Origin: an uncultured Clostridia bacterium | GTDB lineage: Bacteria > Acidobacteriota > Aminicenantia > UBA2199 | Assembly (NCBI GenBank): GCA_964457225.1 | Contig: CAYWEM010000001.1 | Location: 317,957 to 381,956 of the forward strand | DNA length: 64,000 nt | Direction of reading: 5' to 3' | In this document: piece by piece, positions 1-64,000 of the stretch | How positions within the stretch are numbered: position 1 is the first letter of the stretch | How the letters are laid out: every line of letters starts with the position of its first letter | Made by a program: the position numbers and the translations under genes | Notes under the pieces: generated by a model | The model's database searches: none | What the model saw: the letters and a program-made list of their open reading frames with translations, nothing else | Told to the model about the DNA's origin: nothing

Positions 1-244
1 TGTACTTCATGGTGCAGGAGCCGAGCGGGTAGAAACCTGCATCAACGCAGTGGTTCAATTGGGAAAGATTGGTGTAGTGGCGAACCACCTCAACTTCTGA
101 CAATTCGGGAAAATGCTCGATCCGGCCGCGCAGTAAATCCTGGTCCAGCCTGGCCGGGACATCCGGAGTATCCGGCGGCGGCGCGGCGCAACCCGTTTTT
201 CCGGGCCTGCTCTTGTTGAACAGCAATTCAGGCAGCTTTCTCAT
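1..244 (-). CDS. gcvPB: glycine dehydrogenase (decarboxylating) subunit 2, N-terminal part only (runs off the window edge)
   Basis: Not in the ORF track. Manual translation from ATG 244 gives MRKLPELLFNKSRPGKTG...ELSEVEVVRHYTNLSQLNHCVDAGFYPLGSCTMKY, the GcvPB signature. ATGA overlap with the gcvPA stop. Confidence 0.93.
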   Translation of the reverse strand, partial: MRKLPELLFNKSRPGKTGCAAPPPDTPDVPARLDQDLLRGRIEHFPELSEVEVVRHYTNLSQLNHCVDAGFYPLGSCTMKY

Positions 245-1593
245 GTGAGTTCTCCCAGGGCGGCCACCAGCCGGTCGATGTCTTCCTTTTCGTGCAGTTC
301 GGTGAAATTCAGCAGGATGGCGGATGTTTCTTGCTCGTTAAACCATTGCAGGGGGATGCCGGCCAGAATACATTTATCCTGCAAGCTGCGTAGCAGTTCA
401 AGGGCATTGCCCTGCTTGAGGTCGAGTACTACTTCGTTGAAGAAATTCCGCTTGTAGCGGACCGAAACTCCGGTCAGGGCGGCCACGGATTCGACGAAAT
501 AACAGGTATTGCGATGGTTGGCCGAGGCCACATCCTGGAGGCCCTGCGGACCCATCGCGGCCAGGTAGACCGCAGCCCTGACTGCGCAGAGTGCCTGGTT
601 GGTGCAGATGTTCGAAGTGGCCTTTTCCCGTTTTATATGCTGTTCCCTGGTCGAGAGGGTCAGCACGTATCCCCTTTTTCCGTCACGGTCCAGGGTCTGG
701 CCGACCAGGCGGCCAGGCAGCTGGCGCAGGAATTCACCGGTAGCGGCCATGAACCCGAGGTAGGGACCGCCGAAAGAAAGCGGCAAACCGAAGCTCTGAG
801 CTTCACCTACCACCACGTCCACCCCGTATTTACCGGGAGGCTGCAGGAAAGGCAGGGACATGGCCTCGGTAACCACCTGGATGGCATAAGCCCCCGATTC
901 ATGGGCCAACTTGGTCAGCCGGGCGATGTCTTCAACAACCCCGAAAAAATTCGGGGACTGGAAAAGAATCGCGATGGTGTCCTGGTCAGTCTTCCGGGCC
1001 AGGTCATCCGGGTCGATCCGGCCGTCGGCCGGGTCAAGCCGGACTTCAACCATTTCGTAATCGAAATTCTGCAGGTAAGTATCGATGATTTCCCGGTATT
1101 CCGGATGCAGTGAAGCGGCCACTAACATGCGTCGGCGTCCGCTCTTCTTGCGGGCGGCCATCAGCAGTGCTTCCACGGCCGCGGTGCCTCCATCGTAAAG
1201 TGAACTGTTGGCAACATCCAAGCCGGTCAGCATGGTCATCATGGTCTGGTATTCAAAAACGGCCTGCAGACTGCCCTGGCTGACTTCCGGCTGGTAGGGC
1301 GTGTAGGGGGTGACGAATTCCCCTCGCTGGGTCAGGCTGTTGACCACTTCGGGAATGAAATGATTGTAAGCCCCGGCACCCAGGAAACTGAGGTAGTCGC
1401 CGTGACGGTTCCGACCGGCATAGGTGCTGAATTTGCGCAACAGAGATCTTTCATCCAGTCCCGGCGGCAGGTCGGAGATGTCGAAATATGTTTTTTCTGC
1501 CGGCAGATCGGAAAAAAGCTCCTTTACATCCTTTATGCCGATAGACTCAAGCATTTCCCGGCGTTCGCCGGGAGTCAGCGGAAAATAGCGCAT
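241..1593 (-). CDS. gcvPA: glycine dehydrogenase (decarboxylating) subunit 1
   Basis: FLGAGAYNH, YTPYQPEVSQG, GGPYLG and REQHIKREKATSNICTNQAL motifs; gcv operon context. Confidence 0.96.
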   Translation of the reverse strand: MRYFPLTPGERREMLESIGIKDVKELFSDLPAEKTYFDISDLPPGLDERSLLRKFSTYAGRNRHGDYLSFLGAGAYNHFIPEVVNSLTQRGEFVTPYTPYQPEVSQGSLQAVFEYQTMMTMLTGLDVANSSLYDGGTAAVEALLMAARKKSGRRRMLVAASLHPEYREIIDTYLQNFDYEMVEVRLDPADGRIDPDDLARKTDQDTIAILFQSPNFFGVVEDIARLTKLAHESGAYAIQVVTEAMSLPFLQPPGKYGVDVVVGEAQSFGLPLSFGGPYLGFMAATGEFLRQLPGRLVGQTLDRDGKRGYVLTLSTREQHIKREKATSNICTNQALCAVRAAVYLAAMGPQGLQDVASANHRNTCYFVESVAALTGVSVRYKRNFFNEVVLDLKQGNALELLRSLQDKCILAGIPLQWFNEQETSAILLNFTELHEKEDIDRLVAALGELT

Positions 1594-1597
1594 CTGG

Positions 1598-1987
1598 TCA
1601 CTCTCCGGACAGACCGCTGATGTACTCCTCGTAGGCGGCTGAATTCATCATGCCGTCCAGCTCTTCCCGGGCGCTGACGCGGAGTTTGAACAACCAGCCG
1701 GCACCATAGCAATCCTGGTTGAGCAGTTCCGGGTTATCGGCCAGGGCTTCATTCACTTCAACCACTTCACCGCTGAGAGGAGAATAAACATCGGAAACCG
1801 CCTTGACCGATTCGATGTTGCCGCAGGCGTCACCCCGGCGGACAACCCGGCCCGGTTCGGGGAGTTCAACGTAGACGACGTCGCCCATTTCATGCTGGGC
1901 GTAATCGGAAATACCCACCACGACCAGGTCGTTTTCGGGCAGAACCCACTCGTGATCCCTGGTAAAAAGCAATTTATCCTTGCTCAT
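1598..1987 (-). CDS. gcvH: glycine cleavage system H protein
   Basis: FTRDHEWV, VGISDYAQ, lipoyl-Lys motif IESVKAVSDVYSP. ATG at 1987 preferred over GTG at 1990. Confidence 0.96.
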   Translation of the reverse strand: MSKDKLLFTRDHEWVLPENDLVVVGISDYAQHEMGDVVYVELPEPGRVVRRGDACGNIESVKAVSDVYSPLSGEVVEVNEALADNPELLNQDCYGAGWLFKLRVSAREELDGMMNSAAYEEYISGLSGE

Positions 1988-1998
1988 CACTCCTCCTG

Positions 1999-3093
1999 TT
2001 ACTTTGATCTCTTGTAAAAAGGCGTCTTGACGACTTCAGCCCGAACGGCCCGGCCGCGCACCTCGACCTGGAATTCAGTTCCCACCGCAGCGGCGGCCAC
2101 CGGCAGGTAGGCCAGCCCGATCGACTGCTTGAGAAAAGGAGCCATGGTGCCGCTGGTGACCGCTCCAAAAGGACGGCCGTCAACGATGATCGGATAGCCG
2201 TGACGGGCGATGCCCGGTTCCAGCAGTTTGAATCCGACCAGCTTGCGGCTGACCCCGGCTTCTTTCTGGCGGACCAATGCTTCGCGACCGATGAAATCGC
2301 CCTTGTCCAGTTTCAGAATCCAGCCCAGGTCGGCTTCCAGAACGGTATGACTGTCGTCGATGTCATTTCCGTAAAGAGCCATCTTGGCTTCCAGGCGCAA
2401 TGTGTCCCGGGCTCCCAAACCGACCGGCACAACTCCCCTGGATTCTCCCCGGGAAGCAAGTTCCAGCATTAATTTGCAGGCTTCATCGGCGGCAACGGTC
2501 AGATATACTTCAAAACCATCCTCACCGGTATAGCCGGTCCTGGAAACCAGGGCCTGCAGGCCCATCACCCGGGTTTCGGCGAAACCGTAATAAGGCATTG
2601 CGGCCAGGTCGAAGTCGGTCAGTTCAGCCAGCAGGGGCAGGGCCTGCGGCCCCTGAACCGCGATCTGCGAATAGAGTTCGCTCAGGTTTTTCAGCTCGAC
2701 TTCGAAGGAAGCGCACTTTTCCTGCAGCCAGCTGAAATCCTTCCCGGTGTTTCCGGCATTGACCACCAGCAGGTAATGATTCTTGTCCATCATGTAGACC
2801 AGCAGGTCATCCACGAAAGTACCTTCAGGAGTAAGGAAGGCGTTGTAGTGAATTTTACCGGGCTCCAGGCGGGACAGGTCATTGGAGGTAACGTACTGCA
2901 GTGCGGCCAGGGCCTGGGGACCGGACACGATTATTTCACCCATGTGGCTGACGTCAAACAACCCGCCGGCGGTACGCACGGCGACATGTTCCTGGTTGAT
3001 GCCGGAAAACTGGATGGGCAACTCCCAGCCGGCAAACTCGACCATTTTCCCCTGCAATTGATGCAGGGCGGCGTTGAGCTTGGTCTTTTTCAT
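1999..3093 (-). CDS. gcvT: glycine cleavage aminomethyltransferase T
   Basis: FAGWELP, GLFDVSHMGE, SRTGYTGEDGFE, GLGARDTLRLEA. Start moved to ATG 3093, which follows an AAGGAG SD. Confidence 0.96.
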   Translation of the reverse strand: MKKTKLNAALHQLQGKMVEFAGWELPIQFSGINQEHVAVRTAGGLFDVSHMGEIIVSGPQALAALQYVTSNDLSRLEPGKIHYNAFLTPEGTFVDDLLVYMMDKNHYLLVVNAGNTGKDFSWLQEKCASFEVELKNLSELYSQIAVQGPQALPLLAELTDFDLAAMPYYGFAETRVMGLQALVSRTGYTGEDGFEVYLTVAADEACKLMLELASRGESRGVVPVGLGARDTLRLEAKMALYGNDIDDSHTVLEADLGWILKLDKGDFIGREALVRQKEAGVSRKLVGFKLLEPGIARHGYPIIVDGRPFGAVTSGTMAPFLKQSIGLAYLPVAAAAVGTEFQVEVRGRAVRAEVVKTPFYKRSK

Positions 3094-3121
3094 CGGCGAC
3101 TCCTTGCGGGAATTAAGGTCC

Positions 3122-3150
3122 AGACTAACACAACAGGGGCAAAAAATCAA
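3122..3150 (-). promoter_or_regulatory. putative sigma70 promoter of the gcv operon
   Basis: TTGATT-N17-TAGTCT with a TG extension on the minus strand. No glycine riboswitch fits in the 80-nt gap. Confidence 0.4.
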
Positions 3151-3172
3151 TGGCCGACGCGGAAAAGCGGCC

Positions 3173-4138
3173 TTAGATCACCTGCACCCTGATCCCTCGG
3201 TGGAGGTTGTCCACCAGGCTCTTTTCGATGAAACTCAGGGTGCCGGTTTTACTCGAGGCACAACCCCGGCAGGCACCCAGGTAACGAATGGAAACCAGCA
3301 CCCCGGCATCATCCTGATTGACGTCCACCACTTCCAAACTGCCTCCATCGGCGGCCAGCAGTGGGCGGACGTTCACGTCAAGTACTTTTTCAATTTCACG
3401 CAGTTTCTGGACCAGGGTCATTTCCGGGAAGGAATCTTTTTCAATACTGTCCCTGATTTCCCGCCTTTCATCTTCTTCCAGGGCTTCCTTAAGAATATCG
3501 ACCAGGTAACGCGATCTCCTTTCATGGCCTCCGGGACGGATACAGGACTTGCAATAGGCTCCGGCCTTGGTGAAGTTCGTGATTTGTTCAACCGTGCTAA
3601 GCTTGTTGATGCGGATTGCATCTCGAATGGTGCGCAAGCTGACCCGGGCGCACTCGCAGACGATTTCCTCTTCCTCGAAATGAGACACATCGACTTTTTT
3701 GTAAATAGCGGCCGCTTTCTTGATCACGTCATAGGCCATGACACTGCAGTGCATCTTCTGGGGCGGCACGGCCGGCGTACCCGGTTCGTCGCGCAGAGCC
3801 TGTTCGACTTCGATGTTGGTTATTTTGATCACCTGGTCAACCGTTTTCCCGATGCAGAGCTCGGCCATGATATCACTGGAAGCGATGGCCGTACCGCAGC
3901 CGAAACTCTTGAACCGGGCGTCAAGAATGCGGTCGGTAGCTGGATCCACGGCCCAGAAAAGTCTTACCGCATCACCGCAGGCTTCGGCCCCCCAGTCGGC
4001 CACCACCAGTTCGGCGCCCAGGGCCGCGGCTTCTTCGGCACTTATTTCACCGCGATGCCGGGGATTGTTCATCCTTTCCTTGACCTGGTTTGAATATCGC
4101 TCCCACAGGGAGCCGCCAATTAAATCGTTTTTGGCCAT
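3173..4138 (-). CDS. nifU: three-domain Fe-S scaffold NifU (IscU-like, BFD-like 2Fe-2S, Nfu)
   Basis: ACGD, FGCG and KMHCS scaffold cysteines; central CECARV...CKSC; C-terminal DGG...YLGACRGC. Confidence 0.93.
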   Translation of the reverse strand: MAKNDLIGGSLWERYSNQVKERMNNPRHRGEISAEEAAALGAELVVADWGAEACGDAVRLFWAVDPATDRILDARFKSFGCGTAIASSDIMAELCIGKTVDQVIKITNIEVEQALRDEPGTPAVPPQKMHCSVMAYDVIKKAAAIYKKVDVSHFEEEEIVCECARVSLRTIRDAIRINKLSTVEQITNFTKAGAYCKSCIRPGGHERRSRYLVDILKEALEEDERREIRDSIEKDSFPEMTLVQKLREIEKVLDVNVRPLLAADGGSLEVVDVNQDDAGVLVSIRYLGACRGCASSKTGTLSFIEKSLVDNLHRGIRVQVI

Positions 4139-4162
4139 ATCGCATACCTCCGGAAATTCATT

Positions 4163-5335
4163 TCAGCGGCAGGAAAAGGTGGATGAAATCGAGCGCAGCC
4201 TGTTCACCGCCCTGGTCAGCACTTCGGCGGCCCGCTCGATTTCAGTTTCAGTGCTGAAACGTGACAGGCTCAGGCGCACCGCGGTATGGGCCATGTCTGC
4301 TTCCAGTCCCAGGGCCCTGAAAACCGGATTGGCCTGTAGTGTTTCCGAGGCGCAGGCACTGCCGGTGGAAGCTGCCACTCCGTTCTGGTTCAGGTCCCAG
4401 AGCATGGCTTCTCCCTCGATACCGCGAAATCCGGCCAGGATGGTATTGGCCGTGCGCCGGCCGCGGTCGCCGACCACCCTGGTATCGGGCAGGGCCAGGA
4501 TCGCGTCTTCAAGGCGGTCACGCAGGGCGCGTATTTCCCGGTTGAAATAAGGCAGGTGAGCAACGGCCGTTTCAATGGCGAGGCCCATGCCGACCAGCCC
4601 GGGCACGTTGACTGTGCCGGCGCGGCGGCCGCCCATCTGTTCACCTCCGTGCAGCAGCGGTGTCAGCCGGCGGTCCTTCCGGATGAACAGGCCTCCAACA
4701 CCCTTGGGACCGTGAAATTTATGCGCGCTGAAGGTCAGGAAATCAACCGGAACAGCCTTGAGATCGACCGGGATTTTTCCGACCGCCTGCACCGCGTCAC
4801 TGTGCAGAAGCACATCGTTTTCCCGGCATATTTCCGCCAGCTCGGCCATAGGGTTGATCAGCCCGGTTTCGTTGTTGACCCACATCACCGAAACCAGGGC
4901 GGTTCGATCCGGATCGATGTGGGCACGCAGGATGTCGCCGTCGATCAGGCCGGCTTCGTTTACCGGCATCAACATTACTTCGACACCGAGTTCAGCCAGG
5001 AACTCCAGGCTGTGCTTGACGCAGGGATGCTCAACCGGGCTGCTGAGAACCTGCTTTTTTTGGCCAGTCCTGATCAGGTCGTGGTATATGCCCTTTAAAA
5101 CAGTATTGTTGCCCTCGGTGGCGCAACTGTTTATTACGATGTCGTCCTGGTCTGAAGCATTGATTGACTGGTAAAGCCGGTCCATGGCCAGGCGCATGAA
5201 TGGATGCACTGCACTGCCGAATTCGTGCAGGGAATTCGGATTGCCGTACATTTGGCAGAAAAAGGGCTCCATGGCCTCGCGCACCAGGGGGTCAACTATC
5301 GTGGTGGCGTTGTTGTCCAGGTAAATTCGTTCCAT
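4163..5335 (-). CDS. nifS: cysteine desulfurase NifS
   Basis: YLDNNATT, PLP-Lys motif SAHKFHGPKGVG, catalytic STGSAC. Start moved to ATG 5335, which follows a GAGGT SD. Confidence 0.95.
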   Translation of the reverse strand: MERIYLDNNATTIVDPLVREAMEPFFCQMYGNPNSLHEFGSAVHPFMRLAMDRLYQSINASDQDDIVINSCATEGNNTVLKGIYHDLIRTGQKKQVLSSPVEHPCVKHSLEFLAELGVEVMLMPVNEAGLIDGDILRAHIDPDRTALVSVMWVNNETGLINPMAELAEICRENDVLLHSDAVQAVGKIPVDLKAVPVDFLTFSAHKFHGPKGVGGLFIRKDRRLTPLLHGGEQMGGRRAGTVNVPGLVGMGLAIETAVAHLPYFNREIRALRDRLEDAILALPDTRVVGDRGRRTANTILAGFRGIEGEAMLWDLNQNGVAASTGSACASETLQANPVFRALGLEADMAHTAVRLSLSRFSTETEIERAAEVLTRAVNRLRSISSTFSCR

Positions 5336-5362
5336 GGTCAAACCTCTTGCAGTCGATAGTGG

Positions 5363-5391
5363 ATTATAAAGCAAAAGCCCCGGCATGACAA
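5363..5391 (-). promoter_or_regulatory. sigma70 promoter of nifSU
   Basis: TTGTCA-N17-TATAAT on the minus strand. The -35 box sits inside an imperfect inverted repeat (5375-5399). Confidence 0.7.
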
Positions 5392-5433
5392 CCGGGCTTC
5401 CCCGGCCTGATTCACCCTCCAAATCCATGGAAT

Positions 5434-5613
5434 AGGGAAAGGGTGAAGCAAAAGCGAACAAAAACGAAGGTGCAGGAATCCGACAAAGTACGGCTGGACG
5501 TGCCCCTTGGGGTAACATGACCACTGTCTGAGCGCAGCGAGTTGGTCATGTTAGGGAAGCCGGGCTTACGTCGGTCTGCACCGTAGTGGTGAGCGTTGAT
5601 TCACACTTTACCT
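5434..5613. ncRNA. candidate structured ncRNA with 6S-like architecture (strand unresolved)
   Basis: Closing stem 5434-5447/5600-5613 (12 of 14 paired), central bubble of 21 and 17 nt, long upper stem 5469-5582 (GGTGCAG/CTGCACC, CCGAC/GTCGG, TAACATGACCA/TGGTCATGTTA). Intergenic. Confidence 0.35.
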
Positions 5614-5764
5614 TGGATGAAAACCAGATCCTAAAAGCATTTTTCAAGCTATTCCAGGAATTAGGTGGATGATTATGGCCCGGCCTGCCGGTCAAGGTAT
5701 TCAGCCGTCCGGCTCGGCGCGGCCGGGTATGGTGCCGTTAGTTATCGGTTTTTTTGTGATACGA

Positions 5765-6526
5765 TCAGCTGAAAGTTCCCTTGACGTAGTCGCGGGTCAG
5801 GTCACGGGCCGGGCTTTCGAACAAGCGTTCCGCCGGTCCGGCTTCGATCACCTCGCCCAGATACAGAAAAACCACGTAATCAGCCAGCCGGCGCGCCTGG
5901 CGCAGTATGTGAGTGACCATGACCATGGTGTACCTGCCCCGGTACTCCAGGAACTTTTCCTCTATATGCCTGCTGGAAAGCGGATCAAGGGCTGAGGTCG
6001 GTTCATCGGCCAGTATGATTTCCGGCTTCACGGCCAGGGCCCGGGCCAGGCAGAGCCTTTGCTGCTGGCCGACCGATAGCCGCGCGGCCGGCTGCTGCAG
6101 TCGGTCCCGAACTTCCTCCCAGAGGCCGACCTGCTCGAGATTGTGCCTGACCAGCTGGTCCAGGTCCCGGCGTTTCACCCGACCGTGAATACGGGGGCCG
6201 TAAGCCACGTTGTCGTAAATAGACATGGGCAGAGGATAGGGTTTTTGCAGCAGCATGCCCATGCGTCGGCGCATCTCGGTTATTTCAATATTTGCATCCA
6301 TTATCTCGAGATCGTCGATCATGACCGAGCCGCTGACCTGCACTCCCTCGAGTGATTCAAAGAGCCGGTTGAAGCAACGCAGCAGCGTAGTCTTGCCGCA
6401 GCCGGAAGGCCCTATGATGGCCGTTATCTGTCCGGCGGGCAGGTCCAGGTTGACGTTCTTGAGTATCGGCTGGTTACCGATGGCCAGGTTCAGGTTTCGT
6501 ACTCTGATTCGGCCGCTTTGCTCCAT
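5765..6526 (-). CDS. pstB: phosphate ABC transporter ATP-binding protein
   Basis: Walker A GPSGCGKT, LSVGQQQRLCLARALA, LADEPTSALDP; pst operon context. Confidence 0.93.
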   Translation of the reverse strand: MEQSGRIRVRNLNLAIGNQPILKNVNLDLPAGQITAIIGPSGCGKTTLLRCFNRLFESLEGVQVSGSVMIDDLEIMDANIEITEMRRRMGMLLQKPYPLPMSIYDNVAYGPRIHGRVKRRDLDQLVRHNLEQVGLWEEVRDRLQQPAARLSVGQQQRLCLARALAVKPEIILADEPTSALDPLSSRHIEEKFLEYRGRYTMVMVTHILRQARRLADYVVFLYLGEVIEAGPAERLFESPARDLTRDYVKGTFS

Positions 6527-6536
6527 CTATCAGCTC

Positions 6537-7388
6537 CTAATCGATGACATTTCTGGAAAATCGCTTCATGACCATTCTGGCCAGCAGGCTGATCAACAGG
6601 ATCAGCAGGGTTAAAATAAAAGCCGAGGCATAGGCCCTCTCCCTGACTTCAGGCAGTGGGCTGCTCAATTGGAAGAAAATGGCCAGCGGCAGGGTGGCCA
6701 CCGGGTCACTCAGTGATTCCGGAATATGGTCGGTGAAACCGGCGGTGAACAGGATCGAAGCGGCATCGCCGATAGCCCGGCCCAGGGAAACCAGCAACCC
6801 GGTCAGGATCGCAGGCAGGACCTGGCGCAGCAACACACGCAGGGCCGTTTCCAGCCGGGTGGCGCCCAGGGCCTGCGATGAGTCGAGCAGTTCCGAAGGA
6901 ACCAGGCGCATTGATTCATCTATGGTGCGCACGGTCAGCGGCAGTATCAGCAGGGCCACGGTTACTATCCCGGCCAGCAGGGAAACCCGCAGACCCAGGA
7001 AGATCATCACCGTGAAGCCCAGGGCCCCGAAGACTATTGAAGGAACTCCGCTCATGACGTCGAATACCAGGCGGATGAACCCGGCAAGGCGGGGCCGGTT
7101 TTTGAGGCCGGTATTAAGCAGCAGGGTCAGCGGCAGGGCCAGGCAGGCGGCCAGGGCCACTGCACCCAGGGAGAGATACAGGGAACCGACTATGGCGTTG
7201 AGAATTCCGCCTTCCCGTCCCAGGTAAAAACCTCCCTGCGGAGTCTTGGTGATCATGTCGAGGTTCATGGCCGGCAGTCCCTTCCAGAATACCGTGCCGA
7301 TGATCATGGCCAATGTCAGCAAAATCAGGCCGGTGGCTGCGTACATCAAAAAAAGCATGAGTTTTTCTTCCAGCAGGCGGGCTTTCAT
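6537..7388 (-). CDS. pstA: phosphate ABC transporter permease PstA
   Basis: GGILNAIVGS, GVPSIVFG, ALGATRLET EAA loop, TLPLAIF. Start moved to ATG 7388. Confidence 0.9.
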   Translation of the reverse strand: MKARLLEEKLMLFLMYAATGLILLTLAMIIGTVFWKGLPAMNLDMITKTPQGGFYLGREGGILNAIVGSLYLSLGAVALAACLALPLTLLLNTGLKNRPRLAGFIRLVFDVMSGVPSIVFGALGFTVMIFLGLRVSLLAGIVTVALLILPLTVRTIDESMRLVPSELLDSSQALGATRLETALRVLLRQVLPAILTGLLVSLGRAIGDAASILFTAGFTDHIPESLSDPVATLPLAIFFQLSSPLPEVRERAYASAFILTLLILLISLLARMVMKRFSRNVID

Positions 7389-7389
7389 T

Positions 7390-8283
7390 TCAGGCATTCT
7401 CCCGCTTGATGCGCAGCAGCATGGCCCGGGAAAGCAAATGGAATACAACCACGATGACCAGAAGCAACAAGGCGGAAAAAAGCAGGGCCGAATCAACCAG
7501 GGGCACGGAATGCATCTCCCCGTAATGATTGGCGATCAGGGCCGGTAAGGGATAAGCCGGGTCGAATACCGAACGGGGGTTGGCGGCGACGTTGCCGGCC
7601 ACCATCATCACGGCCATGGTTTCCCCGAAGGCCCTGGACAATCCGAGCACCACGGCCGCGGCCAGGCCGGGGAAAGCCTTCCTGGCCACCACGTGTTTCA
7701 CGGTCTGCCAGCGGGTGGCCCCCAGAGCCAATGACACTTCCCGCATGGCCGTCGGCACGCTGCGCATGACCGAAACGGAAACGTGAACTATTATCGGCAC
7801 TATCATCACGGCCAGCACCAGGCCGGCACTGAGAACACTGTAACCAGAAGAAGTCCGGCCGAACATGGGCGCCAGCCGGTCCCGCACCAGGGGTACGATC
7901 ACCAGCACCCCCCAGACTCCATAAACCACCGAGGGAATTCCGGCCAGGATATCTATGGCCGGAAGCACCATGGCCCGCAGGCGGGCCGGGGCGTATTCTG
8001 AAATGAAAACCGCGGTCAGAAGTGAAAGGGGCACGGCCAGCAGTACGGCCAGGCCTGTCACCCAGAAAGTACCGGTGATGAAGGGCCAGAATCCGAATTC
8101 ACCGCGCATGGGTTTCCAGGAGGAAGAAAACAGGAGTTCGAGCAAGGGTTTTTCCAGCATGATCTGCCTGGAACGCCAGCAGAGACCGATGACCAGGACG
8201 ATCATGAGCATGAGCACGGCCAGGGACACGCCCCAGAGCCAGCTTGAGCCCAGCCGGTTGAGAAAACGACGGCGGCGATCCAT
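7390..8283 (-). CDS. pstC: phosphate ABC transporter permease PstC
   Basis: LAGIPSVVYGVWG, ALGATRWQT, RAFGETMAVMMVAGN. Start at ATG 8283 (alternative TTG 8343). Confidence 0.92.
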   Translation of the reverse strand: MDRRRRFLNRLGSSWLWGVSLAVLMLMIVLVIGLCWRSRQIMLEKPLLELLFSSSWKPMRGEFGFWPFITGTFWVTGLAVLLAVPLSLLTAVFISEYAPARLRAMVLPAIDILAGIPSVVYGVWGVLVIVPLVRDRLAPMFGRTSSGYSVLSAGLVLAVMIVPIIVHVSVSVMRSVPTAMREVSLALGATRWQTVKHVVARKAFPGLAAAVVLGLSRAFGETMAVMMVAGNVAANPRSVFDPAYPLPALIANHYGEMHSVPLVDSALLFSALLLLVIVVVFHLLSRAMLLRIKRENA

Positions 8284-8299
8284 GAAACCGGGCTTGGTT

Positions 8300-9226
8300 T
8301 TATTCGCTCTTGGCCGCGGCCGGCACGTATCCGGCTTCGACAACGTAATCCTGTCCGGAACTGTTTATCCAGTTCAGAAACAGGGCCACACTCTCCTTCA
8401 GCGGCTTTGCATCGTGCACCAGCAGCAGATCGCGAGCCGGCGGAGCCGGGTAACGACCGGCGGCGATGGCCGCCAGCAGACTGCCGCGATCCTGGTAGAA
8501 GTTTTCGTGTTCCTCGATCAGGCCGCTGCCGTCGAGATCGATCGGGACGATCATTATTCCGGCCAGGGCCCGGCCGCTGACCGCGTCGTAAGCGTAATTG
8601 ACGTTGTTGTAACCGATGGCCGAGGCATCCCGGATGACAGCTTCGGCCATGCCCGGATCTCCGTAAACCCCAATGCCCAGAAGATCCTCCTGCTTGGCCC
8701 CCAGGAAAGCCGCCCAGACTTCGGCCGCTCCGCAAGAATCGGAGCGGGTGTATACGTGCAGCGGGAGTACTTTGAAAGCTTCAGCAAGACTTGACCAGCA
8801 GGAAGGTTGATCCGCCAGCCATAGCGACGCGAATGCTTCCCTGGAAAGTCCCTGCCGCTGCAGTGCCCCGCTATTGGGATTGGCGGCGCTGGCCGTAGCC
8901 ACCACGGCATCACGGGCCACCACCAGGGCGACTACTCCCCTGTTCACTTCTTCCGGGTAAAGATCACGTGAAACCATGCCCAGGTCCGCGAAACCGGTCA
9001 GAACATCGGTTATGCCCTTTCCGGCCCCGCCGGCGGAAACGTCGATGCGTATATGGGGATACTCCCGGCGGAACTCCTCGCTCCACCTGACCATCATAGG
9101 GTAAAGCGCCCAGGCGCCGGTGACCGTTATGGTTTCCTGGTCCCGGTCGGACCGGCCGCTGCAGCCGCATAAAACCAACCCCAGGCAGAGCGGCAGAAGG
9201 AAAAGGCAAATCGTTTTGTTTTTCAT
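8300..9226 (-). CDS. pstS: phosphate-binding lipoprotein PstS family
   Basis: Lipobox LCGC; GGAGKG, GMVSR, RSDSCGA PBP motifs; heads pstCAB. Confidence 0.88.
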   Translation of the reverse strand: MKNKTICLFLLPLCLGLVLCGCSGRSDRDQETITVTGAWALYPMMVRWSEEFRREYPHIRIDVSAGGAGKGITDVLTGFADLGMVSRDLYPEEVNRGVVALVVARDAVVATASAANPNSGALQRQGLSREAFASLWLADQPSCWSSLAEAFKVLPLHVYTRSDSCGAAEVWAAFLGAKQEDLLGIGVYGDPGMAEAVIRDASAIGYNNVNYAYDAVSGRALAGIMIVPIDLDGSGLIEEHENFYQDRGSLLAAIAAGRYPAPPARDLLLVHDAKPLKESVALFLNWINSSGQDYVVEAGYVPAAAKSE

Positions 9227-9250
9227 GTCACGTCCCTTTTTTTAAGAGTT

Positions 9251-9279
9251 ATAATATAAACAACTTTACCCGATGTCAA
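9251..9279 (-). promoter_or_regulatory. sigma70 promoter of the pst operon
   Basis: TTGACA-N17-TATTAT on the minus strand. Confidence 0.7.
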
Positions 9280-9422
9280 GGAAACTGCCTTGATTTGACT
9301 TTTCCGACTGAAATCCCAAATTGTACCGGCCTGATAATAAGCGGCAATTAACTTGATCAGAACTGGAAAAAAACAGAATTTAAGTTATAATTGATAATGA
9401 CGATATAATTTTGGTGAACATC

Positions 9423-10094
9423 ATGAATGAAATAAACAACGTCAACGGAAATACCGGGATAAGGGATTTGTGGGCCATCCTGAATGAAAACCGGCTGGAA
9501 CAGCAGTCAGAACAAAACCCCGCCCAGTCGGGCTACATTCCAGGCAACGAAAACGACGACAGCACCATATCTATGACGGCCCGAGGTTTTGACGCCGTCC
9601 AGAACAGGATTTCCCCGGAAGATTCGGAAGCGCGCAATGGTCTGCGGGCCATGATCACCAGCATGGTAACCCGCGGCGAAAACCAGGTCACGGAGCGATT
9701 TTTCAACACCACCGACAACATGAGCCGGGAAGAGCTTTCAGGTTTCGCCGGCCAGGCAGGCGCCGTGGCCGAGCTTGACGACCAAAACACTCTCTCTTCC
9801 TGGATGGATCAGTTTATGGCCCTGCGCGAAAGAAACCTCGAACTAGGCAACAGTTTCGCCGCCGCGGTGAACAACATCCTTGAAATTGATTCAGAGCGGC
9901 AAGGCGGCGCTCCTGACAACACCAACAGCACCCTGCGCTCCGTACTGGCCGTCTCCAACGACATGTCCCGCCGGGAAGAAGATGAAGGAATGCTGCGGGA
10001 TTTTCTCAACCAGGTAAGTAATGCTGAAAACACCACCAACCTTTCCCTGGTTGTCAGCCAATCGTTTCAGCGTCTCAGCGGCGACCAGCGCTAA
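9423..10094 (+). CDS. hypothetical protein, N/S/E/D/Q-rich, with no Lys, Cys or His
   Basis: Only long ORF in the gap, preceded by an AT-rich promoter region and followed by a terminator-like hairpin. No family recognised. Confidence 0.75.
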   Translation: MNEINNVNGNTGIRDLWAILNENRLEQQSEQNPAQSGYIPGNENDDSTISMTARGFDAVQNRISPEDSEARNGLRAMITSMVTRGENQVTERFFNTTDNMSREELSGFAGQAGAVAELDDQNTLSSWMDQFMALRERNLELGNSFAAAVNNILEIDSERQGGAPDNTNSTLRSVLAVSNDMSRREEDEGMLRDFLNQVSNAENTTNLSLVVSQSFQRLSGDQR

Positions 10095-10114
10095 CAGCAG
10101 CAGGCTGTTTTTTT
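10093..10114 (+). terminator. putative intrinsic terminator
   Basis: AACAGC-agcag-GCTGTT hairpin followed by a T run, at the stop codon of the hypothetical gene. Confidence 0.45.
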
Positions 10115-10149
10115 CCGATTTGTGACAGCTTGTTTGTTTTTCAGTCCGT

Positions 10150-12432
10150 TTACAAGCTGAAAGATTTTTTCAGCACCGTGGCCCGGCTGAAAAACCCGGT
10201 ATCCGGAATCGCCCATTCCGGAAAATCCTCGGCCCCGGAAACAGCCGGCCAGCCCCAACTGAGTTCAAGTACTATCAATTCAGCTTCTTCACCCGGTTTT
10301 AACACCAATTCAAGCTTGATCCCCTGTCCGGGAGGCGCATGGTAATTCAACCAGGTCATATTATTCGGTAATTCCGGTTTTTTACCATCGACACTGAGCT
10401 CATCCAGGATGACGCGGTCCGGCGTCATCAACATGAAGAGATCGGCACGCCGCGGTGAAACCAGCCGAAAAGAAAGCAGGCGCCGTCCATCGGGCAGTTT
10501 GCTTTGCTTCATTTCCCGCAATTCGACCGGGTTGACTTCAAGGGGCTTGGCCGGGTTCTTCAGCATGAGCCTGGAGGCTCCGGGAATTATTTCACTGATC
10601 GGTTCCAGCCTGGGTTCGGGGAAATAATCCCGGTTGGCCTCGTCGGGAAGAAGATTGGCCGAAGCCCAGAATGCCTGGTTACGATCAAGATCCTGCCAGA
10701 AAACCAGGTTGGAATGAAGCGGCCTTTCAGGAGTCGGTTTACTGGTCAGGTGCCCGTCGACCAGGGCAAAGACAAAAACCGCCAGCGCTGCCAGGAGAGG
10801 AAGCCTGTTCCGCAATTCACTCAGCCAATTCAGAGCCGGCAGGAGCAACATGATTGCCATCAGCAACAAGATCACCCCGGGCTCGGGCATGGCCAGGGAA
10901 AAGATGATGAAAATCATTGTCAACAAAGGAACCAGTAAAAAAACCGCCGGCAGCATGGACAGCAACTGCAGCCCCCGGTGCAGACGGGGCCATTTTCCCG
11001 GCGACCAGTTCCCGAAAAAAGCGGCGCTCATAACGGCTACCGGCAGAAACAGCGGATAAATCAGCAGGTAAGCCGCGCCGGGCATGAACAAGTAAAGCGC
11101 CGCAGCCGCCAGGGAAAGCAGCAGCAGGGCTCCGGCATGCAGGTTTTCCCGGCCGAGTTTTTTCACGATCGGACCGTACAGGGATACGAATACGAGCAGG
11201 ACCAGGCCGCCCAGCGCCCAGAAGTAGTAGGAGACATTGGCCGGGTTCATGGACAGGTGATGGCTGTACAATGGGTAAAAAGATCTGATCAGAAGCAATA
11301 ACCCCTTGACCAGGAGTAAACAGACTGCCGCGGTCAACAAGTAAAACAGCATTGAAAAAAACAGGCCCGGGTAAGTCAGGCGACGCAGAGCCAGGCCGCG
11401 GTAAAGTGCCGAAATAAGCAGTGAGAGCAGGAGCAAAAGCCCCAATAACAGCTTAGCGTTTGAAAAAACCAGCAGCCAGTGGCCGGCGGGATTGAAGTAG
11501 ATCAGGTCTGGAGCCTTTGACCTGGAAATATCACGAAAACCGAAATGGCGCACCAGGTCCATGATGTACTGGCCGTGATGCTGCAGGCTGCGCGGGTCAA
11601 GGCGCTCTGGAGTATCGGTCATGGCATGATAGTGCACGAAACCATCGATCAGGGCTACATTGAACCCTGGATAACCGGCCTGCTTGAATACTGTGAAATC
11701 GGTATTGTTGGGCAATCTGCGGTAAGCCTCGTAAAACAGGGAAGCGGCAAAAGGCCGGGAAACGGCCTGGGCGTATTCACTTATCAGCCATCCGTTTTGC
11801 GGGCTGGTCTCAAAGGTAACACTGACACCGCGATTGCCGCGAGCCTCCAGGTTCAGCACCAGGGATTTTTTTTCAGCCAGTGCATGTTCCTCGACGTAGG
11901 CTTTGGCGCCGACCAGGCCTACTTCCTCGGCATCGCTGAACAACAGGATCAGGTCGTTTTTCATGGCCGGATTGTGACGCATGGCCCGGGCAGCTTCCAG
12001 CATGGCCGCCACCGCCGCGCCGTTGTCCGCCGCACCGGGAGAATTCGCCACCGAGTCGTAATGCCCGACCACCAGGACGGCCCCTGTCCCCTGGGTCCCC
12101 GGGAGGCGGCCGATGACATTGCGGATCATACCCCCGGTCAGATTCGAACCATACGGAGTCACGAAACTGCTTTCCTGGATTTCTGTTTCATAACCCAGTC
12201 TGTTCAATTCGGCCTCGATGTAAAGCATGACCCTCCGATGCTCCCCGCTGCCCATCGGCCGAGGTTCATGAGCGATCCGGTTCAGGTGGCGCATGGCCCT
12301 CACGGCCGAGAATTCCGACTTCGGGGCTGTAGCCTGTCGGACCTCAGGCGGTCGATAAAGATAAAGGGACAGGTATATGGAAAAAGCCAGCAGGCTCAGC
12401 ATGAAAAGCGGATAGCCGCGCTTGGTTTTCAT
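10150..12432 (-). CDS. M28 family membrane metallopeptidase (ERMP1/Pff1-like)
   Basis: VGHYDSV, GAADNGAAVA, DAEEVGL, NLEARG, NNTDF; multi-TM middle and soluble C-terminal domain. Confidence 0.88.
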   Translation of the reverse strand: MKTKRGYPLFMLSLLAFSIYLSLYLYRPPEVRQATAPKSEFSAVRAMRHLNRIAHEPRPMGSGEHRRVMLYIEAELNRLGYETEIQESSFVTPYGSNLTGGMIRNVIGRLPGTQGTGAVLVVGHYDSVANSPGAADNGAAVAAMLEAARAMRHNPAMKNDLILLFSDAEEVGLVGAKAYVEEHALAEKKSLVLNLEARGNRGVSVTFETSPQNGWLISEYAQAVSRPFAASLFYEAYRRLPNNTDFTVFKQAGYPGFNVALIDGFVHYHAMTDTPERLDPRSLQHHGQYIMDLVRHFGFRDISRSKAPDLIYFNPAGHWLLVFSNAKLLLGLLLLLSLLISALYRGLALRRLTYPGLFFSMLFYLLTAAVCLLLVKGLLLLIRSFYPLYSHHLSMNPANVSYYFWALGGLVLLVFVSLYGPIVKKLGRENLHAGALLLLSLAAAALYLFMPGAAYLLIYPLFLPVAVMSAAFFGNWSPGKWPRLHRGLQLLSMLPAVFLLVPLLTMIFIIFSLAMPEPGVILLLMAIMLLLPALNWLSELRNRLPLLAALAVFVFALVDGHLTSKPTPERPLHSNLVFWQDLDRNQAFWASANLLPDEANRDYFPEPRLEPISEIIPGASRLMLKNPAKPLEVNPVELREMKQSKLPDGRRLLSFRLVSPRRADLFMLMTPDRVILDELSVDGKKPELPNNMTWLNYHAPPGQGIKLELVLKPGEEAELIVLELSWGWPAVSGAEDFPEWAIPDTGFFSRATVLKKSFSL

Positions 12433-12566
12433 GAATGGATTTTAACCCAATCAGTTTTTTTAATAAACTGAAACAGACAACCGGGTTGAGAAAAAACCCC
12501 GGCCCGGGGAAAGCTTTATAAGTTTAACTTCAGAACCTCTTTCAGCTTTTCCGGGCCGATGGTTTT

Positions 12567-14414
12567 TCAGAAAGTAATATCGAGACCGAAGTGAATTCTG
12601 CGGCCCGGGGCCCGGTAGCCGAATATTTCCTCGTAGCGTTGATCGAAAACGTTCAGAACTTTCAGATAAAAACTGGCCTGGCGATGCAGGCGCAGGCCGG
12701 CGGCGGCTGAAAACACGGCGAAACCAGCCGCATCGACCGTGATCCAGTTAAGCTCATCGTAGTCTTTCCTGCCGCCGACCAGTCTGGCGAAAGCATTGAG
12801 ATAGAACCTGCGGAAATCCAAATGCAACCGGGCCTGGATCAGGTGCCCTGGACGACGCAGCAGCTCTTCACCGCTGATTTCATTCCTGGCGGTCATTTTC
12901 TGCCAGGAGAGGGTGATGAAATGGGGACCCAGGTCAAGACGAGGCTGCAGCTGCCAGCCGCGCACCAGGTCGCGGCTGGAATTGGCCAGGCGGTAAGCCG
13001 CGTAATCGAAAACGATCAGTTCCCTGAATGAAGTATTGAAATAACCGGCGCGCAGGGAAAAGGCTCCCCTGGCCAGGCTGAATCCTGCTTCGAAATTCAG
13101 CGATTTCTCGGGCTGCAGATCCGGGTTGCCCCAGGGCGAAGCCAGTTCCACCGGCTTGGGAGAACGGTAACCAAAGCTGTTTACGGCGTAAAGACCAAGC
13201 AAAAAACCGTTTTCCAGGCGCCAGGTATGGGCGGCGGAAAAGCGCGGTGAAAGATGAAAACCGCTCCCCTGGTAGGAATCGGCGCGCAAGGCGGCCTGCA
13301 GGTTCCAGCCTTTATCCCGGAAAATCTGCTGCAGCCAGAAAGACCTACTGTTAAAGGCGTAAGCATCGAAACTCTGGTAGCCGGCCGAGTATTCATCAAT
13401 AACGGCCCGGTTCAGTTCCAGGCCGAGCACCGTCGGAGACAACTCGTTCAGCCAGTTACCCAGCAGCCTGGTTCTGAACTGGAAGTTGTCCGAGCGGGTA
13501 CGGTAATCTCCGCCCCAGGGATCGTCTTCATCCTCAAGTTCGTAGTCCCTGCGGTAATATCCGGCAGTCAGTTCAAGCGAAGTTTTCGGGCCGGCCTGAA
13601 AATGCAGGGGCAGGCCGAGTACCAGCAAACCGCTGTTGGCGCGCCTGTCGGGCGAAGGAAAACCGTAGTTCAGGGGGATGCCGAGATCCGCCCGGTTCAG
13701 GTAGAAAAAGGGTTCGGCCCGCCAAGCCCCGTGGCGCAGTTCAAAACCCAGCAGGGCGTTTTGCGAACTGAAATCTGAATTCTGCATTTCTCCGGCGGTC
13801 TGGAAGTGATCATAGGCCAGGGTCAGGCCGCCGATCCGGCCCAGGGGCAGTCCCCAGGAAAGCCGGCCGTTGTAGGAACCGGCTCCGCCGGCGCCCAGGG
13901 AAAGCCGGCCGCCTTGCACTGACCCGGTGACCAGGTTAACCGTGCCGCCCATGGCATCAGACCCGTACAAGCCGCTGTAAGGGCCCTCAACGATTTCAAC
14001 CTGCTGGAACACTCCCGGAGCCAGCCCGGCCAAATCCAGGGACAGGGCGGCAGGATCGTTGATGCGCACGCCGTTGATCATGTAGAGCACGTGCTTGGCC
14101 GAGGCCCCTCGCACGTACCCGGAGGACAACTGGCCGTATTCTCCACTGCCCAAAGTCAGCACGCCCGGGGCCAGGTTCAGCGCCTCGTTAAGGGTGAAAG
14201 CCCTGCTCCCGGCGATTTCCTCGGCAGTCAGCAGCAGCAGGGGTGTGACCGGAGCTTCAAACTTTTCCTGAATGCCGGAGGCGGTCACCACCACGTATTC
14301 CCGGACCGCACCGGTTTCCGTTTCCTTTTCCTTTTCCCGGGCCTCTTTTTCCGCTTCCAGGGGAACCAGGCCCAGGACGCACAACAGCACTAAGCAGAGT
14401 GCGATTTTTCTCAT
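12567..14414 (-). CDS. btuB: TonB-dependent cobalamin receptor, BtuB-like
   Basis: Signal peptide, TonB box VVVTAS, plug motifs (VRGASAKHVLYMING, VEIVEGPYSGLYGSDAMGG), C-terminal Phe, upstream B12 riboswitch. Confidence 0.85.
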   Translation of the reverse strand: MRKIALCLVLLCVLGLVPLEAEKEAREKEKETETGAVREYVVVTASGIQEKFEAPVTPLLLLTAEEIAGSRAFTLNEALNLAPGVLTLGSGEYGQLSSGYVRGASAKHVLYMINGVRINDPAALSLDLAGLAPGVFQQVEIVEGPYSGLYGSDAMGGTVNLVTGSVQGGRLSLGAGGAGSYNGRLSWGLPLGRIGGLTLAYDHFQTAGEMQNSDFSSQNALLGFELRHGAWRAEPFFYLNRADLGIPLNYGFPSPDRRANSGLLVLGLPLHFQAGPKTSLELTAGYYRRDYELEDEDDPWGGDYRTRSDNFQFRTRLLGNWLNELSPTVLGLELNRAVIDEYSAGYQSFDAYAFNSRSFWLQQIFRDKGWNLQAALRADSYQGSGFHLSPRFSAAHTWRLENGFLLGLYAVNSFGYRSPKPVELASPWGNPDLQPEKSLNFEAGFSLARGAFSLRAGYFNTSFRELIVFDYAAYRLANSSRDLVRGWQLQPRLDLGPHFITLSWQKMTARNEISGEELLRRPGHLIQARLHLDFRRFYLNAFARLVGGRKDYDELNWITVDAAGFAVFSAAAGLRLHRQASFYLKVLNVFDQRYEEIFGYRAPGRRIHFGLDITF

Positions 14415-14498
14415 GAAAAGCACCTCCATGTTTAAAATGGGAGGGATGTTTTTACGGTCCCGCCTCTCCCTCCGAAAGGAAGACCTTTGGGGTTTTCG

Positions 14499-14638
14499 GG
14501 CAGGTTTTCCGGCTCACAGATCATCCTCCGGGTCCGCCTTCCCGTCTGAAAGACAGTGGCATTAAGGACCCTTCGTCCCTGTTCACGGCTGCGGGGGCAG
14601 CGATGGTTTCGACCACACTTCCCTGACACCCGATAACC
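14499..14638 (-). ncRNA. cobalamin riboswitch
   Basis: Minus strand shows AGGGAA...GCTGCCCCCGCAGCCGTGA, GCCACTG...GGGAAGG (B12 box) and GAGCCGGAAAACCTGCC, directly upstream of the TonB receptor. Confidence 0.92.
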
Positions 14639-14644
14639 GCCGGC

Positions 14645-14673
14645 AATATAACACGCTCCCTTCAGCCTGTCAA
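14645..14673 (-). promoter_or_regulatory. sigma70 promoter driving the riboswitch-btuB leader
   Basis: TTGACA-N17-TATATT; the predicted TSS (about 14638) coincides with the riboswitch 5' end. Confidence 0.75.
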
Positions 14674-14798
14674 CCTTTGCCGACTTGCATAATCTCCACC
14701 CGCATTGGAAAACCTAAGGCGGGGTTTTTTGGTGCGGTCGGGTCTGCGCTTGTCTGCTGAAAAAAACAATACTATTATTGATCTGTTCAGGAGGATCG

Positions 14799-15041
14799 AT
14801 GGGTTCAATTTCGGTGATCGTCTTCACCAGCCCCGGCTGTTCATGGTGCCGGACGGCCAAGGAACACCTGCGCAGACACCAAGTATCCTTCCGCGAAGTG
14901 GACATCTCGCGCGACGAACGGGCGGCCCGCGACCTGCAGCGCATGACCGGCCAGACCGGGGTGCCGGTGATCATGATCAACAACCGGCCGGTGGTCGGCT
15001 TTAAAAAGGATGAAATAAACCGTCTGCTCGGCATAAAATGA
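14799..15041 (+). CDS. glutaredoxin-like protein (YruB/NrdH type)
   Basis: CSWC active site, GQTGVPV cis-Pro motif; ATG after AGGAGG. Confidence 0.9.
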   Translation: MGSISVIVFTSPGCSWCRTAKEHLRRHQVSFREVDISRDERAARDLQRMTGQTGVPVIMINNRPVVGFKKDEINRLLGIK

Positions 15042-15164
15042 TTATTAGTTCTCTTTTTCCATAGTCTTCTGAAAATCTTCCAGGCATAATACCCTGATCC
15101 AAATGCAGACAACTTTTTATCGATTTTTTTCGTAAAAGACTTTGAAAAACCGCAGGAAGTGAAA

Positions 15165-15890
15165 ATGATAGAAATATCCCGGGTCAGCAAGAGTTACAAC
15201 AAAGGAGAAATCAGGGCGGTTGACGAACTCAGCCTGACCGTCAACCCGGGGGAAGTATTCGGCTTCCTGGGACCAAACGGCGCCGGCAAGACAACCACTA
15301 TCAAGATGATCGTGGGCATACTGCAGCAGGACTCGGGAAGCATCAAGGTCGCCGGTCATGACACCCTGAAGGAGCCGCTGGTCTGCAAATCCCTGAGCGC
15401 CTACGTGCCGGACGCGGCCGAAATCTACGAAAGGCTGACCGGCCGGGAATACCTCAACTTCATCGCCGACGTCTACCGGGTTCCCCTACCGGAACGCAGG
15501 CTCAGGGCCGAGAAGTGGCTTCAGGCTTTCGAGTTGGGCTCCGTGCTACTTGATCCCATCCAGACCTATTCTCATGGCATGCGCCAGAAGATAGTACTCA
15601 GCGCGGCCCTGATGGTCGAACCCCGGGTCTTCATCCTGGATGAGCCTCTCAGCGGACTGGATCCCCGTTCGGCCCATCACCTCAAGGAAGCCATGCGCGA
15701 ACACTGCCGGCGCGGCGGCACCCTCTTCTTCTCGACCCATATCATGGAAGTGGCTGAAAAGTTCTGCGACCGCATCGCCATCATCAACAAGGGCCGGCTC
15801 TGCGCCTGCGGCACCCTGGAGGAACTGCGGCGGGCGGCCCGTGATTCGGCCTCCCTGGAAAACATCTTCCTGGAGCTGACCGCAACATGA
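15165..15890 (+). CDS. ABC transporter ATP-binding protein (exporter type)
   Basis: GPNGAGKTT, YSHGMRQK, LDEPLSGLDP. Confidence 0.93.
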   Translation: MIEISRVSKSYNKGEIRAVDELSLTVNPGEVFGFLGPNGAGKTTTIKMIVGILQQDSGSIKVAGHDTLKEPLVCKSLSAYVPDAAEIYERLTGREYLNFIADVYRVPLPERRLRAEKWLQAFELGSVLLDPIQTYSHGMRQKIVLSAALMVEPRVFILDEPLSGLDPRSAHHLKEAMREHCRRGGTLFFSTHIMEVAEKFCDRIAIINKGRLCACGTLEELRRAARDSASLENIFLELTAT

Positions 15891-17554
15891 AAAACATGCT
15901 GGCCCTGCTCAAAGCCGGACTGAGGCAGAACTTCGGGCTGTCGGTGATTCGCCACCGCCTGTTCAGGCAGAAAAAAGACCTGTGGTTTATTCCCCTGGTT
16001 TTCTTCGCCCTGATCGGCCTGACCGTGCTCATATATCTGTACATGGATTTCCTGGCATATCTTTTCAGAACCCTGCAGGCAATGAGGCAGGAGAAAGCCC
16101 TGCTGACTCTGACCATATTGACCGGCCAGTTCTTTATCCTGGTCTTCGGACTTTTTTACGTACTGTCTGCTTTTTACTTCTCCCGCGACCTCGAATTCCT
16201 GGTCAGCCTGCCCGCCCGGCCCTTCGCCGTGCTGGGAGCTAAATTCGGAGTCATCATGGTCAACGAATACCTGACCGTGATCCTGCTGCTTGCACCAGCC
16301 TTCGCGGTTTACGGCGGCATGTCCGGCAAGGGTCTTTTCTACTGGCTGTCGGCCGGACTGGTTTTTCTGCTGCTGCCTGTCATTCCGCTGGCCCTGGCCG
16401 GAATACTGGTCATGGTCATGATGAGGCTGGTCAACGTCAGCCGCAAGAAGGATTTCTTTATCCTGGCCGGCTCCCTGGTACTGCTCGGCCTGGTACTTTT
16501 TCTGCAACTTGGATTGAGCTCAGGCCGCAATCCCGAGGAAATGATGACCTTGTTGACTTCTTCCGACGGCCTGATGAGGGTGATCGGGGAAAAGTTTCCA
16601 CCCTGCATCTGGGCCGCCGACCTGCTGGCCGAGGGTTTCAGCTCCGCCGGACTGCGCGCCCTGCTGTTGTTCTGCGCTGTTTCGGCCGCAGTGCTTTTAC
16701 TGATGCTGTTGGCCGCGGAAAAACTCTTTTACCGTGGACTGATCGGCATTTCCGAAACCTCGGGCCGCAGGCGCAAAGCGGGAGCCGCTGACCCGCAAAC
16801 ACTCTTTGCCGGGCGGCTCAGCCCGTTGCTGAGCATTCTGGCCAGGGAATGGAAAATCATGAACCGCACTCCGATCTTCCTTTTAAACGGCATACTTTCG
16901 GTGGTGCTGATCCCGCTGGTGCTTTTTCTGATGTTGCGCGGCGAAACAGCCTCAGGCTCAATCGCAATACTGAAAATGCTGGGCTCGGGAGACCGATCTG
17001 CTGAAATAGTATTCTGCGCCGTTTTTTTCATCATCTGCGGCAGTATGAACGGCACGGCTTCTTCCGCTTTTTCCCGCGAGGGGCGGAATTTCTGGATTTC
17101 AAAGGTGATTCCGGTAAACCCGGGACTTCAAGTACGGGCCAAGTTTCTCCACTCCTACCTGGTTTCCCTGCTTGGTACTTTCGGCGGCTCCCTGGTGGCC
17201 CTGATCGTCCTCAAGCTGAGCTGGCAGAGCGTGCTTCCGGCCGCCCTGCTGGCCCTGGCCGGCGGAGTCCTGCTGACCGCGTTAAACATGGCCGTTGACC
17301 TGGCCAGGCCCCTGCTGCAATGGACCAGTCCGCAAAGGGCCATCAAGCAGAACCTGAACGTGGTAATGGCCATGGTCCTGGATTTCCTGATCCTGTACGC
17401 CTTTTTTCAGCTATACAAGCTTCTGCGCGGACTGGGTGTCGATGGAAATCAGTTGACCTTGCTCCTGTTGTTGATACTGCTGGGTTCAGCACTGCTGGCC
17501 GTTTCCACCCTGGAGAAAACAGCCGTTCGGCGTTACCTGTCCATCAGCGCCTGA
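15887..17554 (+). CDS. ABC-2 type permease, multi-pass
   Basis: More than 10 hydrophobic segments; SAFYFSRDLEFLVSLP and SREGRNFW family motifs; ATGA-coupled to the ATPase. Confidence 0.85.
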   Translation: MKNMLALLKAGLRQNFGLSVIRHRLFRQKKDLWFIPLVFFALIGLTVLIYLYMDFLAYLFRTLQAMRQEKALLTLTILTGQFFILVFGLFYVLSAFYFSRDLEFLVSLPARPFAVLGAKFGVIMVNEYLTVILLLAPAFAVYGGMSGKGLFYWLSAGLVFLLLPVIPLALAGILVMVMMRLVNVSRKKDFFILAGSLVLLGLVLFLQLGLSSGRNPEEMMTLLTSSDGLMRVIGEKFPPCIWAADLLAEGFSSAGLRALLLFCAVSAAVLLLMLLAAEKLFYRGLIGISETSGRRRKAGAADPQTLFAGRLSPLLSILAREWKIMNRTPIFLLNGILSVVLIPLVLFLMLRGETASGSIAILKMLGSGDRSAEIVFCAVFFIICGSMNGTASSAFSREGRNFWISKVIPVNPGLQVRAKFLHSYLVSLLGTFGGSLVALIVLKLSWQSVLPAALLALAGGVLLTALNMAVDLARPLLQWTSPQRAIKQNLNVVMAMVLDFLILYAFFQLYKLLRGLGVDGNQLTLLLLLILLGSALLAVSTLEKTAVRRYLSISA

Positions 17555-17574
17555 ATTGATGATCCCTGTATATA

Positions 17575-18039
17575 TCAGGTGCCGGAGCTTTCCCGCTTGC
17601 TGAAGTAATTGATATCGGAGTGTTTACTGAAACCAAGGGCCAGAAACAGTTCCTGCGACGGCATGTTGTCAGCCTCGATCAGGGCTCCGGTTATGGCGAT
17701 GCCCTGCTCCCGCAGCCAGGCTTCGGCACGGCGGATCAGTTCCCCGGCCAGGCCCTGCCTCCTCATGGCTGGATCAACAGCCAGCCGGTTAATCCAGCCT
17801 TTTCGCCCCTCGTGATTCACCAGCACCACCCCAACCAGGAATGCGGACTGCCAGGCGCCCAGGAAGAGTGAATCGCCCCGTTCCATTTCAGCCGCGATGC
17901 GGTCCGGCCTGTCCCGGCCCTGCTCCCGGATCGACAACCCGGCCCGGCGCCACAATTCGAGCAATTCAGGAACATCGGTTTCGGCCAGGGCCCGGAATTC
18001 GATTTCTTTCCCGCTTGGATTACCGTGAATAATGCTCAT
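17575..18039 (-). CDS. GNAT family N-acetyltransferase
   Basis: GWINRLAVDPAMRRQGLA acetyl-CoA motif; N...QELFLALGF. Confidence 0.9.
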   Translation of the reverse strand: MSIIHGNPSGKEIEFRALAETDVPELLELWRRAGLSIREQGRDRPDRIAAEMERGDSLFLGAWQSAFLVGVVLVNHEGRKGWINRLAVDPAMRRQGLAGELIRRAEAWLREQGIAITGALIEADNMPSQELFLALGFSKHSDINYFSKRESSGT

Positions 18040-18062
18040 CTTTTGCCGTTATCCCTATGCCG

Positions 18063-18091
18063 ATGATATGAAAAGACTGTTTCCATGTCAA
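18063..18091 (-). promoter_or_regulatory. sigma70 promoter of the GNAT gene
   Basis: TTGACA-N17-TATCAT on the minus strand. Confidence 0.65.
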
Positions 18092-18139
18092 GGCAGGCGC
18101 AAACACAGCCGATCCTGAACAAACCAGGCAGTAATTCTT

Positions 18140-19666
18140 TCAGTCAGCCGCTGCGACCTTGATACGCTGCAGAAAAAGCAGAACCGGGCTGTCGGCCCGG
18201 GAAATGTCGTACAGAGTTATGTAGAGGCTGGCGGTTTCCGGTCCGGTCTTGGGCAGGGAAGTAGTAAAGGTCCTTTTTTCTCCGGGCTTCAGTTCGCGCA
18301 ACAACTGTTGATCCAGCAGACGGTCGTCCAGATGGAAGCGCAGCAGTGCCGAGGACAGGGTGCGATCTTCACTCCAGGTCAAAACTCCGTTCAGAATGAC
18401 CTGTTGATCGTCCGGCAGGCTGATCAGGTCTATTTCATAGGTTCCGGCAACCCCGCGCAAGCCTTTGACATCGGCCAGGCTCATAGAGACAGCAGCCAGC
18501 CCCGGAGCCTCGGTCGAGGCGCTGACAAAGTAGCGGATCACCGGCACGGTCAGATCTCCCTGCGGACGCAGAATCCTCAGGCTGACTTCGTGCAGGCCCG
18601 GCATCCAGGTGGGCAGGCCGGGATCACCCGTGTCGAGGGTGATCGAATCGGCAAAGGTCAGGGCCCTTGATACCGGGCGGAAGGGCATACCGTCAACCAG
18701 CCACTGGGCCTGGAAAAAACCTGTACCCTCGTATTTGAGATCAACGTAGGCTTTCAGGTTTTCAGAATCCCGGGGCACCACCCGGTAAGCCAGGCCGTCG
18801 GCAAAGCGAAGTTGCAGGAATGAAATGTGAAACGGAGCGGCAGGCCCGCTGCTCCTTTCAACCTTGAGCTGCACCAGGACCGCCGGACCCGTCTGGCCCC
18901 GCCAGTCCCAGGCTCGCACCGTGTAAACGCCGGTTTCACTGTACAGGTGGCGCTCCAGCGTCGAACCGTGCCGAGGCGGACTGCCGTCTCCGAAATCCCA
19001 GCGCAACTCACTGCTGAAAAAATCTTTGGCCGTGAAAACCACTTCCCTGCCTGCCATGGGCTGTTCCGGCGAAAAACTGATCGAACGCCTGTTGTAATCG
19101 GGGTTCACCGTGACCTCGGCCCTGAGGGCCACTTTACCCGCTCCGCCGTTGTCCCGGGCCGTCACGGTGAACTTTCCCGGTTGCCGGTAAACATGGCTGA
19201 CCGTACGACCAGCCACTATGGCGCCACTGCCGTCGCCGAAATCCCAGCTCACCGAACTGCTGAAGAAATTTACGGCGTTGAAAACCACTTCGCGGTCCGT
19301 CAGGGTGGTACTCTGCGCCGGATCAACCCGGCGTCGTTCCACCACGTTCACACTGATGTAATCCGTGCGATTGATTGAGTCTCCGAATGCCGTAGGCAGG
19401 TACCAGTAATTCGCCCGCACTCTCATAGTTCCGGCCTGAAGATAAACATGGGAAACAGTAGCAACTCCGGTGGCCGTCTGGTTGTCACCGAAATCCCAGG
19501 CAATGGTGTTCTGCTGGATGAATCCCGAGGGTGGGGTGACTGAAAAAGTAACCGCCTGTTCGACATTGGGCGATGCCGGCGTAAAAACGATCTCGGACTG
19601 CAGCCGGGAAGCGGGCACCAGCACCAGGCTCAGGACCAGAACCAGTTTCGTCGTTTTCAAGACCAT
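18140..19666 (-). CDS. secreted protein with three PKD domains and further Ig-like beta-rich domains
   Basis: Signal peptide; three WDFGD...H.Y...G PKD signatures; ATG 19666 after AGGAG. Confidence 0.85.
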   Translation of the reverse strand: MVLKTTKLVLVLSLVLVPASRLQSEIVFTPASPNVEQAVTFSVTPPSGFIQQNTIAWDFGDNQTATGVATVSHVYLQAGTMRVRANYWYLPTAFGDSINRTDYISVNVVERRRVDPAQSTTLTDREVVFNAVNFFSSSVSWDFGDGSGAIVAGRTVSHVYRQPGKFTVTARDNGGAGKVALRAEVTVNPDYNRRSISFSPEQPMAGREVVFTAKDFFSSELRWDFGDGSPPRHGSTLERHLYSETGVYTVRAWDWRGQTGPAVLVQLKVERSSGPAAPFHISFLQLRFADGLAYRVVPRDSENLKAYVDLKYEGTGFFQAQWLVDGMPFRPVSRALTFADSITLDTGDPGLPTWMPGLHEVSLRILRPQGDLTVPVIRYFVSASTEAPGLAAVSMSLADVKGLRGVAGTYEIDLISLPDDQQVILNGVLTWSEDRTLSSALLRFHLDDRLLDQQLLRELKPGEKRTFTTSLPKTGPETASLYITLYDISRADSPVLLFLQRIKVAAAD

Positions 19667-19675
19667 GATCAACTC

Positions 19676-21661
19676 CTAAAAAGCCAGGTCAAGCTGGGCT
19701 GAAACCCGGGTTTCACTGCTGCTCATGCCGGACACGCTGTAATTTCGGTACTGGGCCCTGACTGAAAAGACCAATGATCCCAGGTTGACCAGGTGACCGA
19801 GGTGGAAATTCAGGGCGCCTGAAAGATCATAGGCATTGGTCACCGAAATGACCGACATGGCCATGCGGTTGTAGGAAGTGGCCAGGGCCAGGGAAAAAAC
19901 ACGAGGCACGAAAAACAGTTCAGCACTGAGGAAAAAATTCAGGCTGGTATCCAGCTCATCCGCCAGAATCGCCCTGGAATTTGACAAGCCGAGGTTCGGC
20001 GCCAGGTTCAACCATTCACCGACCCGCAGAAAACCTCCCAGGCTGAGGGTCCAGCCATCGCGATCCTGATCCGGAGCGACCACACTGGCCAGGGCTGAAT
20101 GGGTCAAGCTTAGACTCAGAGAAGCTGTACCGGAAAGACTCAGGTTCAGGGAAGCGCTGAATTCCCTGCCGGCCGTGTCCTGGAGCGCCGCCGGTTGTTC
20201 ATCAATGCAGGTTTCCTGCCGGTTGCCCCGCCAGCCGACAGTTAAAGAAGCCTGATTGGAAAGAGAAAGCACCAGGTTGATCTGGCCGTTTTCCATGGTT
20301 GTGGTCGACATCAGGGGGTCAGCACGGACATTGTCGCCCTGCCGGTTCAAAAGTCCCTGCAGGTTTATTTTCCCCAGGGAAATCATCAGGTTCCCTTCAA
20401 GAATGCTCCGGTCATTGGCCAGGTAGGCCAGGCCGATTGAATTGAAATCAGGTCCCACCCGCCGCCAACTGAATCCGGCGGCCGCCGGCCCCAGATTCAG
20501 ACCGGCCGCGATATTCCAGGCACTGTCAGGCTGAGCATCGTTTTTATCGTTCAAATCCGGATCGTAAACACTGCGAGCCAACTCAGCCTTTAAGGTCAGC
20601 CGGCCGCCGAAAAGCCGTCCTTCGTGAACCAGGGCGGCCACAGTGCCCCGGCGGCCCGGCACGGGAAAGGGAGTTACCAGGTTGACAGCCCTGGAAGGAT
20701 CATCCCGGCCGCTGACCAGGATCGCCCTGAAGTCAAGGGATTGATTCAGCAAACTGCAGCCGGCCAGGGCCCCAACCAGGTTCAAACCGGCAGCCGGCAG
20801 GCCGAACCCCCTGAATCCCCTTTGTTGCTGGGTGTTCATACTGAAGGCGTGGAACTGGAAATCAGGGCTCTCAAATCTATACTCGATACCGCGGCGCCCC
20901 AGGCCGAACACCGTGTAATCCGAAGTGTTAAGGTTCAAGTCGCCCATCCGCAGGAGGTGCCTGGCATAAGACAGGGACAGGGCCAGGCCGGCCAGGTTCA
21001 GGGTCGGTTCTTCCTCCGGCGGATTGTTGTTCAGGACCAGGTTGCCGTCGATTTTAAAATCCCAGTTTTCAACCCGAGGTAAATGCAATCCTATTTGCAG
21101 GTTGGCGGCCAGACCCGGTTCGCGGAGATCAGGGTTTTCTCCTTCAGGGTGAACCTGCTTGAGCAGGCTGGCACTGCCGTGCGGACTGAAGCGCAGACGG
21201 GATTCCTCGCTTCGGGGAGTGGGCAGGTCCCCCGGGATTTCCGGCAGGTCTGATGCAAGGTCAGCTCTGACCAGCGCCGGACCGTCGGCCGGCAGAACTG
21301 TTTTACCGTCCTGTCCTTCCGCTTCCAGGTAATACTCGAATGAATCGCCGGCCAGAATCGAACTGTCAAGTTCGAAAGAAAAGGCGCCGCTGTTGATACT
21401 GCTCATCGGTCGCGCCTGGAACAAATCCCGTCCGCTCACCCGGAAATACAAATTAACCCGTTCCGCCCCGGCCAGGGCGGAAAAGACTATTTTCGCCCCC
21501 GGGGTGAAGGTCTTCATCACTTCATGTTGCAAACCCGGCGGCGCGGCCGGCAAGATGAGCGGCAAAAACACAAGCAATAAAACCAAGCTGGTCAAGACTG
21601 GTACGGCTTTTTCCCCAACACCCTTTTCCACTTCACCCCAAACTCCCCTGACTGCAAACAT
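19676..21661 (-). CDS. putative outer-membrane beta-barrel protein with an N-terminal Ig-like domain
   Basis: Signal-like segment, ...FEYYLEAEG Ig-like module, Pro-rich linker, long alternating amphipathic strands, C-terminal ...QLDLAF. Confidence 0.65.
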   Translation of the reverse strand: MFAVRGVWGEVEKGVGEKAVPVLTSLVLLLVFLPLILPAAPPGLQHEVMKTFTPGAKIVFSALAGAERVNLYFRVSGRDLFQARPMSSINSGAFSFELDSSILAGDSFEYYLEAEGQDGKTVLPADGPALVRADLASDLPEIPGDLPTPRSEESRLRFSPHGSASLLKQVHPEGENPDLREPGLAANLQIGLHLPRVENWDFKIDGNLVLNNNPPEEEPTLNLAGLALSLSYARHLLRMGDLNLNTSDYTVFGLGRRGIEYRFESPDFQFHAFSMNTQQQRGFRGFGLPAAGLNLVGALAGCSLLNQSLDFRAILVSGRDDPSRAVNLVTPFPVPGRRGTVAALVHEGRLFGGRLTLKAELARSVYDPDLNDKNDAQPDSAWNIAAGLNLGPAAAGFSWRRVGPDFNSIGLAYLANDRSILEGNLMISLGKINLQGLLNRQGDNVRADPLMSTTTMENGQINLVLSLSNQASLTVGWRGNRQETCIDEQPAALQDTAGREFSASLNLSLSGTASLSLSLTHSALASVVAPDQDRDGWTLSLGGFLRVGEWLNLAPNLGLSNSRAILADELDTSLNFFLSAELFFVPRVFSLALATSYNRMAMSVISVTNAYDLSGALNFHLGHLVNLGSLVFSVRAQYRNYSVSGMSSSETRVSAQLDLAF

Positions 21662-21823
21662 GGCCTTCCTCGAGGAAATTTGTTTTTTTTTAACTGGGGG
21701 CATGATAGTCCCGTCAATTATTCATTGTCAAGCAAAAATGCTTTGTTTTTTTTTATTATTATTTTATAATAATTTCGATTTTTGATTGTTCAGTGACCAG
21801 ACAACAAGCAGGGAGATGAACGA

Positions 21824-22561
21824 ATGCGCCTGATCGAGAACGAAGAATTGCGCCGGGAAATACTGGATGCCTATTTCGAATACTTCAGGGCTTATTCCGA
21901 ACGTGACTGGCCGAAGATGACCGCCAGGTTCGCCAAGGACATGACCATGATCGGCACCGGGATCGACGAACTGACCCTTGACGGTCAGACTACCCGGGAA
22001 CTGTTTAAACGGGAATTCACCCAGGCCCCGACCCCGATGACCTATAACATCAAGCAGATGGAGGTTTTTTCCCTGGCTCCGGAAGCGGCCCTGATAGTAA
22101 TCCTGATGGACATGACCTTTCAGACCCCGGAAACCCCGGTACTCAGTGAGAACAACCGCACCACGGCGATCATGATCAAAGAAGGCGGTTCATGGAAAAT
22201 CGCCCACGGCCACTGGTCCCAGCCCGATGCCGACCAGGACGTGGGTGAAAGCGTCCCCAACCGGCTCCTGCAGGAAAAGAACCGGCGCCTGGAAGAACTG
22301 GTGGCCAGGCGCACCGAAGAGCTCAGGAAGAGCAATTCGGAACTGGCCGAGGCCCTGGCCAAGGTGAAAACCCTGAAAGGCATCCTGCCGATCTGCGCCC
22401 ATTGCAAGAACGTCCGCCATGACGCCGGTTACTGGACTCAGATTGAACATTACATCAGCGAATACACGGATACTTTTTTTTCCCATTCAATCTGCCCGGA
22501 ATGCCTGGACAAGCACTACTCTGATTTGCAGAACGACTCTGTCCAGGACCCGGAAAAGTAA
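21824..22561 (+). CDS. NTF2/SnoaL-like domain fused to a coiled coil and a CxxC-CxxC C-terminal domain
   Basis: N-terminus ...MIGTGIDE...RTTAIMIKEGGSWKIAHGHWSQP; C-terminus LKGILPICAHCKNVR...YW...FSHSICPEC. Confidence 0.8.
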   Translation: MRLIENEELRREILDAYFEYFRAYSERDWPKMTARFAKDMTMIGTGIDELTLDGQTTRELFKREFTQAPTPMTYNIKQMEVFSLAPEAALIVILMDMTFQTPETPVLSENNRTTAIMIKEGGSWKIAHGHWSQPDADQDVGESVPNRLLQEKNRRLEELVARRTEELRKSNSELAEALAKVKTLKGILPICAHCKNVRHDAGYWTQIEHYISEYTDTFFSHSICPECLDKHYSDLQNDSVQDPEK

Positions 22562-22653
22562 GCATTACAGGCGCTTTCCCACCGCAACCGACAGCGCTTG
22601 ATTTCCGGCAGTACCTTTTTCAACTCAGAACTTGAATCAACCGGCTGAAAAAG

Positions 22654-24225
22654 TCAATCATTGCTCAGCAGCAGGAATGAACTGCGCCGGCCGTCATCAG
22701 CCTCAAAACACACCCGGTAATCGTACTTGACTCCCTTGACCAGGTCGCGGTCATCGTAGCGTTTCAATTCAGAAGCAATCGCGGCCAGAAAGCTGAATTC
22801 GCCGGCCTGGTCCTGGCGGCGGCGCTCGATTACGATCCTTCCCGAAACACCGGCATTGCGTTCATCCGGAACCCAGGTCAGCAGGTTTACCGGCAGGCTG
22901 TAAAAGAGGTAATCGTCTTCCAGGCGGGTCAACCTGAGTCCGGACGGCGGGAAAAGGCTGGCCGAATCGGGTCGCGGAGCCAGGGAACCGTCTCCGATCA
23001 TGACCATGCCGTACCACCACTGCGGAGCCAGCTGTGGATAGGTTCGGCAAGCCAGGTTCAGCCATTCTTTAAAAGCAGTTCCAAAAGTACTGCCTCCGGC
23101 CAGTTCCTGCCAGAAAAGGGTCTCATGCCACATGCCGCCTGTTTTACTTGAGCCCCAGGCCAGCAGTCCGGCAGCCGGGTTCAGGGCGGCCACCGAGGCC
23201 AGGTTGTCGCTGGCCGTGAAATCACTGCCGGAACAGACGAAAAAAGAGTAGAAAAGAGCCGGAGGCAGCAGCATCAGGTAGTCGACCGGCCTGACGTATT
23301 CAAAAATGCTTTGGTTGCTGCGGTAATAACCGTGGCCGGCCGGGGAACCATGGGATCGGGTCAGTATGTATTCCTGGTCGGCCGGCATCCGGACCTTGCG
23401 GTAATCATCGGCGGTGGTTTTTTCCGGATCCGCTTCGGCCGTTACGCCTGAATTTCCCAGGACCAGGGCCAGGTTGTCCCGATCCTGGCCGGCCATGGTC
23501 TGCCAGTCGTCGTCGATGTATGCCAGTCCGTGAAAACGGGGGCGGATATCGGCAAGATAAGCCCTGACCTTTTCCCAGTAGGCGGTCATGATTTCTTCCT
23601 CGGAGCCGAGCATGGGCAGGTTGTCGGCCCGCAGCCGGGACACCCAGATTTCGGCATCCAGATCGCCGGCGCGCCGGTCGTAGATACCGTCATTGTCATC
23701 ATCCAGCCATTCGCCGTCCAGGTCCATCAGGTACAGGTCACTGGGAAAGGTTTCACTTGAGCCCCAGCCTGAATCACGGTAAAGAGCATAGGGCAGGTTG
23801 CCGATCAGCACCGCACCGCGCAGGCCTTCGGGTTCCCGGTACAATCCGGCCAGGAATTCCCTGAGATCAGGGGCCGTTCCCCCGGCATAGATACTCAGCA
23901 ATGCCGTTTTCCCCCCGGCGGCCAGGTCGGCCAGACGTTGCTGAAGGCTTTCCTGGATCGGCTGGAAGATGCTCTGGTGCACGATAAAGACCACCCTGGG
24001 CTCGCTCTGCCGCCCAGCGACTGACCCGGCGCGACCCGAACCGAATTGCAGGACCCGGAAAATCCGGGCCGGACCGGTGAACTCCGGGAGCCGGTGCTCC
24101 GGCCTGGACAGCCCGAGAGGATGGAACCAGCGCGAGGGCTGTGGTTCCTCATCGGCGGGCAACAGCCCTGAAAGAAAGAAAACCGAAATTATCACAGCTT
24201 TAAGCAAGACAATTCCCCTGTTCAT
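22654..24225 (-). CDS. peptidase C25 (gingipain-like) protein with a C-terminal FN3-like domain
   Basis: GAVLIG, SDLYLMDLDGEW.DDDNDGIYD, EIWVSRL, His-Gly (SHGS) and Cys (FVCS) dyad positions; signal peptide. Confidence 0.7.
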   Translation of the reverse strand: MNRGIVLLKAVIISVFFLSGLLPADEEPQPSRWFHPLGLSRPEHRLPEFTGPARIFRVLQFGSGRAGSVAGRQSEPRVVFIVHQSIFQPIQESLQQRLADLAAGGKTALLSIYAGGTAPDLREFLAGLYREPEGLRGAVLIGNLPYALYRDSGWGSSETFPSDLYLMDLDGEWLDDDNDGIYDRRAGDLDAEIWVSRLRADNLPMLGSEEEIMTAYWEKVRAYLADIRPRFHGLAYIDDDWQTMAGQDRDNLALVLGNSGVTAEADPEKTTADDYRKVRMPADQEYILTRSHGSPAGHGYYRSNQSIFEYVRPVDYLMLLPPALFYSFFVCSGSDFTASDNLASVAALNPAAGLLAWGSSKTGGMWHETLFWQELAGGSTFGTAFKEWLNLACRTYPQLAPQWWYGMVMIGDGSLAPRPDSASLFPPSGLRLTRLEDDYLFYSLPVNLLTWVPDERNAGVSGRIVIERRRQDQAGEFSFLAAIASELKRYDDRDLVKGVKYDYRVCFEADDGRRSSFLLLSND

Positions 24226-24261
24226 TCAGCCTCCAGGAAAACCATGTTTTTTCCGGGCATC

Positions 24262-26853
24262 TCAAGGCAACAGCACGTTGAACAGCAGTTTAAAAGTGGC
24301 ATGAGTCTGGCTGCGATGCTGAACCGGGAAACCCATCAATACTATGCGGCCGCGGCCGTAATCCGCCTCAACGAGTGCGCCGCGCCCGGCCAGGTGTTCC
24401 TCCCCGACCAAACGGCCGCTCTGCAGAAGTTCGCGCCCGGCATAACGCACCACGGTGCGGTAACGTTCGTTGAAGGCGCCGGGCATGATTTCAAAGGCGG
24501 CACCGTTCCAGAACAGTAAAAGGCCTTCTGCCGGCATACCCCAGGCCAGCGGCTGAGTCTGGTCGAAAACAGCCCTGACGGTTGACCCGGGACAGAAGAA
24601 GTCGCCGGCATTCAAACCGGCCAGGGCGTTTCTGACCTGCAGTCCGAACTGGTCGGCCACGAAACTCCAGGAACGCCCCAGGGCGACCAGGGTGCCCCCG
24701 TTTTCCACGAAAGATCGCAGACCGGCCACCCCTTCACGGCCGAGACCGCTGCGGTACTCGGGGGGGTGGTTATGCCTCCTCGGACCAGCCTCGGCCCCAA
24801 GTTGACCCAGTAAAACGTTTTCCGAGTCACTGGGCAGAATGATCAGGTCGAAATTGTTGTTAAGCCTGCCCCTGCGTATCTCGGCATCCATGACCGTGCT
24901 GAAGGGAAAAGAGAAGTTCTCCAGCAGCAGCCTGGTCCATCCCTCATCCATGTTGCCGCCCAAATAGCGCTGGTAAAGGCCGATGCGGGTTTTTTTCAGC
25001 GGTTTGAGTTCCGCCCCGGAAACAGGTTCTGCCTCAAGGAAATCAACCCCGGTCAATTCCGCCGTTTGCTTCAGCACTTCGTCTTCCCCTCCGGAAACGA
25101 TGAAATCCCCGGCCCGCCAGTCAGCCTGCGCGGACCGCACCCGGCTGATCCTGATCCCGGCGGCCAGCAGGAGGTTAGCCGCCCGAAAACTGTCGTTCAA
25201 ACGGCCGTCCAGGCGATAAGAACGCCGTCCCGGCTGGAAAAAAGGCCTGGGAGAAGTTGCTTCCTGCAAGACCAGGAAATCGCCCGCCGGAACTTCATCG
25301 AGTTCATCAACCCGCACACCCATGAATTCGTGCATGGTGTGGGTGGCCGAGTCATAAGGTCTGAGGGGCAGACCATTCCGGTCGGTGGTCCATTCGTTGT
25401 CAGGGTACAGGGTGCGTCCCAGCAGGTTTCTGATCAGGCCCAGCTTGGGCTGGGCGGCAAAAACCACGAAAGCTCCCGGCTCATAGTTGACTCCGGTGAC
25501 TGAAAAACCGGACTCGGCACGTTGAATTTCTATTCCCGAAGCCAGCAGGTTGTTTATCATCTTCAGGGCGGTCAGCCGGTCATGCTGTGCAGTCGGAATC
25601 ACGTAAGCCAGAGGTTTTTCTACCCGGCCGCGTTCGATCTGGCGGGAGGCCTTGAGATAAGCGTTGCGCAGAACGGTTTCGCGGTTGCGGGCCGCCGCGT
25701 CCAGCAGAGCCCAGGCCGAAATTTTCTTCTGCTCGACTATGTCGCGCAACTTCCACCAGCCTCCCGGCCAGGGATTGGGGAAAGTGGATTGAGCTTCGTA
25801 TCGTGGAAACTGCCGGGCTCCGGCCCGTAATTGCTCGGGATGAACGTACAGGGGAGTGGCCAGCCTGGCTGAAGCCGATTCAGTAAGCATGCCGGCTATG
25901 TTGTGAAAGGGAGTTATCCAGTGCCAGCCGAAATGCCCCCAGCCCGGGAACTGGGCGGCGTTCAGGACCCCGGTTTTTCCAGCTTCCTCGAGTTTATAGG
26001 CAATATGGGCGCCGTACCAGGCTATCTCTCTCCAGATCAGGGGATCGGCATGAGGCCGGATCGGTTCGGAATAAGGCGGGACGTAGAAACGGGCCCCGTA
26101 ACCTCCCATGTGATGGTGATCCACATAAGCCTGGGGCCTCCAGTCTCGGTACAGGACCCGGGCCGCGTATTTCGATTCCACCAGGTTGAGATGGTCTCCG
26201 TCCCGGTTGTTGTCATGCCCGGCGTACTTGTGATAGAGCCAGGGCGGGTCACTGCCTTCATACTCACCACCCAGGGTCCGCCGGTACCAGTCCGTGACCA
26301 TGATCTGACCGTCGGGATTGAAGCTGGGAATCATCAGGAATATGACTTCATCCAGAATACGCCCGGCTTCTTCGTCCCGGCGGTTCAGCAGGTCGAAGGC
26401 CAGTTCCGGTGCCATTTGAGTCCCCCCGATTTCCGTGGCGTGCAGGCTCATCGACTGGCAGATCACCGCCCGGCCAAGTCCCACCAGCCGCTCCAATTCT
26501 TCAGCGGCCAGGCCCCGGGGGTCACTGATCCGTGCATTGATCAGGCGCAGTTCTTCCAGCCGTTCCAGGTTGGCCGGAGCCGTTATTATCACCAGCAGAA
26601 ATGGATTTCCCATGGTTGAAGGTCCGAGGTCGATCACTTTCAAAGCCGGACTTTGCTTTTCCAGCAGGTAAAAGTACTCGACTATCCTGTCCCAGCGGGC
26701 AATTTTTCGGTCGTCGCCCAGCCGGAAACCGAAAAAATCTTCCGGGGAAAGGATCGTATTCTCAGCGGCCGGCAAAAAAGCGGCTGCGAACAAAAAGACA
26801 GTCAGGATCAACCAGGCGCCTGCGCCTCGTTTTTTCAGTTTTTCTGATGGCAT
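24262..26853 (-). CDS. M14 zinc carboxypeptidase with a C-terminal GATase-like domain
   Basis: SLHATE (HxxE), PSFNPDG, DNNRD, DHHHMG; signal peptide. Confidence 0.88.
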   Translation of the reverse strand: MPSEKLKKRGAGAWLILTVFLFAAAFLPAAENTILSPEDFFGFRLGDDRKIARWDRIVEYFYLLEKQSPALKVIDLGPSTMGNPFLLVIITAPANLERLEELRLINARISDPRGLAAEELERLVGLGRAVICQSMSLHATEIGGTQMAPELAFDLLNRRDEEAGRILDEVIFLMIPSFNPDGQIMVTDWYRRTLGGEYEGSDPPWLYHKYAGHDNNRDGDHLNLVESKYAARVLYRDWRPQAYVDHHHMGGYGARFYVPPYSEPIRPHADPLIWREIAWYGAHIAYKLEEAGKTGVLNAAQFPGWGHFGWHWITPFHNIAGMLTESASARLATPLYVHPEQLRAGARQFPRYEAQSTFPNPWPGGWWKLRDIVEQKKISAWALLDAAARNRETVLRNAYLKASRQIERGRVEKPLAYVIPTAQHDRLTALKMINNLLASGIEIQRAESGFSVTGVNYEPGAFVVFAAQPKLGLIRNLLGRTLYPDNEWTTDRNGLPLRPYDSATHTMHEFMGVRVDELDEVPAGDFLVLQEATSPRPFFQPGRRSYRLDGRLNDSFRAANLLLAAGIRISRVRSAQADWRAGDFIVSGGEDEVLKQTAELTGVDFLEAEPVSGAELKPLKKTRIGLYQRYLGGNMDEGWTRLLLENFSFPFSTVMDAEIRRGRLNNNFDLIILPSDSENVLLGQLGAEAGPRRHNHPPEYRSGLGREGVAGLRSFVENGGTLVALGRSWSFVADQFGLQVRNALAGLNAGDFFCPGSTVRAVFDQTQPLAWGMPAEGLLLFWNGAAFEIMPGAFNERYRTVVRYAGRELLQSGRLVGEEHLAGRGALVEADYGRGRIVLMGFPVQHRSQTHATFKLLFNVLLP

Positions 26854-27003
26854 GATCAGCCTCCGGGCATTTGGAAAAAAAAATTATACCCCATGCGAAA
26901 AAAAAATGCCCGGTTTCGGGAACCGAAACTGATATTTCAGCGTATAATGCAATGTATGAAGAGACCTGCCCGGATCGACAACAATTCAATCAAAGGAGCA
27001 TTC

Positions 27004-28311
27004 ATGTCAAAAAAGAATCCTTTCAACCGCCGCCTGTTTCTGAAAGGCTCGGTGGCCGGCCTGGCCGCCCTGGGCCTGCGCGCCGCCCCACTGGCCGCCG
27101 GCCGGGAAGAGCAGCAGGAAAATCCGCCTCCGGCCATCAAGTCGTTTCGCACCCTGGGCCGCACCGGCTTCAAAGTGTCAGACATCAGCAGCGGTACTTT
27201 CGGCAACCCGATGATTCTTGAAGCCCTGCTCGACGCCGGTGTCAATTACATCGACACGGCCGAGAGTTACGGAAACCAGAAGAGCATCGGCACTGTGCTG
27301 GCCAAGCTGGACCGTAAAAAGATATTCATCACCAGCAAGATGATCATGGAAAACGACATCAGCCGGGAAGGGCTGCTGAACCGGGCCAGGAAATGCCTGG
27401 AGGAACTACAGACCGATTACCTGGACTGCATGATGGTGCACAGCCCGGAAAGCCTTGAAATCATGCGTACTCCGACTTTCTTCGAGGCCATGGACCAGCT
27501 CAGGCGGGAAGGCCGGGTAAAGTACCTTGGAGTTTCCCATCACGGTTCCAACTGGCTTAGAGATGAAAAAGTCAGCATGGAAACCATGTTGCTGGCCGCG
27601 GTCGAGGACGGCCGCTTCGATGTTTTCCTGCTGGCCTACAATTTCCTGCAGATGGACATGGGTGACAAGGTGCTGGCCGCCTGCCGTGAAAAAGGAGTCG
27701 GAACCACCCTGATGAAGGTCAACCCGGTCGGCAATTACCTGGGCATCAAAACCAGGATCGAACAGTGGCGGGAAGAAGGGCGTGACATTCATCCTCTCTA
27801 TATCGAGGGGCTCGAACGCTACTCGGAAAAAGCCCGCCTGGCCGAACCTTTCATCGATAAATACAATCTTAAAAAACCGGAAGAAATCCGCGCCGCGGCC
27901 GTACGTTTCTGCCTGGCCAACCCGGATGTCAACACGGTCTGCCTGAGCATCCGCAATTTCGCCGACATGGAACAGATGCTGGCCCTCTCGGGTTCAGTTC
28001 CGGCGGAAAGAGATGAAATCCTGCTCGGCGCCTTTCAGGAAGGCTGCGGCCAGCTTTACTGCCGGCATGCCTGCAATACCTGCGAAGCCTATTGTCCGCA
28101 ACAGGTTCCGGTAAACCGCATTTTACGCTACAACCACTACTTTGAAGCCCAGGGCCGGGAAAAATTCGCCATGAGCAAATACGCCCGGCTGAAAAACCAC
28201 AACGCATCAGCCTGCCTGCAGTGCAGCGGAGTCTGTGAAAAGCACTGCCCGCACCAGCTGCCGGTCCAGGGCATGTTGAGCACCGCTCACCTGCGTCTTT
28301 CCCTGGCTTAG
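27004..28311 (+). CDS. Tat-signal aldo/keto reductase with a C-terminal 2x[4Fe-4S] domain
   Basis: NRRLFLK twin-Arg; RTLGRTG, IDTAESY, FITSK, MVHS; C-terminal Cys clusters. ATG 27004 after AAGGAG. Confidence 0.87.
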   Translation: MSKKNPFNRRLFLKGSVAGLAALGLRAAPLAAGREEQQENPPPAIKSFRTLGRTGFKVSDISSGTFGNPMILEALLDAGVNYIDTAESYGNQKSIGTVLAKLDRKKIFITSKMIMENDISREGLLNRARKCLEELQTDYLDCMMVHSPESLEIMRTPTFFEAMDQLRREGRVKYLGVSHHGSNWLRDEKVSMETMLLAAVEDGRFDVFLLAYNFLQMDMGDKVLAACREKGVGTTLMKVNPVGNYLGIKTRIEQWREEGRDIHPLYIEGLERYSEKARLAEPFIDKYNLKKPEEIRAAAVRFCLANPDVNTVCLSIRNFADMEQMLALSGSVPAERDEILLGAFQEGCGQLYCRHACNTCEAYCPQQVPVNRILRYNHYFEAQGREKFAMSKYARLKNHNASACLQCSGVCEKHCPHQLPVQGMLSTAHLRLSLA

Positions 28312-28328
28312 TTGATATCCTATCCGGG

Positions 28329-28364
28329 CCGGTTCTCCGTACTCCTGGGAACCGGTCCTTTTTC
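28329..28364 (+). terminator. intrinsic terminator after the AKR gene
   Basis: CCGGTTC.CC...GG.AACCGG stem followed by TCCTTTTTC. Confidence 0.55.
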
Positions 28365-28402
28365 TGTTGAAAAAATACTGGTTTATTGCTATATAATTTC
28401 CC

Positions 28403-29887
28403 ATGTACACAACAAAATCTACAATAAAAAATCCCAAAACAAATAAAAGAATCATCAGGCCGGCCTCGGCTGCCCCGGGGATCATCCTGCTGGTCATACT
28501 TTTGCTTTTACCGGCCTGCACCGTGAATCCCGTAACCGGCAAAAGAGAGCTGTCACTGATATCGGAAAAAGCAGAAATTGAAATCGGACGCCAGGTTGAC
28601 CAGGACATCCGCAGGCAATACGGCATCTACGAAAACCCGGCCCTGCACGATTACGTTAACAACGTCGCCCTGAACCTCCTGCCCTACGTGCACCGTCCCA
28701 ATTTAACCTACCACTTCGCCGTGCTCGACACCCCGGTGGTGAATGCCTTCGCTGCTCCCGGAGGATACATATACGTCACCAGAGGCATACTGGCCCTGAT
28801 GAACAGTGAAGCCGAGCTGGCCGTGGTACTGGGCCACGAACTCGGCCACGTCACCGCCCGGCACTCGGTACGCAAAATGAGCGGACTGCTGCTACTCAAC
28901 CTCGGCCTGGCCGTCGGCAGCCTGCTCAGTGAAGACATCGCCAAGGTGGCCGGATTCGCTTCCCTCGGAATCCAGGTGCTGTTCCTGAAATTCAGCCGCG
29001 ACGACGAGTACCAGGCCGATGCCCTGGGCCTTGAATACGCCCGCAAGGGCGGCTACCGTCCCAGGGAAATGATGACCTTCTTCTCTTCTTTGCAGAAAAT
29101 GAGCGAAAAGGGAGGCGGTCACAGGCTTCCGACTTTTCTCTCCACGCACCCCCTTACTGCGAACCGCATCAAGCGCGTCGGCGAACAGGTCAGCCCGGCG
29201 GACGACAACTTGCCGGTCAGGCAGGACAATTACATGAAACAGATCAACGGCATGGTTTTCGGCACCGATCCCCGCCAGGGCTATGCCGAGGCGGGAGCCT
29301 TCTATCATCCCGACCTCGCTTTCAGTTTCAGAATTCCAGACGGCTGGGAACTGCAAAACACGCCCCAGCAGGTTTACCTGGCCGCTGCCGACGGCGAGGC
29401 GGCACTGGTGCTGCGGGTCAGTGAAAGCAGCGGCAACCTCAAAGATCATCTCAAGGAAAACCTGGCCGGCCTCAATCAACCAGTCCTGCTGAACGAAAGG
29501 CAGTTGAACATCAACGGCCTGAATTCCTTGCAGCATTTCTACCAGGTAGCCGAGCAGAACAGTAACCTGGACCTGCAGATCACCGCCATCCGCAAAGAAA
29601 AAATGATCTATTCCTTCCTGGCCGTTACACCCCAGGGAGCATTCCAAAAACATGAAAAGTCATTATCAGCAATGATCAGTTCGTTCAGCCCTCTTCGTGA
29701 CCGCGGACACCTGCAGCGCCGACCGCTGCGCCTGGTCACCACCCGGGCTCCTGGAGGCAGAAGCCTGGAATCGATATTCGAGCAATCCGGAATTCCCAGG
29801 ACCGTCTGGCCGCATCTGGCTGATCTGAACGGAATCGACCCAAAAAGTGTACCCGCCTCGAACAGCTGGGTAAAACTGGCCCGCTGA
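28403..29887 (+). CDS. M48 family metalloprotease lipoprotein
   Basis: Lipobox LPAC followed by NPVTGKRE; VNAFAAPGG, HELGH, FSRDDEYQAD, FLSTHP. Confidence 0.9.
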   Translation: MYTTKSTIKNPKTNKRIIRPASAAPGIILLVILLLLPACTVNPVTGKRELSLISEKAEIEIGRQVDQDIRRQYGIYENPALHDYVNNVALNLLPYVHRPNLTYHFAVLDTPVVNAFAAPGGYIYVTRGILALMNSEAELAVVLGHELGHVTARHSVRKMSGLLLLNLGLAVGSLLSEDIAKVAGFASLGIQVLFLKFSRDDEYQADALGLEYARKGGYRPREMMTFFSSLQKMSEKGGGHRLPTFLSTHPLTANRIKRVGEQVSPADDNLPVRQDNYMKQINGMVFGTDPRQGYAEAGAFYHPDLAFSFRIPDGWELQNTPQQVYLAAADGEAALVLRVSESSGNLKDHLKENLAGLNQPVLLNERQLNINGLNSLQHFYQVAEQNSNLDLQITAIRKEKMIYSFLAVTPQGAFQKHEKSLSAMISSFSPLRDRGHLQRRPLRLVTTRAPGGRSLESIFEQSGIPRTVWPHLADLNGIDPKSVPASNSWVKLAR

Positions 29888-30051
29888 CAGATTTTCCGGT
29901 TTCGCGCAGCCAGGCTCGAGTTCCGGGTTTTGTTGCCAGGTTCCGGCGAAAATGTTATTATTAAAACCAAAATGACCAGAGCCATGTCGATCCTTCCGAA
30001 CCAGGCCCGTCATGAAACGGAGTTTTGCCCTCTCAAGCCGGAGAAGATTCC

Positions 30052-30969
30052 ATGAAGACCGTAATGCCTGATAACACAAGGCTCTACATATCATCACTGC
30101 GGCTTGAACGCTGGCCGCGGAGCCTGGCCATTATCCCCGGAGCCGCGGCTGCCCTGGTTCTTTACCAAGAAAGCCTGGCCGGGATTATCGGTTCGCTTCA
30201 AATCCCAGGTTTGATCCTGGCCTTTTTCCTGACCTGGCTGATCTCCAGCGCCAATTACATAGTCAATGAAATAACAGATGCTCCTTTTGATGCCTTTCAT
30301 CCGGCCAAAAAAAACCGCCCGCTGGTCGACGGCCGAATATCAAGACTGCCTTTGGCTCTTTTGGGCCTTTTCTTCATCGCCCTGGCCCTGGCCCTGGCCC
30401 TGGCCTGTTTCAAACGCGAGCTGGTTCTCTCTCTGCTGGCTCTTTTTCTGGCCGGCCTGGCCTACAACGTACCTCCGGTGAGAATCAAGGACCTGCCCTA
30501 CCTCGATTCAACCCTGGAGTCGGCCAACAACCCGATTCGTTTCATGATAGGCTGGTATGTAATTGCCGCCGATTTTCCCCCGCTATCCCTGCTGGTTTCC
30601 TGGTGGGCTTTCGGCAATTTCCTGATGATCGGAAAAAGGGTTGCCGAAAAGAAATTTCTGACCGACTCGGAATCAGCGGGGTACCGTAAATCGCTGATCC
30701 GCTCAACCGTATCCGGACTTCTTTTTTTCATGATCGCCAACTCAGTTCTTTTCCTGGCCACCTTCACCGTGTTCGCACTGCAGGCCGGCTTGATCACCAT
30801 TCTTTATGCCCTGCCCTTCGTGATCGCCTATCTTGCTTTTTTCATCTGGAAATCAATCCAGGACCAGGAAACAGCCGAAGAACCGGAAAAGCTTTTTAAA
30901 AACCCGTTTTTTGCCTTTTATACCGTGTTTCTGGCCGTTCTTTTCCTGGTGGCATTTCTGTTGCGGTGA
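30052..30969 (+). CDS. UbiA prenyltransferase family (decaprenyl-phosphate phosphoribosyltransferase-like)
   Basis: NYIVNEITDAPFDAFHPAKKNRPL motif; multi-TM. Confidence 0.8.
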   Translation: MKTVMPDNTRLYISSLRLERWPRSLAIIPGAAAALVLYQESLAGIIGSLQIPGLILAFFLTWLISSANYIVNEITDAPFDAFHPAKKNRPLVDGRISRLPLALLGLFFIALALALALACFKRELVLSLLALFLAGLAYNVPPVRIKDLPYLDSTLESANNPIRFMIGWYVIAADFPPLSLLVSWWAFGNFLMIGKRVAEKKFLTDSESAGYRKSLIRSTVSGLLFFMIANSVLFLATFTVFALQAGLITILYALPFVIAYLAFFIWKSIQDQETAEEPEKLFKNPFFAFYTVFLAVLFLVAFLLR

Positions 30970-30974
30970 ATTCA

Positions 30975-31610
30975 ATGCCCGAGGCTTTCCTGCTGAAAAT
31001 CCTGCTGGCCGCCGCCCTGGGAGCCACCATCGGCCTGGAAAGGGAACTGGCCCAGAAAGAAGCCGGCCTGCGCACCAACATCCTGATCGCCGTCGGCAGC
31101 ACCCTGTTGACCGTTATATCCCAGCAGATCAACGACGGCGATCCGGCCAGGATCAGCGCCCAGATAGTCACCGGAATCGGTTTCATCGGCGCCGGAGCCA
31201 TAATCCAGGCCCGGCGGGCCGTGCAAGGCATAACCACGGCGGCCACCATCTGGATGGTAGCCGGTATCGGCATTGCCGTGGGTTATGGTCTCTATCTGCC
31301 GGCTTTCCTGGTCACACTGCTGGCTGTAATCGTGCTGACCCTGCTCAGACTCCCGAGCCGACTCTTCTCCGTCTCCCAGAAAAACAACGTGTATCAGGTC
31401 AGGACCGAAGCGGGAACAGTCGTTCTGCTCGACATCAAGCAAATCATGGCTGAACTGGGAATCAAACCGCTGCACCTTGCAATCAACAAAAAAGATCGGC
31501 TTTTTGACCTGGAAATAGTGTTCAACGCCTCGGAAAACAAAAACCGCCTGTTCCTGGAACGCCTGCTGCAATTGAAGGAAATCCTGGAAATAACCAATGA
31601 CCATTTATGA
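30975..31610 (+). CDS. MgtC/SapB family protein
   Basis: IGLERE...AGLRTNIL, DPARISAQIVTGIGFIGAG, GITTAATIW. Confidence 0.92.
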   Translation: MPEAFLLKILLAAALGATIGLERELAQKEAGLRTNILIAVGSTLLTVISQQINDGDPARISAQIVTGIGFIGAGAIIQARRAVQGITTAATIWMVAGIGIAVGYGLYLPAFLVTLLAVIVLTLLRLPSRLFSVSQKNNVYQVRTEAGTVVLLDIKQIMAELGIKPLHLAINKKDRLFDLEIVFNASENKNRLFLERLLQLKEILEITNDHL

Positions 31611-31686
31611 TTCAAGACGGCCGACCGGCCAAAAGATCCGCGCCCGGCCTGTTTTCAGGCCGACATCAACAAGCCTAGGAGGTTTT

Positions 31687-33372
31687 ATGAAAGTTTTTTA
31701 CAAAGTCTGCGGGGTATTGATCGCCCTGCTCCTTTTCTCCCAGCCCGCCATTGAGGCCTGCACCAATTTTCTGATCACCAGGGGCGCCAGCCTTGACGGA
31801 TCGACCATGGTGACCTATACGGCCGACTCCCACGTTCTTTTCGGGGAACTGTACTTCACCCCGGCCGGTCGGCACATAGAGGGCAGTCCCCTGCGTGTTT
31901 TCGAATGGGACACCGGGAAATACCTGGGTGACATCAAGCAGGTGGCTTCCACCTACAGCGTAGTCGGCAACATGAACGAGCATCAGCTGGTGATCGGAGA
32001 AACTACTTTCGGCGGCCGTCGCGGGCTTCATGATCCGAAAGGAATTATCGATTACGGTAGCCTGATGTACCTGGCCCTGCAGCGGGCCAAAACGGCCCGC
32101 GAAGCGATCCGGGTCATGACCGACCTGGTCAGGGAGTACGGTTATTACAGTTCGGGTGAATCTTTTTCCATTGCCGACGCCAATGAGGTCTGGATAATGG
32201 AAATGATCGGCAAAGGCCCGGAAAACAAGGGCGCGGTCTGGGTCGCCCGGCGTGTTCCCGAAGGATATATTTCCGCCCATGCCAACCAGGCCCGCATCCG
32301 CCAGTTCCCCCTGGCCAACGGCCGCACTTCGATCACCTGTAAAGACATTTCACTGATAAACAACCCCAGGATTGAAACTGTCTACGCCCACGACACCATC
32401 GAATTCGCCCGTAGCCAGGAATACTTTGCCGGCCCGGATCAGGAATTCAGTTTCACCGATGCCTATGCCCCCCTGAGCTTCGGCGGCCTGCGCTTTTGTG
32501 AAGCCCGTGTCTGGAGCATGTTCCGCCGCGCGGCGCCAAGCCTGAACATTTCCCCTGATTTCGCCATGGGCGTGGCCGGAGCCGAGCCCATGCCCCTGTG
32601 GATCAAGCCCGACAAGAAGCTTTCCGTACGCGATGTCATGGAACTGCTGCGTGACCATTTCCAGGATTCGGAAATGGACCTGACCGTGGGCATCGATGCC
32701 GGCCCATATGGCCTGCCCTATCGCTGGCGGCCGCTGACCTGGAAAGTCGATGAAGAGGAATACTTCAACGAAAGAGCCACCTCGACCCAGCAGACCGGCT
32801 TCTCCTTCGTCTCGCAATCCCGTTCCTGGCTGCCTGATCCAATCGGCGGCGTACTCTGGTTCGGCGTTGACGACACCTATTCTACCGTTTACATGCCGAT
32901 GTACTGCGGCATCAGGGAGGTTCCGAAAAGCCTGGCCGTCGGCACGGCTGATTTTGATCGTTTTTCCTGGGATTCGGCATTCTGGGTCTTCAATTTCGTG
33001 GCCAACTGGGCCTATTCCCGCTACCAGGACATGATCCAGGACATCCAGATTGTGCAGCGTGAACTCGAAGGAGCTTTCCTGGCCCGTCAGCCGGAAATCG
33101 ACCAGGCAGCCCTGCAGCTTTTCAAATCGGCTCCGGAACTGGCCCGGGATTACCTGACCGCCTATTCTATCAAGCAGGCGGAAATGACCACCAGGCGCTG
33201 GAAGGAACTGGGTGAACACCTGATCTGGAAATACCTTGACGGCAACGTACGCAATGAACTGGGCAAGGTAACCCATCCCGGGTATCCCGATTCCTGGCAG
33301 CGCCGGATCATAAAGGAACGCGGTGATCACTACCGGGTGAAAAAAGTCCAGCAGGAAACGGAACGCCCCTGA
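31687..33372 (+). CDS. C69 family dipeptidase (Ntn hydrolase)
   Basis: Signal peptide followed by nucleophile motif ACTNF; MNEHQLVIGETT, GESFSIAD. ATG after AGGAGG. Confidence 0.88.
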   Translation: MKVFYKVCGVLIALLLFSQPAIEACTNFLITRGASLDGSTMVTYTADSHVLFGELYFTPAGRHIEGSPLRVFEWDTGKYLGDIKQVASTYSVVGNMNEHQLVIGETTFGGRRGLHDPKGIIDYGSLMYLALQRAKTAREAIRVMTDLVREYGYYSSGESFSIADANEVWIMEMIGKGPENKGAVWVARRVPEGYISAHANQARIRQFPLANGRTSITCKDISLINNPRIETVYAHDTIEFARSQEYFAGPDQEFSFTDAYAPLSFGGLRFCEARVWSMFRRAAPSLNISPDFAMGVAGAEPMPLWIKPDKKLSVRDVMELLRDHFQDSEMDLTVGIDAGPYGLPYRWRPLTWKVDEEEYFNERATSTQQTGFSFVSQSRSWLPDPIGGVLWFGVDDTYSTVYMPMYCGIREVPKSLAVGTADFDRFSWDSAFWVFNFVANWAYSRYQDMIQDIQIVQRELEGAFLARQPEIDQAALQLFKSAPELARDYLTAYSIKQAEMTTRRWKELGEHLIWKYLDGNVRNELGKVTHPGYPDSWQRRIIKERGDHYRVKKVQQETERP

Positions 33373-34004
33373 AGCATTCAGACGAGGAAAGCTTTTCCGA
33401 AAACCGGCCGGGCCTGGTCATAGCCACCTTCAACCAGGCCAAGAAGAGGGAGATCGAGGCCCGGCTGGCTTTCCTGGACCGTAACCTGCAGGTCTATTCC
33501 CTGGCTGAAGCCGGAATCAACAGTATCGCCCCGGAAAAAGGGCGCAGTTTCAGGGCCAATGCCTGCCAGAAAGCGCTTTTCTACAGCAGGCTGACTGACA
33601 TAGCGGTTCTGGCCGATGACTCAGGATTGGAAGTGGCCGCCCTCAAAGGCCGGCCCGGGATTTTTTCGGCCCGATACGCCGGCCCGGAATCAAGCCCGGC
33701 AGAATGCCTGGAAAAGGTTTTACTGGAAATGACCGGCCGGGAAAACCGCGCCTGCCGCTTTGTCGCCGTACTGGCCCTGGCCCGCCGGGGGGTGCTGCTC
33801 AGGACTTTTCGCGGAGTCGTCGATGGCTTGCTGACCACCGAGGCCCGGGGCAGCCGGGGCTTCGGTTATGACCCGGTTTTTTTCTATCCCCAGGCCGGCC
33901 GGACTTTCGCTGAAATGAGCCCGGCTGAAAAAAACGAAGTATCGCATCGCTCCAGGGCCCTGCAGTCTTTCCTGCGTTATGTCGACCGCGATCATCCCTG
34001 GTAG
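33369..34004 (+). CDS. rdgB: RdgB/HAM1 non-canonical purine NTP pyrophosphatase; non-canonical start (CTG 33369 or 33414)
   Basis: The ORF track starts at 33627, but the frame stays open upstream and encodes LVIATFNQAKKREI...ADDSGL. Also PGIFSARYAG, FGYDPVF, SHR. Confidence 0.88.
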   Translation: MKHSDEESFSENRPGLVIATFNQAKKREIEARLAFLDRNLQVYSLAEAGINSIAPEKGRSFRANACQKALFYSRLTDIAVLADDSGLEVAALKGRPGIFSARYAGPESSPAECLEKVLLEMTGRENRACRFVAVLALARRGVLLRTFRGVVDGLLTTEARGSRGFGYDPVFFYPQAGRTFAEMSPAEKNEVSHRSRALQSFLRYVDRDHPW

Positions 34005-34053
34005 AACTTATCTTTTTTTCAGTTTTGTATTATCATAGCCGGCAGGAGGAACA

Positions 34054-34566
34054 ATGAACCTGGCCGACTTTATCCGCGATGTGCCGGATTTCCCGGTTCC
34101 CGGAATAGTATTCAAGGACATAACCACTCTGATGCAGAACGGAGAGGCTTTTCGCTATGCCGCCAACCAGATTCTGGGGCGGTATCTTGACCAGAAAATC
34201 GACAAGGTACTGGGGATTGAATCACGCGGTTTCATATTCGGGGCCATCGTAGCCTATAAACTGGGCTGCGGTTTCATTCCGGCGCGCAAGCCCGGGAAAC
34301 TGCCGGCTGAGGCCTTACGGGAAGACTATGAACTGGAATACGGTACCGCCGCCCTGGAAATTCATGCCGATGCCATCAAAGCAGGAGAAAGAGTGTTGAT
34401 AGTCGACGATCTGCTGGCCACCGGCGGCACACTTCAGGCCGCGGTCAAACTGGTCGAAAGGCTCGGCGGCCGGGTCGCGGCCATAGAATGCCTGATCGAA
34501 CTGCAATTCCTGAAAGGCCGTGAGAAATTGGCCGGTCACCAGTTGCACTCGACCCTGGTCTACTGA
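34054..34566 (+). CDS. apt: adenine phosphoribosyltransferase
   Basis: DFPVPGIVFKDI, ESRGFIFG, RKPGKLP, PRPP motif VDDLLATGGT. Confidence 0.96.
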   Translation: MNLADFIRDVPDFPVPGIVFKDITTLMQNGEAFRYAANQILGRYLDQKIDKVLGIESRGFIFGAIVAYKLGCGFIPARKPGKLPAEALREDYELEYGTAALEIHADAIKAGERVLIVDDLLATGGTLQAAVKLVERLGGRVAAIECLIELQFLKGREKLAGHQLHSTLVY

Positions 34567-34573
34567 AGGACTT

Positions 34574-34963
34574 ATGCTGAGCATCCTGTTTCTGCTGCTG
34601 ACGGTGACCGAGCATTACCTGCTCATGCAGCCGATTGAGGAAGTGCTCTGGCAGAGAAACCAAGCCAGCCTGGCAGCCATCTGCCAGGAGAAACTGACGG
34701 TGGAACTGGAAGAACCCTTCGCCATTTCCGGCCATTTACCCCGAAGATACTTCGCCTTCCTCTTCCATGAACGCTATGATTCTCTTAAACTGATCCGGAT
34801 TGAATGGGGTTCCCTGCACATTGAAGACGAAATTGCCCTGCAATCACTGAACGTCATGCTTGACCACCGGGTCTCCGGGCAGACCATTGCCTACAAGTTC
34901 ATTTTTTTCATGAAAAAGGATCAGGAATGGAAACTGTTCCATCTCCGCGGCATGCGCTTCTGA
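34574..34963 (+). CDS. small exported hypothetical protein, possibly NTF2-like fold
   Basis: Hydrophobic N-terminus, C-terminal FMKKDQEWKLFHL; ATG after AAGGA. Confidence 0.6.
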   Translation: MLSILFLLLTVTEHYLLMQPIEEVLWQRNQASLAAICQEKLTVELEEPFAISGHLPRRYFAFLFHERYDSLKLIRIEWGSLHIEDEIALQSLNVMLDHRVSGQTIAYKFIFFMKKDQEWKLFHLRGMRF

Positions 34964-37900
34964 AAACAACCGCGGCCGCGTTGCTGATCACCGCTTTGAT
35001 CGGTTTCTTCTACCAGACCAGCCTGCGCCGGCTGCAAACACAGGATTCCCTGCAGACCATTGACCGCCAACTGAAGCGGGTTGAGCGCAAAATGCAGTTC
35101 AAGGCGGAAAAACTTCGGGCCCGTGCAACCCGGCTTCATGAAGCCAGGCTGAAAAATCGACTGAACGAACGGCTTAATTCCCGCGAAGCCCTGATCGTTG
35201 AAGATTACGGAGTCATCTTCGAATACTGGGGCGAAGTTCTACTGGTCGATTTCCCGGATCTGCCCCTGAATCACTGGTCTTTGGCAAAAAAAGGACAGGA
35301 GGTCTTCTTCACTCTGCGCCTGGAAGAGCATCTCTACTACAGTTCGCATTTTTTCACCCTGGAAAACGATGCCCTGTTCAATGACCTGGAAAAACTGCCG
35401 GCAACCCTGGACTGGTACTTTTCGAGTTCGCCCCTGGAAAGAACTGCCGAGCCTCAGCTGGAAACCTCGGACAACCGCGTCATCTATCCCCACAACTTTG
35501 CCGCGGCCAATCACCAGCTGGCCTTAACCCTGGCTTTTGATCCGCAGGAGTTTTCCGCCTTCGTCCGTTTCCGTTCCGCCTCGGTTTTCGCCTGGCTGCT
35601 GGCCCTGCTGGCCGCAACAGCGCTGGTGCCGGCCGCAAGACGTTTTTTACAAATCCCCGGGCAAGCAACTGTTCCGGCGGCGGTCCTGCTCTCCATAGCC
35701 TTGCTCTTTCTGCTGCAGAGAACGGAAGGCAACCTGTCCCTGCCCGGAGGCCTGTTTCCCCTCAATTCGACCTTTGCCCTGCTGGCCGTTCTTTTCCCGC
35801 TGCTGGTCGTTTTAACCAGGTTCCTCCGTCAGGAAAAGCCGGCAAAAACCTGGATATCACTGCTCTCTTTCAACTTCCTGCTGATTGTTGCCCTGTTCTT
35901 TCAACAAATCCTTTTAAACAACCTGCTGTTTGCCAGTTCCACTTTTACCATCAACCCGGATTATCTCAGCCTGGTTCTCCTGCTCCTGTTGCTGTACTAC
36001 CTGCCCCTGAGATTGACCCTGCCCCGGCTGAAACCGGTAAAAGACTGGAAAACAGTCATTTTTTTCTTTTCGTTCCAGGCCATCGGCGCCTTGACATGTC
36101 ATTTCCTGGTGTGGGGCGATCCGGTCGCCTTCATGCTCATTTCTCTGCTGCTGCTGGCCGGATTTTTCCTGAAAAAGAAACTCGGCCTGATTTTGCTCTT
36201 ACTGGGGACACTGGCTTTTCTGCTTACCTGGCAGCTGCACCTGAACGCCGGCCGGGACCGTGACTCCTTTATCAGCGAAAACCTGCGCCGGGTGATTCTG
36301 AGCCAGGGACATTACGCCAAGCTCATCGCCAGGGAAATACTGTACGAAGTCAACACCAGGCAGGGGGAACTGCACACCCTGTTCGTCGGAGATCGGCAGC
36401 ATTCACTTACCGACATCTGGAAGCGCAGCCTGGCCGGCAGGCTGGGCATTCCTTCGGGCATATTCGTACTGAATCCCGCCGGCGAAGTGCTGTCCAGTTT
36501 CAGCAACCGCATCCCCTACGTGGCTTTTGAAAAAAGAGACCTGCTTCCATTCTGGCATATCGAGGAGATCAGCGCCGATCTTTACGGCCGCGAGTACACC
36601 ATGGCCGCGGCTTCGATCGACATCTTTCACCAGGCGGTTCACCTGGGTCGGATCATGATCCAGGTGCCGAATTCGCCGGAAGTCTACAGTGGGGAAGAAC
36701 GGGAATACTCGATTTTCTCAGCCAACCCGAAAGCCGCAGCCGCCCGGATCGGCTACCTGAAAATGGATGAATCAGGCCGCATTCGCGAAAACCCCTTCAA
36801 CCTGACCATAGACAGCCTGGACATGACCAAGCTGGCCGATGGCCAATGGTTTCGTTTTCAGCACCTGGGCAGCCCTCTGCGGGGGCTTTTCTGCCGCGGC
36901 AGTGAATCCATCCTGATCATCTTTCACCCCCTGGTTAACCCTTTCCAGCTTTTTTCCACCTTCATCCTGCTGCTGTTGTTCATTTCCATTCCCCTGCTGC
37001 TCGATCTCGGGGGCCTGCCCGTCGGAGTTCCCTGGCGGTTGTTCTATCATTCTTTCTCGGTAAAAGTCTTTTTAATTCTGATCCTGATTTCCCTGCTGAC
37101 CGCATCCACTTTTTCTCTGTTCACCCTGAATTACAACCGCTTGGAGCAGGAAAGAAGAAACACCCGCATCTCCCATGAACGGGGCATGATCGCCAGGAAC
37201 ATTGCCGGAAGTATCTTTGCCGGCGGTTATGAAATCCGGCCGGAAGACCTGTTTTTCCTGTCCCGTATTCTGGAAACCGATGTCCATCTCTATAAAAACG
37301 GAATTCTGCTTTTCAGTTCCAACCCCCTGACCGTTGAATCCGGCCGAATTCCACTCTACCTTCATTCGGATATTCTGCGCAAACTGAACCGGGAAAACCG
37401 GGAAATGGAAATATCAACCAACGGTGCTTCGCTTGACCTGTTTTTTGCCGTCAACGGGGATTTGATTTTCCAACTGGCCGGGATATCAGAAAACAGTGAA
37501 CGCCTGCCCCGGCTTGACCTGCTCGGAGATTTCCTTATTTCCCTGTTTTTCCTGCTGGGCCTGGTCGGTACTGCGGCGGCCCTGTTCTTCCGCAGGAAAA
37601 TCATCGCCCCGATAGATGAACTCAACAAAAGCATGCTGGCCGCGGAAAAAGGAGTGCTGGAACCGCTGGGGCATATGCCCAGGGAAGTGGAACTGCAGAG
37701 CCTTTACCAGGGTTTCAACGCCATGATCTCGGGCATCAGGGAACAGAAACGCAGCACGGCCGAAATATCACGCATGAAAACCCTGATAAACCTGAGTTCC
37801 CGGGTGGCCCACGAGATAAAGAATCCCCTGACGCCCATCCAGTTGTCGGCTGAACAGATCGAAAAAGCGGTCAGCGACGCCAAGCCCGGTTTCACGGAAA

Positions 37901-38448
37901 TGGTACGCAAGGCAGTGGCATTCATCGTTGAAGAAACCAACCACCTGCGCCGGGTGGCCCACGGTTTTCTCGACCTGGCCAAAATAGAAACACTCAAGAG
38001 TGAACCATACGACCTGCCCGAGCTCTGCCGGGAAGAAGTGGCCGGCCTGGCTCCGCTTTTCCCCCAGGTTGAATTCAAGCTCAGCACCCCTGAGGAACTG
38101 GTCCTGAAAGGTGACCGGGTCAAGGTCAAGCAGGCCCTGAAAAACCTGCTGGTTAATTCCCTGGAAGCCTTGGGTGACCGCCGGGGTGTGATAGAACTGG
38201 AAGTGCGGGAACAGGGCGAGCAAGTCGGCGTAAAGGTCAGCGACGACGGCCCGGGTTTTTCTTGTCCCGAGGAAGGCGAAGCCGGCGACCTTGATTTCAC
38301 TTCAGCCAAGGAAGGAGGCAGCGGCCTCGGTCTTTTCATCGTCAGGCGAATCTGCGAACTGCACGGCGGCAGGTTGCTGATCGAGGCCGGTCCCGGCCTG
38401 GGATGCAGCATCACCATGATCCTGAACAAAAATGTTACGCAAGCCTGA
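34927..38448 (+). CDS. large multi-pass NtrY-like sensor histidine kinase (HAMP-HisKA-HATPase)
   Basis: H-box VAHEIKNPLTPI, N-box NLLVNS, DDGPG, GSGLGL; many TM segments. Confidence 0.9.
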   Translation: METVPSPRHALLKTTAAALLITALIGFFYQTSLRRLQTQDSLQTIDRQLKRVERKMQFKAEKLRARATRLHEARLKNRLNERLNSREALIVEDYGVIFEYWGEVLLVDFPDLPLNHWSLAKKGQEVFFTLRLEEHLYYSSHFFTLENDALFNDLEKLPATLDWYFSSSPLERTAEPQLETSDNRVIYPHNFAAANHQLALTLAFDPQEFSAFVRFRSASVFAWLLALLAATALVPAARRFLQIPGQATVPAAVLLSIALLFLLQRTEGNLSLPGGLFPLNSTFALLAVLFPLLVVLTRFLRQEKPAKTWISLLSFNFLLIVALFFQQILLNNLLFASSTFTINPDYLSLVLLLLLLYYLPLRLTLPRLKPVKDWKTVIFFFSFQAIGALTCHFLVWGDPVAFMLISLLLLAGFFLKKKLGLILLLLGTLAFLLTWQLHLNAGRDRDSFISENLRRVILSQGHYAKLIAREILYEVNTRQGELHTLFVGDRQHSLTDIWKRSLAGRLGIPSGIFVLNPAGEVLSSFSNRIPYVAFEKRDLLPFWHIEEISADLYGREYTMAAASIDIFHQAVHLGRIMIQVPNSPEVYSGEEREYSIFSANPKAAAARIGYLKMDESGRIRENPFNLTIDSLDMTKLADGQWFRFQHLGSPLRGLFCRGSESILIIFHPLVNPFQLFSTFILLLLFISIPLLLDLGGLPVGVPWRLFYHSFSVKVFLILILISLLTASTFSLFTLNYNRLEQERRNTRISHERGMIARNIAGSIFAGGYEIRPEDLFFLSRILETDVHLYKNGILLFSSNPLTVESGRIPLYLHSDILRKLNRENREMEISTNGASLDLFFAVNGDLIFQLAGISENSERLPRLDLLGDFLISLFFLLGLVGTAAALFFRRKIIAPIDELNKSMLAAEKGVLEPLGHMPREVELQSLYQGFNAMISGIREQKRSTAEISRMKTLINLSSRVAHEIKNPLTPIQLSAEQIEKAVSDAKPGFTEMVRKAVAFIVEETNHLRRVAHGFLDLAKIETLKSEPYDLPELCREEVAGLAPLFPQVEFKLSTPEELVLKGDRVKVKQALKNLLVNSLEALGDRRGVIELEVREQGEQVGVKVSDDGPGFSCPEEGEAGDLDFTSAKEGGSGLGLFIVRRICELHGGRLLIEAGPGLGCSITMILNKNVTQA

Positions 38449-39343
38449 AGCCCTGGTTCCCGGAGACGAGGTGGGCATCTTCGTGCCGGCCTCACCGGTC
38501 AGGGAACCCTTCCGCGCCAACGGTCTGCAGGTTCTGCGCGGACTGGGCTTTGTTCCGCGGGAAGTGCCCGAAATAACTTCCCGACTGGGACTGCGCGCCA
38601 AGCCGCCCGGCCTGATCCTGGCCGACCTGCAGAACCTGTTTGCCGATCCGCTGGTCAAGGCAGTCTGGGCGGCCCGCGGCGGTTACGGCAGCAATGAACT
38701 ATTGCCCCTGCTCAGAAAAAGCAGGCTGCAGGCGGAAAAGGTTTTCGTCGCCTCTTCCGATGCCTGTCACCTGCTCTGGCACCTGATGAGCCGGGAAAAA
38801 ACGGTTGTTTTCTTCGGCCCGATGGCCTACAGCGGCCTGGCCGGGGGTGAATTCGATCGTGACAATCTTCTGCAGGTGCTGGGCGGCGATCACTCGGAAC
38901 TGCTGTACCCGGGCCGGGTCATCAGGCCGGGGAAATTCAGGGGGCCGATCAGCGGAGGTTGTCTTTCGATCATGGTCAGTGTCATCGGCACTCCTTACAG
39001 CCCTTTATTCTCAGGGCAGGCCCTGATCCTTGAAGACCGGAACGAAAAACCACACCGCCTGGCCCGCATGATCTGGCAGCTCTCGGAAGCCGGAATTCTC
39101 GGCAAAGCCGGCGCCTTATTGCTGGGCGAGTTCCCGGGTTGTTTCCGGGAAGCAGCTGAAAAAGAGGATTTTCTGGCCGACCTGCTCGAAAAAACCCGTG
39201 ACAGGTCGATCCCGATCATCTCCGACCTGCCTATTGGTCATGCCCGAAAACCGATGACAGTTCCACTGGGGGTGGAAATCAGCATCGATACTGATTCAGC
39301 CGCCGGTTTCCGGCTGTTGGAAAAAGGAGTTACAAGCAGATGA
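38432..39343 (+). CDS. ldcA: LD-carboxypeptidase (S66)
   Basis: PASP, ARGGYGS, SSDA nucleophile region, GGCLS, LILED, IGH; adjacent to mpl. Confidence 0.88.
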   Translation: MLRKPEALVPGDEVGIFVPASPVREPFRANGLQVLRGLGFVPREVPEITSRLGLRAKPPGLILADLQNLFADPLVKAVWAARGGYGSNELLPLLRKSRLQAEKVFVASSDACHLLWHLMSREKTVVFFGPMAYSGLAGGEFDRDNLLQVLGGDHSELLYPGRVIRPGKFRGPISGGCLSIMVSVIGTPYSPLFSGQALILEDRNEKPHRLARMIWQLSEAGILGKAGALLLGEFPGCFREAAEKEDFLADLLEKTRDRSIPIISDLPIGHARKPMTVPLGVEISIDTDSAAGFRLLEKGVTSR

Positions 39344-40734
39344 ACGTTTACCTGCTGGGCATTGGAGGCACGGGCATGAGCGCCCTGGCCGGTCTGTTCA
39401 GGAGCTGCGGTCACCGGGTCGGCGGTTCGGACAACGCCCTTTATCCCCCGGTTGACCGTCTGCTGGCCGAAATGAACCTCAAGGTCGACCTTGGCTACCG
39501 CAGTGCCGACCTGCCTGAAGACTGTGATCTTTTCGTGGTCGGCAACGTCATATCACGTGGCAATCCCCAACTGGAATTCATACTGGACAATGACCTGGAA
39601 TACACCACCATGGCGGCCGCCCTGGGCCGTCATTTCATCAGCGGCCGTCAGTCAGTGGTAATAGCCGGCACTCACGGTAAAACCACCTGCAGCGCCTTCT
39701 CCGCTCATCTTTTCACATTGGCCGGGCTGAACCCGGGGTTTTTCATCGGCGGTAAGCCCCTGGACCTGGCGGCCAATTTCCAGCCGGCCCGGGGGGAATT
39801 CTTCATCACCGAGGGAGACGAATACGAAACAGCCTTCTGCGACCGTTCGGCCAAATTCCTGAAATACCGGCCGCGCTACCTGCTGATCCCAGCCCTGGAA
39901 TACGATCACGCGGATTTTTACCCCGATGAAAACCTTTATCTTCAAGCCTTCCGCAACCTGGTCAACCTGGTGCCGGCCAACGGGCTGATCGTGGTCAACG
40001 GCGATGACGAAATGGCCGGGGCCGCGGTCAGCGGCGCCCTGGCCCGGGTACAGACCGTGAGCCTGGAAAAAGGCGATTACCTTTTGCAGGATTTGAGAAC
40101 CGATTCCCAGGGGATTTCCTTCGTACTGAACCACCGGGGCTCAAAACAGAAACTCAGCTCCAGCCTGCCCGGCATTTACAATGCCCGCAACCTGGCCACG
40201 GCAGCCGCCCTGGCCGATCACCTGGGCATCGCCCCGCAGACGGTTGCCGAAGCCTGCCGCACTTTCCGGGGGGTGGAACGCCGTTTCCAGCACCTGCGAA
40301 CTATCGGGGCCGTTGAATTTTACGAAGATTTCGCCCATCATCCCACCGCCCTGGCCCTGGCCCTGGAAGCGGCCGGCCAGGCTGCACCTGGCAAAAAACT
40401 GCTGGCGGTATTCGAGCCGGGCAGCGGCAGTCTGAAACGCAACGTCTTTCAGCGAAGACTGGCTCCGGCCCTGGCCCGGGCCGACGGCATAATCATCAAG
40501 CAGCCGGCCGGACTGGATAGAATCCCGATCCATCAACGCCTCGACCTGGAAAAACTGGCCCTGGAACTGCGTGAACTGGGACGTGATATCCTGATCTGCG
40601 CCGGTGACCAGGAGGTCAGGGCGGCCCTGGCCGGGCTGGATTTCAAGCAGCCGACCAGGCTGTTGATTCTTTCCAACGGTTCTTTCGGGGGATTGCCCGA
40701 CTTCGTGCGCCGGGAGCTCAATCCGCCGAACTAG
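39340..40734 (+). CDS. mpl: murein peptide ligase
   Basis: GIGGTGMSALA, GNVISRGNP, AGTHGKTT, EGDEYETAF, EDFAHHPTA. Confidence 0.85.
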   Translation: MNVYLLGIGGTGMSALAGLFRSCGHRVGGSDNALYPPVDRLLAEMNLKVDLGYRSADLPEDCDLFVVGNVISRGNPQLEFILDNDLEYTTMAAALGRHFISGRQSVVIAGTHGKTTCSAFSAHLFTLAGLNPGFFIGGKPLDLAANFQPARGEFFITEGDEYETAFCDRSAKFLKYRPRYLLIPALEYDHADFYPDENLYLQAFRNLVNLVPANGLIVVNGDDEMAGAAVSGALARVQTVSLEKGDYLLQDLRTDSQGISFVLNHRGSKQKLSSSLPGIYNARNLATAAALADHLGIAPQTVAEACRTFRGVERRFQHLRTIGAVEFYEDFAHHPTALALALEAAGQAAPGKKLLAVFEPGSGSLKRNVFQRRLAPALARADGIIIKQPAGLDRIPIHQRLDLEKLALELRELGRDILICAGDQEVRAALAGLDFKQPTRLLILSNGSFGGLPDFVRRELNPPN

Positions 40735-40797
40735 TTTTTCCCGGAACTCCGAAGCAATCTCCGGGGCAGAACCGGGGTTCTTTGCCCAAGAGAAACC

Positions 40798-40826
40798 TTG
40801 ACAATAAAACTCGGTCTTCCTACAAT
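40798..40826 (+). promoter_or_regulatory. near-consensus sigma70 promoter of the kinase-Hsp70 operon
   Basis: TTGACA-N17-TACAAT. Confidence 0.8.
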
Positions 40827-40832
40827 CATTTC

Positions 40833-40970
40833 ATGATCGTCGTTCCTTTAAGCATGCCCGGTTCAGAAACAATTCCCAACATCAGCCCGGCAGCTGATTT
40901 TTACTTCAAGGCGCTTGACCAGCCAGTTATGTCGGCCTTCAGCCAGAAATCCTTCCAGGCCTATCACTGA
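40833..40970 (+). CDS. possible leaderless 45-aa upstream ORF
   Basis: ATG lies 7 nt after the -10 box; its TGA directly abuts the kinase ATG, which has no clear SD. Confidence 0.35.
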   Translation: MIVVPLSMPGSETIPNISPAADFYFKALDQPVMSAFSQKSFQAYH

Positions 40971-42257
40971 ATGACACCGGGAAAAACAGGCGGAACCGAA
41001 AGCTTTGAAATAGTGGAAATGCTCGGAGCCGGGGGCTTCGCCCAGACCTGGCTGGCCCGGGTGCTGGACCGTGACCTGATCAGGGAATGGGGCACCGACC
41101 TGGTGGCCCTTAAAATCCCCCTGGACAAGGAAAAGGCCCGCGTCCTGCAGAAAGAACTGGTCCTGACCGGCAGTCTGCACCTGCAGCTGCGCAAGCTTGA
41201 ATCCAGGCACCTGGTCAGGTATTACGGTTTCGAGGTATTCCAGGGCAAAGCGGTGATGGTCATGGAGTACATCAGCGGCGGCTGCCTGAGAAACCTGCTG
41301 GGGAAAATCGGCCGGCAGAAAGCAATGCGGCCCGAACAGGTGAAACCGATCATCCAGGGGATTGTCTCCGGACTCGAGGCAATCCACAGGAAAAGGATCA
41401 TTCACCGTGACATCAAGCCGGAAAACATACTGATGGACGGCCTGGTGCCGAAAATCACCGATCTTGGGGTCGGCCGGATGCTGCAGCCGGACGAAATGGC
41501 CTTGACCGCGGTGGGCACGCTTTTCTACCTGCCGCCCGAATTGGCCCTGGGCCACCCGGCCACCTACAACGTCGATTTCTGGCCCCTGGGCGTGATGCTG
41601 TTCGAAATGCTCTTCGGCTGTTTTCCCTTCGGAATAAGTCCCGAAATGCCGCCGGGCCGCATGCTGAGCATCATAGTCGATGAAAAAATCAATCTGGTCC
41701 TGCCGCCCCTGGAAGGCCTGCCCGATTGTTTCCGCACCCTTTTACCACGCCTGCTGGAAAGGAATCCCCAGAAAAGAATCAAGCGGGCCGGGGAAATCCT
41801 GGATTTACTGGACGACAAGGCTGGATCAGTTTCAGCCCCGGCAGATCGGCATGTTGACGTGGAAAACGAAATCGAGGAACTGACCAGGCTGATGAAGAAC
41901 CAGGCTGATCCCGAGAGCGTAAAAAAAAGACTGGCCGACCTGATCGAAAGTCACCCGGATCAGGCCCGGATTTTTTTACTGGCCGGGCAGTTCTTTACCA
42001 GGATCAACCACCCGGAAAGGGCCCTGGAGTTGTTTGCCCGGGCGGCCGAGTTATCGCCCGGTTCAGCACTGCCTTTATGGGAATGCGCCGTGGCTTACGA
42101 CCAACTTGGGAAACCGGCCCAGGGCCTGGACTGCCTGAACAAAGCACTGGCCATCGGACTCGATCCGGGCCGGGAAAAAGTCGCCCGCTCCCTGCAAAAA
42201 AAGCTCCAGGCAAAAGTAAAGAATAAACCCGAAACTGAACCGGCACAAGGAGGATGA
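40971..42257 (+). CDS. Hanks-type Ser/Thr kinase with C-terminal TPRs, no TM segment
   Basis: LGAGGFA, VALK, HRDIKPEN, DLG, GTLFYLPPE, DFWPLG; TPR-like C-terminus. Confidence 0.93.
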   Translation: MTPGKTGGTESFEIVEMLGAGGFAQTWLARVLDRDLIREWGTDLVALKIPLDKEKARVLQKELVLTGSLHLQLRKLESRHLVRYYGFEVFQGKAVMVMEYISGGCLRNLLGKIGRQKAMRPEQVKPIIQGIVSGLEAIHRKRIIHRDIKPENILMDGLVPKITDLGVGRMLQPDEMALTAVGTLFYLPPELALGHPATYNVDFWPLGVMLFEMLFGCFPFGISPEMPPGRMLSIIVDEKINLVLPPLEGLPDCFRTLLPRLLERNPQKRIKRAGEILDLLDDKAGSVSAPADRHVDVENEIEELTRLMKNQADPESVKKRLADLIESHPDQARIFLLAGQFFTRINHPERALELFARAAELSPGSALPLWECAVAYDQLGKPAQGLDCLNKALAIGLDPGREKVARSLQKKLQAKVKNKPETEPAQGG

Positions 42258-42259
42258 AA

Positions 42260-44677
42260 ATGGGACGAATTATCGGTATCGACCTGGGAACGACCAACTC
42301 CGTGATGGCCACCGTCGGCGAAGGCGGTCCCAGAATCATTCAGAACCGGGAAAACGAGGACAAGACTCTCTCGATCGTTTCTTTTCACAAGGGTGAACTG
42401 CTGGTGGGCACGCCGGCCTTCCAGCGCTGGCTTATCAACCCCAGGGAAACGGTCGTTTCCATAAAACGCCTGATCGGACGGGGATTCAACGACCCTGAAG
42501 TACAGCGTTTCAAGGCCGGGGACAAGGGTAAGGAATGGATCAAGTATGAAATCGTTCAGCCTCCGGACGGTACCGCGGACAGCCTGCGGGTCGTACTGGG
42601 CGGCAATCACTATTCCCCGGTTGAAATTTCGGCCCGGATCCTGGAAAAAATGAAAAAAGACGCCGAATACGTGCTGGGTGAAGAAGTCAGTCACGCGGTT
42701 ATAACCGTCCCCGCCTATTTCAGTGACAAACAGCGCAACGCCACCCGTGAAGCCGGATTGAAAGCCGGTCTCAAGGTCATGAAGATTCTCGATGAACCGA
42801 CCGCGGCCGCGGTGGCCTACGGGATAGAAGATCATCAGGGTGAACCGAAAACCATCCTGGTCTTTGATCTCGGGGGCGGCACCCTGGATATTTCCGTGTT
42901 GATGATGGCTTCCGGAGCCTTTTCCCCGCTGAACCTGGAAGGCGACATGTGGCTGGGCGGGGATGATTTCGATGAAATCATCGTCAGCCATGTTCTGGCC
43001 GAGATAAAAAGTAAGTACGGACTTGAACCCAGGTCGGACACCCGCTTCATGGCCGCCTTGAAAAAAGAAGCACAGCGGGCCAAGGAAACTCTCAGCTCGG
43101 CGGCCGCGACTGACGTCATTCTGGCCGGCCAGCTCCGGGATGATTCCGGAGAACCGCTGGACATCGAGGTGGAAATCACCCGTACCCGTTTCGATGAAAT
43201 GATCCGCCCCCTTATCGACAAGATGCGCAAAATGATTGAAAAAGCCGTCATCAATGCCAATTTTGAATTCAACGACATCGACCACGTGCTGATGGCCGGC
43301 AATTCCACCGCGGTACCGGCCATTCAGGTCCTGATGGAACAGTTGTTCGGCAAGGAAAAAATCCTGCGCGCCGTCCACCCCAAGCACAGTGTGGCTATCG
43401 GGGCGGCCGTCACCGCGGCCCTGTTGCAGGCGGTCAACTGTCCGACCTGCGGTCACAACAACCCTCTCGATGCGGGCAACTGCGAAAAATGCGCCACCGA
43501 GCTGGTAATAAACCGCTCCAGGAAATGCCCGGCCTGCGGCCGTGAAAACCCTGAATCAGCCGAGAAATGCCGCGACTGCAACACTCCTTTTTTTGAACTC
43601 GAGGGACTCAAGGGCGGAATCGCGCCCTTTCACTACGGAGTGGCCACCGCTGACGACAAGTTCCACATCTTCATCAGCAAGGGCGATCCTTTCGAAACCC
43701 CGGAAGAAAAAAGAATCGTTCAGACTTTTTACACTCATTATCCCAACCAGAGAGTCATCTGCGTTCCGGTTTACGGGGGTGATCACCTGGAAAAGGCCAG
43801 TTTGAACGTCAAGCAGGGCGAGGTTTTTTCAGTACTGCCCCGGGGTTTCCCGGAAAAAACCCCGGTCAAGGTCAAGCTCTGGCTGGATCATGACGGTTCC
43901 TTCGTGGTCGACAACTTCCTGGACGAGGCTCATGACCTGGAAGACCTGATGCTGAGAGGCGAAGAAGATCAGAAAGTAGTCGAATTGCTGACCGCGGCCG
44001 AAGAGAAGTTCCATGCCAGGAAGGATCAACTGGCCCCGAACGTGCTGGCCGAGCTGGAAAGCAAGCGCGACCAGGTCCTGGACAAACTGGATCGCAAGGA
44101 ATTCAGCGCGGCCGGCGCGGCGGCGGCCCAATTACTGCAGGCTGTAGAAAACGCCGGAGCTCCGGACCTGATGAAGAAAGCTGAAAACATTATCTCAAAC
44201 ATAAACTATTACGTTCAGCGTTATTCCTGGTTAATGCAGGCCGATGGCCTGTCCTTGTCCTCCAAGGTTGAGGAACTGAAATCAGCAGTTTCTGGCGGAA
44301 ACCGGCAATTAATTGAAAACAAAATCAACGAGCTTGATACCGCCTTTAATTTGTGCCAGGAAAAAAACCAGCTTCTAAAAGTCCTGGTCAGCATTAACCA
44401 GGCGATTGTAAGCATCGTCCACCCGGTCGACGCCCTGCAGGCCGGAGAATTACTGCGTGAATTCGAACAGATCGAAGCCGGCCTTAAAAACAACGACCTT
44501 TCAGCCCAGTCCCGTTTCGCCGCCTTTATGTTAAAACTGAATGCCGCCCTGCAATCCTGCCTGCAAAAAGGCGGCGGAAAAACCAGCCCCTGCCGATCCT
44601 GCGGCCAGGCCAACCCGATCGGCGCCCGGAACTGCAAAGCCTGCGGTGCGGATCTCTGGGGACTGGTCAGCCTGTAA
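42260..44677 (+). CDS. non-canonical Hsp70-family protein with three zinc ribbons
   Basis: GIDLGTTNS, SIKRLIGR, TVPAYF, DEPTAAA, DLGGGTLD, LGGDDFD; six CxxC motifs. ATG 42260 is 6 nt after AAGGAGG (alternative 42254). Confidence 0.93.
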   Translation: MGRIIGIDLGTTNSVMATVGEGGPRIIQNRENEDKTLSIVSFHKGELLVGTPAFQRWLINPRETVVSIKRLIGRGFNDPEVQRFKAGDKGKEWIKYEIVQPPDGTADSLRVVLGGNHYSPVEISARILEKMKKDAEYVLGEEVSHAVITVPAYFSDKQRNATREAGLKAGLKVMKILDEPTAAAVAYGIEDHQGEPKTILVFDLGGGTLDISVLMMASGAFSPLNLEGDMWLGGDDFDEIIVSHVLAEIKSKYGLEPRSDTRFMAALKKEAQRAKETLSSAAATDVILAGQLRDDSGEPLDIEVEITRTRFDEMIRPLIDKMRKMIEKAVINANFEFNDIDHVLMAGNSTAVPAIQVLMEQLFGKEKILRAVHPKHSVAIGAAVTAALLQAVNCPTCGHNNPLDAGNCEKCATELVINRSRKCPACGRENPESAEKCRDCNTPFFELEGLKGGIAPFHYGVATADDKFHIFISKGDPFETPEEKRIVQTFYTHYPNQRVICVPVYGGDHLEKASLNVKQGEVFSVLPRGFPEKTPVKVKLWLDHDGSFVVDNFLDEAHDLEDLMLRGEEDQKVVELLTAAEEKFHARKDQLAPNVLAELESKRDQVLDKLDRKEFSAAGAAAAQLLQAVENAGAPDLMKKAENIISNINYYVQRYSWLMQADGLSLSSKVEELKSAVSGGNRQLIENKINELDTAFNLCQEKNQLLKVLVSINQAIVSIVHPVDALQAGELLREFEQIEAGLKNNDLSAQSRFAAFMLKLNAALQSCLQKGGGKTSPCRSCGQANPIGARNCKACGADLWGLVSL

Positions 44678-44689
44678 GGTTTCCCGAGC

Positions 44690-47017
44690 ATGAAAGATCC
44701 GCTGCAGCTCTCTGAAAACGCTTACGAGGTACTGCTGATCGATCCGGACGGATTGGTTGACAACCAGCTGGTGGCCCGGCAGTTCAAACTGAAAGAGGTT
44801 TTCACCAGGAAAAACGCCCGGGAAGCCCGGAATACCCTGGTCAATCCTTTGAGCCGGGCCCTGGTCGACGTTTTCATTTTCGAAAACCGTTTCCTGGCTA
44901 AGCTTTCAGAAAAAATCTGCCGGGAGCCACAACTGCTGGTCAGCCGGCGCGGAGATATCCGCCGGGGCCTGGAAAACAAGCTGACCGAGATGTTTCCCTA
45001 TTATCCCTGTATCTACACCCTGGCGGTCCTCAGTTACTGGGAGGCGGTTTATCTCGAAGAAAAACGCTGGGCCGGGCTGGAACAAGCGGATTTCCCCCAA
45101 CCAGCCGGCCTGGGACAATTAATTGAACTTGAAAAAGCCTGGACGGACACCGTTCTTTACTGGGCCGCCCTGATCAACAGCAAAGATTTCTGGCTGGAAT
45201 GGCTGGAACTGAAAAAGGAAAACGGACTGCTGCTGGATCAAGGACATGACATTCCCAAGCTGCAGCAAGCGATCAGTGATCACCTGGGCAAACAGATAAA
45301 CAGCTACTCGGAAAGATACCGATTGGCCGGCAGGCAGGCGGAAGCACTTTTTTTCAGCGATTCCTCTGCAAAGCTGAGTAATGAAATCCGCAGCGGCTCT
45401 GTCCTGGCCGCCCTTGAGATCAGGGAGAGCTTCGGTTCCCGCTCCTACCTTTTTGCCTGCGGCCCCGGACTGCTGCAGAAATACAGTCAAATCGAGAAGG
45501 TAAAAAACGCTATCCGGGCGGCCAGGCTAAAGCAACCGCAAAACCAGGATCTGCAGGAGCTGGAAAAAGCACTTTCCCCCCTGGCCGGGATTTACGACCT
45601 GCTGAAAGAGGGCAAGCTGGACCGGGCCAAAGAGGAATTGAACAAAATAGATCCGGCCGCGGTCGATGATTCCGAATTGAATTCATGCCGGATGAACCTG
45701 GCTTTTAAACAGGGCAGCCAGGCTTTCAGCGTGGGCCGGGAGGAAGATGGTTTTCAATTCTGGAAAGAATGCTTATATCACGGTCAGCTCAATGACGAGC
45801 AAAAGGCCGGGATTTCCAGGCTGGTCCTGGAAAAGGTAAAGTCTCTCCAGCTGCATGAACCGCAAAAAGCGATAAGCATGCTGGAAAGAGTCCTGAACAT
45901 CTTCCCGGACCGGGAAATGTCCGGCAACCTTTCCCTGTTACTGATGCAACGCGGCATCGGGGCTTATAACAATGGTATCCAGGAAATAGACGGACTTTTT
46001 CAGCATATTCATCAATCAGGTTCTCTCAGCTGGCCTGATGACGGTCCATTCAAGGCGAGTAACTTCCTGCAGGCCTCGGAAAACTCCATCAACGATCTGA
46101 CAAAAGCGCTTTCCCTGGACCCCGGCAACCAGAAAATAATGCAGGAACTCCATAGCATAAAATCCGGCTTGCAGAACATCGGCAAAACCCTGATAAAACT
46201 ATCCATACAAAACCAGGATTATCAGATTGCCGACAACACTGTCATGGTTATAATCCGCCAGGGACTTAGTGACCCGGAATTTGAACAACTATGCCATGAA
46301 GTCGAATACAACCGCAAGTTTATGCCCTGGATGCCCAAACCTTTCAGCCCGGGAGCACCAGTCAAGCAGGTAAAACAAAAAAAAATCTCTTCGGAAAAGC
46401 TGCCCGACCTGATCGACCGGGAAAAGTGCTTTTTCTGCCTGGGAGAAAAGAACGACGGCCGGGAAAACGCAAGGCTGGAACTGGATTTTCATAAAACCAT
46501 CAGTAATGATGAAAACCTGCTGCATTGGCAGTCCCAAAAACTGTTCGTTTCCCGCTGCCCGAAATGCGCCGAAGTACACCAGGCCAAGAAAGAGAAAAAA
46601 GATCCTTTGGCCGAGGCCAAGGGCGAAGCCGCCGGCTGCGGCTGCCTGGCCTTCATCTTCAACGGCATCATCCTTTACTTCCTGGTTTACCTGTTCGTTG
46701 ACTTTCACAGGCTCTTCGGCATGCATCCGGCTTTTATCGGAGTCACCGGCTTGATCTCTCTCCTGACCGCCATGGGTATAATTTTCATCGTGAAAAGAAT
46801 ACCGCGGAACGGCGACCCGGCCCGGAAAAAAGCCATGGCCGACTTCATGAAACTCGGAAATCACCGGATGCTGAGCTTTGCCGAAGTGACCCGCCGTTAC
46901 GAATGGTACCTGAACACCACCGCGGATGAACAATCCTGGAAAAAACACGCCCTGGCAGCTGATATCGTCAGAAAAGGTTTTTCTACCGGTCTCAGGCCGC
47001 CCGAGGCGGGATTGTAA
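44690..47017 (+). CDS. membrane-anchored protein: J-like N-terminus without HPD, helical/TPR-like repeats, CxxC-CxxC finger, two TM helices
   Basis: NAYEVLLI...AREARNTLVNPLSRALVD; CFFC...CPKC; two hydrophobic segments at about 46640-46795. Confidence 0.75.
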   Translation: MKDPLQLSENAYEVLLIDPDGLVDNQLVARQFKLKEVFTRKNAREARNTLVNPLSRALVDVFIFENRFLAKLSEKICREPQLLVSRRGDIRRGLENKLTEMFPYYPCIYTLAVLSYWEAVYLEEKRWAGLEQADFPQPAGLGQLIELEKAWTDTVLYWAALINSKDFWLEWLELKKENGLLLDQGHDIPKLQQAISDHLGKQINSYSERYRLAGRQAEALFFSDSSAKLSNEIRSGSVLAALEIRESFGSRSYLFACGPGLLQKYSQIEKVKNAIRAARLKQPQNQDLQELEKALSPLAGIYDLLKEGKLDRAKEELNKIDPAAVDDSELNSCRMNLAFKQGSQAFSVGREEDGFQFWKECLYHGQLNDEQKAGISRLVLEKVKSLQLHEPQKAISMLERVLNIFPDREMSGNLSLLLMQRGIGAYNNGIQEIDGLFQHIHQSGSLSWPDDGPFKASNFLQASENSINDLTKALSLDPGNQKIMQELHSIKSGLQNIGKTLIKLSIQNQDYQIADNTVMVIIRQGLSDPEFEQLCHEVEYNRKFMPWMPKPFSPGAPVKQVKQKKISSEKLPDLIDREKCFFCLGEKNDGRENARLELDFHKTISNDENLLHWQSQKLFVSRCPKCAEVHQAKKEKKDPLAEAKGEAAGCGCLAFIFNGIILYFLVYLFVDFHRLFGMHPAFIGVTGLISLLTAMGIIFIVKRIPRNGDPARKKAMADFMKLGNHRMLSFAEVTRRYEWYLNTTADEQSWKKHALAADIVRKGFSTGLRPPEAGL

Positions 47018-47050
47018 CGTGAAAGCCGCAAAACCAAGCGGGGGAATCAC

Positions 47051-48028
47051 ATGAACAAGGCTGCGCAAACAATGGTTTTCTTTTTCATCATGGCTCTGCT
47101 GCAAGTCGGCAACCTGGTTTATTTCGCCGAAAGGGAACAGGCTGAAAAAGCTGTTGAATACCGGGAACTGGCCCGGGAATCACTGGATTTGCTCAGCAAG
47201 AAAGGAGTTGCTGCGGAATTGATCGTGGAAAGAATTAAGACCCTGGCTGCTGAAGCAGGCAGGATCGAAAACTCTTTTTTCATAAAAACACTGCACCCGA
47301 CTTACAAAGACACGATATTTCAGAGCCTGCGTCATCTTTACATCGATTTCTTTACGTATTACGGGGAGGAAGCCTGGCAGCAGATCAGGTTCATCAACAT
47401 GATCCTGGAAAGTGAAATCAAAGTCGATTACCTGCTGAAACCTCCGGATCTCAGCCGCGAACCTGTAAGAAAACCGGCCGGAAAGACCGGGGAAAAACCC
47501 GCGGAACCTGATCCGGCACTTGACTCTCGCCTGAAGAGCAGTGTTGAGAGAATTAATGAAATCAACTCGATTCTGGCGGGAATGAAGGGGGAACTCAGTA
47601 TTGAAGAAATCCCGATAACCAGGCAATTGCTCGATGAAAAGGCTCAACACGAGAGGTTTGTCAGGAATGAAATAATGCGCATGCAGACGGAAGATTTAGA
47701 ACTGCCGGGGTTTCTCCAGGATTTCAGCGAAAACAAAACGGAACAGCCAAAAGTCCCGGCCCGGCCCCTGCCCGATGCCCCGGTACAGGATTCGGAAGAA
47801 CCGGCCCGGAACCGGGAAATCAAGCGCGGAGAGCTGGGTTCATACATCGGCAAAACCATCCTGCTGACCCTGACCAACGGACGTAACATGAAGGTGGTTC
47901 TGCAGGATGTTAACCCGGGATCAATCAAGGTGGCCGAGATGAGGCCCGAAGGGGAAATGAATTACACGATCCCCCATGCCAGGATCAGGCTGATCGAACG
48001 GGAGCAGAACTATTTCATCAAAGAATAA
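47051..48028 (+). CDS. exported or membrane-anchored hypothetical protein, C-terminal Sm/SH3-like beta domain
   Basis: Hydrophobic N-terminus, helical middle with Pro-rich linkers, C-terminus YIGKTILLTLTNGRNMKVVL...IPHARIRLIE. Confidence 0.65.
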   Translation: MNKAAQTMVFFFIMALLQVGNLVYFAEREQAEKAVEYRELARESLDLLSKKGVAAELIVERIKTLAAEAGRIENSFFIKTLHPTYKDTIFQSLRHLYIDFFTYYGEEAWQQIRFINMILESEIKVDYLLKPPDLSREPVRKPAGKTGEKPAEPDPALDSRLKSSVERINEINSILAGMKGELSIEEIPITRQLLDEKAQHERFVRNEIMRMQTEDLELPGFLQDFSENKTEQPKVPARPLPDAPVQDSEEPARNREIKRGELGSYIGKTILLTLTNGRNMKVVLQDVNPGSIKVAEMRPEGEMNYTIPHARIRLIEREQNYFIKE

Positions 48029-48503
48029 CGAACTCCCCGAAAAACTTCATAAGGCTTACGCCAGGGCGGCAGCCCTGTGCGCGGCCAGGGAATACTGCGC
48101 TTTTGACCTGGCCCGCAAATTGAAATCCTGGGGGCTGTCTGAAGAGGAATCTGCACAGGCACTCTCCCGGTTGGAAACCGAGGGTTTCCTGGACGAGGAG
48201 CGTTATGCCCGGGCTTTCGTCCAGGACAAAACCCGCTTCAACGGCTGGGGACGGCGCAAGATAGACTCCATGCTGGCCGCCAGGCAAATCAGCCCGCAGG
48301 CCCGCGAAGCGGCCTTTGCCGGTCTGCCGGAGGATTCCTTTCAAACCCGGCTGTTCAAACTGCTTCAGGACAAGGCAAACCGTTTGGCAAAACTGGAACC
48401 CGGCCTGCGCCGCCGGCGCCTGATCGCCTTCGGCCTGGGCCGGGGCTATTCCCTGAACGAAATCGAGAACGTGCTGGACGAACTGGCCATTCCGGAAGAA
48501 TGA
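48012..48503 (+). CDS. recX: RecX regulatory protein; probable non-canonical start (ATT 48012)
   Basis: FLDEERYARAFVQDK..FNGWGRRKI and FGLGRGYS. The frame is open upstream of the track start (TTG 48120) and encodes the RecX helix ARAAALCAAREYC. Confidence 0.85.
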   Translation: MSSKNNELPEKLHKAYARAAALCAAREYCAFDLARKLKSWGLSEEESAQALSRLETEGFLDEERYARAFVQDKTRFNGWGRRKIDSMLAARQISPQAREAAFAGLPEDSFQTRLFKLLQDKANRLAKLEPGLRRRRLIAFGLGRGYSLNEIENVLDELAIPEE

Positions 48504-48647
48504 ACGATGTTGAGCATTCAGCGGATATACCGATCCGCCCCGCTAGTAATCAAGAATTAATATGTCCACTTTCGGCGGCTTGCTTTTTTTTTACTTAAAC
48601 TGTAAATACCAAGGGTACGCTGGTTGGTTTTCGGTCAGGAGGCCGGC

Positions 48648-51600
48648 ATGATTAAAAAGAACAGGCCAGGAGGGGAAATAATCAAGCCGGGCCGGGCCGG
48701 GAACAGGCGTTTGAAAGAAAAATCAGCCGATTTCCATGAAACCAAAGAGAAACTCCAGGCCAGCGAAGAGCGAATTCGTTCCATATTGCAGATAATTCCG
48801 GACATCATAATCGAGCTGAATGCCGAGGGTGAATACCTGGCCGTGCATACCGCCGCTGACGAGCTTCTGATCAAGTCCAGGCAAGAGATGATCGGCAATA
48901 AAATCAGCGACATCATGCCGTCGGAATCCGCCGAAGTGTTTTTACAGGGACTCCGGCGGGCCATCCGTACCGGGAATTTACAATCAGTTGAATACGAACT
49001 GCAGGTCCAGGCGGGTAAAAGGTATTTCGAAGCGCGCCTGGTGGCCCAGGGCCGGGAAAGGGCCCTGGCTTTCATCCGGGATATCAGCGAACGAAAACTG
49101 GCTGAAGAAAGCTTGCGCGAAAGTGAAGAAAAACATCGCCTGCTTTTTGAAACCATGTCTCCCGGGGTCATATACCAGGAAGCCGATGGCCGGATAACTT
49201 CAGCAAATCCCTCGGCTGAAAGAATACTTGGCCTGTCACTGTCTCAGATGCAGGGCAAGACTTCCATGGATCCGCGCTGGAAGATGATCGATGAAAACGG
49301 CGTTCCGGTGCCAGGTTCCGAGCATCCGGCCATGATAGCGCTGAAAACGGGCCGCAAGACGGGCCCATTGACCAGGGCGGTTTACATTCCCGAAAAAGAC
49401 GATTACGTCTGGCTTTCGATCACCGCCATCCCCCTGTTCCGGCCCGGGGCCGCCAAACCACATCAGGTTTATGCGACTTTCGATGACATCAGCGAGCGCC
49501 GGCGGGCCGAGGCTGAACTGCTGGAAAGCAACCGACGGCTTGAATCATTCCTGGAAATCAGCCGGAGAATAACTTCGTCCACGGAACAATCTGAGATCAT
49601 GCAGTTGATAGTCGACCATGCCACCAGGGTCATGAACATCGACAGCGGCGCGGTTTACCTGCTGAACGATCAGGGGATGCTTCATCTGGAGGCCACGACT
49701 CCGGCTCTTCCGGAGAACTTTCCGGAGGAAATGCGTGCAGCTGTTTTAGACGACCATCCGCATATAAAAAAAGCCGCCAGTACAGGCCTGCACGTCGTCA
49801 TGCCCGATATCCGGACCGCTGATTTATCTCCGGCCGAAAAAAGCGTAGTCAATTTAAGAAACCTGCGTTCAAACCTATATCTGCCCATTCGTCTCAGGGG
49901 TTTATCAATCGGGGTTTTGATACTGTCATCAATAGAAAACAAATACGATTTCTCAGAGGAAGCCATAATACTGCTCCGGGGCTTTGCCGACCAGGCCGCC
50001 CAGATAATCGACAACCTGCGCAATTACCAGCAGATCAGGGAACAAACCCGGGTCCTGGAACAGGAAATCATTGATCGGGAACAGGCCGAGGCAGCCCTGC
50101 GCGAGAGCGAGAATCGTATCAAGAGTATTTTCCGGACTGCGCCCATCGGGATCGGCATGGTTTCCAACCGCATCCTGAAAGAGGCCAATCCCCGGCTTTG
50201 CCAGATCTCCGGCTATTCTCAAGCTGAGCTGATCGACCGTTCGGCCAGAATGCTCTACCCTGATGATGAGGAATTCGAATACGTGGGGCGTGAAAAATAC
50301 CGGCAAATCAGCGAACAGGGCACTGGAACAGTCGAGACGAAATGGAAGCGCAAAGACGGCGTCTTGATAAACGTATTGCTCAGCTCGACCCCCATTGACC
50401 TGAACGACCTGTCCAGGGGGGTCACTTTCACCGCCCTGGACATAACCGCCAGCAAGCAGGCCGAAGAGGAACGTGAGAAACTCCAGTCTCAACTGACCCA
50501 GGCCCAGAAAATGGAATCAGTGGGCCGACTGGCCGGGGGCATTGCCCATGACTTCAACAACATGCTTTCCGTAATCCTGGGCCGGGCCGAGCTGGCCCTG
50601 GATTTAGTCCGGGAAAATGAGCCGCTTCACGCCGGCCTGAAAGAAATCCAGAAAGCGGCCCGGCACTCGGCTGACCTGACCCGCCAGTTGCTGGCCTTCG
50701 CCCGCAGGCAGACCATAACCCCCAGAGTGCTTGACCTCAATTCAAATCTGGCCGAAATGCTCAGCATGCTCAAGCGGCTGGTCGGAGAAAACATCGCCAT
50801 CGAATGGAAACCCGGCCGTGATATCTGGCCGGTCAAGATGGACCCGGCCCAGCTGAACCAGATAATAGCCAATCTCTGTGTCAATTCCAGGGATGCCATC
50901 GACGATACAGGCAGAATATCGATCGAAACAAGCAACTGCACCTTTGACCGGGAATACTGCAGCCGAAATCCGGACTTTCTTTCCGGAGATTTCGTCCGCC
51001 TGACGGTCGGAGATAACGGCTGCGGCATGGATGAACAGACCCTCAGCCATCTTTTCGAACCGTTTTTCACCACCAAGGAAGTCGGGCAGGGCACCGGCCT
51101 GGGCCTGGCCACCATTTACGGCGCAGTCAGGCAGAACCAGGGTTTCATCATAGTAAACAGTGAGCCGGGCCGGGGCACGAGCTTCAGCATTTACCTGCCT
51201 CGGCACCAGCTTGAATCAGTTGCTCCGCAAAGGACGGAAACAAGTAGAATGGAGCTCAACGGCAGCGGAACAATTCTTCTGGTGGAAGACGAACCGGCCA
51301 TCCTCAGCATGACCAAAATGATGCTGGAGCAGCTTGGGTACTCCGTGCTGGCCGCCCACACGCCGGTTGAGGCCATGCGCCTGGCTGAAAAATTCCCGGG
51401 GTCAATCGATCTGCTGATGACCGACGTGATCATGCCGGAAATGAACGGCCGCAAACTGGCCGCCAACCTGCAGGCCGTTTACCCGGACCTGGCCTGCCTG
51501 TTCATGTCGGGCTACACCGCCGATGTTATAGCCGATCACGGCGTACTCGCCGCGGGCGTGCATTTTATCCAAAAACCGTTTTCCATAAAGGATCTTGGAC

Positions 51601-51665
51601 AAATCGTACACCAAGCACTTCAGAGGGATAGGAGAATGAATCATGAAAACACTGATAGTCGATGA
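48648..51665 (+). CDS. cytoplasmic hybrid histidine kinase (PAS-PAS-GAF-PAS-HisKA-HATPase-REC)
   Basis: [38 protein letters not shown]...[13 protein letters not shown]; ATG after AGGAGG. Confidence 0.93.
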
Positions 51666-52077
51666 CGATTTCAACAACATCATTATCTTGCAAAAAGCCC
51701 TCGAACGATTCGGTCAGATCCACCAGGCCGAAGACGGCAAGCAGGCGGTTGACTCAGTTCGGATCGCCCTGAAAACAGGCCGGCCTTTTGACTTGATTTG
51801 CCTGGACATCATGATGCCCAAAATGGATGGCCTGGAAGCACTAGAAGAAATCCGCAAACTGGAAGAAGAAATGGGGATTACTACTGATAACCAGGCAAAA
51901 ATAGTCATGCTGACCGCCCTGGCCGACCGAGAAAACGTCATCAAGGCAATCCGGCTGAAATGCAGCTCTTATCTCATCAAACCCATCGACATCGGCAAAC
52001 TGCACCAGGAACTGCACAAACTAGGTTTAACCGGCGAGCATACAACCCAAGAAACACAGCCGGAAACCGATGGTTGA
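51643..52077 (+). CDS. single-domain response regulator (CheY-like)
   Basis: LIVDDD, LDIMMPKMDG, LTA, YLIKP. Confidence 0.92.
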   Translation: MKTLIVDDDFNNIIILQKALERFGQIHQAEDGKQAVDSVRIALKTGRPFDLICLDIMMPKMDGLEALEEIRKLEEEMGITTDNQAKIVMLTALADRENVIKAIRLKCSSYLIKPIDIGKLHQELHKLGLTGEHTTQETQPETDG

Positions 52078-52122
52078 GTTCATCATCCGGAGCAACCGCC
52101 CTGTTTCCTTTTTTTGCAGGCT

Positions 52123-52151
52123 TTGATTTCTGCTGATAGAAATCGTACAAT
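52123..52151 (+). promoter_or_regulatory. sigma70 promoter of tspO with an internal palindrome
   Basis: TTGATT-N17-TACAAT; GATTTCT-N6-AGAAATC at 52125-52144. Confidence 0.6.
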
Positions 52152-52191
52152 CGTTCTCGGAATCAATCTCCTTTCCATAGGAGGCCGTTAA

Positions 52192-52662
52192 ATGCAATGG
52201 ACCAAACTCCTGCTTTGCCTGGGAGGCAGTCAGCTGGCCGGAATACTGGGAGCCTTTTTTACCCGGGCCGCCATTCCAGGCTGGTACGCCCTACTTAAAA
52301 AGCCTTCTTTCACTCCGCCCAACTGGCTTTTCGGGCCGGCCTGGATCACACTCTACTTGCTGATGGGCATTGCCGCTTACCTGGTCTGGCGCCAAGGGCT
52401 TACTCCAGCCGGTGTGCGCCCGGCCTTGTCGGTTTTCCTGGTGCAACTGGCATTGAATGCTCTCTGGTCACCTGTTTTCTTCGGACTGCGCTCTCCCCTG
52501 GCCGGCGTGATCGTGATCGTCCTGCTCTGGCTGGCCATTGTCATCACCATCTTTCTGTTTTGGCAAGTGTCAAAGCCGGCGGCCCTGCTGTTGATCCCCT
52601 ACATTATCTGGGTAAGCTATGCTTCGCTTTTAAACATCTCCATCTGGCTGTTAAACCGTTAA
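52192..52662 (+). CDS. tspO: TspO/MBR tryptophan-rich sensory protein
   Basis: WYALLKKPSFTPPNWLFGPAWITLY, LNALWSPVFFG, LLIPYIIWVSYASLLN. Confidence 0.95.
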   Translation: MQWTKLLLCLGGSQLAGILGAFFTRAAIPGWYALLKKPSFTPPNWLFGPAWITLYLLMGIAAYLVWRQGLTPAGVRPALSVFLVQLALNALWSPVFFGLRSPLAGVIVIVLLWLAIVITIFLFWQVSKPAALLLIPYIIWVSYASLLNISIWLLNR

Positions 52663-52669
52663 GCCGGCT

Positions 52670-53635
52670 TTAAACGCTCATGGCAGGTTCAGCTTCCGCT
52701 GCTTCCCGCCAGAGCTCGTAACCGGCCGGCACCTCTCCCCGACCGGCCCGGCGAAAAGCGTTGACGAACTGTCCGCAGTTACTGCCGATGGCGTTCTCGG
52801 CCCGCTCGCCGATACTGATGATCACCTGGTAGCCTCGCTTTTTCAAACTCTCTTCCAGGACCGCGGCCCGGTCTTCCTCTTCGTCCAGGGCCGAGCCGAT
52901 GCGGTTGCGCTGGGCCAGCACGGTGGGATTGACCGGGGTGATCTTGACCAGAAAGTATTCCGGTGAAAAATGCCGGGCCAGTTCTTCCGCATCCAGGGGA
53001 ATATCCCGGCCCAGGGCGAAATTCAGGGTCAGTTTGCGACCGCCGCGGTCAAAAAACCTTTCACCGTAGGCGGCTATTTCGGCGAACGACCATTTCCTGA
53101 CCGGCACCAGGCGGTCCCGGCAGGCCTGATCACTGGAATGCAGGGAAAACTGCAGTTGAAACGATTCCGGATATAAATCCCTTTTCAGGTACAGCAACTG
53201 ATCGAAAAAAACTTCCCGACCACGAGGAGCCACCGTGGACAGAGAGGGCAGCAGGCCGGGTATGGAAAGCCGGCGAGGCATTTCCGCCAGCACTTCCAGT
53301 ACAGCAGGGTTATAGGCCGGCTCGCCCAGGCGGGCGAATTGAATCTTGAATTTTTTCACCGGTACCCGGCCCTCCGGGTAGCGGCTGCGCACCAGGAAAT
53401 CTATCTGTTTCCAGAGATCATCGGCCGAGACCCGCCCCTGGTACTGGCTGCCGGCATCACAGAAAGGACAGCGCACCGGGCAGCCGTAAAGGGTGGAAAC
53501 TATGAGTACCCATTTTTCTTCCCTGCTGAAGGGCGGTTGCAGTGATTCAACGAATTCCAGGCAACGGCCCCTTTCATCTTCGGCCAGGTAAACCATGGCC
53601 AGGTCAGGCCTGCCGGCCCGGGCGACTATTTTCAT
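52670..53635 (-). CDS. radical SAM protein, RlmN/Cfr-like but atypical
   Basis: GCPVRCPFC (CxxxCxxC), LGEP, SLHS, TPVNP, C-terminal SNCGQ. Confidence 0.85.
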   Translation of the reverse strand: MKIVARAGRPDLAMVYLAEDERGRCLEFVESLQPPFSREEKWVLIVSTLYGCPVRCPFCDAGSQYQGRVSADDLWKQIDFLVRSRYPEGRVPVKKFKIQFARLGEPAYNPAVLEVLAEMPRRLSIPGLLPSLSTVAPRGREVFFDQLLYLKRDLYPESFQLQFSLHSSDQACRDRLVPVRKWSFAEIAAYGERFFDRGGRKLTLNFALGRDIPLDAEELARHFSPEYFLVKITPVNPTVLAQRNRIGSALDEEEDRAAVLEESLKKRGYQVIISIGERAENAIGSNCGQFVNAFRRAGRGEVPAGYELWREAAEAEPAMSV

Positions 53636-54525
53636 TTCAAATTCTCCCGTTCTCTTCGCCGGGCCAGCATTATGGCCGCCCGGACACCGTCGCCGACAGC
53701 CAGGGCAGTCTGGCGCAGCCGGCCGTTTTTTACGTCTCCGGCCAGCACGATCCTCCCGGCACTCAGCAGAACGCGGCGGGTTTCTCCGTCCAGGCCGCGC
53801 CAAAGTCCGTCTTCGGCCCGCCGGCCGATGGCCGCCAGCAGGCAATCAACCTGCAGTTCCCTTGTTCCCGGTCCAATAAAAAGTCCCAGGCGATGGTCCG
53901 GTGTAAGCCGGGCCCGTTTCGGCTCTATGCGGTAAAACAGCTCGATTCCTGGATGCTTCCGGCAGGATTCGGCCAGCAGGGGCAGGCATTTCTCCTTGCC
54001 GTCACGCAACAGGATGAAAACCCGGCAGCCGCGGCCCGCCAGGTTCAATGCGTAATCAAAGGCCGCATCTCCCCCGCCCAATACGGCAACCCGGCGGCCC
54101 GGACCGGCCTGGACCAGGTTGACGTCGCTGAAAACCAGTCCGGCCAGCCGAGGATCGGTGTACCTGGCCGGCAGAGGTCGCGGCCGACTGCCGCTGGCCA
54201 GCACCAGCCCGGCGGCGGTCAGGTTTCCGGCGGTGGTGTGCAAAACCATTGATGTTTTGTCAGATTCCAGTGCGAGAACTTCTGTTTTAAGCCACTCCAC
54301 TCCGAAAGCCGCGGCTTGCTTCCAGAAAACATCGGCCAGGTCTGTGCCGCTTATCCCCCCGGGGAAGCCGGGATAGTTCTCAACCCAGCGGGCCTGGCGC
54401 AGGAGGCCGCCCGGCCTCTCCTTTTCCAGCAGCAAGGGATTGAAACCCTGGCGCCGCAGCTGGATCGCGGCGGCTATTCCGGCCGGGCCGGCCCCGATTA
54501 CAGCAATCCGCTTGCTTTCATTCAT
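53632..54525 (-). CDS. FAD/NAD(P) oxidoreductase, TrxB-like, no CxxC
   Basis: IGAGPAG, ENYPGF, VAVLGGGDAA, AGDV...QTALAVGDG. Confidence 0.85.
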   Translation of the reverse strand: MNESKRIAVIGAGPAGIAAAIQLRRQGFNPLLLEKERPGGLLRQARWVENYPGFPGGISGTDLADVFWKQAAAFGVEWLKTEVLALESDKTSMVLHTTAGNLTAAGLVLASGSRPRPLPARYTDPRLAGLVFSDVNLVQAGPGRRVAVLGGGDAAFDYALNLAGRGCRVFILLRDGKEKCLPLLAESCRKHPGIELFYRIEPKRARLTPDHRLGLFIGPGTRELQVDCLLAAIGRRAEDGLWRGLDGETRRVLLSAGRIVLAGDVKNGRLRQTALAVGDGVRAAIMLARRRERENLK

Positions 54526-55183
54526 GGGAGGACAGGGCGGCCAGGATTTCGCCGCTGGCCGGAATGGAGGCAAAACCGTGGGCCAGGTTGATAAGAGTGG
54601 CCAGGTGGCTCTTTTCATGGTACGTGGCCGTGGCATCGAGCGGAAAAAAGACTTCGAAACCGCGCATGAAAGCCCCGCGGGCCGTGCTTTCGCAGCAGAG
54701 ATGGGTGGTCAGGCCGCAGATCACCAGCCGCTGAACCTGCAAGCCATTTAATATTTCTTCCAGCCGGGTGGCCAGAAAAGCATCGTACTGGCTTTTTTTT
54801 ATCACCTGATGAACGGCAGGCAGGTCCAGTTCCGGCGCCAGGGCACTGAGGGGATCATCTTCACGAATGGAAGCGCGCCACCAGCGTGACATCATATTGT
54901 CGGAGCCTGGCCGGTCCAGGTGCCGGGTGCAGATCAGCGGCAGGCCCTGCCCGGCGAAAGCCGCTGCCAGGGAGCGGATATTGGGCAGAACCGCCGCGGC
55001 CGCCGGCACGAAAGCGCGTGATTCCGGGTTCAGAAACCAGTCCTGCAAGTCGATGAGAAGCAGGGCCGAGTTTTCAGGCCGGAAAGGCCGCGACCTGGAC
55101 AAGCCGAGCTTTTCCAGCTCGGCCAGGATGGCTTCGCTTTTTTCCGCCAGGTTTTTCCCGGTAAAATACTCTTCTTTTTTCAT
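54518..55183 (-). CDS. isochorismatase-family cysteine hydrolase
   Basis: LIDLQ, KKSQYDAF, GLTTHLCCESTAR (Asp-Lys-Cys triad). Confidence 0.9.
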   Translation of the reverse strand: MKKEEYFTGKNLAEKSEAILAELEKLGLSRSRPFRPENSALLLIDLQDWFLNPESRAFVPAAAAVLPNIRSLAAAFAGQGLPLICTRHLDRPGSDNMMSRWWRASIREDDPLSALAPELDLPAVHQVIKKSQYDAFLATRLEEILNGLQVQRLVICGLTTHLCCESTARGAFMRGFEVFFPLDATATYHEKSHLATLINLAHGFASIPASGEILAALSSHE

Positions 55184-55473
55184 GGGTTGTTTGGATAAAA
55201 AACAATTTTACCACAACAGCCAATAGTACCGAAAAACTAGAAAACAATTATCGTATCATTCTTCTCGGTACTTGTTTTCTTCACTTGAATCGTTTAAGGA
55301 AATATCGGCACAATTTGCCCATTGAGACCAGCGGAACTTTGCTGAATGTTTAAACCTTGGCGATTTCCCTGTATGCCAAACCGCAGTTCTCAAAAAATTT
55401 GCCGGTTTTTCCCTGCGAAAAGACTCCTGATGACCTGTTCCACGGTTTAGGGGCATTGCAATGATCTTTTACT

Positions 55474-56028
55474 CTATGTAGAGGCATCCTCGGCTTTGGC
55501 CTGCTTGAGATAGCGCTCCAGGATCAGGGGCACCTGGTCGGAGGTAACGTCGCCGTGGACCTCCTCCCCCACCATGACCACAGGCGCCAGGCCGCAGGTT
55601 CCGACGCAGCGGGAAGCCTCAAGAGTAAAGAGACCGTCCTTGCTGGTTTCTCCGAACCCGATTCCTAACTCCTCCTCGAAACGGGTGACCACCCCCTCGG
55701 CCCCCTTGACGTAGCAGGCGGTTCCAATGCAGACCGAGATGCGAAAACGCCCCACCGGCTGCAAGCGGAAATAGTGGTAGAAGGACGCAACCCCAGAGAC
55801 CTTGGCGGCGGGTACCTGGAGAAGCTGCGCCACGGCATCGAGCTGGGGAACTCCCAGGTACCCGAAGTGGCCCTGCACCCGGTGGAGCACCTCAATGAGG
55901 TTGCTCTCGGAGCGGGGTCGGGTGCGGCAATCCTCGATGAAGGCGACGATATCCGGGGTGAGGACCGCAGCGGCCGCGGCGCTCACGGCCGGCCAGTTAT
56001 CATTGTTTCTGCAGGAGTGATGGCTCAT
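55474..56028 (-). CDS. hydC: [FeFe]-hydrogenase NuoE-like 2Fe-2S subunit (HydC/HndA)
   Basis: VCIGTACYVKGA and CVGTCGLAPVV; last gene of the hyd operon. Confidence 0.88.
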   Translation of the reverse strand: MSHHSCRNNDNWPAVSAAAAAVLTPDIVAFIEDCRTRPRSESNLIEVLHRVQGHFGYLGVPQLDAVAQLLQVPAAKVSGVASFYHYFRLQPVGRFRISVCIGTACYVKGAEGVVTRFEEELGIGFGETSKDGLFTLEASRCVGTCGLAPVVMVGEEVHGDVTSDQVPLILERYLKQAKAEDAST

Positions 56029-57785
56029 CGGACACCTCGCGGCAATTTGGGAGTGTAGCTTGTATGCAGCAGGTCATGGGCCTTGTCGCCGCCAGGTTCA
56101 CCCAGAAAACGCTGGAACAGCTCCTTTACGGCGGGGTTTTCGTGGGAGCGGCGCAGTTTCTTGGTAGCGTCGATCTGGTAGAGGGCCTGGGCGCGCTGGC
56201 GCAGCACCTGATGATCCAGAGCGTGTTCCACCCCGGGTGGATAGGGCTGGCCGCCGCCGCCGATGCAGCCGCCGGGACAGGCCATGACCTCTATGACGTG
56301 GAACTCCTCCTCGCCCCGGGAGACCTTGTCCAGCAGCTTGCGGGCGTGCCGCAAACTATTGGCCACCCCGACCCGCAGCAGGCGGCCTGCCAGGGCCACA
56401 TCCACGGTCTTGATCCCACCCACGGCGCGAACCTCCGGGAACTCGAGCCGTTCGGGCTCCTTGCCCGTGAGCAGGGCGGCCGCTGTGCGCAGGGTGGCCT
56501 CCATGACACCGCCGGTAGTGCCGAAGATGTCTCCGGCGCCGCTGGCCAGGCCCAGGGGTGCGTCGTACTCGCCGTCCGGGAGGGAGACCAGGTCTATGCC
56601 CCAGCACTTGATCATCCAGGCCAGTTCACGGGTGGTGAGCACAGCGTCGGTGGTGGGGGTGCCGTCCGGCAACCGGTGCTCGGGCCGGGCGGCCTCGAAT
56701 TTCTTGGCGGTGCAGGGCATGACGGCAACCACGAATATCTTCTCCACCGGCACTTTGACCTGCTGCGCCCAGTAGGTCTTGATCAGGGTGGACATCATGC
56801 TCATGGGAGACTTGCAGGTGGAGGCATTGGGGATCAGCTCGGGGTAGAACTTCTCCAGAAAGGATATCCAACCGGGCGAGCAGGAGGTGATGATGGGCAG
56901 CGGACCGCCCTCCTCCAGCCGCCTGATGAGTTCATGGGCCTCCTCGACAATGGTCAGGTCGGCGCCCAGGTCAGTATCAAAGACCTGGTCGAACCCCAGA
57001 CGCCTCAGAGCAGTGATCATGCGGCCGGTGACCGGGGTACCCGGCGGCAAGCCGAAGGCCTCGCCCAACGTCGCCCGGATGGCTGGCGCCGTCTGCACCA
57101 ACACCACCTTGTCAGGGTCGGCCAGGGCGGCCCAGACCGGCTCGGTGGCGGGTTTCTCCAGAAAGGCAGCAGTGGGGCAGACGTTGACGCACTGCCCGCA
57201 CTGGATGCAGACCGAATCGTCCATTTTGGCGCCGTGGGCCGGCGTGACAACAGTTGTGAAACCCCTCCGGTGCTGGGAAAGATTATAGACACCCTGGACC
57301 TCGTCGCAAACCCGGACGCAGCGCCCGCAAAGAATGCACTTGTCCGGCTCACGCAGCACCGCCACCGACGAGTCGTCGATGGGAAAGTGCTTGCGTTTGC
57401 CTTCAAAGAGTCGTTCCCGCACGCCGTGGCGCCAGGCCACCTTCTGCAGTTCGCAGTTGCCGTCGCGTTCACAGGTCTGGCAGTCCATGGGGTGGTTGTC
57501 CAGGATCAGCTCAATGATATCACGCCTTGCCTGGCGTATGACCGGTGAGTTGGTGTTCACCCTCATCCCGTCCCATACCTTCTGCGAACAGGCCGCCATG
57601 TAATAATCCATGCCCTCCACTTCCACGATGCACACCCGGCAGGCACCGGCGATGGAGAGGTCGGGGTGGTAACACAACCGCGGAATGTTGATATTGAGTT
57701 CCTCGGCAGCAGCCATGATGGTGGTGCCGGCCGGCACCTCCAGTGGTGTGTCGTCGATCCAGATTGATACTTTCTTCTCGCTCAT
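56025..57785 (-). CDS. hydA: [FeFe]-hydrogenase catalytic subunit, group A
   Basis: H-cluster motifs TSCSPGW, MPCTAKKFE, EVMACPGGCIGGGGQP; accessory 2Fe-2S, His-ligated and 2x[4Fe-4S] sites. Confidence 0.95.
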   Translation of the reverse strand: MSEKKVSIWIDDTPLEVPAGTTIMAAAEELNINIPRLCYHPDLSIAGACRVCIVEVEGMDYYMAACSQKVWDGMRVNTNSPVIRQARRDIIELILDNHPMDCQTCERDGNCELQKVAWRHGVRERLFEGKRKHFPIDDSSVAVLREPDKCILCGRCVRVCDEVQGVYNLSQHRRGFTTVVTPAHGAKMDDSVCIQCGQCVNVCPTAAFLEKPATEPVWAALADPDKVVLVQTAPAIRATLGEAFGLPPGTPVTGRMITALRRLGFDQVFDTDLGADLTIVEEAHELIRRLEEGGPLPIITSCSPGWISFLEKFYPELIPNASTCKSPMSMMSTLIKTYWAQQVKVPVEKIFVVAVMPCTAKKFEAARPEHRLPDGTPTTDAVLTTRELAWMIKCWGIDLVSLPDGEYDAPLGLASGAGDIFGTTGGVMEATLRTAAALLTGKEPERLEFPEVRAVGGIKTVDVALAGRLLRVGVANSLRHARKLLDKVSRGEEEFHVIEVMACPGGCIGGGGQPYPPGVEHALDHQVLRQRAQALYQIDATKKLRRSHENPAVKELFQRFLGEPGGDKAHDLLHTSYTPKLPRGVR

Positions 57786-57795
57786 GGCCGCCCCC

Positions 57796-59964
57796 TCATG
57801 TTCTGAGCACCGCGTCGAAGCGGCAGACATCGAAGCACTGCCCGCACTTGATGCAGCGCGACTGATCGATGACGTGTACCTGCTTGCGCTCTCCCGCTAT
57901 ACAGGCCACCGGACACTTGCGGGCGCACACGGTACAGCCCACGCAGGCATCGGAGGCGATCTCGTATCGAATCAGAGCAACACAGCGGGTAGCCGGGCAG
58001 CGGTGTTCAGCCACGTGGACTTCGTACTCCTCCCGGAAGTATTTCATGGTTGAAAGCACGGGATTGGGCGCCGCCCGACCCAGGCCGCAAAGTGAGGACC
58101 GCTTCACCAGCATGGCCAGCCGGGCGAGACGTTCAACGTCCTCGGGCCGGGCCTTGCCGGAGGTGATCCGGTCCAGGATCTCCATCATGCGGGTATTGCC
58201 CTCGCGGCAGGGGGTACACTTGCCGCAGGACTCATCCTGGGAGAAGGTCATGAAAAACTTGGCAATGTCCACCATGCAGTCGGAGTCATCCAGAACGATC
58301 ATGCCGCCCGAACCCATGATGGAGCCCAGTTCACCCAGGGTGTCGTAATCCACGGGGGTGTCCAGGTACCGCGCCGGGATACACCCGCCCGCCGGGCCGC
58401 CGGTCTGGATGGCCTTGAGCCCCCTCTCACCCGCCACGCCGCCGCCGATGTCATCGACTATTTCCCGCAGCGGCGTCCCCATGGGCACCTCCACCAGGCC
58501 GGTATGGCGCACCTTGCCCGCCAAGGCAAAGACCTTGGTGCCGCCTGAGGACGCGGTGCCCAGGCGGGCGAACCAAAGGCTGCCGAAATTGATGATGGGT
58601 GACACATTGGCCAGGGTCTCCACGTTGTTTATGCAGGTGGGAGCTCCCCACAATCCGACATCTGTCGGGTAGGGCGGGCGGGGACGGGGTTTACCGCGCT
58701 CACCCTCGATGGAGCGGATCAGGGCGGTTTCCTCGCCACAGACAAAGGCGCCGGCGCCAAGCCGGATTTCCAGGTCGAAAGTAAACCCGGAGCCCAGTAT
58801 ATTGGCTCCAAGTATTCCCCACTCCCGGCACTTCCGTATGGCATTCTCCAGCCGCCGGATAGCCAGGGGATATTCAGCCCTGACATAGAAGAAACCCTTG
58901 ACGGCGCCGATAGCATAACCGCCGATGATCATCCCCTCAATGATGTTGAAGGGGTCGGACTCCAGCATGGAGCGGTCCATGAAAGCGCCCGGGTCTCCCT
59001 CATCGGCATTGCAAATGAGGAAGCGTTCGTCGCAAGGGGTGGTCCGGGCCTGTTCCCATTTCAATCCCGTGGAGTAGCCGCCACCGCCGCGGCCACGCAG
59101 CCTGGCATTTTTGATCTGCTGAATCACCCATTCCGGGTCACCCTCGGTCAATACCCCGGCCAGTGCCTTGAAGCCGTCAAACAGGATGTACTCGGCAATG
59201 TTTTCGGGGTCGATGACGCCATTGTTGCGCATGGCGACCCGGGTCTGCTTGGAGAAGAAAGGCACATCGGCGTAGAGGGCGAAATAGTCCTGGCCCACCA
59301 GGCGTTCCTTTACCTCCAGATCCGGAGCCTGTTGCTGGCGGAGGATGCGGGCTCGGATGATGCGTTCGATGTCCTCATCACTGTCAAAGCGGAACAGGGC
59401 CCCCCCGGGCCGGATCAGTACATGGCCGTACTTCCCGGCTTCCTCGGAGCCGCAGGAGCCGAAGCATGAGGCTGTGGCGATTTCGATCCCATCAGTGGCG
59501 CCCAGGGCAACGAGCTGCTCCCGGAACCTCCCCACTTTATCCGAACCGCAGCGGTTTCCCGAGCAGAAGACGAGCTGAAACTGGGCCGGCGCTGCGCCGC
59601 TGCCATCAAGGATCTGCTCCACCACCGGCTCCCCCGCCAGGACATGCTGAGTGAAGATGCGGTGCACGCTCTCGCGGTTGACACTCTCGTATTTCACCGG
59701 CATGTGCCCCGGGTGGATGACGCCGACAATTGGCTCACGGCTGCACCTACCCGTACAACCAACCTGGTGCAACTCGATGTCGGTTCGCCCCGAGGCGACA
59801 ATGTGTTTCCTGATTTCGCCGGCGACTTCCAAAGCCCCGGCCGCGTGTTCACAGGTAGCAGACCCTACCTGGATGCGTATCCTGTCGCCTTCACCTGTTT
59901 GCGCCAGGGTCTGGCGCGCCAGGGTCAGCAATTCTCCGAAGCTATCCTGTACTCCTGGGTTCAT
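57796..59964 (-). CDS. hydB: [FeFe]-hydrogenase NADH/FMN subunit (HydB/HndC) with an extra N-terminal HndB/HydD-like domain
   Basis: LRGRGGGG, CNADEGDPGAFMDR, GAGAFVCGEET, ESCGKCTPCREG, C-terminal 2x[4Fe-4S]; ATG after GAGGAG. Confidence 0.92.
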   Translation of the reverse strand: MNPGVQDSFGELLTLARQTLAQTGEGDRIRIQVGSATCEHAAGALEVAGEIRKHIVASGRTDIELHQVGCTGRCSREPIVGVIHPGHMPVKYESVNRESVHRIFTQHVLAGEPVVEQILDGSGAAPAQFQLVFCSGNRCGSDKVGRFREQLVALGATDGIEIATASCFGSCGSEEAGKYGHVLIRPGGALFRFDSDEDIERIIRARILRQQQAPDLEVKERLVGQDYFALYADVPFFSKQTRVAMRNNGVIDPENIAEYILFDGFKALAGVLTEGDPEWVIQQIKNARLRGRGGGGYSTGLKWEQARTTPCDERFLICNADEGDPGAFMDRSMLESDPFNIIEGMIIGGYAIGAVKGFFYVRAEYPLAIRRLENAIRKCREWGILGANILGSGFTFDLEIRLGAGAFVCGEETALIRSIEGERGKPRPRPPYPTDVGLWGAPTCINNVETLANVSPIINFGSLWFARLGTASSGGTKVFALAGKVRHTGLVEVPMGTPLREIVDDIGGGVAGERGLKAIQTGGPAGGCIPARYLDTPVDYDTLGELGSIMGSGGMIVLDDSDCMVDIAKFFMTFSQDESCGKCTPCREGNTRMMEILDRITSGKARPEDVERLARLAMLVKRSSLCGLGRAAPNPVLSTMKYFREEYEVHVAEHRCPATRCVALIRYEIASDACVGCTVCARKCPVACIAGERKQVHVIDQSRCIKCGQCFDVCRFDAVLRT

Positions 59965-60105
59965 CAGGTTTATCTCCTCGCCATCATTGTCATCAATCGA
60001 GCAACGCAGGTGTTTGGTGTGCAAGAAACATTAAAGACGTCAGGGTTAAAGGCAATTGAAGGTATCTGCTTTTCTGACAGGAAATTCAATATCAGCCATT
60101 TTATG

Positions 60106-60134
60106 ATCATAAGGTACGAAAAAGGTAATGTCAA
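60106..60134 (-). promoter_or_regulatory. sigma70 promoter of the hydrogenase operon
   Basis: TTGACA-N17-TATGAT; the -10 box overlaps the palindrome TTATGATCATAA. Confidence 0.75.
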
Positions 60135-60549
60135 GGATTGCATGCTGGAAACAGTGGTGTTTGTGATTTAATTGGCAGTCTGAACCTGAGTTTTTCACCG
60201 AAATTCGGCAAAATTCAACTACATATGTTGAAAAATGGTCTGAAACAGCCTGTTTTCGGCATCTTCACGGGACAAAAAGATACAAATATCCAGTGCCGCC
60301 ACTCGGATCAAATCCAGTCAGGTGCAGTTTTTCTTTCTGTATATTCTTGATTTCGTGAATCAATCAACTTCGGCGGCAGGCGGAAACCATTGAACATTGA
60401 ATTTTCGCAGGTCCGGCCGTTTTCTGTTGCCGCTTGCAGCTTTGACGCAATATCAGTAATAGCGAATCAGGGCTTTGTTCTGCCCTGCAATATGGAGACG
60501 GACCAAGGGCAGGTAGGCAAGTGTTTTGTGAAAGACCGGAGCAGAGTAT

Positions 60550-60915
60550 TTACTTTTCGACCCGTTCGGCTTTCCAGTCAAAAGATCCGCGGCCGCCCAT
60601 TTCCACCGTACCTTTCATGGCATTACCTTCGATCCTGCCGCGGTAAGTGACGGTGAATTCATCGCCGTTGGGGGTGCGCCTGGTGCCTGACCAGCTCACT
60701 TCATCGCCCTTGACACTGCCCTGGAAAACCTGGTCGCCGCGCTGGCTGGAGATGGTCACTTCGATTTTTTCACTTTCCTGGACGATGCTCATGTCGGAAC
60801 TGCGCTCGCCCATGGGTGATTGAGTGGTGATGCGCCACTTTCCGTTCAGATCAGCAGCGGCAAATACCCCCAGGGTGAAAACCAGTACAAGCAAGGCCAA
60901 AAGAATTCGCTTCAT
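60550..60915 (-). CDS. small secreted beta-rich hypothetical protein
   Basis: Clear signal peptide; ADLNGKW...G.I.GN.MKGTV...WKAER. Confidence 0.8.
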   Translation of the reverse strand: MKRILLALLVLVFTLGVFAAADLNGKWRITTQSPMGERSSDMSIVQESEKIEVTISSQRGDQVFQGSVKGDEVSWSGTRRTPNGDEFTVTYRGRIEGNAMKGTVEMGGRGSFDWKAERVEK

Positions 60916-61067
60916 TTTCCGTTCTCCTGCAAATTTGGATTTATTCAGATCAATAAAACAAAATCATTACGGGAATCTTGCAATCAACCTACTGAGTCAT
61001 TTCATTCTTGCCTTGTTTTGAGCTTTAGGCTAAAATGAAAGCTGATTAAATCAAGGAGGATCGTTTC

Positions 61068-62048
61068 ATGGCTTTCAATCTTAAAGGCAGGTCTTTCCTG
61101 ACTCTTCGGGATTTTTCCCGCGAGGAGATCGATTTCCTGCTGCAACTGTCAATCAAGCTCAAACAGGACAAGTACGCCGGTCTGAGGGCCCGTAACCTGG
61201 AGGGCAAATCAGTCGCTCTGATCTTTGAAAAACCTTCAACCCGCACCCGCTGTGCCTTCGTGGTGGCCTGCGTCGATGAAGGAGCCCATCCCGAATACCT
61301 GGGCAAGGACGACATTCAACTGGGAAAAAAAGAATCCGTCAAGGACACCGCCCGGGTGCTGGGCCGCATGTTTGACGGCATTCAGTTCCGCGGCTTCAAG
61401 CATGAAACCGTCGAAGAACTGGCCAAATGGGCCGGTGTCCCGGTCTGGAACGGCTTGACCGACAGGTACCACCCGACCCAGATCCTGGCTGACTTCATGA
61501 CCGTGATCGAGCAGAAGGGAAGCCTGAAAGGCATTTCCCTGGCCTACGTGGGCGACGGCCGCAACAACGTGGCCAATTCACTGCTGGTAGGATCGGCCAA
61601 GATGGGAGTCGATATACGTATCGTAGCCCCCAAGGAGCTCTTCCCCGATCCGCAGCTGGTCAAGGATTGTCACTCTTTCGCCGATAACGGCCGGGCCGAG
61701 ATCACAGTCACCGCCGATGTGGCCGAGGGCGTCAAGGGTGCGGATGTAATCTACACCGATGTCTGGGCCTCGATGGGCGAAGAAGACAAGATCGCCGAGC
61801 GCATCAAATTGCTCAAACCCTACCAGATCAATCGCTCCATGTTCGACAAGACCGGGAAAAGCGACACCACCTTCCTGCACTGCCTGCCTGCTTTCCACGA
61901 CCAAGAAACCACCCTGGGCCGCCAGTTCCCCGATATCTGCGAAGTGAGCGACGAGATCTTTGAAAGCCGCCATTCCAAGGTCTTTGACCAGGCCGAAAAC
62001 CGGGTTCACACCATCAAAGCGGTCATGGTCGCCACCATAGGCAAGTAA
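61068..62048 (+). CDS. argF: ornithine carbamoyltransferase
   Basis: [28 protein letters not shown]. Anabolic versus catabolic role is not resolvable from sequence. Confidence 0.95.
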
Positions 62049-62068
62049 GAGCCTGCGGTCTATCATCC

Positions 62069-63145
62069 ATGTCTGAACGCTGCTTCGGTCTGATCATGGC
62101 AGGCGGCCAGGGCACCCGTTTCTGGCCCTGGAGTACTCCGGAAACACCCAAGCAGTTCCTGCCGGTGACCGGCCGGGAATCCCTGTTACGCCAGACCTAT
62201 GAAAGGCTGGCCGGATTCCTGGCCGGTTCCGACATCTTTGTCATTGCCGCCCCGCTTTACCGGCGGGCCATTGCCGAAACCCTGCCTGAACTGCCGGCGG
62301 CCAATATCATCCTGGAACCAGGACCGCGCAACACCGCCCCGGCCCTGATGCTGGCCAACGTCGTTCTCTCCCGCCTGGATCCCGATGCCACCCTGCTGGT
62401 AGTGCCGGCAGATCACCACATCGAACCGGCCGAGGTTTTCCAGCGCCAAATGCGGCTGGCCATGGACATGGCTGATGACAGCGCCATCCTGACCGTGGGC
62501 ATACCCCCCGGTTCCCCTCATACCGGCTACGGTTACATCCAGTTTGAGGCTGGTCAAGACTCCCGGCAGGCCGAGCTTGAGCTCTTCCAGGTCAAGGCTT
62601 TCAAGGAAAAACCGGACCTGGAGACAGCCGGCGCTTACCTGCGGGCCGGCAATTACTTCTGGAATTCGGGCATGTTCATCTACCGCCTTTCACTCTTTTC
62701 CCGACTGCTGGCCGAATGCTCGCCCTATTACCACACCGAGTACCGGAAACTGGAAAAGGCCGCTGACCAGGAAGATCTGTCCGCCGTTTTCCAGGCCATC
62801 AAGCCGGATTCAATAGACTACGCCCTGCTGGAAAAAACCAGGGCCATCAAGGTCTGCAAAAGCCTGTTCAGTTGGGATGATCTCGGTTCCTGGACCTCGG
62901 TCTACAATTACCTGCGGCATGATCCCCAGGGAAATGCCGGCCGCGGCCGGGTTTATCTGCACGATTGCCGCTCATCAATGGCCTTTTCGACCCTGGAAAT
63001 CCCGCTGTTGGTCGTCGGCGCCGGGGAAATCGCGGTGATCGCGACTGAAAACGGCATCCTGGTCGCCCCCATGGACCGGGTCCAGGAAGTCAAGGATGCC
63101 TTGAACCGGATGCCCGATGCCCAGCCCGCCGAAGAAAAAAACTGA
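62069..63145 (+). CDS. manC: mannose-1-phosphate guanylyltransferase
   Basis: MAGGQGTRFWP.S....PKQF, EPGPRNTAPA, PADH, WNSGMF, WDDLGSW. Confidence 0.9.
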   Translation: MSERCFGLIMAGGQGTRFWPWSTPETPKQFLPVTGRESLLRQTYERLAGFLAGSDIFVIAAPLYRRAIAETLPELPAANIILEPGPRNTAPALMLANVVLSRLDPDATLLVVPADHHIEPAEVFQRQMRLAMDMADDSAILTVGIPPGSPHTGYGYIQFEAGQDSRQAELELFQVKAFKEKPDLETAGAYLRAGNYFWNSGMFIYRLSLFSRLLAECSPYYHTEYRKLEKAADQEDLSAVFQAIKPDSIDYALLEKTRAIKVCKSLFSWDDLGSWTSVYNYLRHDPQGNAGRGRVYLHDCRSSMAFSTLEIPLLVVGAGEIAVIATENGILVAPMDRVQEVKDALNRMPDAQPAEEKN

Positions 63146-63896
63146 AGAAGGCGGCCGCCTCTTTTTCGTTTCCGACGTCCACCTGCCCCTGAACCCCAGG
63201 TCAGCTGCCCGGGAGCATCCTTTCATTTCGTTTCTGAATCACCTGCAATCACGGGCTGACACTCTTTACCTGCTGGGCGACCTGTTTGACTTCTGGTTTG
63301 AGTGGCACAGGTCGATTCCCGCCTGCTACTTCGAAGCACTGCGCGGCCTGCGCAACCTGCGCGATTCCGGCACCCGGATCGTCATGGCCGCCGGCAACCA
63401 CGATTTCGCTCTGGGACCTTTCCTGGAAAATGAAATCGGCATCGAATGCCACTCCGATGAACTGAGTTTCACGGCCGGGGGCAAGCGTTTTTTCTGCACC
63501 CACGGTGACGGCTGGAACCGGGCCGATCGCGGTTACCGTGTTTTGAAAAAGGTTTTGCGCCTGCCCCTGAACCAGTTCCTGTTCCGCAACCTGGTTTCAG
63601 CCGATTTCGGGCTCTGGCTGGCTGAAAAAGTATCCGGAACCGGACGTCGCCTGCAGAAACCGCGTGACCGGCAATGGCAGGATGAGATTTTCAGCCGGGC
63701 CGAAGAAAAATTCGCCTCGGGCTACGATTTCGTTCTTTTCGGGCACCTGCACAGCGCCGAGAGGCGCAGTTGCGGTGACCGGGTTTACATCAACTGCGGC
63801 ACTTGGCTGGATAAGCCCACATACGCCGAATTCGACGGCCGGGACCTGCTGCTGCGCTCCTGGCTTCCCTTTGATCAGGCCGGCCGGCGCGCGTAG
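63117..63896 (+). CDS. lpxH: UDP-2,3-diacylglucosamine hydrolase, LpxH family
   Basis: SDVHL, LLGDLFDFW, GNHD, THGD, FGHLH metallophosphoesterase motifs. Confidence 0.8.
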   Translation: MPSPPKKKTEEGGRLFFVSDVHLPLNPRSAAREHPFISFLNHLQSRADTLYLLGDLFDFWFEWHRSIPACYFEALRGLRNLRDSGTRIVMAAGNHDFALGPFLENEIGIECHSDELSFTAGGKRFFCTHGDGWNRADRGYRVLKKVLRLPLNQFLFRNLVSADFGLWLAEKVSGTGRRLQKPRDRQWQDEIFSRAEEKFASGYDFVLFGHLHSAERRSCGDRVYINCGTWLDKPTYAEFDGRDLLLRSWLPFDQAGRRA

Positions 63897-64000
63897 CGCA
63901 GCCTGGTGCCGTATTCCACCGACAACCTGATTTCCGAAGCGTGTATTCCTTCCGGGAAGAACACTCCGGAAATCTTGGCCCGGTTGAAGGAAGCTCCTTC
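63875..64000 (-). CDS. 3' end of a probable pentapeptide-repeat protein (truncated by the window)
   Basis: Manual translation EGASFNRAKISGVFFPEGIHASEIRLSVEYGTRLRYARRPA*; overlaps the lpxH 3' end convergently. Confidence 0.5.
   Translation of the reverse strand, partial: EGASFNRAKISGVFFPEGIHASEIRLSVEYGTRLRYARRPA

Follow-up and report, generated by a model that had tools for sequence, protein, structure and literature searches.

A three-gene operon of a Ser/Thr kinase, a zinc-ribbon Hsp70 and a membrane-anchored J-like partner in an uncultured Clostridia bacterium, and its relatives

Within a stretch of 64,000 nucleotides from an uncultured Clostridia bacterium (the window), the gene of an Hsp70 paralogue lies between the genes of a Ser/Thr kinase and of a large protein predicted to be held in the membrane. 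The question that this raises is whether the Hsp70 belongs to the housekeeping chaperone machinery or to a system of its own, and what such a system might do. The reading preferred here, to which a probability of roughly 0.55 is given, is that these genes, three or four in number, make up a reduced version of a conserved, undescribed Hsp70 system for the phosphorylation-controlled remodelling, extraction or turnover of envelope proteins.

The three genes are all on the + strand and their ORF coordinates (40971-42257, 42260-44677 and 44690-47017) leave intergenic gaps of 2 nt and then 12 nt, as had been claimed in a preliminary description of this DNA. Reading of the ORFs gave two candidate starts for the Hsp70, 42254 or 42260; the ATG at 42260 is taken as the true start because AAGGAGG lies 6 nt upstream, the family consensus opens with MG..GIDLGTTN and the database gene call is of 805 aa, and it is this start that results in the 2-nt gap from the kinase stop. 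The operon also has its own promoter, as previously proposed, with a sigma-70-type TTGACA-N17-TACAAT read directly on the + strand at 40798-40826 (11/12 match) being the top-scoring site across 40500-48700 (8.2 kb), directly after a terminator-like hairpin (40759-40777) 3' of mpl. An uncertain 45-codon upstream ORF was read directly in the 5' leader (40834-40970, + strand), its ATG 7 nt past the -10 box and its TGA stop abutting the kinase ATG; that this ORF is a real element of the leader is speculative, and an Rfam scan covering the leader and the whole window gave the leader no family match.

The direct flanks of the operon are mpl upstream and, downstream, a 325-aa protein (W325) followed by recX, with the window flanks made up of the housekeeping genes ldcA, mpl and recX plus sensor kinases. 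A GrpE HMM had zero matches within the 64-kb window and CIRCE had none there with up to 3 mismatches allowed, which bears out the earlier statement that neither grpE nor CIRCE is nearby. Judged on the GrpE HMM, CIRCE and the flanking genes, the locus is not a housekeeping dnaK operon (hrcA-grpE-dnaK-dnaJ).

The first gene (40971-42257, + strand) encodes kinase-TPR, a soluble Hanks-type Ser/Thr kinase of 428 aa (Pfam Pkinase 1.3e-41, plus TPR), in which the catalytic domain spans aa 13-271, the C-terminal TPR region aa ~305-400, and prediction of TM segments found none. Its motifs HRDIKPEN, DLG and VALK are all intact, and 20 of 22 kinases have both HRDIKPEN and D[LF]G in intact form. The protein scores 744 bits with the KIN HMM, shares 45-46% identity along its whole length with the kinases of two related loci (L001 and L008), and has full-length orthologues across the loci that are 45-49% identical by BLAST.

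The second gene (42260-44677, + strand) encodes the Hsp70 paralogue of 805 aa (Pfam HSP70 5e-120 for the NBD part only, plus DZR). Its parts, all on the same strand, are an NBD (aa 1-390, 42260-43429, from Pfam HSP70), a double zinc ribbon that replaces the VLLLD linker (aa 391-445, 43430-43594, from Pfam DZR), an SBD-beta (aa 455-565, 43622-43954) and a nine-helix lid (aa 569-771, 43964-44572), both from the AF2 model, and a C-terminal zinc ribbon followed by DLW (aa 775-800, 44582-44659). In the model (pLDDT 85.7) the SBD-beta is genuine and the helical lid long, and Foldseek matches it to docked DnaK/BiP at TMt 0.85-0.86 with an rmsd of 4.2-4.4 A over ~575 columns; a PDB sequence search matched the NBD only, the SBD being recovered by structure alone. 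As modelled, with NBD, SBD-beta and lid all present, the protein is a chaperone of the Hsp70 superfamily. The ATPase motifs DLGTTNS, IKR, DEPTAAA and DLGGGT are intact when aligned to DnaK, and the residues R167 and N170 with which DnaK contacts its J partner are K and D both in the window protein and in the family consensus.

The protein does not qualify as the DnaK equivalog of NCBIfam (NF001413/TIGR02350), scoring 388 bits where the cutoff is 648 and 375 where it is 822, and the match is limited to model positions 1-375, the NBD. It has more than 120 full-length homologues at 37-58% identity, and the alignments with at least 119 other family members among those listed take in 75% or more of its length, in most cases 99%; its full-length orthologues in the compared loci are 49-66% identical by BLAST. 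The window protein carries GDMWLGGD, MAGNST and HPK motifs, the linker-replacing zinc ribbon and the C-terminal CxxC..CxxC-D-x-W, and on these motifs is assigned to the ~800-aa KIN-GrpE-Hsp70(DZR)-PAR family.

The third gene (44690-47017, + strand) encodes PAR, a co-chaperone-like partner of 775 aa described from its ORF, an AF2 model and predictions of TM segments and CxxC motifs. An HPD-less J-like domain recognised by hhalign (aa 1-65, 44690-44884) is followed by a TPR-like alpha-solenoid in the AF2 model that runs to aa ~545 (46324), a predicted CxxC...CxxC zinc finger (aa 580-626, 46427-46567) and a predicted 2-TM hairpin (aa 639-703, 46604-46798) with a C-terminal tail of ~70 aa, all on the + strand. 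The model has a pLDDT of 84.6, with short helices at aa 11-61 above 90, and the N-terminus typical of the family reads MKDPLQ...YE(I/V)LG. When 138 PAR N-termini were aligned by hhalign with a J-domain reference alignment, the sequences of which were entered by hand and call for some caution, the match had a probability of 97.8% and an E of 7e-13, and the HPD loop aligned to a gap.

The His-Pro-Asp (HPD) between helices II and III of a J-domain protein (JDP) is needed for stimulating the ATPase of Hsp70. PAR has the four-helix J fold and lacks this invariant motif; as HPD is absent from the J-like region in all 151 PAR family members listed and its loop aligned to a gap, PAR is termed J-like and not a JDP, and binding or activation of Hsp70 by an HPD-less J domain is not to be assumed. 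A Foldseek search with the model found no specific fold relative and returned generic TPR solenoids only, with TM below 0.2. The domains named in the preliminary description are upheld for the kinase, the Hsp70 and the third protein (Pfam, AF2, hhalign).

PAR had at first looked like an orphan, with a word-indexed search giving 2 homologues, an impression that was discarded when an exhaustive profile search gave a family of ~528 clusters at 50% identity. The window protein scores 547 bits with the PAR HMM. TM segments are found at the C-terminus of 113 of 150 representatives, most PARs having 1-3 of them, that of the window included, and some long members end in YidC/60KD_IMP or LysM. The location at the membrane that had been suggested for the third protein is supported by these features of the family.

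Whether the operon has a fourth gene is less certain. W325 (ORF 47051-48028, + strand; 325 aa, lineage-specific) starts 33 nt after PAR behind a GGGGG Shine-Dalgarno-like sequence, no + strand terminator was found after PAR, and the gene is probably co-transcribed with the other three, its membership in the system being uncertain. It has an N-terminal TM anchor (aa 5-23), a coiled-coil-like middle and a small beta-rich C-terminus, and matched nothing in Pfam, NCBIfam or PADLOC. The sole homologue, 90% identical, comes from a near-identical relative with the same PAR-W325-recX order, and W325 is absent from all other loci compared. That it is an equivalent of the TPR-LysM subunit of the relatives is doubtful, given that sole close homologue and no sequence similarity to that subunit.

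The related loci, collected with an alignment of the Hsp70 from aa 215 to its end, number 47 when made non-redundant and come from at least 12 phyla, almost all as MAGs or metagenome contigs. Linked to the Hsp70 are the kinase in 30 of 35 evaluable loci, PAR in 36 of 42, a dedicated GrpE in 40 of 46, a PP2C phosphatase in 18 of 38 (its identity confirmed by Pfam), a Zn-ribbon-TPR-TM-LysM/OmpA protein in 21 of 32 and a ClpA-like AAA+ in 22 of 26, with ClpP in 4 of 22 (bona fide at 338 bits, cutoff 308.6). In the small TPR partner a single TM segment precedes LysM or OmpA; the AAA+ is two-ring and without the ClpB M-domain, and some relatives have Clp-D2/FtsH-protease fusions (AAA_2+AAA+Peptidase_M41). 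A regex search found a sigma-54 activator beside the operon in one locus only. In the distant actinomycete relatives (L034-L045 and L056) GrpE and Hsp70 are accompanied by an NBD-only Hsp70 and a giant PAR-like protein.

The same arrangement is found, at 23-66% identity, in Clostridia, Planctomycetota, Verrucomicrobiota, Acidobacteriota, Chloroflexota, Gammaproteobacteria, Deltaproteobacteria, Actinomycetota, Bacteroidales and others, with genes within operons 2-12 nt apart or overlapping, and this conserved synteny means that the linkage is not due to chance. On the basis of gene content the full form is kinase-TPR, often PP2C, GrpE, the zinc-ribbon Hsp70, PAR, the Zn-ribbon-TPR-TM-LysM/OmpA protein and a ClpA-like AAA+, accompanied by ClpP or itself part of a Clp-D2/FtsH-protease fusion. 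The window locus shares with this family the adjacent PAR and the upstream TPR-kinase, both orthologous. It does not have the GrpE directly upstream of the Hsp70 or the Clp-like AAA+ downstream, nor a PP2C or TPR-TM-LysM/OmpA protein, and being among the 6 of 46 loci without GrpE and the 4 of 26 without AAA+ it is regarded as a reduced variant.

The preliminary description had proposed a dedicated, non-housekeeping Hsp70 module and looked to recurrent synteny and patchy phyletic spread for its support; both were found, over 47 loci and at least 12 phyla. That it is "self-contained" has to be given up, as most relatives add their own GrpE, a peptidoglycan-binding TPR membrane protein and a ClpA- or FtsH-like AAA+, in some cases together with a protease. 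The gating of the module by phosphorylation fares better and is plausible, with a kinase that is conserved and catalytically intact in 20 of 22 loci and with about half of the loci having PP2C as part of the operon.

How the parts might work together can be suggested from their predicted anatomy. PAR would be held in the cytoplasmic membrane by its C-terminal TM hairpin, with the large solenoid and its J-like cap in the cytoplasm, and could dock the cognate Hsp70 there through a co-evolved, non-canonical interface. The ATPase-competent Hsp70 might then bind a membrane- or envelope-associated polypeptide as its client, whilst the soluble TPR-kinase, by phosphorylating a component or the client, would act as an on/off switch that PP2C may reverse in the relatives. 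In full systems GrpE would reset the Hsp70, and the AAA+ or protease would unfold or degrade the client. The TM segments of PAR, its members with YidC or LysM and the TM-LysM/OmpA small TPR partner lend support to membrane tethering. As the window copy has no GrpE, PP2C, peptidoglycan-binding TPR protein or AAA+, the logic of the full system may not carry over to it; it would need to draw on the GrpE and Clp/FtsH of the housekeeping machinery, or else be limited to the role of a regulated holdase or remodeller.

The first alternative, which was also part of the preliminary description, is that this is a biological-conflict or anti-phage system, in which a foreign protein such as a phage structure under assembly would be detected by Hsp70 and PAR, and the kinase would gate membrane damage or runaway proteolysis as abortive infection. 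The patchy, HGT-like distribution over at least 12 phyla would fit such a role, as would the fast evolution of PAR (full-length orthologues only 23-45% identical by BLAST, against 49-66% for the Hsp70) and its variable C-terminal modules, and AbiEii, an MmeI-type R-M gene and STAND-like ATPases are the neighbours of the operon in one locus (L009). There is also a likeness of theme to the Hsp70+GrpE+J/TPR and kinase+PP2C modules of GAP1-N2 GTPase conflict systems (PMC7159879), although no GTPase or GAP1 is among the Pfam families listed for the surveyed loci. Whilst PADLOC-DB v2 does match the window kinase, it is only with the mad6 and PD-T4-6 kinase models, which are generic kinase-domain matches; the Hsp70 and W325 have 0 matches, and PAR has one that is weak and off-target (Csx1/Csm6, 1e-4). 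Enrichment in defence islands had been named as a further support, yet for the 80 ORFs that flank 24 of the loci the PADLOC matches were all generic (sigma-54 AAA, radical SAM, one kinase) and Pfam showed mostly housekeeping or regulatory neighbours. In the window the operon is flanked by housekeeping genes and sensor kinases. With no copy found in a scan of viral contigs and no recognisable toxic effector domain (nuclease, TIR, pore-former), a role in anti-phage defence is considered unlikely.

Ranked after it, and doubtful too, is Hsp70-assisted biogenesis of membrane proteins, with PAR as a membrane receptor in the manner of Tom70, Sec72 or Sec63, through which clients bound to Hsp70 would reach an insertase and be inserted post-translationally, and the AAA+ or protease clearing failed clients only. 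Of 8 long PAR homologues scanned, 4 do end in YidC/Oxa1 (60KD_IMP; P0134, P0135, P0152 and P0159), about 6 of 150 PARs have at least 6 TM segments, and in one locus (L015) a further Hsp70-like protein carries TPR together with a zinc motif of the SecA-type SEC-C kind. The YidC fusions are, however, a small minority where most PARs have 1-3 TM segments, and the window locus has no insertase gene. The TPR co-chaperone receptors P58IPK and Tom70 are among the weak Foldseek matches of PAR, but this likeness is the generic TPR one described above, and the near-universal AAA+ and recurrent proteases point instead to unfolding or degradation. The remaining alternative, an ordinary stress DnaK paralogue among functionally unrelated neighbours in a fortuitous or merely inherited gene order, can draw on an NBD that is 41% identical to DnaK with DnaK models as its best matches, and on the several DnaK paralogues common in many bacteria (PMC11019930, PMC13580251), but is effectively refuted by the synteny of closely spaced genes from Clostridia to Bacteroidales, and the equivalog score with its NBD-only match also goes against it.

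The preferred reading of a reduced member of an envelope-remodelling Hsp70 system leads from one locus to a coherent system of 4-8 genes in at least 12 phyla, which links a chaperone with Ser/Thr phosphorylation, with AAA+ proteolysis and with both membrane and peptidoglycan, and which departs from two textbook rules of Hsp70, in that the J partner is without the HPD motif and the hydrophobic interdomain linker is replaced. No PADLOC model matched the Hsp70 or its partner, NCBIfam has no equivalog for the proteins of the system and no description of a kinase/zinc-ribbon Hsp70/PAR operon was found in the literature, so the expectation that it would match no named system is borne out; the operon is a variant of an Hsp70 system and not a named system. 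It also provides clear annotation rules for ~500 protein clusters currently labelled "hypothetical" or "DnaK". If the model holds, there would be a tractable bacterial case for HPD-free recruitment or regulation of Hsp70, for phosphorylation gating of a chaperone and for post-translational extraction or insertion of envelope proteins.

Reviews recognise three prokaryotic Hsp70 types and leave other DnaK derivatives as unexplored "dark matter" (PMC8215388, PMC13580251). A bolder and distinctly tentative reading is that the family is a fourth major prokaryotic class beside DnaK, HscA and HscC, a "motor" in which an HPD-less J-like receptor would dock the Hsp70 and so tether it to the membrane. 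The motor would have a GrpE of its own, be turned on and off by the kinase and PP2C, include an AAA+ protease and a TPR subunit anchored in the peptidoglycan, and extract and destroy membrane or envelope proteins, or insert them in the YidC-fused forms. Were this so, it would be a bacterial counterpart of the Hsp70 import motors of eukaryotic organelles or of ERAD-type dislocation, by way of an HPD-independent J-domain interface.

Of the systems already known, that of HscC and the tail-anchored DjlB/DjlC (YbeS/YbeV) in E. coli likewise sets a dedicated Hsp70 paralogue beside a membrane-anchored J-type co-chaperone, and is thought to act on membrane proteins (PMC8215388). DjlB and DjlC have a canonical HPD, whereas in PAR the HPD loop is deleted, and HscC is of ~556 aa (~550-580 aa for Hsp70s of the HscC type, with their characteristic deletions), has no zinc ribbons and is GrpE-independent, whereas the present family is of ~800 aa with three zinc ribbons and usually its own GrpE. 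The HscC module is also without the linkage to kinase, PP2C and AAA+/protease, and the window protein, at 805 aa with zinc ribbons, an HPD-less partner and a family with GrpE in 40 of 46 loci, falls outside it.

In E. coli yegD-yegI-pphC, an Hsp70-superfamily ATPase is found beside a Hanks-type kinase and a PP2C phosphatase, which is the likeness to the present loci. YegD (PMC13580251) is, however, NBD-only, and its neighbourhood is without PAR, GrpE, zinc ribbon or AAA+. The GTPase-centred GAP1-N2 conflict systems (Kaur, Burroughs, Iyer and Aravind 2020; PMC7159879) have, in common with the present family, an Hsp70-GrpE theme, sometimes with an NBD-only Hsp70, a DnaJ- or TPR-fused partner, a membrane-proximal setting and cell-wall-binding domains, and their wider superfamily includes systems with kinase and PP2C themes; the order kinase-GrpE-Hsp70(DZR)-PAR-TPR/LysM-Clp is not described there. 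The Pfam families listed for the present loci, those of the called genes of L001-L009 and the top 25 of the 80 flanking ORFs, hold no FN3/FNIII or tubulin either.

With DnaK-DnaJ-GrpE and the ClpB disaggregase the system shares an Hsp70, a GrpE and a two-ring Hsp100. Here, however, there is no HPD J-protein, the Hsp100 is ClpA-like without the M-domain and sometimes with ClpP or an FtsH-protease fusion, and the system is membrane-anchored and kinase-linked, with no CIRCE in the window.

The motor of the mitochondrial presequence translocase consists of mtHsp70, Tim44, Pam18/Pam16 and Mge1 with the zinc-ribbon Hep1/Zim17, and has a membrane-tethered Hsp70, the HPD-less J-like Pam16 and a GrpE-type exchange factor. 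The PAR system resembles it in the tethered Hsp70, the HPD-less J-like protein, the GrpE-type factor and the Hsp70-associated zinc ribbon, although by analogy only, as PAR has no homology to Tim44 or Pam16 beyond the J fold. The operon has no HPD-bearing J partner, its zinc ribbons are fused into the Hsp70 itself, and to these the bacterial system adds a kinase, a phosphatase and an AAA+ protease.

The three co-oriented genes of the operon, on the forward strand, encode a protein kinase of 428 aa with a TPR domain at its C-terminus (40971-42257), an 805-aa Hsp70 (42260-44677) and PAR (44690-47017), the 775-aa J-like membrane partner. The Hsp70 ORF also opens at 42254; its translation start is the ATG at 42260, since an AAGGAGG lies 6 nt upstream, orthologue N-termini read MG..GIDLGTTN and the database gene call is of 805 aa. 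With this start the two gaps are 2 nt and 12 nt, as stated in the preliminary description, and the TTGACA-N17-TACAAT promoter that it named is located at 40798-40826 (+), an 11/12 match and the top-scoring site of the region, directly behind a terminator-like hairpin 3' of mpl. A 45-codon ORF (40834-40970, +) has its ATG 7 nt past the -10 hexamer and a TGA that abuts the kinase ATG (TGAATG), with a hairpin and T-run inside it at 40881-40898. Given the position of its start this ORF may be leaderless, and might serve the operon as an attenuator or as a leader peptide with translational coupling.

The kinase matches Pkinase (1.3e-41) and TPR in Pfam, no TM segment is predicted in it, and its GAGGFA, VALK, HRDIKPEN and DLG motifs are all intact, as are the ATPase motifs of the Hsp70. 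Pfam and NCBIfam matches to the Hsp70 are confined to the NBD (aa 1-393), after which come a double zinc ribbon and a C-terminal zinc ribbon; matches to PDB sequences also end with the NBD (41% identity to T. thermophilus DnaK). The AF2 model (pLDDT 85.7, pTM 0.74) consists of the NBD (aa 1-390), zinc ribbons (aa 391-445), a beta-sandwich (aa 455-565), nine helices (aa 569-771) and a C-terminal zinc ribbon (aa 775-800). Foldseek superposes NBD and beta-sandwich on domain-docked DnaK/BiP (TMt 0.85-0.86, rmsd 4.2-4.4 A, ~575 columns), thus the modelled protein is a complete Hsp70 fold, with zinc ribbons in place of the hydrophobic VLLLD linker. It reads MKILDEPT where DnaK has KRIINEPT, R167 becoming K and N170 becoming D, both here and in the family consensus; from established DnaK-DnaJ genetics and structure, these DnaK residues are known to contact the J-domain HPD.

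The AF2 model of PAR (pLDDT 84.6) is an all-helical solenoid up to aa ~545, from which a disordered linker leads to a zinc finger formed by a beta-hairpin (C580xxC...C623xxC). A pair of long hydrophobic helices (aa 639-676 and 680-703) and a short tail complete the chain, with Kyte-Doolittle TM segments at aa 652-670 and 683-701. Foldseek comparison with known structures returned generic TPR solenoids and no more specific relative. A profile of 138 family N-termini matches the J-domain profile with a probability of 97.8% (E 7e-13), the YHPDK loop being a gap, and HPD is found in the N-terminal region of 0/151 members, nearly all of which conserve MKDPLQxxxTPYE(I/V)LG. The N-terminus is a J fold without HPD, and PAR is for that lack rejected as a true JDP. 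By Pfam, AF2, Foldseek and profile comparison, the domains first ascribed to all three proteins proved correct.

PAR had appeared an orphan, with 2 matches in a word-indexed search, which was overturned by an exhaustive profile search that gave 528 clusters at 50% identity, with E below 1e-30 for 197; the Hsp70 has >120 full-length homologues of ~800 aa at 37-58% identity. Neighbourhoods were taken from exact-protein look-ups, a scan of 185,579 species genomes and a metagenome scan, with genes labelled by HMMs built for this analysis, and loci >95% identical were collapsed to 47. The gene order recurs across these, and the operonic linkage of the components is conserved. Counting loci with sufficient flanking DNA, there is a dedicated GrpE in 40/46, PAR in 36/42, the TPR-kinase in 30/35, a Clp-like AAA+ in 22/26, a small protein of Zn-ribbon-TPR, one TM and then LysM or OmpA (sTPR) in 21/32, a Pfam-confirmed PP2C phosphatase between kinase and GrpE in 18/38 and ClpP in 4/22, with the consensus order KIN-(PP2C)-GrpE-Hsp70-PAR-(TPR/LysM)-AAA+-(protease), KIN being the TPR-kinase. 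The AAA+ is ClpA-like, with two rings, no ClpB M-domain and scores under every equivalog cutoff, and in several loci it is replaced by a fusion of ~1150 aa. This fusion joins a Clp-D2-type AAA_2, an FtsH-type AAA and Peptidase_M41 (L016 17728-21192; L025 15800-19318; L027 18425-21823, -), each time beside the operon, and was seen in MAGs of Deltaproteobacteria, Planctomycetota and Competibacteraceae. Relatives encode a Clp/FtsH-type output as well as PP2C. Clostridia-type loci have three conserved Pfam-less genes after the AAA+ (~310, ~325 and ~460 aa, the first with an N-terminal TM; L007 8108-11187, L008 15162-18421, L010 16496-19825).

Hosts include Clostridia, Aminicenantes, Verrucomicrobiota, Planctomycetota, Chloroflexota, Acidobacteriota, Gemmatimonadota, Actinomycetota, Bacteroidales, Riflebacteria, Delta- and Gammaproteobacteria and one 'archaeon' bin, and the full-length matches of the species-genome scan are MAGs without exception. 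The contig binned as archaeal (L021, JAJRXH010000556.1) carries the full KIN-GrpE-Hsp70-sTPR arrangement, either through horizontal transfer into an archaeon or through a binning error. The window copy is among the 6 loci without GrpE and the 4 without AAA+: the 64-kb window has no match to the GrpE HMM and no CIRCE, as had been noted of the vicinity, and none of its large ORFs is a Clp/Hsp100. It keeps only the kinase, Hsp70, PAR and W325, a lineage-specific 325-aa protein (47051-48028, +) that is anchored by an N-terminal TM and has a C-terminus that is small and beta-rich, in the position that the TPR-TM-LysM protein takes elsewhere. W325 has no detectable homology except to the protein of a 90%-identical relative (L076 1272-2249), where the order PAR-W325-recX also occurs.

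Housekeeping or regulatory genes flank the operon in the window: those for a sensor kinase, an LD-carboxypeptidase and Mpl precede it, and those for W325, RecX and a hybrid histidine kinase follow it. The LD-carboxypeptidase (Peptidase_S66) and mpl-like Mur-ligase-family genes (38432-40734, +), directly 5' of the operon, both belong to peptidoglycan recycling, which is notable given the LysM/OmpA subunits of relatives, yet may be coincidence. Elsewhere in the window a cobalamin riboswitch (RF00174, 95.9 bits, 14482-14648, -) precedes a TonB-dependent receptor gene (12567-14429, -), and a [FeFe]-hydrogenase large subunit adjoining a NuoF-like flavoprotein (56025-60024, -) looks like an electron-bifurcating hydrogenase module, which suggests an anaerobe.

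The idea of an anti-phage or conflict system, also raised in the preliminary description, is downgraded. The sole defence-island-like context seen is that of L009 (14137-18433), where AbiEii, an AAA_16 ATPase and a restriction-modification gene of MmeI/Eco57I type lie on the flanks. Against this, PADLOC models gave no match to Hsp70 or W325, one weak off-target match to PAR and generic matches to the kinase; among 80 ORFs flanking 24 loci they gave generic matches alone (3 sigma-54-type AAA, 2 radical SAM, 1 kinase, 1 IetA-like AAA). Pfam labels the flanking ORFs as metabolic and regulatory, a few of them being FHA, PP2C or sigma-54 activator genes, and none of the viral contigs has the Hsp70, so defence is possible but without positive support.

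Several features connect the family to the membrane and envelope. C-terminal TM segments occur in 113/150 PAR representatives, often with 2xCxxC ahead, and in long members the C-terminal domain is a YidC/Oxa1 insertase (4/8 scanned) or LysM. In four homologues of 1147-1386 aa (P0134, P0135, P0152, P0159) a J-like/TPR cytoplasmic domain is joined to C-terminal YidC/Oxa1 (60KD_IMP), which would give the insertase a built-in Hsp70-docking module. PAR is predicted to be membrane-anchored, and sTPR is bitopic with its peptidoglycan-binding domain extracytoplasmic. Zinc ribbons are common to Hsp70, PAR and sTPR and may point to a role that these proteins share, in interaction or in contact with the membrane. 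One operon (L015 11595-13592) has a second Hsp70-like protein, in which a partial NBD is combined with TPR repeats and, at the C-terminus, a SEC-C zinc motif of SecA type.

In the mechanism proposed here, PAR would bring its cognate Hsp70 to the membrane via a co-evolved non-canonical interface, with the TPR-kinase, opposed by PP2C, gating the machine. GrpE would recycle the Hsp70 and the AAA+/protease would unfold or degrade the client, whose fate might be extraction and degradation or, with YidC fusions, assisted insertion. The window version would depend on the housekeeping GrpE and proteases, or else would serve as a regulated holdase.

A housekeeping dnaK operon is rejected as the window lacks GrpE and CIRCE, a DnaK equivalog as the Hsp70 scores 388 bits against an NCBIfam cutoff of 648, and HscC and the PADLOC systems likewise on their defining tests. 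Among characterised systems the nearest analogue is HscC with tail-anchored DjlB/DjlC; the nearest analogy in function is to the Hsp70 import motor of mitochondria, with its J-like Pam16, Mge1 and zinc-ribbon Hep1. Reviews name DnaK, HscA and HscC alone and term other derivatives 'dark matter' (PMC8215388, PMC13580251); full-text literature searches gave no description of the operon. Distant loci (L034-L045, L056) with a giant PAR-like protein (1700-2300 aa), GrpE, a ~700-aa Hsp70 and an NBD-only Hsp70-like protein occur in cultured actinomycetes (Streptomyces, Saccharopolyspora, Glycomyces, Amycolatopsis, Actinophytocola), which would be experimentally tractable. They resemble, and probably are, the Hsp70/GrpE theme found inside GTPase-centred conflict systems (Kaur et al. 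2020, PMC7159879), and this theme of the GAP1-N2 systems is the closest comparative-genomic relative described so far.

Follow-up and report, generated by a model that had tools for sequence, protein, structure and literature searches.

What does a double zinc ribbon do at the point where the nucleotide-binding domain (NBD) of an Hsp70 passes into its substrate-binding domain (SBD), and does such a protein still run an ATP-driven cycle? The question is raised by an 807-amino-acid open reading frame in the window, the whole stretch of 64,000 nucleotides that was analyzed, which encodes an Hsp70-family protein with zinc ribbons (Table 1). Direct reading of the junction gave, in order, ...VAIGAAVTAALLQAVN, then C396-P-T-C399...C410-E-K-C413 and C425-P-A-C428...C439-R-D-C442, then NTPFFELEGLKG-GIAPFHYGV. 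Both inserted ribbons (C396-C413 and C425-C442) have the pattern CxxC-x10-CxxC, and the span 43439-43579 opens with the first nucleotide of codon C396 and closes with the last nucleotide of codon C442. The Pfam double zinc ribbon model DZR (PF12773) matched residues 396-443 over the full length of the model (E 1.7e-9, 38.1 bits against a cut-off of 27.3). A match to the NCBIfam model of ribosomal protein L40e stayed below threshold (E 5e-5, 22.6 bits against a cut-off of 54) and reflects the cysteine pattern only. The first-pass annotation had described a double zinc ribbon after the NBD and before an SBD-like domain, and this observation is confirmed. More than 100 relatives share the architecture, which rules out an assembly or frameshift artifact. 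Together with a further ribbon at the C terminus, in which C780, C794, and C797 are at least 90% conserved, the Hsp70 has twelve ribbon cysteines in three CxxC...CxxC centers. The zf-DNL and DnaJ_CXXCXGXG models returned no match in the Pfam search of the Hsp70.

Table 1. Features of the Hsp70 gene and its module, in window positions (the coordinates of the Hsp70 gene include the stop codon)
Feature	Position	Strand	Basis or remark
Promoter-like site TTGACA-17-TACAAT (11/12)	40798..40826	+	Consensus match only; upstream of kinase gene
Ser/Thr protein kinase with C-terminal TPR, 428 aa	40971..42257	+	Pfam Pkinase E 1.3e-41 and TPR matches
Hsp70-family gene with zinc ribbons	42254..44677	+	Pfam, profile alignment, AlphaFold2
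Nucleotide-binding domain (NBD), aa 1-392	42254..43429	+	Pfam HSP70 E 5e-120; complete catalytic set
Zinc ribbon 1 (C396, C399, C410, C413)	43439..43492	+	Pfam DZR
Zinc ribbon 2 (C425, C428, C439, C442)	43526..43579	+	Pfam DZR and Zn_Ribbon_1
Degenerate interdomain linker, aa 446-456, FFELEGLKGGI	43589..43621	+	Profile and hmmalign alignment to DnaK
Substrate-binding beta domain (SBD-beta), aa 457-567	43622..43954	+	Profile match to DnaK SBD
Long alpha-helical lid, aa 571-773	43964..44572	+	AlphaFold2 secondary structure; profile alignment extends into DnaK lid
C-terminal zinc ribbon (C780, C783, C794, C797), then conserved D-L-W	44591..44659	+	Weak Pfam Zn_ribbon_3 match
J-like partner protein, 775 aa	44690..47017	+	N-terminal J-like domain, aa ~1-65 (nt 44690-44884)
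Fourth module gene, 325 aa, without recognizable domain	47051..48028	+	33 nt after J-like gene

The N-terminal part of the protein is an ordinary Hsp70 ATPase domain. The Pfam HSP70 model matched residues 6-393 with profile positions 1-377 of 599 only, which is the NBD, and the identity to DnaK NBDs was ~40% (PDB match E 4e-86). Equivalents of D8, T11-13, K70, P143, E171, D194, T199, and D201 were invariant in 64 family members, and by these residues the ATPase is catalytically complete.

The earlier reading had further held that the linker between the two domains is absent and that the ribbons stand in its place. The DVLLLD-type motif (DnaK 388-DVLLLD-393) is indeed missing from the window Hsp70, but a degenerate linker is retained after the ribbons. 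In profile and hmmalign alignments, L449-E-G-L-K-G-G-I456 aligned with DnaK K387-V394, and the family profile V-v-k-G-G-I-A-P-F-s-Y-G was aligned to DnaK V-V/L-L-L-D-V-T-P-L-S-L-G. The family linker consensus is x-h-h-G-G-I as against VLLLDV in DnaK, and the linker equivalent of the window Hsp70 is less hydrophobic than that of DnaK. The residue map was taken from the HMMER profile alignment, and its NBD positions agreed with a mafft --add alignment of DnaK. Alignment to DnaK placed the insert between the last NBD helix (about DnaK T383/G384) and the linker, thereby indicating that the ribbons were inserted before a retained linker and do not replace it. What stands beside the ribbons is a degenerate linker and not the canonical sequence, which in part contradicts the first-pass annotation.

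By itself, the Pfam HSP70 model stopped short of the SBD, and a profile comparison with the DnaK SBD gave i-E values of 1.3e-9 and 4.1e-9. The DnaK pocket residues F426, V436, and I438 correspond to F492, I502, and V504 in the window Hsp70. In the AlphaFold2 (AF2) model (pLDDT 89.3, pTM 0.78), SBD-beta consists of eight beta strands with pLDDT of about 90, and the lid (~200 residues) is about twice as long as that of DnaK. On alignment and model together, the domain behind the linker is a true SBD-beta with a long lid. The best Foldseek matches were domain-docked DnaK/BiP structures (7kzu, 6eob, 5o4p, and 6zmd; TM 0.85-0.87), with an rmsd of about 4 A over about 575 columns spanning the NBD and SBD-beta; undocked states reached TM values of only 0.57-0.67. 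The NBD and SBD-beta are thus predicted to be placed as in domain-docked, ATP-like DnaK/BiP. The ribbons themselves had a pLDDT of only 60-75.

The residues that couple the two domains were compared in a table of 64 family members, with residue roles taken from Mayer 2021 (PMC8215388). The clamp residues are kept, with K476 for K414 (62/64) and D547 for D481 (Asp in 46/64). The signal path is kept as well, with F550 for L484 (Phe in 58/64), V504 for I438, V506 for V440, P153 for P143, and K71 for K70, and the equivalents of E171 and I168 are also kept in the family. The equivalents of D148 and D326 were variable among the 64 members. Most residues of the NBD-SBD clamp and of the substrate-signal path have thus been retained. 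The docking face for J-domains is lost, in that Met stands in for E206, Ala or Ser for E217, and Trp for D477, and the loop with D211 is deleted; in addition, Q378 is replaced by a hydrophobic residue at the J-docking surface, and R167 is K or R. The claim that allostery is rewired was therefore overstated with respect to the coupling residues and the docked prediction, and it holds for the J-domain docking surface. Because the linker is less hydrophobic and the D148 and D326 positions are variable, coupling may be weaker than in DnaK. The changed docking surface fits the cognate J-like partner, which lacks the HPD motif. From the conserved residues and the predicted docked state, we infer that the protein probably still cycles as an ATP-driven Hsp70.

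The Hsp70 gene is the second of a four-gene module. The stop codon of the kinase gene and the start codon of the Hsp70 gene overlap by 4 nt, and a gene for a kinase with TPR (STK-TPR) is located upstream of the gene for the Hsp70 relative in all of a first set of loci (7/7) and in about 11/12 of a second set. A terminator-like hairpin (40759-40777) follows the preceding gene, upstream of the promoter-like site. The position of that site fits the start of the module, and the number of promoter-like sites in the region was not above shuffled expectation. The GC content (0.51-0.58) shows no clear break from the window mean of about 0.565, and a horizontally acquired island was rejected.

The 775-amino-acid partner, encoded downstream of the Hsp70, has an N-terminal region that resembles a J-domain. 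A profile of seven partner N termini was compared with the PDB, and the best 32 matches were all J-domains, the best being E. coli DnaJ (E 6.3e-5). A weak, sub-threshold Pfam DnaJ match was obtained for two of four homologous N termini and not for that of the window (E ~5e-4, 20 against 27.8 bits). None of the seven aligned N termini has an HPD motif, and the loop between helices II and III, where it would lie, is shortened and variable. By sequence, the remainder of the protein comprises a region of helical repeats and a CxxC...CxxC motif, and membrane helices are predicted close to the C terminus. The AF2 model of the partner, built from a 3-sequence alignment, had a pLDDT of 53.6, with the J-like region below 50. 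A word-based homolog search with the partner found only two relatives; its homologs adjoin the Hsp70 relative in nearly all loci. The 325-amino-acid protein of the fourth gene had no Pfam, NCBIfam, or PADLOC match.

The loci of relatives add further components. A dedicated GrpE accompanies about 19/21 relatives; the window lacks GrpE, unlike most of them. Genes for Clp-like AAA+ proteins are often nearby, and PP2C is often present. Other proteins of the related operons carry ribbons with the signature CxxCG[TA]DL[SW]xL, as in the C terminus of the Hsp70, which suggests that ribbons are an interaction module throughout the system. A known defense system was rejected, since the Hsp70 had no match among the PADLOC-DB v2 defense models; in the same database, the kinase had generic kinase-domain matches only and the J-like protein one marginal match.

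The family is rare, with 169 representatives among 1.84 billion. In a scan of genome contigs with the full-length alignment, canonical DnaK dominated and an Anaerolineae locus (L007) was the sole family member, because the back-translated search patterns are universal NBD motifs and hence match canonical DnaK. The taxa of the family include Planctomycetota, Verrucomicrobiota, Contendobacter, and Actinobacteria. The 115 full-length relatives comprise 46 with two ribbons, 68 with a single one, and one without any. All eight cysteines are kept in the 46 double-ribbon relatives (40-57% identity), and ribbon 1 is present in 114/115 relatives from several phyla (37-57% identity); these two counts show that the ribbons are no chance pattern. 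A ribbon was found at the junction in all 15 further loci checked, including the most divergent, L007. Within ribbon 1, C396, C399, N403, C410, and C413 are at least 90% conserved, and N403 and the CPxCG and DA motifs are its conserved features beyond the cysteines. The insert at this single site is a hallmark of the family.

The second ribbon has a different history. Double-ribbon members fall mostly into one clade, and in single-ribbon members the place of ribbon 2 is taken by an acidic spacer, which varies in length (28-77 residues). The single-ribbon clade has its own conserved knuckle, C-QAPDPxDPxRE-C. On a neighbor-joining tree, parsimony reconstructed one ribbon for the root, and the number of ribbons changed at least six times. 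The second ribbon is probably a lineage-specific elaboration and not a core requirement. No published description of such an Hsp70 insertion was found in the literature searched, and the family is a rare Hsp70 subfamily, hitherto undescribed as far as we found.

For the ribbons, we favor a role as a zinc-stabilized docking knob for dedicated partners. The insert would leave the NBD at about DnaK 384-388 as an exposed loop, directly beside the J-domain site on top of the linker. There it could confer specificity for the HPD-less J-like domain or for kinase/TPR proteins, and contacts made by the ribbons would replace the canonical electrostatic and HPD contacts. Because the insert emerges beside the J-site, as its insertion point implies, a docking role is probable; for the combination of such a knob with a retained ATP cycle, a degenerate linker, and a true SBD, we put the chances at about even. 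Among the roles proposed by the first-pass annotation, partner binding fits the operon context best. The ribbon surfaces are variable outside the Cys, Asn, and Ala scaffold positions and ribbon 2 gives way to acidic spacers in most members, which speaks against a docking knob and would fit a tolerated, nonspecific insertion too; the low pLDDT of the ribbons and the missing GrpE also count against it. A more elaborate scheme seems doubtful. Here, in a new mode of co-chaperone coupling, the HPD-less J-like domain would trigger ATP hydrolysis through the ribbon beside the degenerate linker, in place of the universal HPD-linker-R167 contact, gated by the kinase and PP2C or by thiol oxidation, and the protein would be a signal-regulated Hsp70 feeding a dedicated Clp-type unfoldase at the membrane.

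Other explanations place the function of the ribbons elsewhere. They may form a redox or metal switch, in which oxidation or metal stress releases zinc and the insert unfolds, thereby changing NBD-SBD coupling or exposing a holdase surface. Hsp33 is a zinc-cysteine redox-switch chaperone, and Ruc, a four-cysteine zinc ribbon that is activated by oxidation and binds DnaK, is a precedent (PMC7448276). Two of the three cysteine centers lie at the allosteric hinge, and an [FeFe]-hydrogenase encoded in the window makes the host probably an anaerobe, for which oxidant sensing would be sensible. However, the family occurs in phyla of very different lifestyles, its conserved operon partners are signaling and unfolding proteins and not redox enzymes, ribbon 2 is dispensable in most of the family, and most zinc ribbons are purely structural, so that this switch is possible but rather unlikely. 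The ribbons could also be a self-folding, zinc-stabilized spacer that lengthens the NBD-linker tether and has no ligand of its own. The great variation in length and composition after ribbon 1, the repeated changes in ribbon number, and the ribbonless member (P0110), which keeps the whole operon, are consistent with a spacer. The retention of ribbon 1 in nearly all relatives at 37-57% identity, together with its conserved non-Cys positions and the knuckle of the single-ribbon clade, argues for selection on more than length, and we regard the spacer as unlikely.

A loss of allostery was also considered, which would leave a holdase that binds ATP, or else a scaffold or exchange factor of the Hsp110 type, with hydrolysis uncoupled from substrate release. 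The missing canonical linker motif and J-docking residues and the partner without HPD point in this direction, and a 2026 review (PMC13580251) describes Hsp110s with diverged linkers and no J-domain stimulation and modified linkers in many bacterial DnaK derivates. This reading is hard to reconcile with the conserved catalytic residues, P143/K70 relay, K414/D481 clamp, and I438/V440/L484 path, with the docked state predicted by AF2, or with the dedicated GrpE of most relatives, which implies nucleotide cycling, and it is quite improbable. The first-pass annotation had also offered a nucleic-acid-binding module, by which the ribbons would anchor the chaperone on RNA or DNA, such as that of ribosomes or transcripts. 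Many nucleic-acid-binding proteins have zinc ribbons, the sub-threshold L40e match is of this kind, and other Hsp70-like proteins have been proposed to bind RNA (PMC11090510). Nonetheless, the inserts are net acidic (mean charge -1.7 in double-ribbon and -4.1 in single-ribbon members), which makes binding of nucleic acid unlikely, and no nucleic-acid enzymes are conserved in the operon. Such a module is disfavored to the point of being very improbable.

The docking knob, if it is one, matters beyond this locus. The rules by which J-proteins switch on Hsp70s are taken to be universal, and they rest on three elements: the HPD motif, the hydrophobic linker, and the acidic docking face. Here, a natural Hsp70 lineage in several phyla appears to have kept the internal allosteric wiring, replaced all three elements of the J-switch, and placed a zinc module right where the switch operates. 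It is encoded together with a kinase, an unfoldase, and, in many cases, a phosphatase. If the ribbon is a docking or regulatory element, it would represent an alternative way of controlling Hsp70 and would make one part of the bacterial "DnaK derivate" repertoire accessible to experiment; the 2026 review (PMC13580251) calls this repertoire unexplored dark matter. Even if it is a passive structural insert, an Hsp70 subfamily that had lacked annotation is now cleanly defined, together with its operon.

Non-canonical bacterial Hsp70s have been described in multi-gene systems with GrpE, DnaJ/TPR proteins, kinase-zinc ribbon fusions, vWA, and FHA (Kaur et al. 2020, PMC7159879; CnuD of CoCoNuT, PMC11090510). 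The NTP-dependent conflict systems of Kaur et al. (2020) and CoCoNuT are defined by GAP1-N2 or DO GTPases with tubulin, or by McrBC. None of these occurs in the gene lists of the loci examined, and a CoCoNuT or GTPase-centered conflict system was rejected because the neighborhoods examined have no McrB or GTPase genes.

HscC of E. coli, with its J-proteins DjlB and DjlC, is likewise a specialized Hsp70 paralog encoded beside its own J-type partner. DjlC is anchored in the membrane, which is similar to the predicted anchoring of the 775-amino-acid partner. To our knowledge, HscC has no association with a kinase, GrpE, or Clp; in addition, it lacks zinc ribbons and works with bona fide J-domain proteins, and no HscC-specific model matched the window Hsp70 in the NCBIfam search. 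The D211-bearing NBD loop near the J-binding site is missing in both proteins (for HscC, PMC8215388), and the lid, shortened in HscC according to PMC13580251, is lengthened in the window Hsp70. Hsp110/Grp170 proteins share the Hsp70 architecture, a diverged linker, and large insertions or extensions, and in the same review's account of them J-domain stimulation is lost (PMC13580251). Their insertions lie in SBD-beta and the lid and not at the NBD-linker junction, they have no zinc ribbons, and they are eukaryotic. The clamp and signal residues and the GrpE linkage of the present family point to a cycling Hsp70 rather than an Hsp110-like exchange factor.

The zinc-finger domain of DnaJ, the Hsp70 escort protein Hep1/Zim17, and Ruc are also small zinc modules of the Cys4 type, acting on or together with an Hsp70. 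Hep1/Zim17 binds the NBD and linker of mitochondrial Hsp70. These helpers are separate proteins or parts of J-proteins, whereas the ribbons described here lie within the Hsp70 chain, and the resemblance to helpers that act in trans may serve as a lead only. With DnaK, the family shares an NBD of ~40% identity, a homologous SBD-beta and lid, the clamp and signal path, and, in most relatives, GrpE. In contrast to DnaK, it has a zinc-ribbon insert of 50-60 residues before the linker, a long lid, a C-terminal ribbon, a degenerate linker, a docking face that has lost its acidic residues, an HPD-less partner, and a Ser/Thr kinase in its operon.

The Pfam Hsp70 model matched the 807-aa product at residues 6 to 393, covering only the NBD (ATPase domain) part of the model (positions 1 to 377 of 599), and the DnaK and HscA models of NCBIfam were all below threshold, none matching beyond the NBD. 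The full-length Pfam double zinc ribbon model (DZR) matched residues 396 to 443 above threshold (E 1.7e-9), and a weak Pfam zinc-ribbon match was found at residues 779 to 801. In the sequence, the NBD ends in the helix ...VAIGAAVTAALLQ392 directly before ribbon 1, and ribbon 2 is followed by NTPFFELEGLKG-GIAPFHYGV. The first-pass annotation had placed a double ribbon at 43439-43579, between the NBD and an SBD-like domain (SBD, substrate-binding domain); this was confirmed, these positions being exactly those of its first and last Cys codons.

Features of the Hsp70 module and of its surroundings
Feature	Position	Strand	Remarks
Hsp70 ORF	42254-44677	+	807 aa; second gene of module
Ribbon 1	43439-43492		C396, C399, C410, C413 (read from sequence)
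Ribbon 2	43526-43579		C425, C428, C439, C442 (read from sequence)
C-terminal ribbon	44591-44659	+	ends in conserved CxxCGxDLWxL
Promoter-like site	40798-40826		near-consensus
Ser/Thr kinase with TPR	40971-42257		first gene of module; overlaps Hsp70 start by 4 nt
775-aa protein gene	44690-47017	+	12 nt downstream of Hsp70
325-aa protein gene			fourth gene of module; 33 nt beyond the 775-aa protein gene
TonB-dependent receptor gene	12567-14429	-	
Cobalamin riboswitch	14482-14648	-	Rfam RF00174 (95.9 bits); immediately precedes the receptor gene
Sensor histidine kinase	34927-38448	+	flanks module
RecX-like ORF	48120-48503		
Sensor histidine kinase	48624-51665	+	flanks module
[FeFe]-hydrogenase large subunit and adjoining NuoF-like flavoprotein genes	56025-60024	-	flavoprotein with Fe-S domains

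A family profile compared with the DnaK chains in the PDB gave two matching domains, the NBD (E about 1e-130) and a second match covering SBD-beta and the lid (i-E 1.3e-9 and 4.1e-9). The profile alignment paired the family sequence V-v-k-G-G-I-A-P-F-s-Y-G-i-q-T with V-V/L-L-L-D-V-T-P-L-S-L-G-I-E-T of DnaK. With hmmalign, L449-E-G-L452-K453-G454-G455-I456 fell on DnaK K387-D-V389-L390-L391-L392-D393-V394, and P458, G462, K476, F492, I502, V504, D547, and F550 fell on P396, G400, K414, F426, V436, I438, D481, and L484, respectively. An AlphaFold2 model built from the 64-sequence family alignment (mean pLDDT 89.3, pTM 0.78) comprised the NBD (1-391), the ribbons (393-445, pLDDT 60-75, with residues 419-422 below 50), eight beta strands (460-567, pLDDT about 90), a helical lid of 200 residues (571-773), and the C-terminal ribbon. 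In the Foldseek comparison with the PDB, the best superpositions were on the NBD and SBD-beta of domain-docked Hsp70s, namely DnaK (7kzu) and AMPylated or AMP-PNP BiP (6eob, 5o4p, and 6zmd), with target-normalised TM-scores of 0.85 to 0.87 (rmsd about 4 A, about 575 columns), whereas the undocked structures 2kho, 1yuw, and 2v7y reached only 0.57 to 0.67. The predicted state of the window Hsp70 is domain-docked. Because of the profile alignment to the DnaK SBD and the superposition of the model, the SBD-like domain is a genuine Hsp70 SBD.

The first-pass annotation had described the hydrophobic DnaK linker as absent and the ribbon as lying where it should be. The DVLLLD motif is indeed gone and the ribbons do lie at the NBD-SBD junction, but they precede the linker equivalent L449-I456, which in the family reads Gly-Gly-Ile after two positions of moderate hydrophobicity. 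The DnaK alignment and structure prediction proposed there thus place the insert, in a docked model, after the NBD and ahead of a linker that is degenerate but retained; the ribbons do not take its place.

When 5.8 billion proteins were searched, more than 120 full-length relatives came up, about 800 aa long and 37 to 57% identical; nearly all are metagenomic, the named ones being labelled only "Hsp70 family protein" or "DnaK." The segment from the NBD to GGIAPFxYG had a constant location in 115 full-length relatives and carried 8 to 10 Cys (double ribbon) in 46, 4 to 5 Cys (single ribbon) in 68, and no Cys in one (P0110). A ribbon was also present at the junction in all 15 further loci checked there, from metagenomes and one genome, including the most divergent, an Anaerolineae MAG with eight Cys. 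In the 64-sequence alignment, conservation was at least 90% for C396, C399, N403, C410, and C413 and, in the C-terminal ribbon, for C780, C794, and C797. A neighbour-joining tree calculated without the insert columns gave a single ribbon as the root state and double ribbons mostly within one clade, with at least six changes of ribbon number required. Of 1.84 billion representatives clustered at 50% identity, the family-specific C-terminal 362 aa matched only 169 at E <= 1e-3, of which 113 reached E <= 1e-10. The ribbon-bearing Hsp70 family is real and occurs in several phyla, yet it is rare, and the ribbon insert at the NBD-linker junction is its hallmark. The single-ribbon clade (e.g., relatives P0040 and P0063 in family alignment A1) has C-QAPDPxDPxRE-C (C-x11-C) instead of CxxC as the first knuckle; single-ribbon members carry an acidic spacer after the ribbon, Pro-rich in some, and the whole insert spans 28 to 77 residues.

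Residue roles taken from Mayer's review (PMC8215388) were read against the family alignment of 64 members. K70, P143, and E171 (DnaK numbering), from the catalytic and relay set, were invariant and I168 was conserved; the clamp residues K414 and D481 were kept in 62/64 and, as Asp, in 46/64 members; and the substrate-signal residues I438, V440, and L484 were kept, the last as Phe in 58/64. Conservation was weaker at D148 (D/Q/E), R151 (R/K), and the position matching D326 (mostly Asn). The residues positioning a canonical J-domain were systematically lost (E206 to Met, E217 to Ala/Ser, D477 to Trp in 53/64, and Q378 to hydrophobic residues), R167 was Lys or Arg in most members, and the D211-bearing loop was deleted, as it likewise is in HscC according to the same review (PMC8215388). 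Judged by its residues, the window Hsp70 is catalytically complete; its machinery of internal coupling looks mostly preserved, and the co-chaperone docking face and linker sequence are remodelled. The earlier suggestion of rewired allostery is supported only in part.

Homologues of the 775-aa protein encoded downstream accompany nearly every family member and share the N-terminus M-K-D-P-L-Q-x3-P-Y-E-I-L. With a profile of seven partner N-termini, the best 32 PDB matches were all J-domains (top E 6.3e-5, E. coli DnaJ); Pfam DnaJ matches were below threshold, the HPD motif was present in none of the seven, and the helix II-III loop was shortened. After its J-like N-terminus, the window partner continues with a region of helical repeats, a CxxC...CxxC motif, and, close to the C-terminus, hydrophobic helices. 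The 1,415-aa J-like partner of a Candidatus Contendobacter relative (L005 10724-14971) has a membrane-insertase domain of the YidC/Oxa1 type (60KD_IMP) at its end, which hints that the ribbon-Hsp70 system may act at the membrane.

The window module (40971-48028) consists of four tightly packed genes. All seven long-contig relatives had STK-TPR and then GrpE immediately upstream of Hsp70, and a large protein of 690 to 1,415 aa downstream, except for one with a stand-alone 143-aa protein upstream instead; PP2C, Clp/ClpB-like AAA+, ClpP, FHA, vWA, or extra kinases were often present as well. Among 17 further loci, some from closely related organisms, annotated with HMMs from these proteins, GrpE lay directly upstream in 12 of the 14 whose upstream region was covered; about 11/12 had the kinase and 12/13 the downstream partner, and Clp-like AAA+ genes occurred in 8 loci and PP2C genes in 6 loci. 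The operon of kinase, J-like protein, usually GrpE, and often Clp is conserved. No GrpE or Clp homologue was found anywhere in the 64 kb of the window; L097 and L104 are the only other loci without grpE among L001, L003, L005, L087-L090, and L091-L107.

The CxxCG[TA]DL[SW]xL motif of the Hsp70 C-terminus recurs in small ribbon and TPR proteins of related operons, such as an 89-aa protein (L001 12533-12802) and the N-terminus of a TPR protein (L089 10286-11218), and may be a shared interaction tag; a role as an EEVD-like ligand of TPR domains would be purely speculative. In some related operons, the ribbon-bearing Hsp70 is directly followed by a second paralogue that is shorter (L090 10417-12252, with a SEC-C zinc motif; L103 10075-12186; and L107 9106-11511).

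GC content revealed no horizontally acquired island, and no PADLOC defence model matched the Hsp70. Because the [FeFe]-hydrogenase gene lies beside a NuoF-like gene, the host is suggested to be anaerobic with an electron-bifurcating-type hydrogenase. Both flanking histidine kinases are very large; as read from the sequence, one (1,173 aa) has many membrane segments and the other (1,013 aa) has PAS repeats, a histidine-kinase core, and a receiver domain.

The most economical reading, to which we give about an even chance, is that the ribbons serve as a dedicated partner-docking surface on a still-cycling Hsp70. An insert emerging at about DnaK position 384-388 would have to sit beside the J-domain site, and every canonical contact on both partners appears to be replaced; the ribbon or ribbons could then dock the J-like partner, or the kinase or TPR proteins, while the chaperone would continue to cycle. 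This docking role, which we infer, is far less secure than what is said here on structure and family. A zinc-thiolate redox switch, for which Ruc is a precedent, is fairly unlikely for the window protein. The variability after ribbon 1 and the one ribbon-less member would suit a tolerated structural spacer, which is unlikely. Hsp110-like loss of allostery is quite improbable given the conserved residues and the GrpE linkage, and nucleic-acid binding by the ribbons is very improbable since the inserts are net acidic (mean charge -1.7 with a double and -4.1 with a single ribbon).

By fold and catalytic machinery, the window protein is an Hsp70; its sequence departs from the canonical one at two sites, the linker, which lacks DVLLLD, and the face for J-domain docking. 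Its closest functional analogue is HscC, an Hsp70 with dedicated J-proteins, DjlB and DjlC. However, HscC has no ribbons, bona fide J-domain partners, and a short lid, whereas the window Hsp70 has ribbons, an HPD-less partner, and a long lid; HscC is not known to be linked to a kinase or GrpE. In Hsp110 the linker has likewise diverged and insertions occur, but these are at other sites. Hep1/Zim17 is a zinc module that assists Hsp70 in trans; like the DnaJ zinc fingers and Ruc, it offers only an analogy. GTPase-centred conflict systems with Hsp70-GrpE themes and CoCoNuT systems with CnuD proteins were considered and are different systems. Full-text searches turned up no account of an Hsp70 whose linker region carries a zinc ribbon. 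Two recent papers on DnaK paralogues of bacteria make no mention of such a protein, and one of them calls bacterial DnaK derivates unexplored "dark matter" (PMC13580251). Altogether, the window protein belongs to an undescribed Hsp70 subfamily, which is marked by a ribbon insert ahead of its degenerate linker, by an extended lid, by a further ribbon at the C-terminus, and by a conserved operon of the kinase/J-like/(GrpE)/Clp type, a combination that would surprise a chaperone specialist and is directly testable.

Follow-up and report, generated by a model that had tools for sequence, protein, structure and literature searches.

A widespread bacterial family of J-domain-like proteins lacking the HPD loop, encoded beside an atypical Hsp70

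Introduction

The His-Pro-Asp (HPD) motif is considered the single element that a J-domain cannot do without. All known J-domains need it for stimulation of Hsp70 (PMC13254874); its aspartate (D35) forms a network with R167, N170 and Q378 of DnaK (PMC5519331; bioRxiv 10.1101/2020.03.25.008359), and DnaK D208 and K26 in helix II of DnaJ constitute a coevolving contact (PMC5519331). J-domain proteins (JDPs) are assigned to type IV when they possess a clearly recognisable J-domain in which HPD is non-conservatively altered, and it was raised as an open question in 2026 whether such HPD-less ‘pseudo-JDPs’ are accidental or were selected, and whether Hsp70 is recruited by them but not activated (PMC13254874). 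In Pam16/Tim16, DNAJB13 and HSV ICP22, a J fold is found without functional HPD, the motif being substituted (DKE, HPL). Pam16, the textbook HPD-less J-like protein, resides at the membrane with Hsp70 and a GrpE homologue (PMC13254874) and acts via Pam18, a genuine J-protein.

A precedent for a co-encoded private pair is Escherichia coli HscC with DjlB/DjlC, a diverged Hsp70 with membrane-anchored J-proteins (PMC13254874). The latter keep the loop and carry the conservative variant HPE, while HscC has a normal linker and no zinc ribbons, and kinase, GrpE or Clp genes do not belong to the system. GAP1-N2 GTPase conflict modules (Kaur et al. 2020, PMC7159879) contain, within one operon, an additional Hsp70 and a GrpE belonging to it, together with a DnaJ/TPR-fused partner and sometimes a kinase, but centre on GTPases and FNIII proteins and employ a normal DnaJ domain.

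Here, we analysed a gene cluster in a 64-kb stretch of DNA (the window), which encodes a J-like protein of 775 aa (44690..47017, + strand) next to an atypical Hsp70. In our literature search on the combination of Hsp70, zinc ribbon and J-like protein, no description was found, the nearest being the GTPase-linked HSP70-GrpE-DnaJ theme (PMC7159879); no GTPase is present in our cluster. The J-like protein shares the J fold without functional HPD with the pseudo-JDPs and, presumably, the membrane association alongside Hsp70 and a GrpE-type exchange factor with Pam16. It differs from them in that the loop itself is deleted, that no Pam18-like partner is found, that the J-docking residues of the partner Hsp70 are changed as well and that its family occurs in bacteria of several phyla. 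The family is thus a variant within the known ‘type IV / J-like’ class, in which the 775-aa protein belongs by its recognisable J-domain, with the motif deleted instead of substituted. The HPD-less protein and its altered Hsp70 suggest, at the level of sequence, a private chaperone pair that is new to the literature.

Results and discussion

A shortened J-domain at the N-terminus

The 775-aa protein opens with MKDPLQLSENAYEVLLI. Scans against Pfam, NCBIfam and PADLOC yielded neither a J-domain nor a named family; a weak PADLOC match to Csx1/Csm6 (E 1e-4) is probably spurious and was put down to helical-repeat noise. The N-terminus from the window alone gave no match to Pfam DnaJ at E<=10, and a word-index search for homologues retrieved only two relatives, so that an exhaustive profile search was needed. 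The J signal emerges from the relatives: the two word-index homologues match positions 2-24 of PF00226 at E about 1e-4, and 76 of 99 family N-termini match the model at E<=0.01. All of these scores lie below the Pfam gathering score, and the family would therefore be overlooked by surveys relying on Pfam thresholds; its members are currently annotated as just ‘hypothetical’ or ‘TPR protein’.

When a profile of residues 1-72 built from the 99 members was compared with the PDB, solved J-domains were retrieved at E 4e-8 to 1e-5 and, with few exceptions, the first 57 matches listed were J-domain proteins. Alignment of the family with the J-domains of Ydj1 and DNAJA1 in hhalign reached a probability of 97.7% (E 1.6e-12); helix I is matched by NAYEVLLI, helix II by LVARQFK and helices III/IV by AREARNTLVNPLSRALVD. 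AlphaFold2 predicts four helices for aa 1-72 (pLDDT 82.9), and in a Foldseek search of the PDB with this model J-domains accounted for 32 of the 34 matches (probability <=0.96, TM 0.5-0.6). A preliminary description of this DNA had proposed a J-domain-like N-terminus with these same helix parallels; profile, alignment and predicted fold all agree with it. The missing Pfam match of the window sequence and the weak Foldseek E-values (0.3-7) might suggest that short amphipathic helices resemble a J-domain by chance, an explanation that is hardly credible and is refuted by the profile search, the hhalign result and the number of PF00226 matches. We thus conclude that the resemblance reflects homology and that residues 10-64 (44717..44881, +; helix I 11-14, II 25-35, III 40-51, IV 53-61) are a shortened but real J-domain homologue.

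The family has the four-helix topology and N-terminal placement of canonical J-domains (PF00226; DnaJ, Ydj1, DNAJA1), the signature positions ‘YE(I/V)LG(V/I)’ in helix I, ‘A(F/Y)(K/R)’ in II, ‘A..L’ in III and ‘P..R...D’ in IV, and a gene position beside Hsp70 and, in relatives, GrpE.

Loss of the HPD loop is a family trait

The most conspicuous difference to canonical J-domains lies between helices II and III, which are joined in the window protein by the short connection ‘KEVFTRKN’ (aa 35-42; 44792..44815, +). Both hhalign and HMMER place a single gap of 9-13 residues here, which falls over ‘KYHPDKNPSEEA’ in J-domains, i.e. over ‘KYHPDKNPxxx’. HPD was found in this connection in none of 146 family members. 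As judged from these alignments, the connection has been shortened by about 11-13 residues, among them HPD, and the absence of the HPD-bearing segment, claimed beforehand from the window sequence alone, holds for the relatives as well. Exhaustive profile searching yielded at least 464 representatives of the family, 159 of them at E<=1e-30. Hence, the deletion is not a local loss but defines a large family that lacks annotation.

The HPD-less state is common to the whole family and evolutionarily constrained. Within the N-terminal 72 residues, D3, Y12, L15, A46, L50, R56 and Y64 are invariant or near-invariant, and the J-like segment ranks among the best conserved parts of proteins that are otherwise 25-33% identical. 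A second deviation from canonical J-domains concerns the equivalent of DnaJ R22, which is usually acidic (D/E in 64% of members). The window copy represents the most degenerate type, with G16 replaced by L, A31 by Q and a loop that is 3 residues shorter still.

The J-like part belongs to a larger, putative membrane protein

Ahead of helix I, family members carry the peptide M-K-D-P-L-Q (44690..44707, + in the window), which has no counterpart in canonical J-domains. It is near-invariant among 99 members (D3 and K/R2 100%, P4 and L5 95%) and is predicted with a pLDDT of 95 in a model of 305 aa, but not in the 72-aa model. In the longer model (aa 1-305; pLDDT 94.7, pTM 0.92), the J-like part and the next 240 residues form one rigid unit, including an all-alpha domain conserved across the family (aa 65-300; 44882..45589, +). 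Foldseek found nothing meaningful in the PDB for this 305-residue module (TM<=0.27). Canonical J-domains are followed by a flexible linker; the J-like part is instead predicted to be an integral piece of a rigid module of ~300 residues, and its canonical Hsp70-binding face may be buried therein.

The remainder of the protein consists of TPR-like helical repeats (aa ~301-510; 45590..46219, +), which stay below the Pfam TPR threshold in the window protein and are significant in relatives, a putative zinc ribbon with CxxC pairs at C580 and C623 (46427..46567, +), and two hydrophobic segments detected by a Kyte-Doolittle scan (aa 647-673 and 680-705; 46628..46804, +), which we interpret as a membrane-anchor hairpin with a presumed topology. 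At least two CxxC motifs past aa 300 occur in 47 of 135 full-length relatives, and at least one such hydrophobic segment in 110 of them. C-terminal domains are otherwise variable across the family, and some relatives end in a YidC/Oxa1 domain instead.

This architecture invites a different explanation, namely that the J-derived helices are a structural relic, serve as a building block only and have given up J-like contacts with Hsp70. The TPR repeats or zinc ribbons would then recruit Hsp70, or the two proteins would merely act in the same pathway. Elsewhere, TPR domains are known to bind the tails of Hsp70, the first 305 residues are predicted as one unit, and the conserved residues of the J-like part mostly belong to the fold-determining core (Y12, L15, A31, A46, L50, R56, D60). 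The high conservation of the J-like segment in an otherwise diverged family argues against a relic, and we consider this explanation unlikely, albeit deserving some weight; further evidence comes from the partner Hsp70 and the operon.

The neighbouring Hsp70 is altered at its J-docking sites

The gene directly upstream encodes an Hsp70 of 807 aa (42254..44677, +; Pfam HSP70, PF00012, E 5e-120; DZR E 1.7e-9). Its layout comprises a nucleotide-binding domain (NBD, 1-393), a double zinc ribbon (394-446), a region resembling the beta part of the substrate-binding domain (SBD, ~456-590), a helical region and a C-terminal zinc ribbon (779-801). The NBD aligns with DnaK residues 1-382 (E 1e-84) and retains the motifs DLGGGT and EPTAAA. 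Since the partner Hsp70s keep the phosphate-binding motifs as well as the residue equivalent to E171, the protein looks ATPase-competent on sequence grounds. The SBD-like region matches the SBD of Hsc70 only weakly (E 0.08) and retains the ‘LDHDG’ loop (D479/D481).

In the motif K-I-L-D-E (aa 177-181; 42782..42796, +), which aligns with R167-I-I-N170-E171 of DnaK, the HPD-docking arginine is replaced by lysine (R167K) and the asparagine by aspartate (N170D). The former position is K in 11 and the latter D in all of 12 partner Hsp70s (10 distinct), and the Q378 position is T or A; nearly all of them thus combine K, D and T/A at these sites. The acidic hairpin of lobe IIA, which binds helix II of J-domains, is lost in the partner Hsp70s too; ‘VLMMASGAFSPLNLE’ (42896..42940, +) takes the place of DnaK E206/D208/E217 in the window protein. 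The conserved hydrophobic VLLLD linker between NBD and SBD is absent, as described before, but this is more than a plain loss: at its position, following ‘GAAVTAALLQAV’, about 55 residues forming a double zinc ribbon have been inserted (43433..43591, +; Pfam DZR aa 396-443).

Sequence comparison thus supports a joint divergence of the canonical interface on both sides, with HPD gone from one partner and its docking residues and the acidic hairpin changed in the other. It follows that the pair is probably insulated from housekeeping DnaK/DnaJ, as the preliminary description had suggested. A degraded interface would also fit a structural relic, but the changes in Hsp70 are specific, conserved K and D residues and not random decay.

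Related loci share the operon and lack a canonical J-protein

The pairing with the adjacent Hsp70 gene, likewise claimed earlier, recurs in the relatives. In the window and about 12 independent loci, the gene immediately before the J-like one encodes an Hsp70 whose C-terminal half is of this special type, and in relatives the J-like gene lies almost always immediately 3' of this double-zinc-ribbon Hsp70. One locus (L024) has a divergent Hsp70-NBD protein at this place and another (L015) a Clp ATPase instead of Hsp70. Related loci were found in Planctomycetota, Methylococcales and Christensenellales MAGs and in metagenomes; a degenerate DNA pattern for MKDPLQ....PYE.L recovered 14 metagenome loci, a scan of genome contigs gave only two loci and a word-index search with the C-terminal half of Hsp70 only one relative.

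The usual order in relatives is Ser/Thr kinase, GrpE, Hsp70, J-like protein, TPR protein and Clp ATPase, with GrpE in 6 independent loci, Clp ATPase in 7 operons and sometimes ClpP in addition. In the window, the cluster starts with a Ser/Thr protein kinase with C-terminal TPR repeats (40971..42257, +; Pfam Pkinase E 1e-41 plus TPR), whose ORF overlaps the Hsp70 start by 4 nt and whose orthologues lie upstream in 7 independent related loci. GrpE and Clp are absent from the window locus. The last gene is a 325-aa ORF with an N-terminal membrane anchor (47051..48028, +), which matched no family and showed no significant similarity to the genes downstream in relatives. The surrounding genes are of the housekeeping type.

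Neither the 25 related loci nor the 64-kb window encode a canonical HPD J-protein, which leaves the Hsp70/GrpE set without another J partner nearby. This bears on the structural-relic explanation, as the operon supplies GrpE but no alternative J-protein. It also bears on a role like that of Pam16/Tim16, in which the HPD-less domain would pair with a true J-protein and modulate access to Hsp70. The membrane setting of Pam16 with Hsp70 and GrpE makes this comparison attractive. Given that loci and window contain no HPD J-domain ORF and that the model places the J-like part against its own helical domain, we reject it as very improbable; a partner elsewhere in the genome is conceivable.

But could the cluster serve a purpose other than proteostasis? 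It might be directed against phages or belong to the conflict systems, with kinase, J-like/TPR protein and Hsp70 acting as a sensor or effector scaffold, for which the variable C-terminal domains of the family, the known HSP70-GrpE-DnaJ/TPR modules of GTPase-centred conflict systems (PMC7159879) and the resemblance of the kinase to the PADLOC defence kinases mad6 and PD-T4-6 could be cited. The kinase matches reflect a generic kinase fold, however; Hsp70 has no PADLOC match and the J-like protein merely the doubtful Csx1/Csm6 one, the loci contain no GTPase, nuclease or other effector, and the window cluster is flanked by housekeeping genes. We thus regard a conflict system as improbable.

A proposed membrane-anchored adaptor for a dedicated Hsp70

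We suggest, with a probability of roughly 0.6, that the 775-aa protein is anchored in the membrane and assists a dedicated Hsp70 as an adaptor or co-chaperone that works without HPD, for which we infer binding, mode of activation, membrane topology, clients and insulation as follows. The N-terminus is a diverged J-domain whose helix II/III hairpin lost its tip (about 11-13 residues with His-Pro-Asp), a state probably ancestral in this large, unannotated bacterial family. The J-like subdomain is predicted to be fused into a rigid helical module of 300 residues, which precedes the TPR repeats and the putative membrane anchor, and the protein would be the dedicated partner of the atypical Hsp70 from the adjacent upstream gene. 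The remodelled J-like surface could dock Hsp70 and keep it on the cytoplasmic side of the membrane, where the ATPase might be triggered by an HPD-independent contact or Hsp70 simply be positioned. In most relatives, the private GrpE would reset the Hsp70 cycle, the Clp-type AAA+ ATPase, sometimes with ClpP, would receive the clients, and the Ser/Thr kinase may regulate the machine. As all known J-domains need HPD, the J-like domain may also only tether Hsp70 or do nothing to it.

If the adaptor reading is correct, the pair is a candidate for a naturally orthogonal, presumably insulated Hsp70/co-chaperone system and points towards a proteostasis operon at the membrane that has not been characterised before and combines Hsp70 and J-like protein with GrpE, Clp and a kinase. 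A large, conserved, multi-phylum family with a clean loop deletion and an adjacent Hsp70 with changed HPD-reading residues makes the question of accident or selection testable with two recombinant proteins.

A bolder version, which we put forward tentatively as possible but doubtful, is a natural and widespread HPD-independent partnership of J-domain and Hsp70. The membrane-anchored adaptor, in some relatives fused to a YidC/Oxa1 insertase, would activate or position its private Hsp70 through a rebuilt interface, possibly with the invariant N-terminal KDPLQ replacing HPD, and would form, together with GrpE, Clp and the kinase, a membrane motor comparable in function to the mitochondrial PAM import motor. 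The cargo of such a motor would be membrane or secreted proteins.

Results and discussion

Residues 10-64 of the 775-aa product of the ORF 44690..47017 (+; N-terminus MKDPLQLSENAYEVLLI) correspond to the interval 44717..44880 (+), for which a J-domain-like fold without the HPD loop had been proposed from the sequence. On its own, the J-like sequence of the window gave no match to Pfam DnaJ, even at E<=10, so the resemblance noticed in the preliminary description is, taken alone, below significance. Two word-index homologues (27-29% identity) carry the helix I motifs 'YEVLGI' and 'YEILGI' and align to positions 2-24 of PF00226 (E about 1e-4). When the first 300 residues served as query in an exhaustive profile search, a family of 464 representatives emerged at E<=1e-3 (159 at E<=1e-30). 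We then compared all PDB sequences with a profile made from an alignment of 99 family N-termini (first 72 residues). This profile matched J-domains at E 4e-8 to 1e-5 across helices I-IV, and among the matches listed nearly all of the first 57 were J-domain proteins. Comparison of the alignment with the J-domains of Ydj1 and DNAJA1 in hhalign (probability 97.7%, E 1.6e-12) yielded exactly the helix assignment proposed earlier; together with the PDB search, it excludes a chance match. Individually, 76 of the 99 aligned members match PF00226 at E<=0.01. A J-fold is also predicted from structure: the AlphaFold2 model of residues 1-72 has four helices (pLDDT 82.9), and 32 of its 34 Foldseek matches in the PDB are J-domains.

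The reported absence of the HPD-bearing segment was borne out across the family. Every alignment contained a single gap of 9-13 residues located on 'KYHPDKNPxxx', and HPD was found in the helix II-III connection of none of 146 relatives, the consensus there being '(K/R)(R/G)xNVxKL'. The loss is thus an old deletion defining the family, not a lesion of the window gene. The window copy is of a more degenerate subgroup, with Leu replacing the helix I Gly, two residues inserted ahead of helix II and a loop shorter by three residues. A recent review defines type IV or J-like proteins by a recognisable J-domain with a non-conservatively altered HPD (2026; PMC13254874); by this definition, the 775-aa protein, which lacks the HPD expected of a functional J-domain protein, is a type IV protein. 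Unlike Pam16, DNAJB13 and ICP22, the family is bacterial and widespread, has lost the entire loop, has its J-like domain fused into a larger fold and accompanies an Hsp70 with altered J-docking residues. Functionally, the nearest precedent is HscC with DjlB/DjlC in E. coli, a pair with HPE and a membrane anchor. We found no description of the family in the literature; its members are labelled 'hypothetical protein' or 'TPR repeat protein' in databases.

Residues 1-305 form a single, compact all-alpha unit in the AlphaFold2 model (pLDDT 94.7, pTM 0.92; 35-sequence alignment), for which the PDB holds no structural counterpart (TM<=0.27). The peptide MKDPLQ (44690..44707) precedes helix I and is near-invariant (D3 100%, P4 and L5 95%), whereas canonical J-domains have no equivalent. 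It is confidently placed only when residues 66-305 are included (pLDDT 95 in the 305-residue model vs 61 in the 72-residue model). The main rival to a dedicated Hsp70/J-like pair, namely that the J-derived helices are now a purely structural part of this 300-residue module and Hsp70 is bound elsewhere, is a possibility we consider less probable. TPR-like repeats follow the 305-residue unit, then a putative zinc ribbon and a pair of hydrophobic segments. Of 135 full-length relatives, 110 have one or more segments of this hydrophobic kind, and at least six relatives end in a YidC/Oxa1 (60KD_IMP) insertase domain, which argues for a mostly membrane-anchored family. Other C-termini are LysM, DUF4190 or SHD1; C-terminal fusions in the family are noted for the relatives' loci L008 (1551-5036) and L011 (9001-13161) and for the proteins P0029, P0031, P0058 and P0070. 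PADLOC reported a weak Csx1/Csm6 (CARF+HEPN) match (E 1e-4) for aa 266-508 (45485..46213), a helical/TPR region; it is probably spurious.

In the window, a Ser/Thr kinase with TPR repeats (40971..42257), an 807-aa Hsp70-like protein (42254..44677), the J-like protein and a 325-aa ORF with an N-terminal membrane anchor (47051..48028) are encoded in this order and tightly packed. The kinase stop and Hsp70 start share four nucleotides (ATGA, 42254..42257), and gaps of 12 nt and 33 nt precede the J-like gene and the 325-aa ORF, respectively, an arrangement that points to coupled translation across the four genes. Generic similarity of the kinase is the sole point in favour of a role in defence, which we regard as unlikely. 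The 325-aa product matched no family; its C-terminus faintly resembles (E 0.25) a 323-aa ORF located 3' of the Clp ATPase in locus L009.

Related loci usually follow the order kinase-TPR, GrpE, Hsp70, J-like protein, TPR protein and Clp-type AAA+ ATPase, with ClpP in one case. In the whole 64-kb window, tblastn (E<=1e-3) detected no relatives of GrpE, Clp ATPase or ClpP; the cluster there is a four-gene, reduced form of this operon. Where sufficient upstream sequence was available, the gene immediately before the J-like gene encodes an Hsp70 that shares the special C-terminal half; this holds for the window and for about 12 independent loci (L001, L005, L006, L008, L009, L011/L013, L012, L014, L016, L017/L018, L020, L021, L025). 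In L024, the zinc-ribbon Hsp70 is replaced by a 596-aa protein (706-2496, -) with a divergent Hsp70/actin-like NBD, TPR repeats and a C-terminal SecC-type CPCGSGRKYKRCCG motif; in L015, a Clp ATPase is upstream. The named carriers are MAGs of Planctomycetota, Methylococcales and Christensenellales. A gene for an HPD-bearing J-domain is present neither in any of the 25 related loci nor in the window, and a Pam16-like role, which requires a true J partner, is thus highly improbable.

The NBD of the partner Hsp70 aligns to DnaK 1-382 with catalytic motifs kept. Among 12 partner sequences compared (10 distinct), 11 carry '(M/I)K(I/V)(I/L/Q)DEPTAAA' in place of the canonical 'LRIINEPTAAA', and the twelfth has M at the K position; R167 is thus K and N170 is D. 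The Q378 position is T or A in most, and the acidic lobe-IIA hairpin (E206/D208/E217) is replaced by 'LLMMA.G.F.PL'. In DnaK, the partner of HPD residue D35 is R167 (R167H suppresses DnaJ D35N), within a network that includes Q378 and N170, and D208 coevolves with helix II K26 (PMC5519331; bioRxiv 10.1101/2020.03.25.008359). Both faces of the canonical interface are thus remodelled in concert. Exactly at the NBD-SBD linker position, where the hydrophobic linker is expected, about 55 residues forming a double zinc ribbon (43433..43591) are inserted; for this linker, previously described as lost, replacement is therefore the better term. A weakly recognisable SBD-beta follows, with the D479/D481 loop kept as 'LDHDG', and a further zinc ribbon lies at the C-terminal end (44588..44656).

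The reading best supported by these results is a dedicated Hsp70/J-like pair (probability roughly 0.6), on three grounds: the J-like module is conserved, it consistently lies beside an Hsp70 that comes with GrpE but has no second J-protein in its vicinity, and the interface is remodelled on both faces. In such a pair, the J-like protein would tether the Hsp70 to the membrane and may either trigger it without HPD or merely position it, while Clp and kinase might be regulators or act downstream. A common theme, built from other components, links this operon to the HSP70-GrpE-DnaJ/TPR modules found in GTPase conflict systems (PMC7159879).

The window derives from an activated-sludge metagenome. 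The genes around the cluster (56025..60024, -; 12567..14429, -; 34927..38448, +) include an [FeFe]-hydrogenase with a NuoF-like subunit, a TonB-dependent receptor and a large membrane sensor histidine kinase; this gene content indicates an anaerobic bacterium of Gram-negative type.
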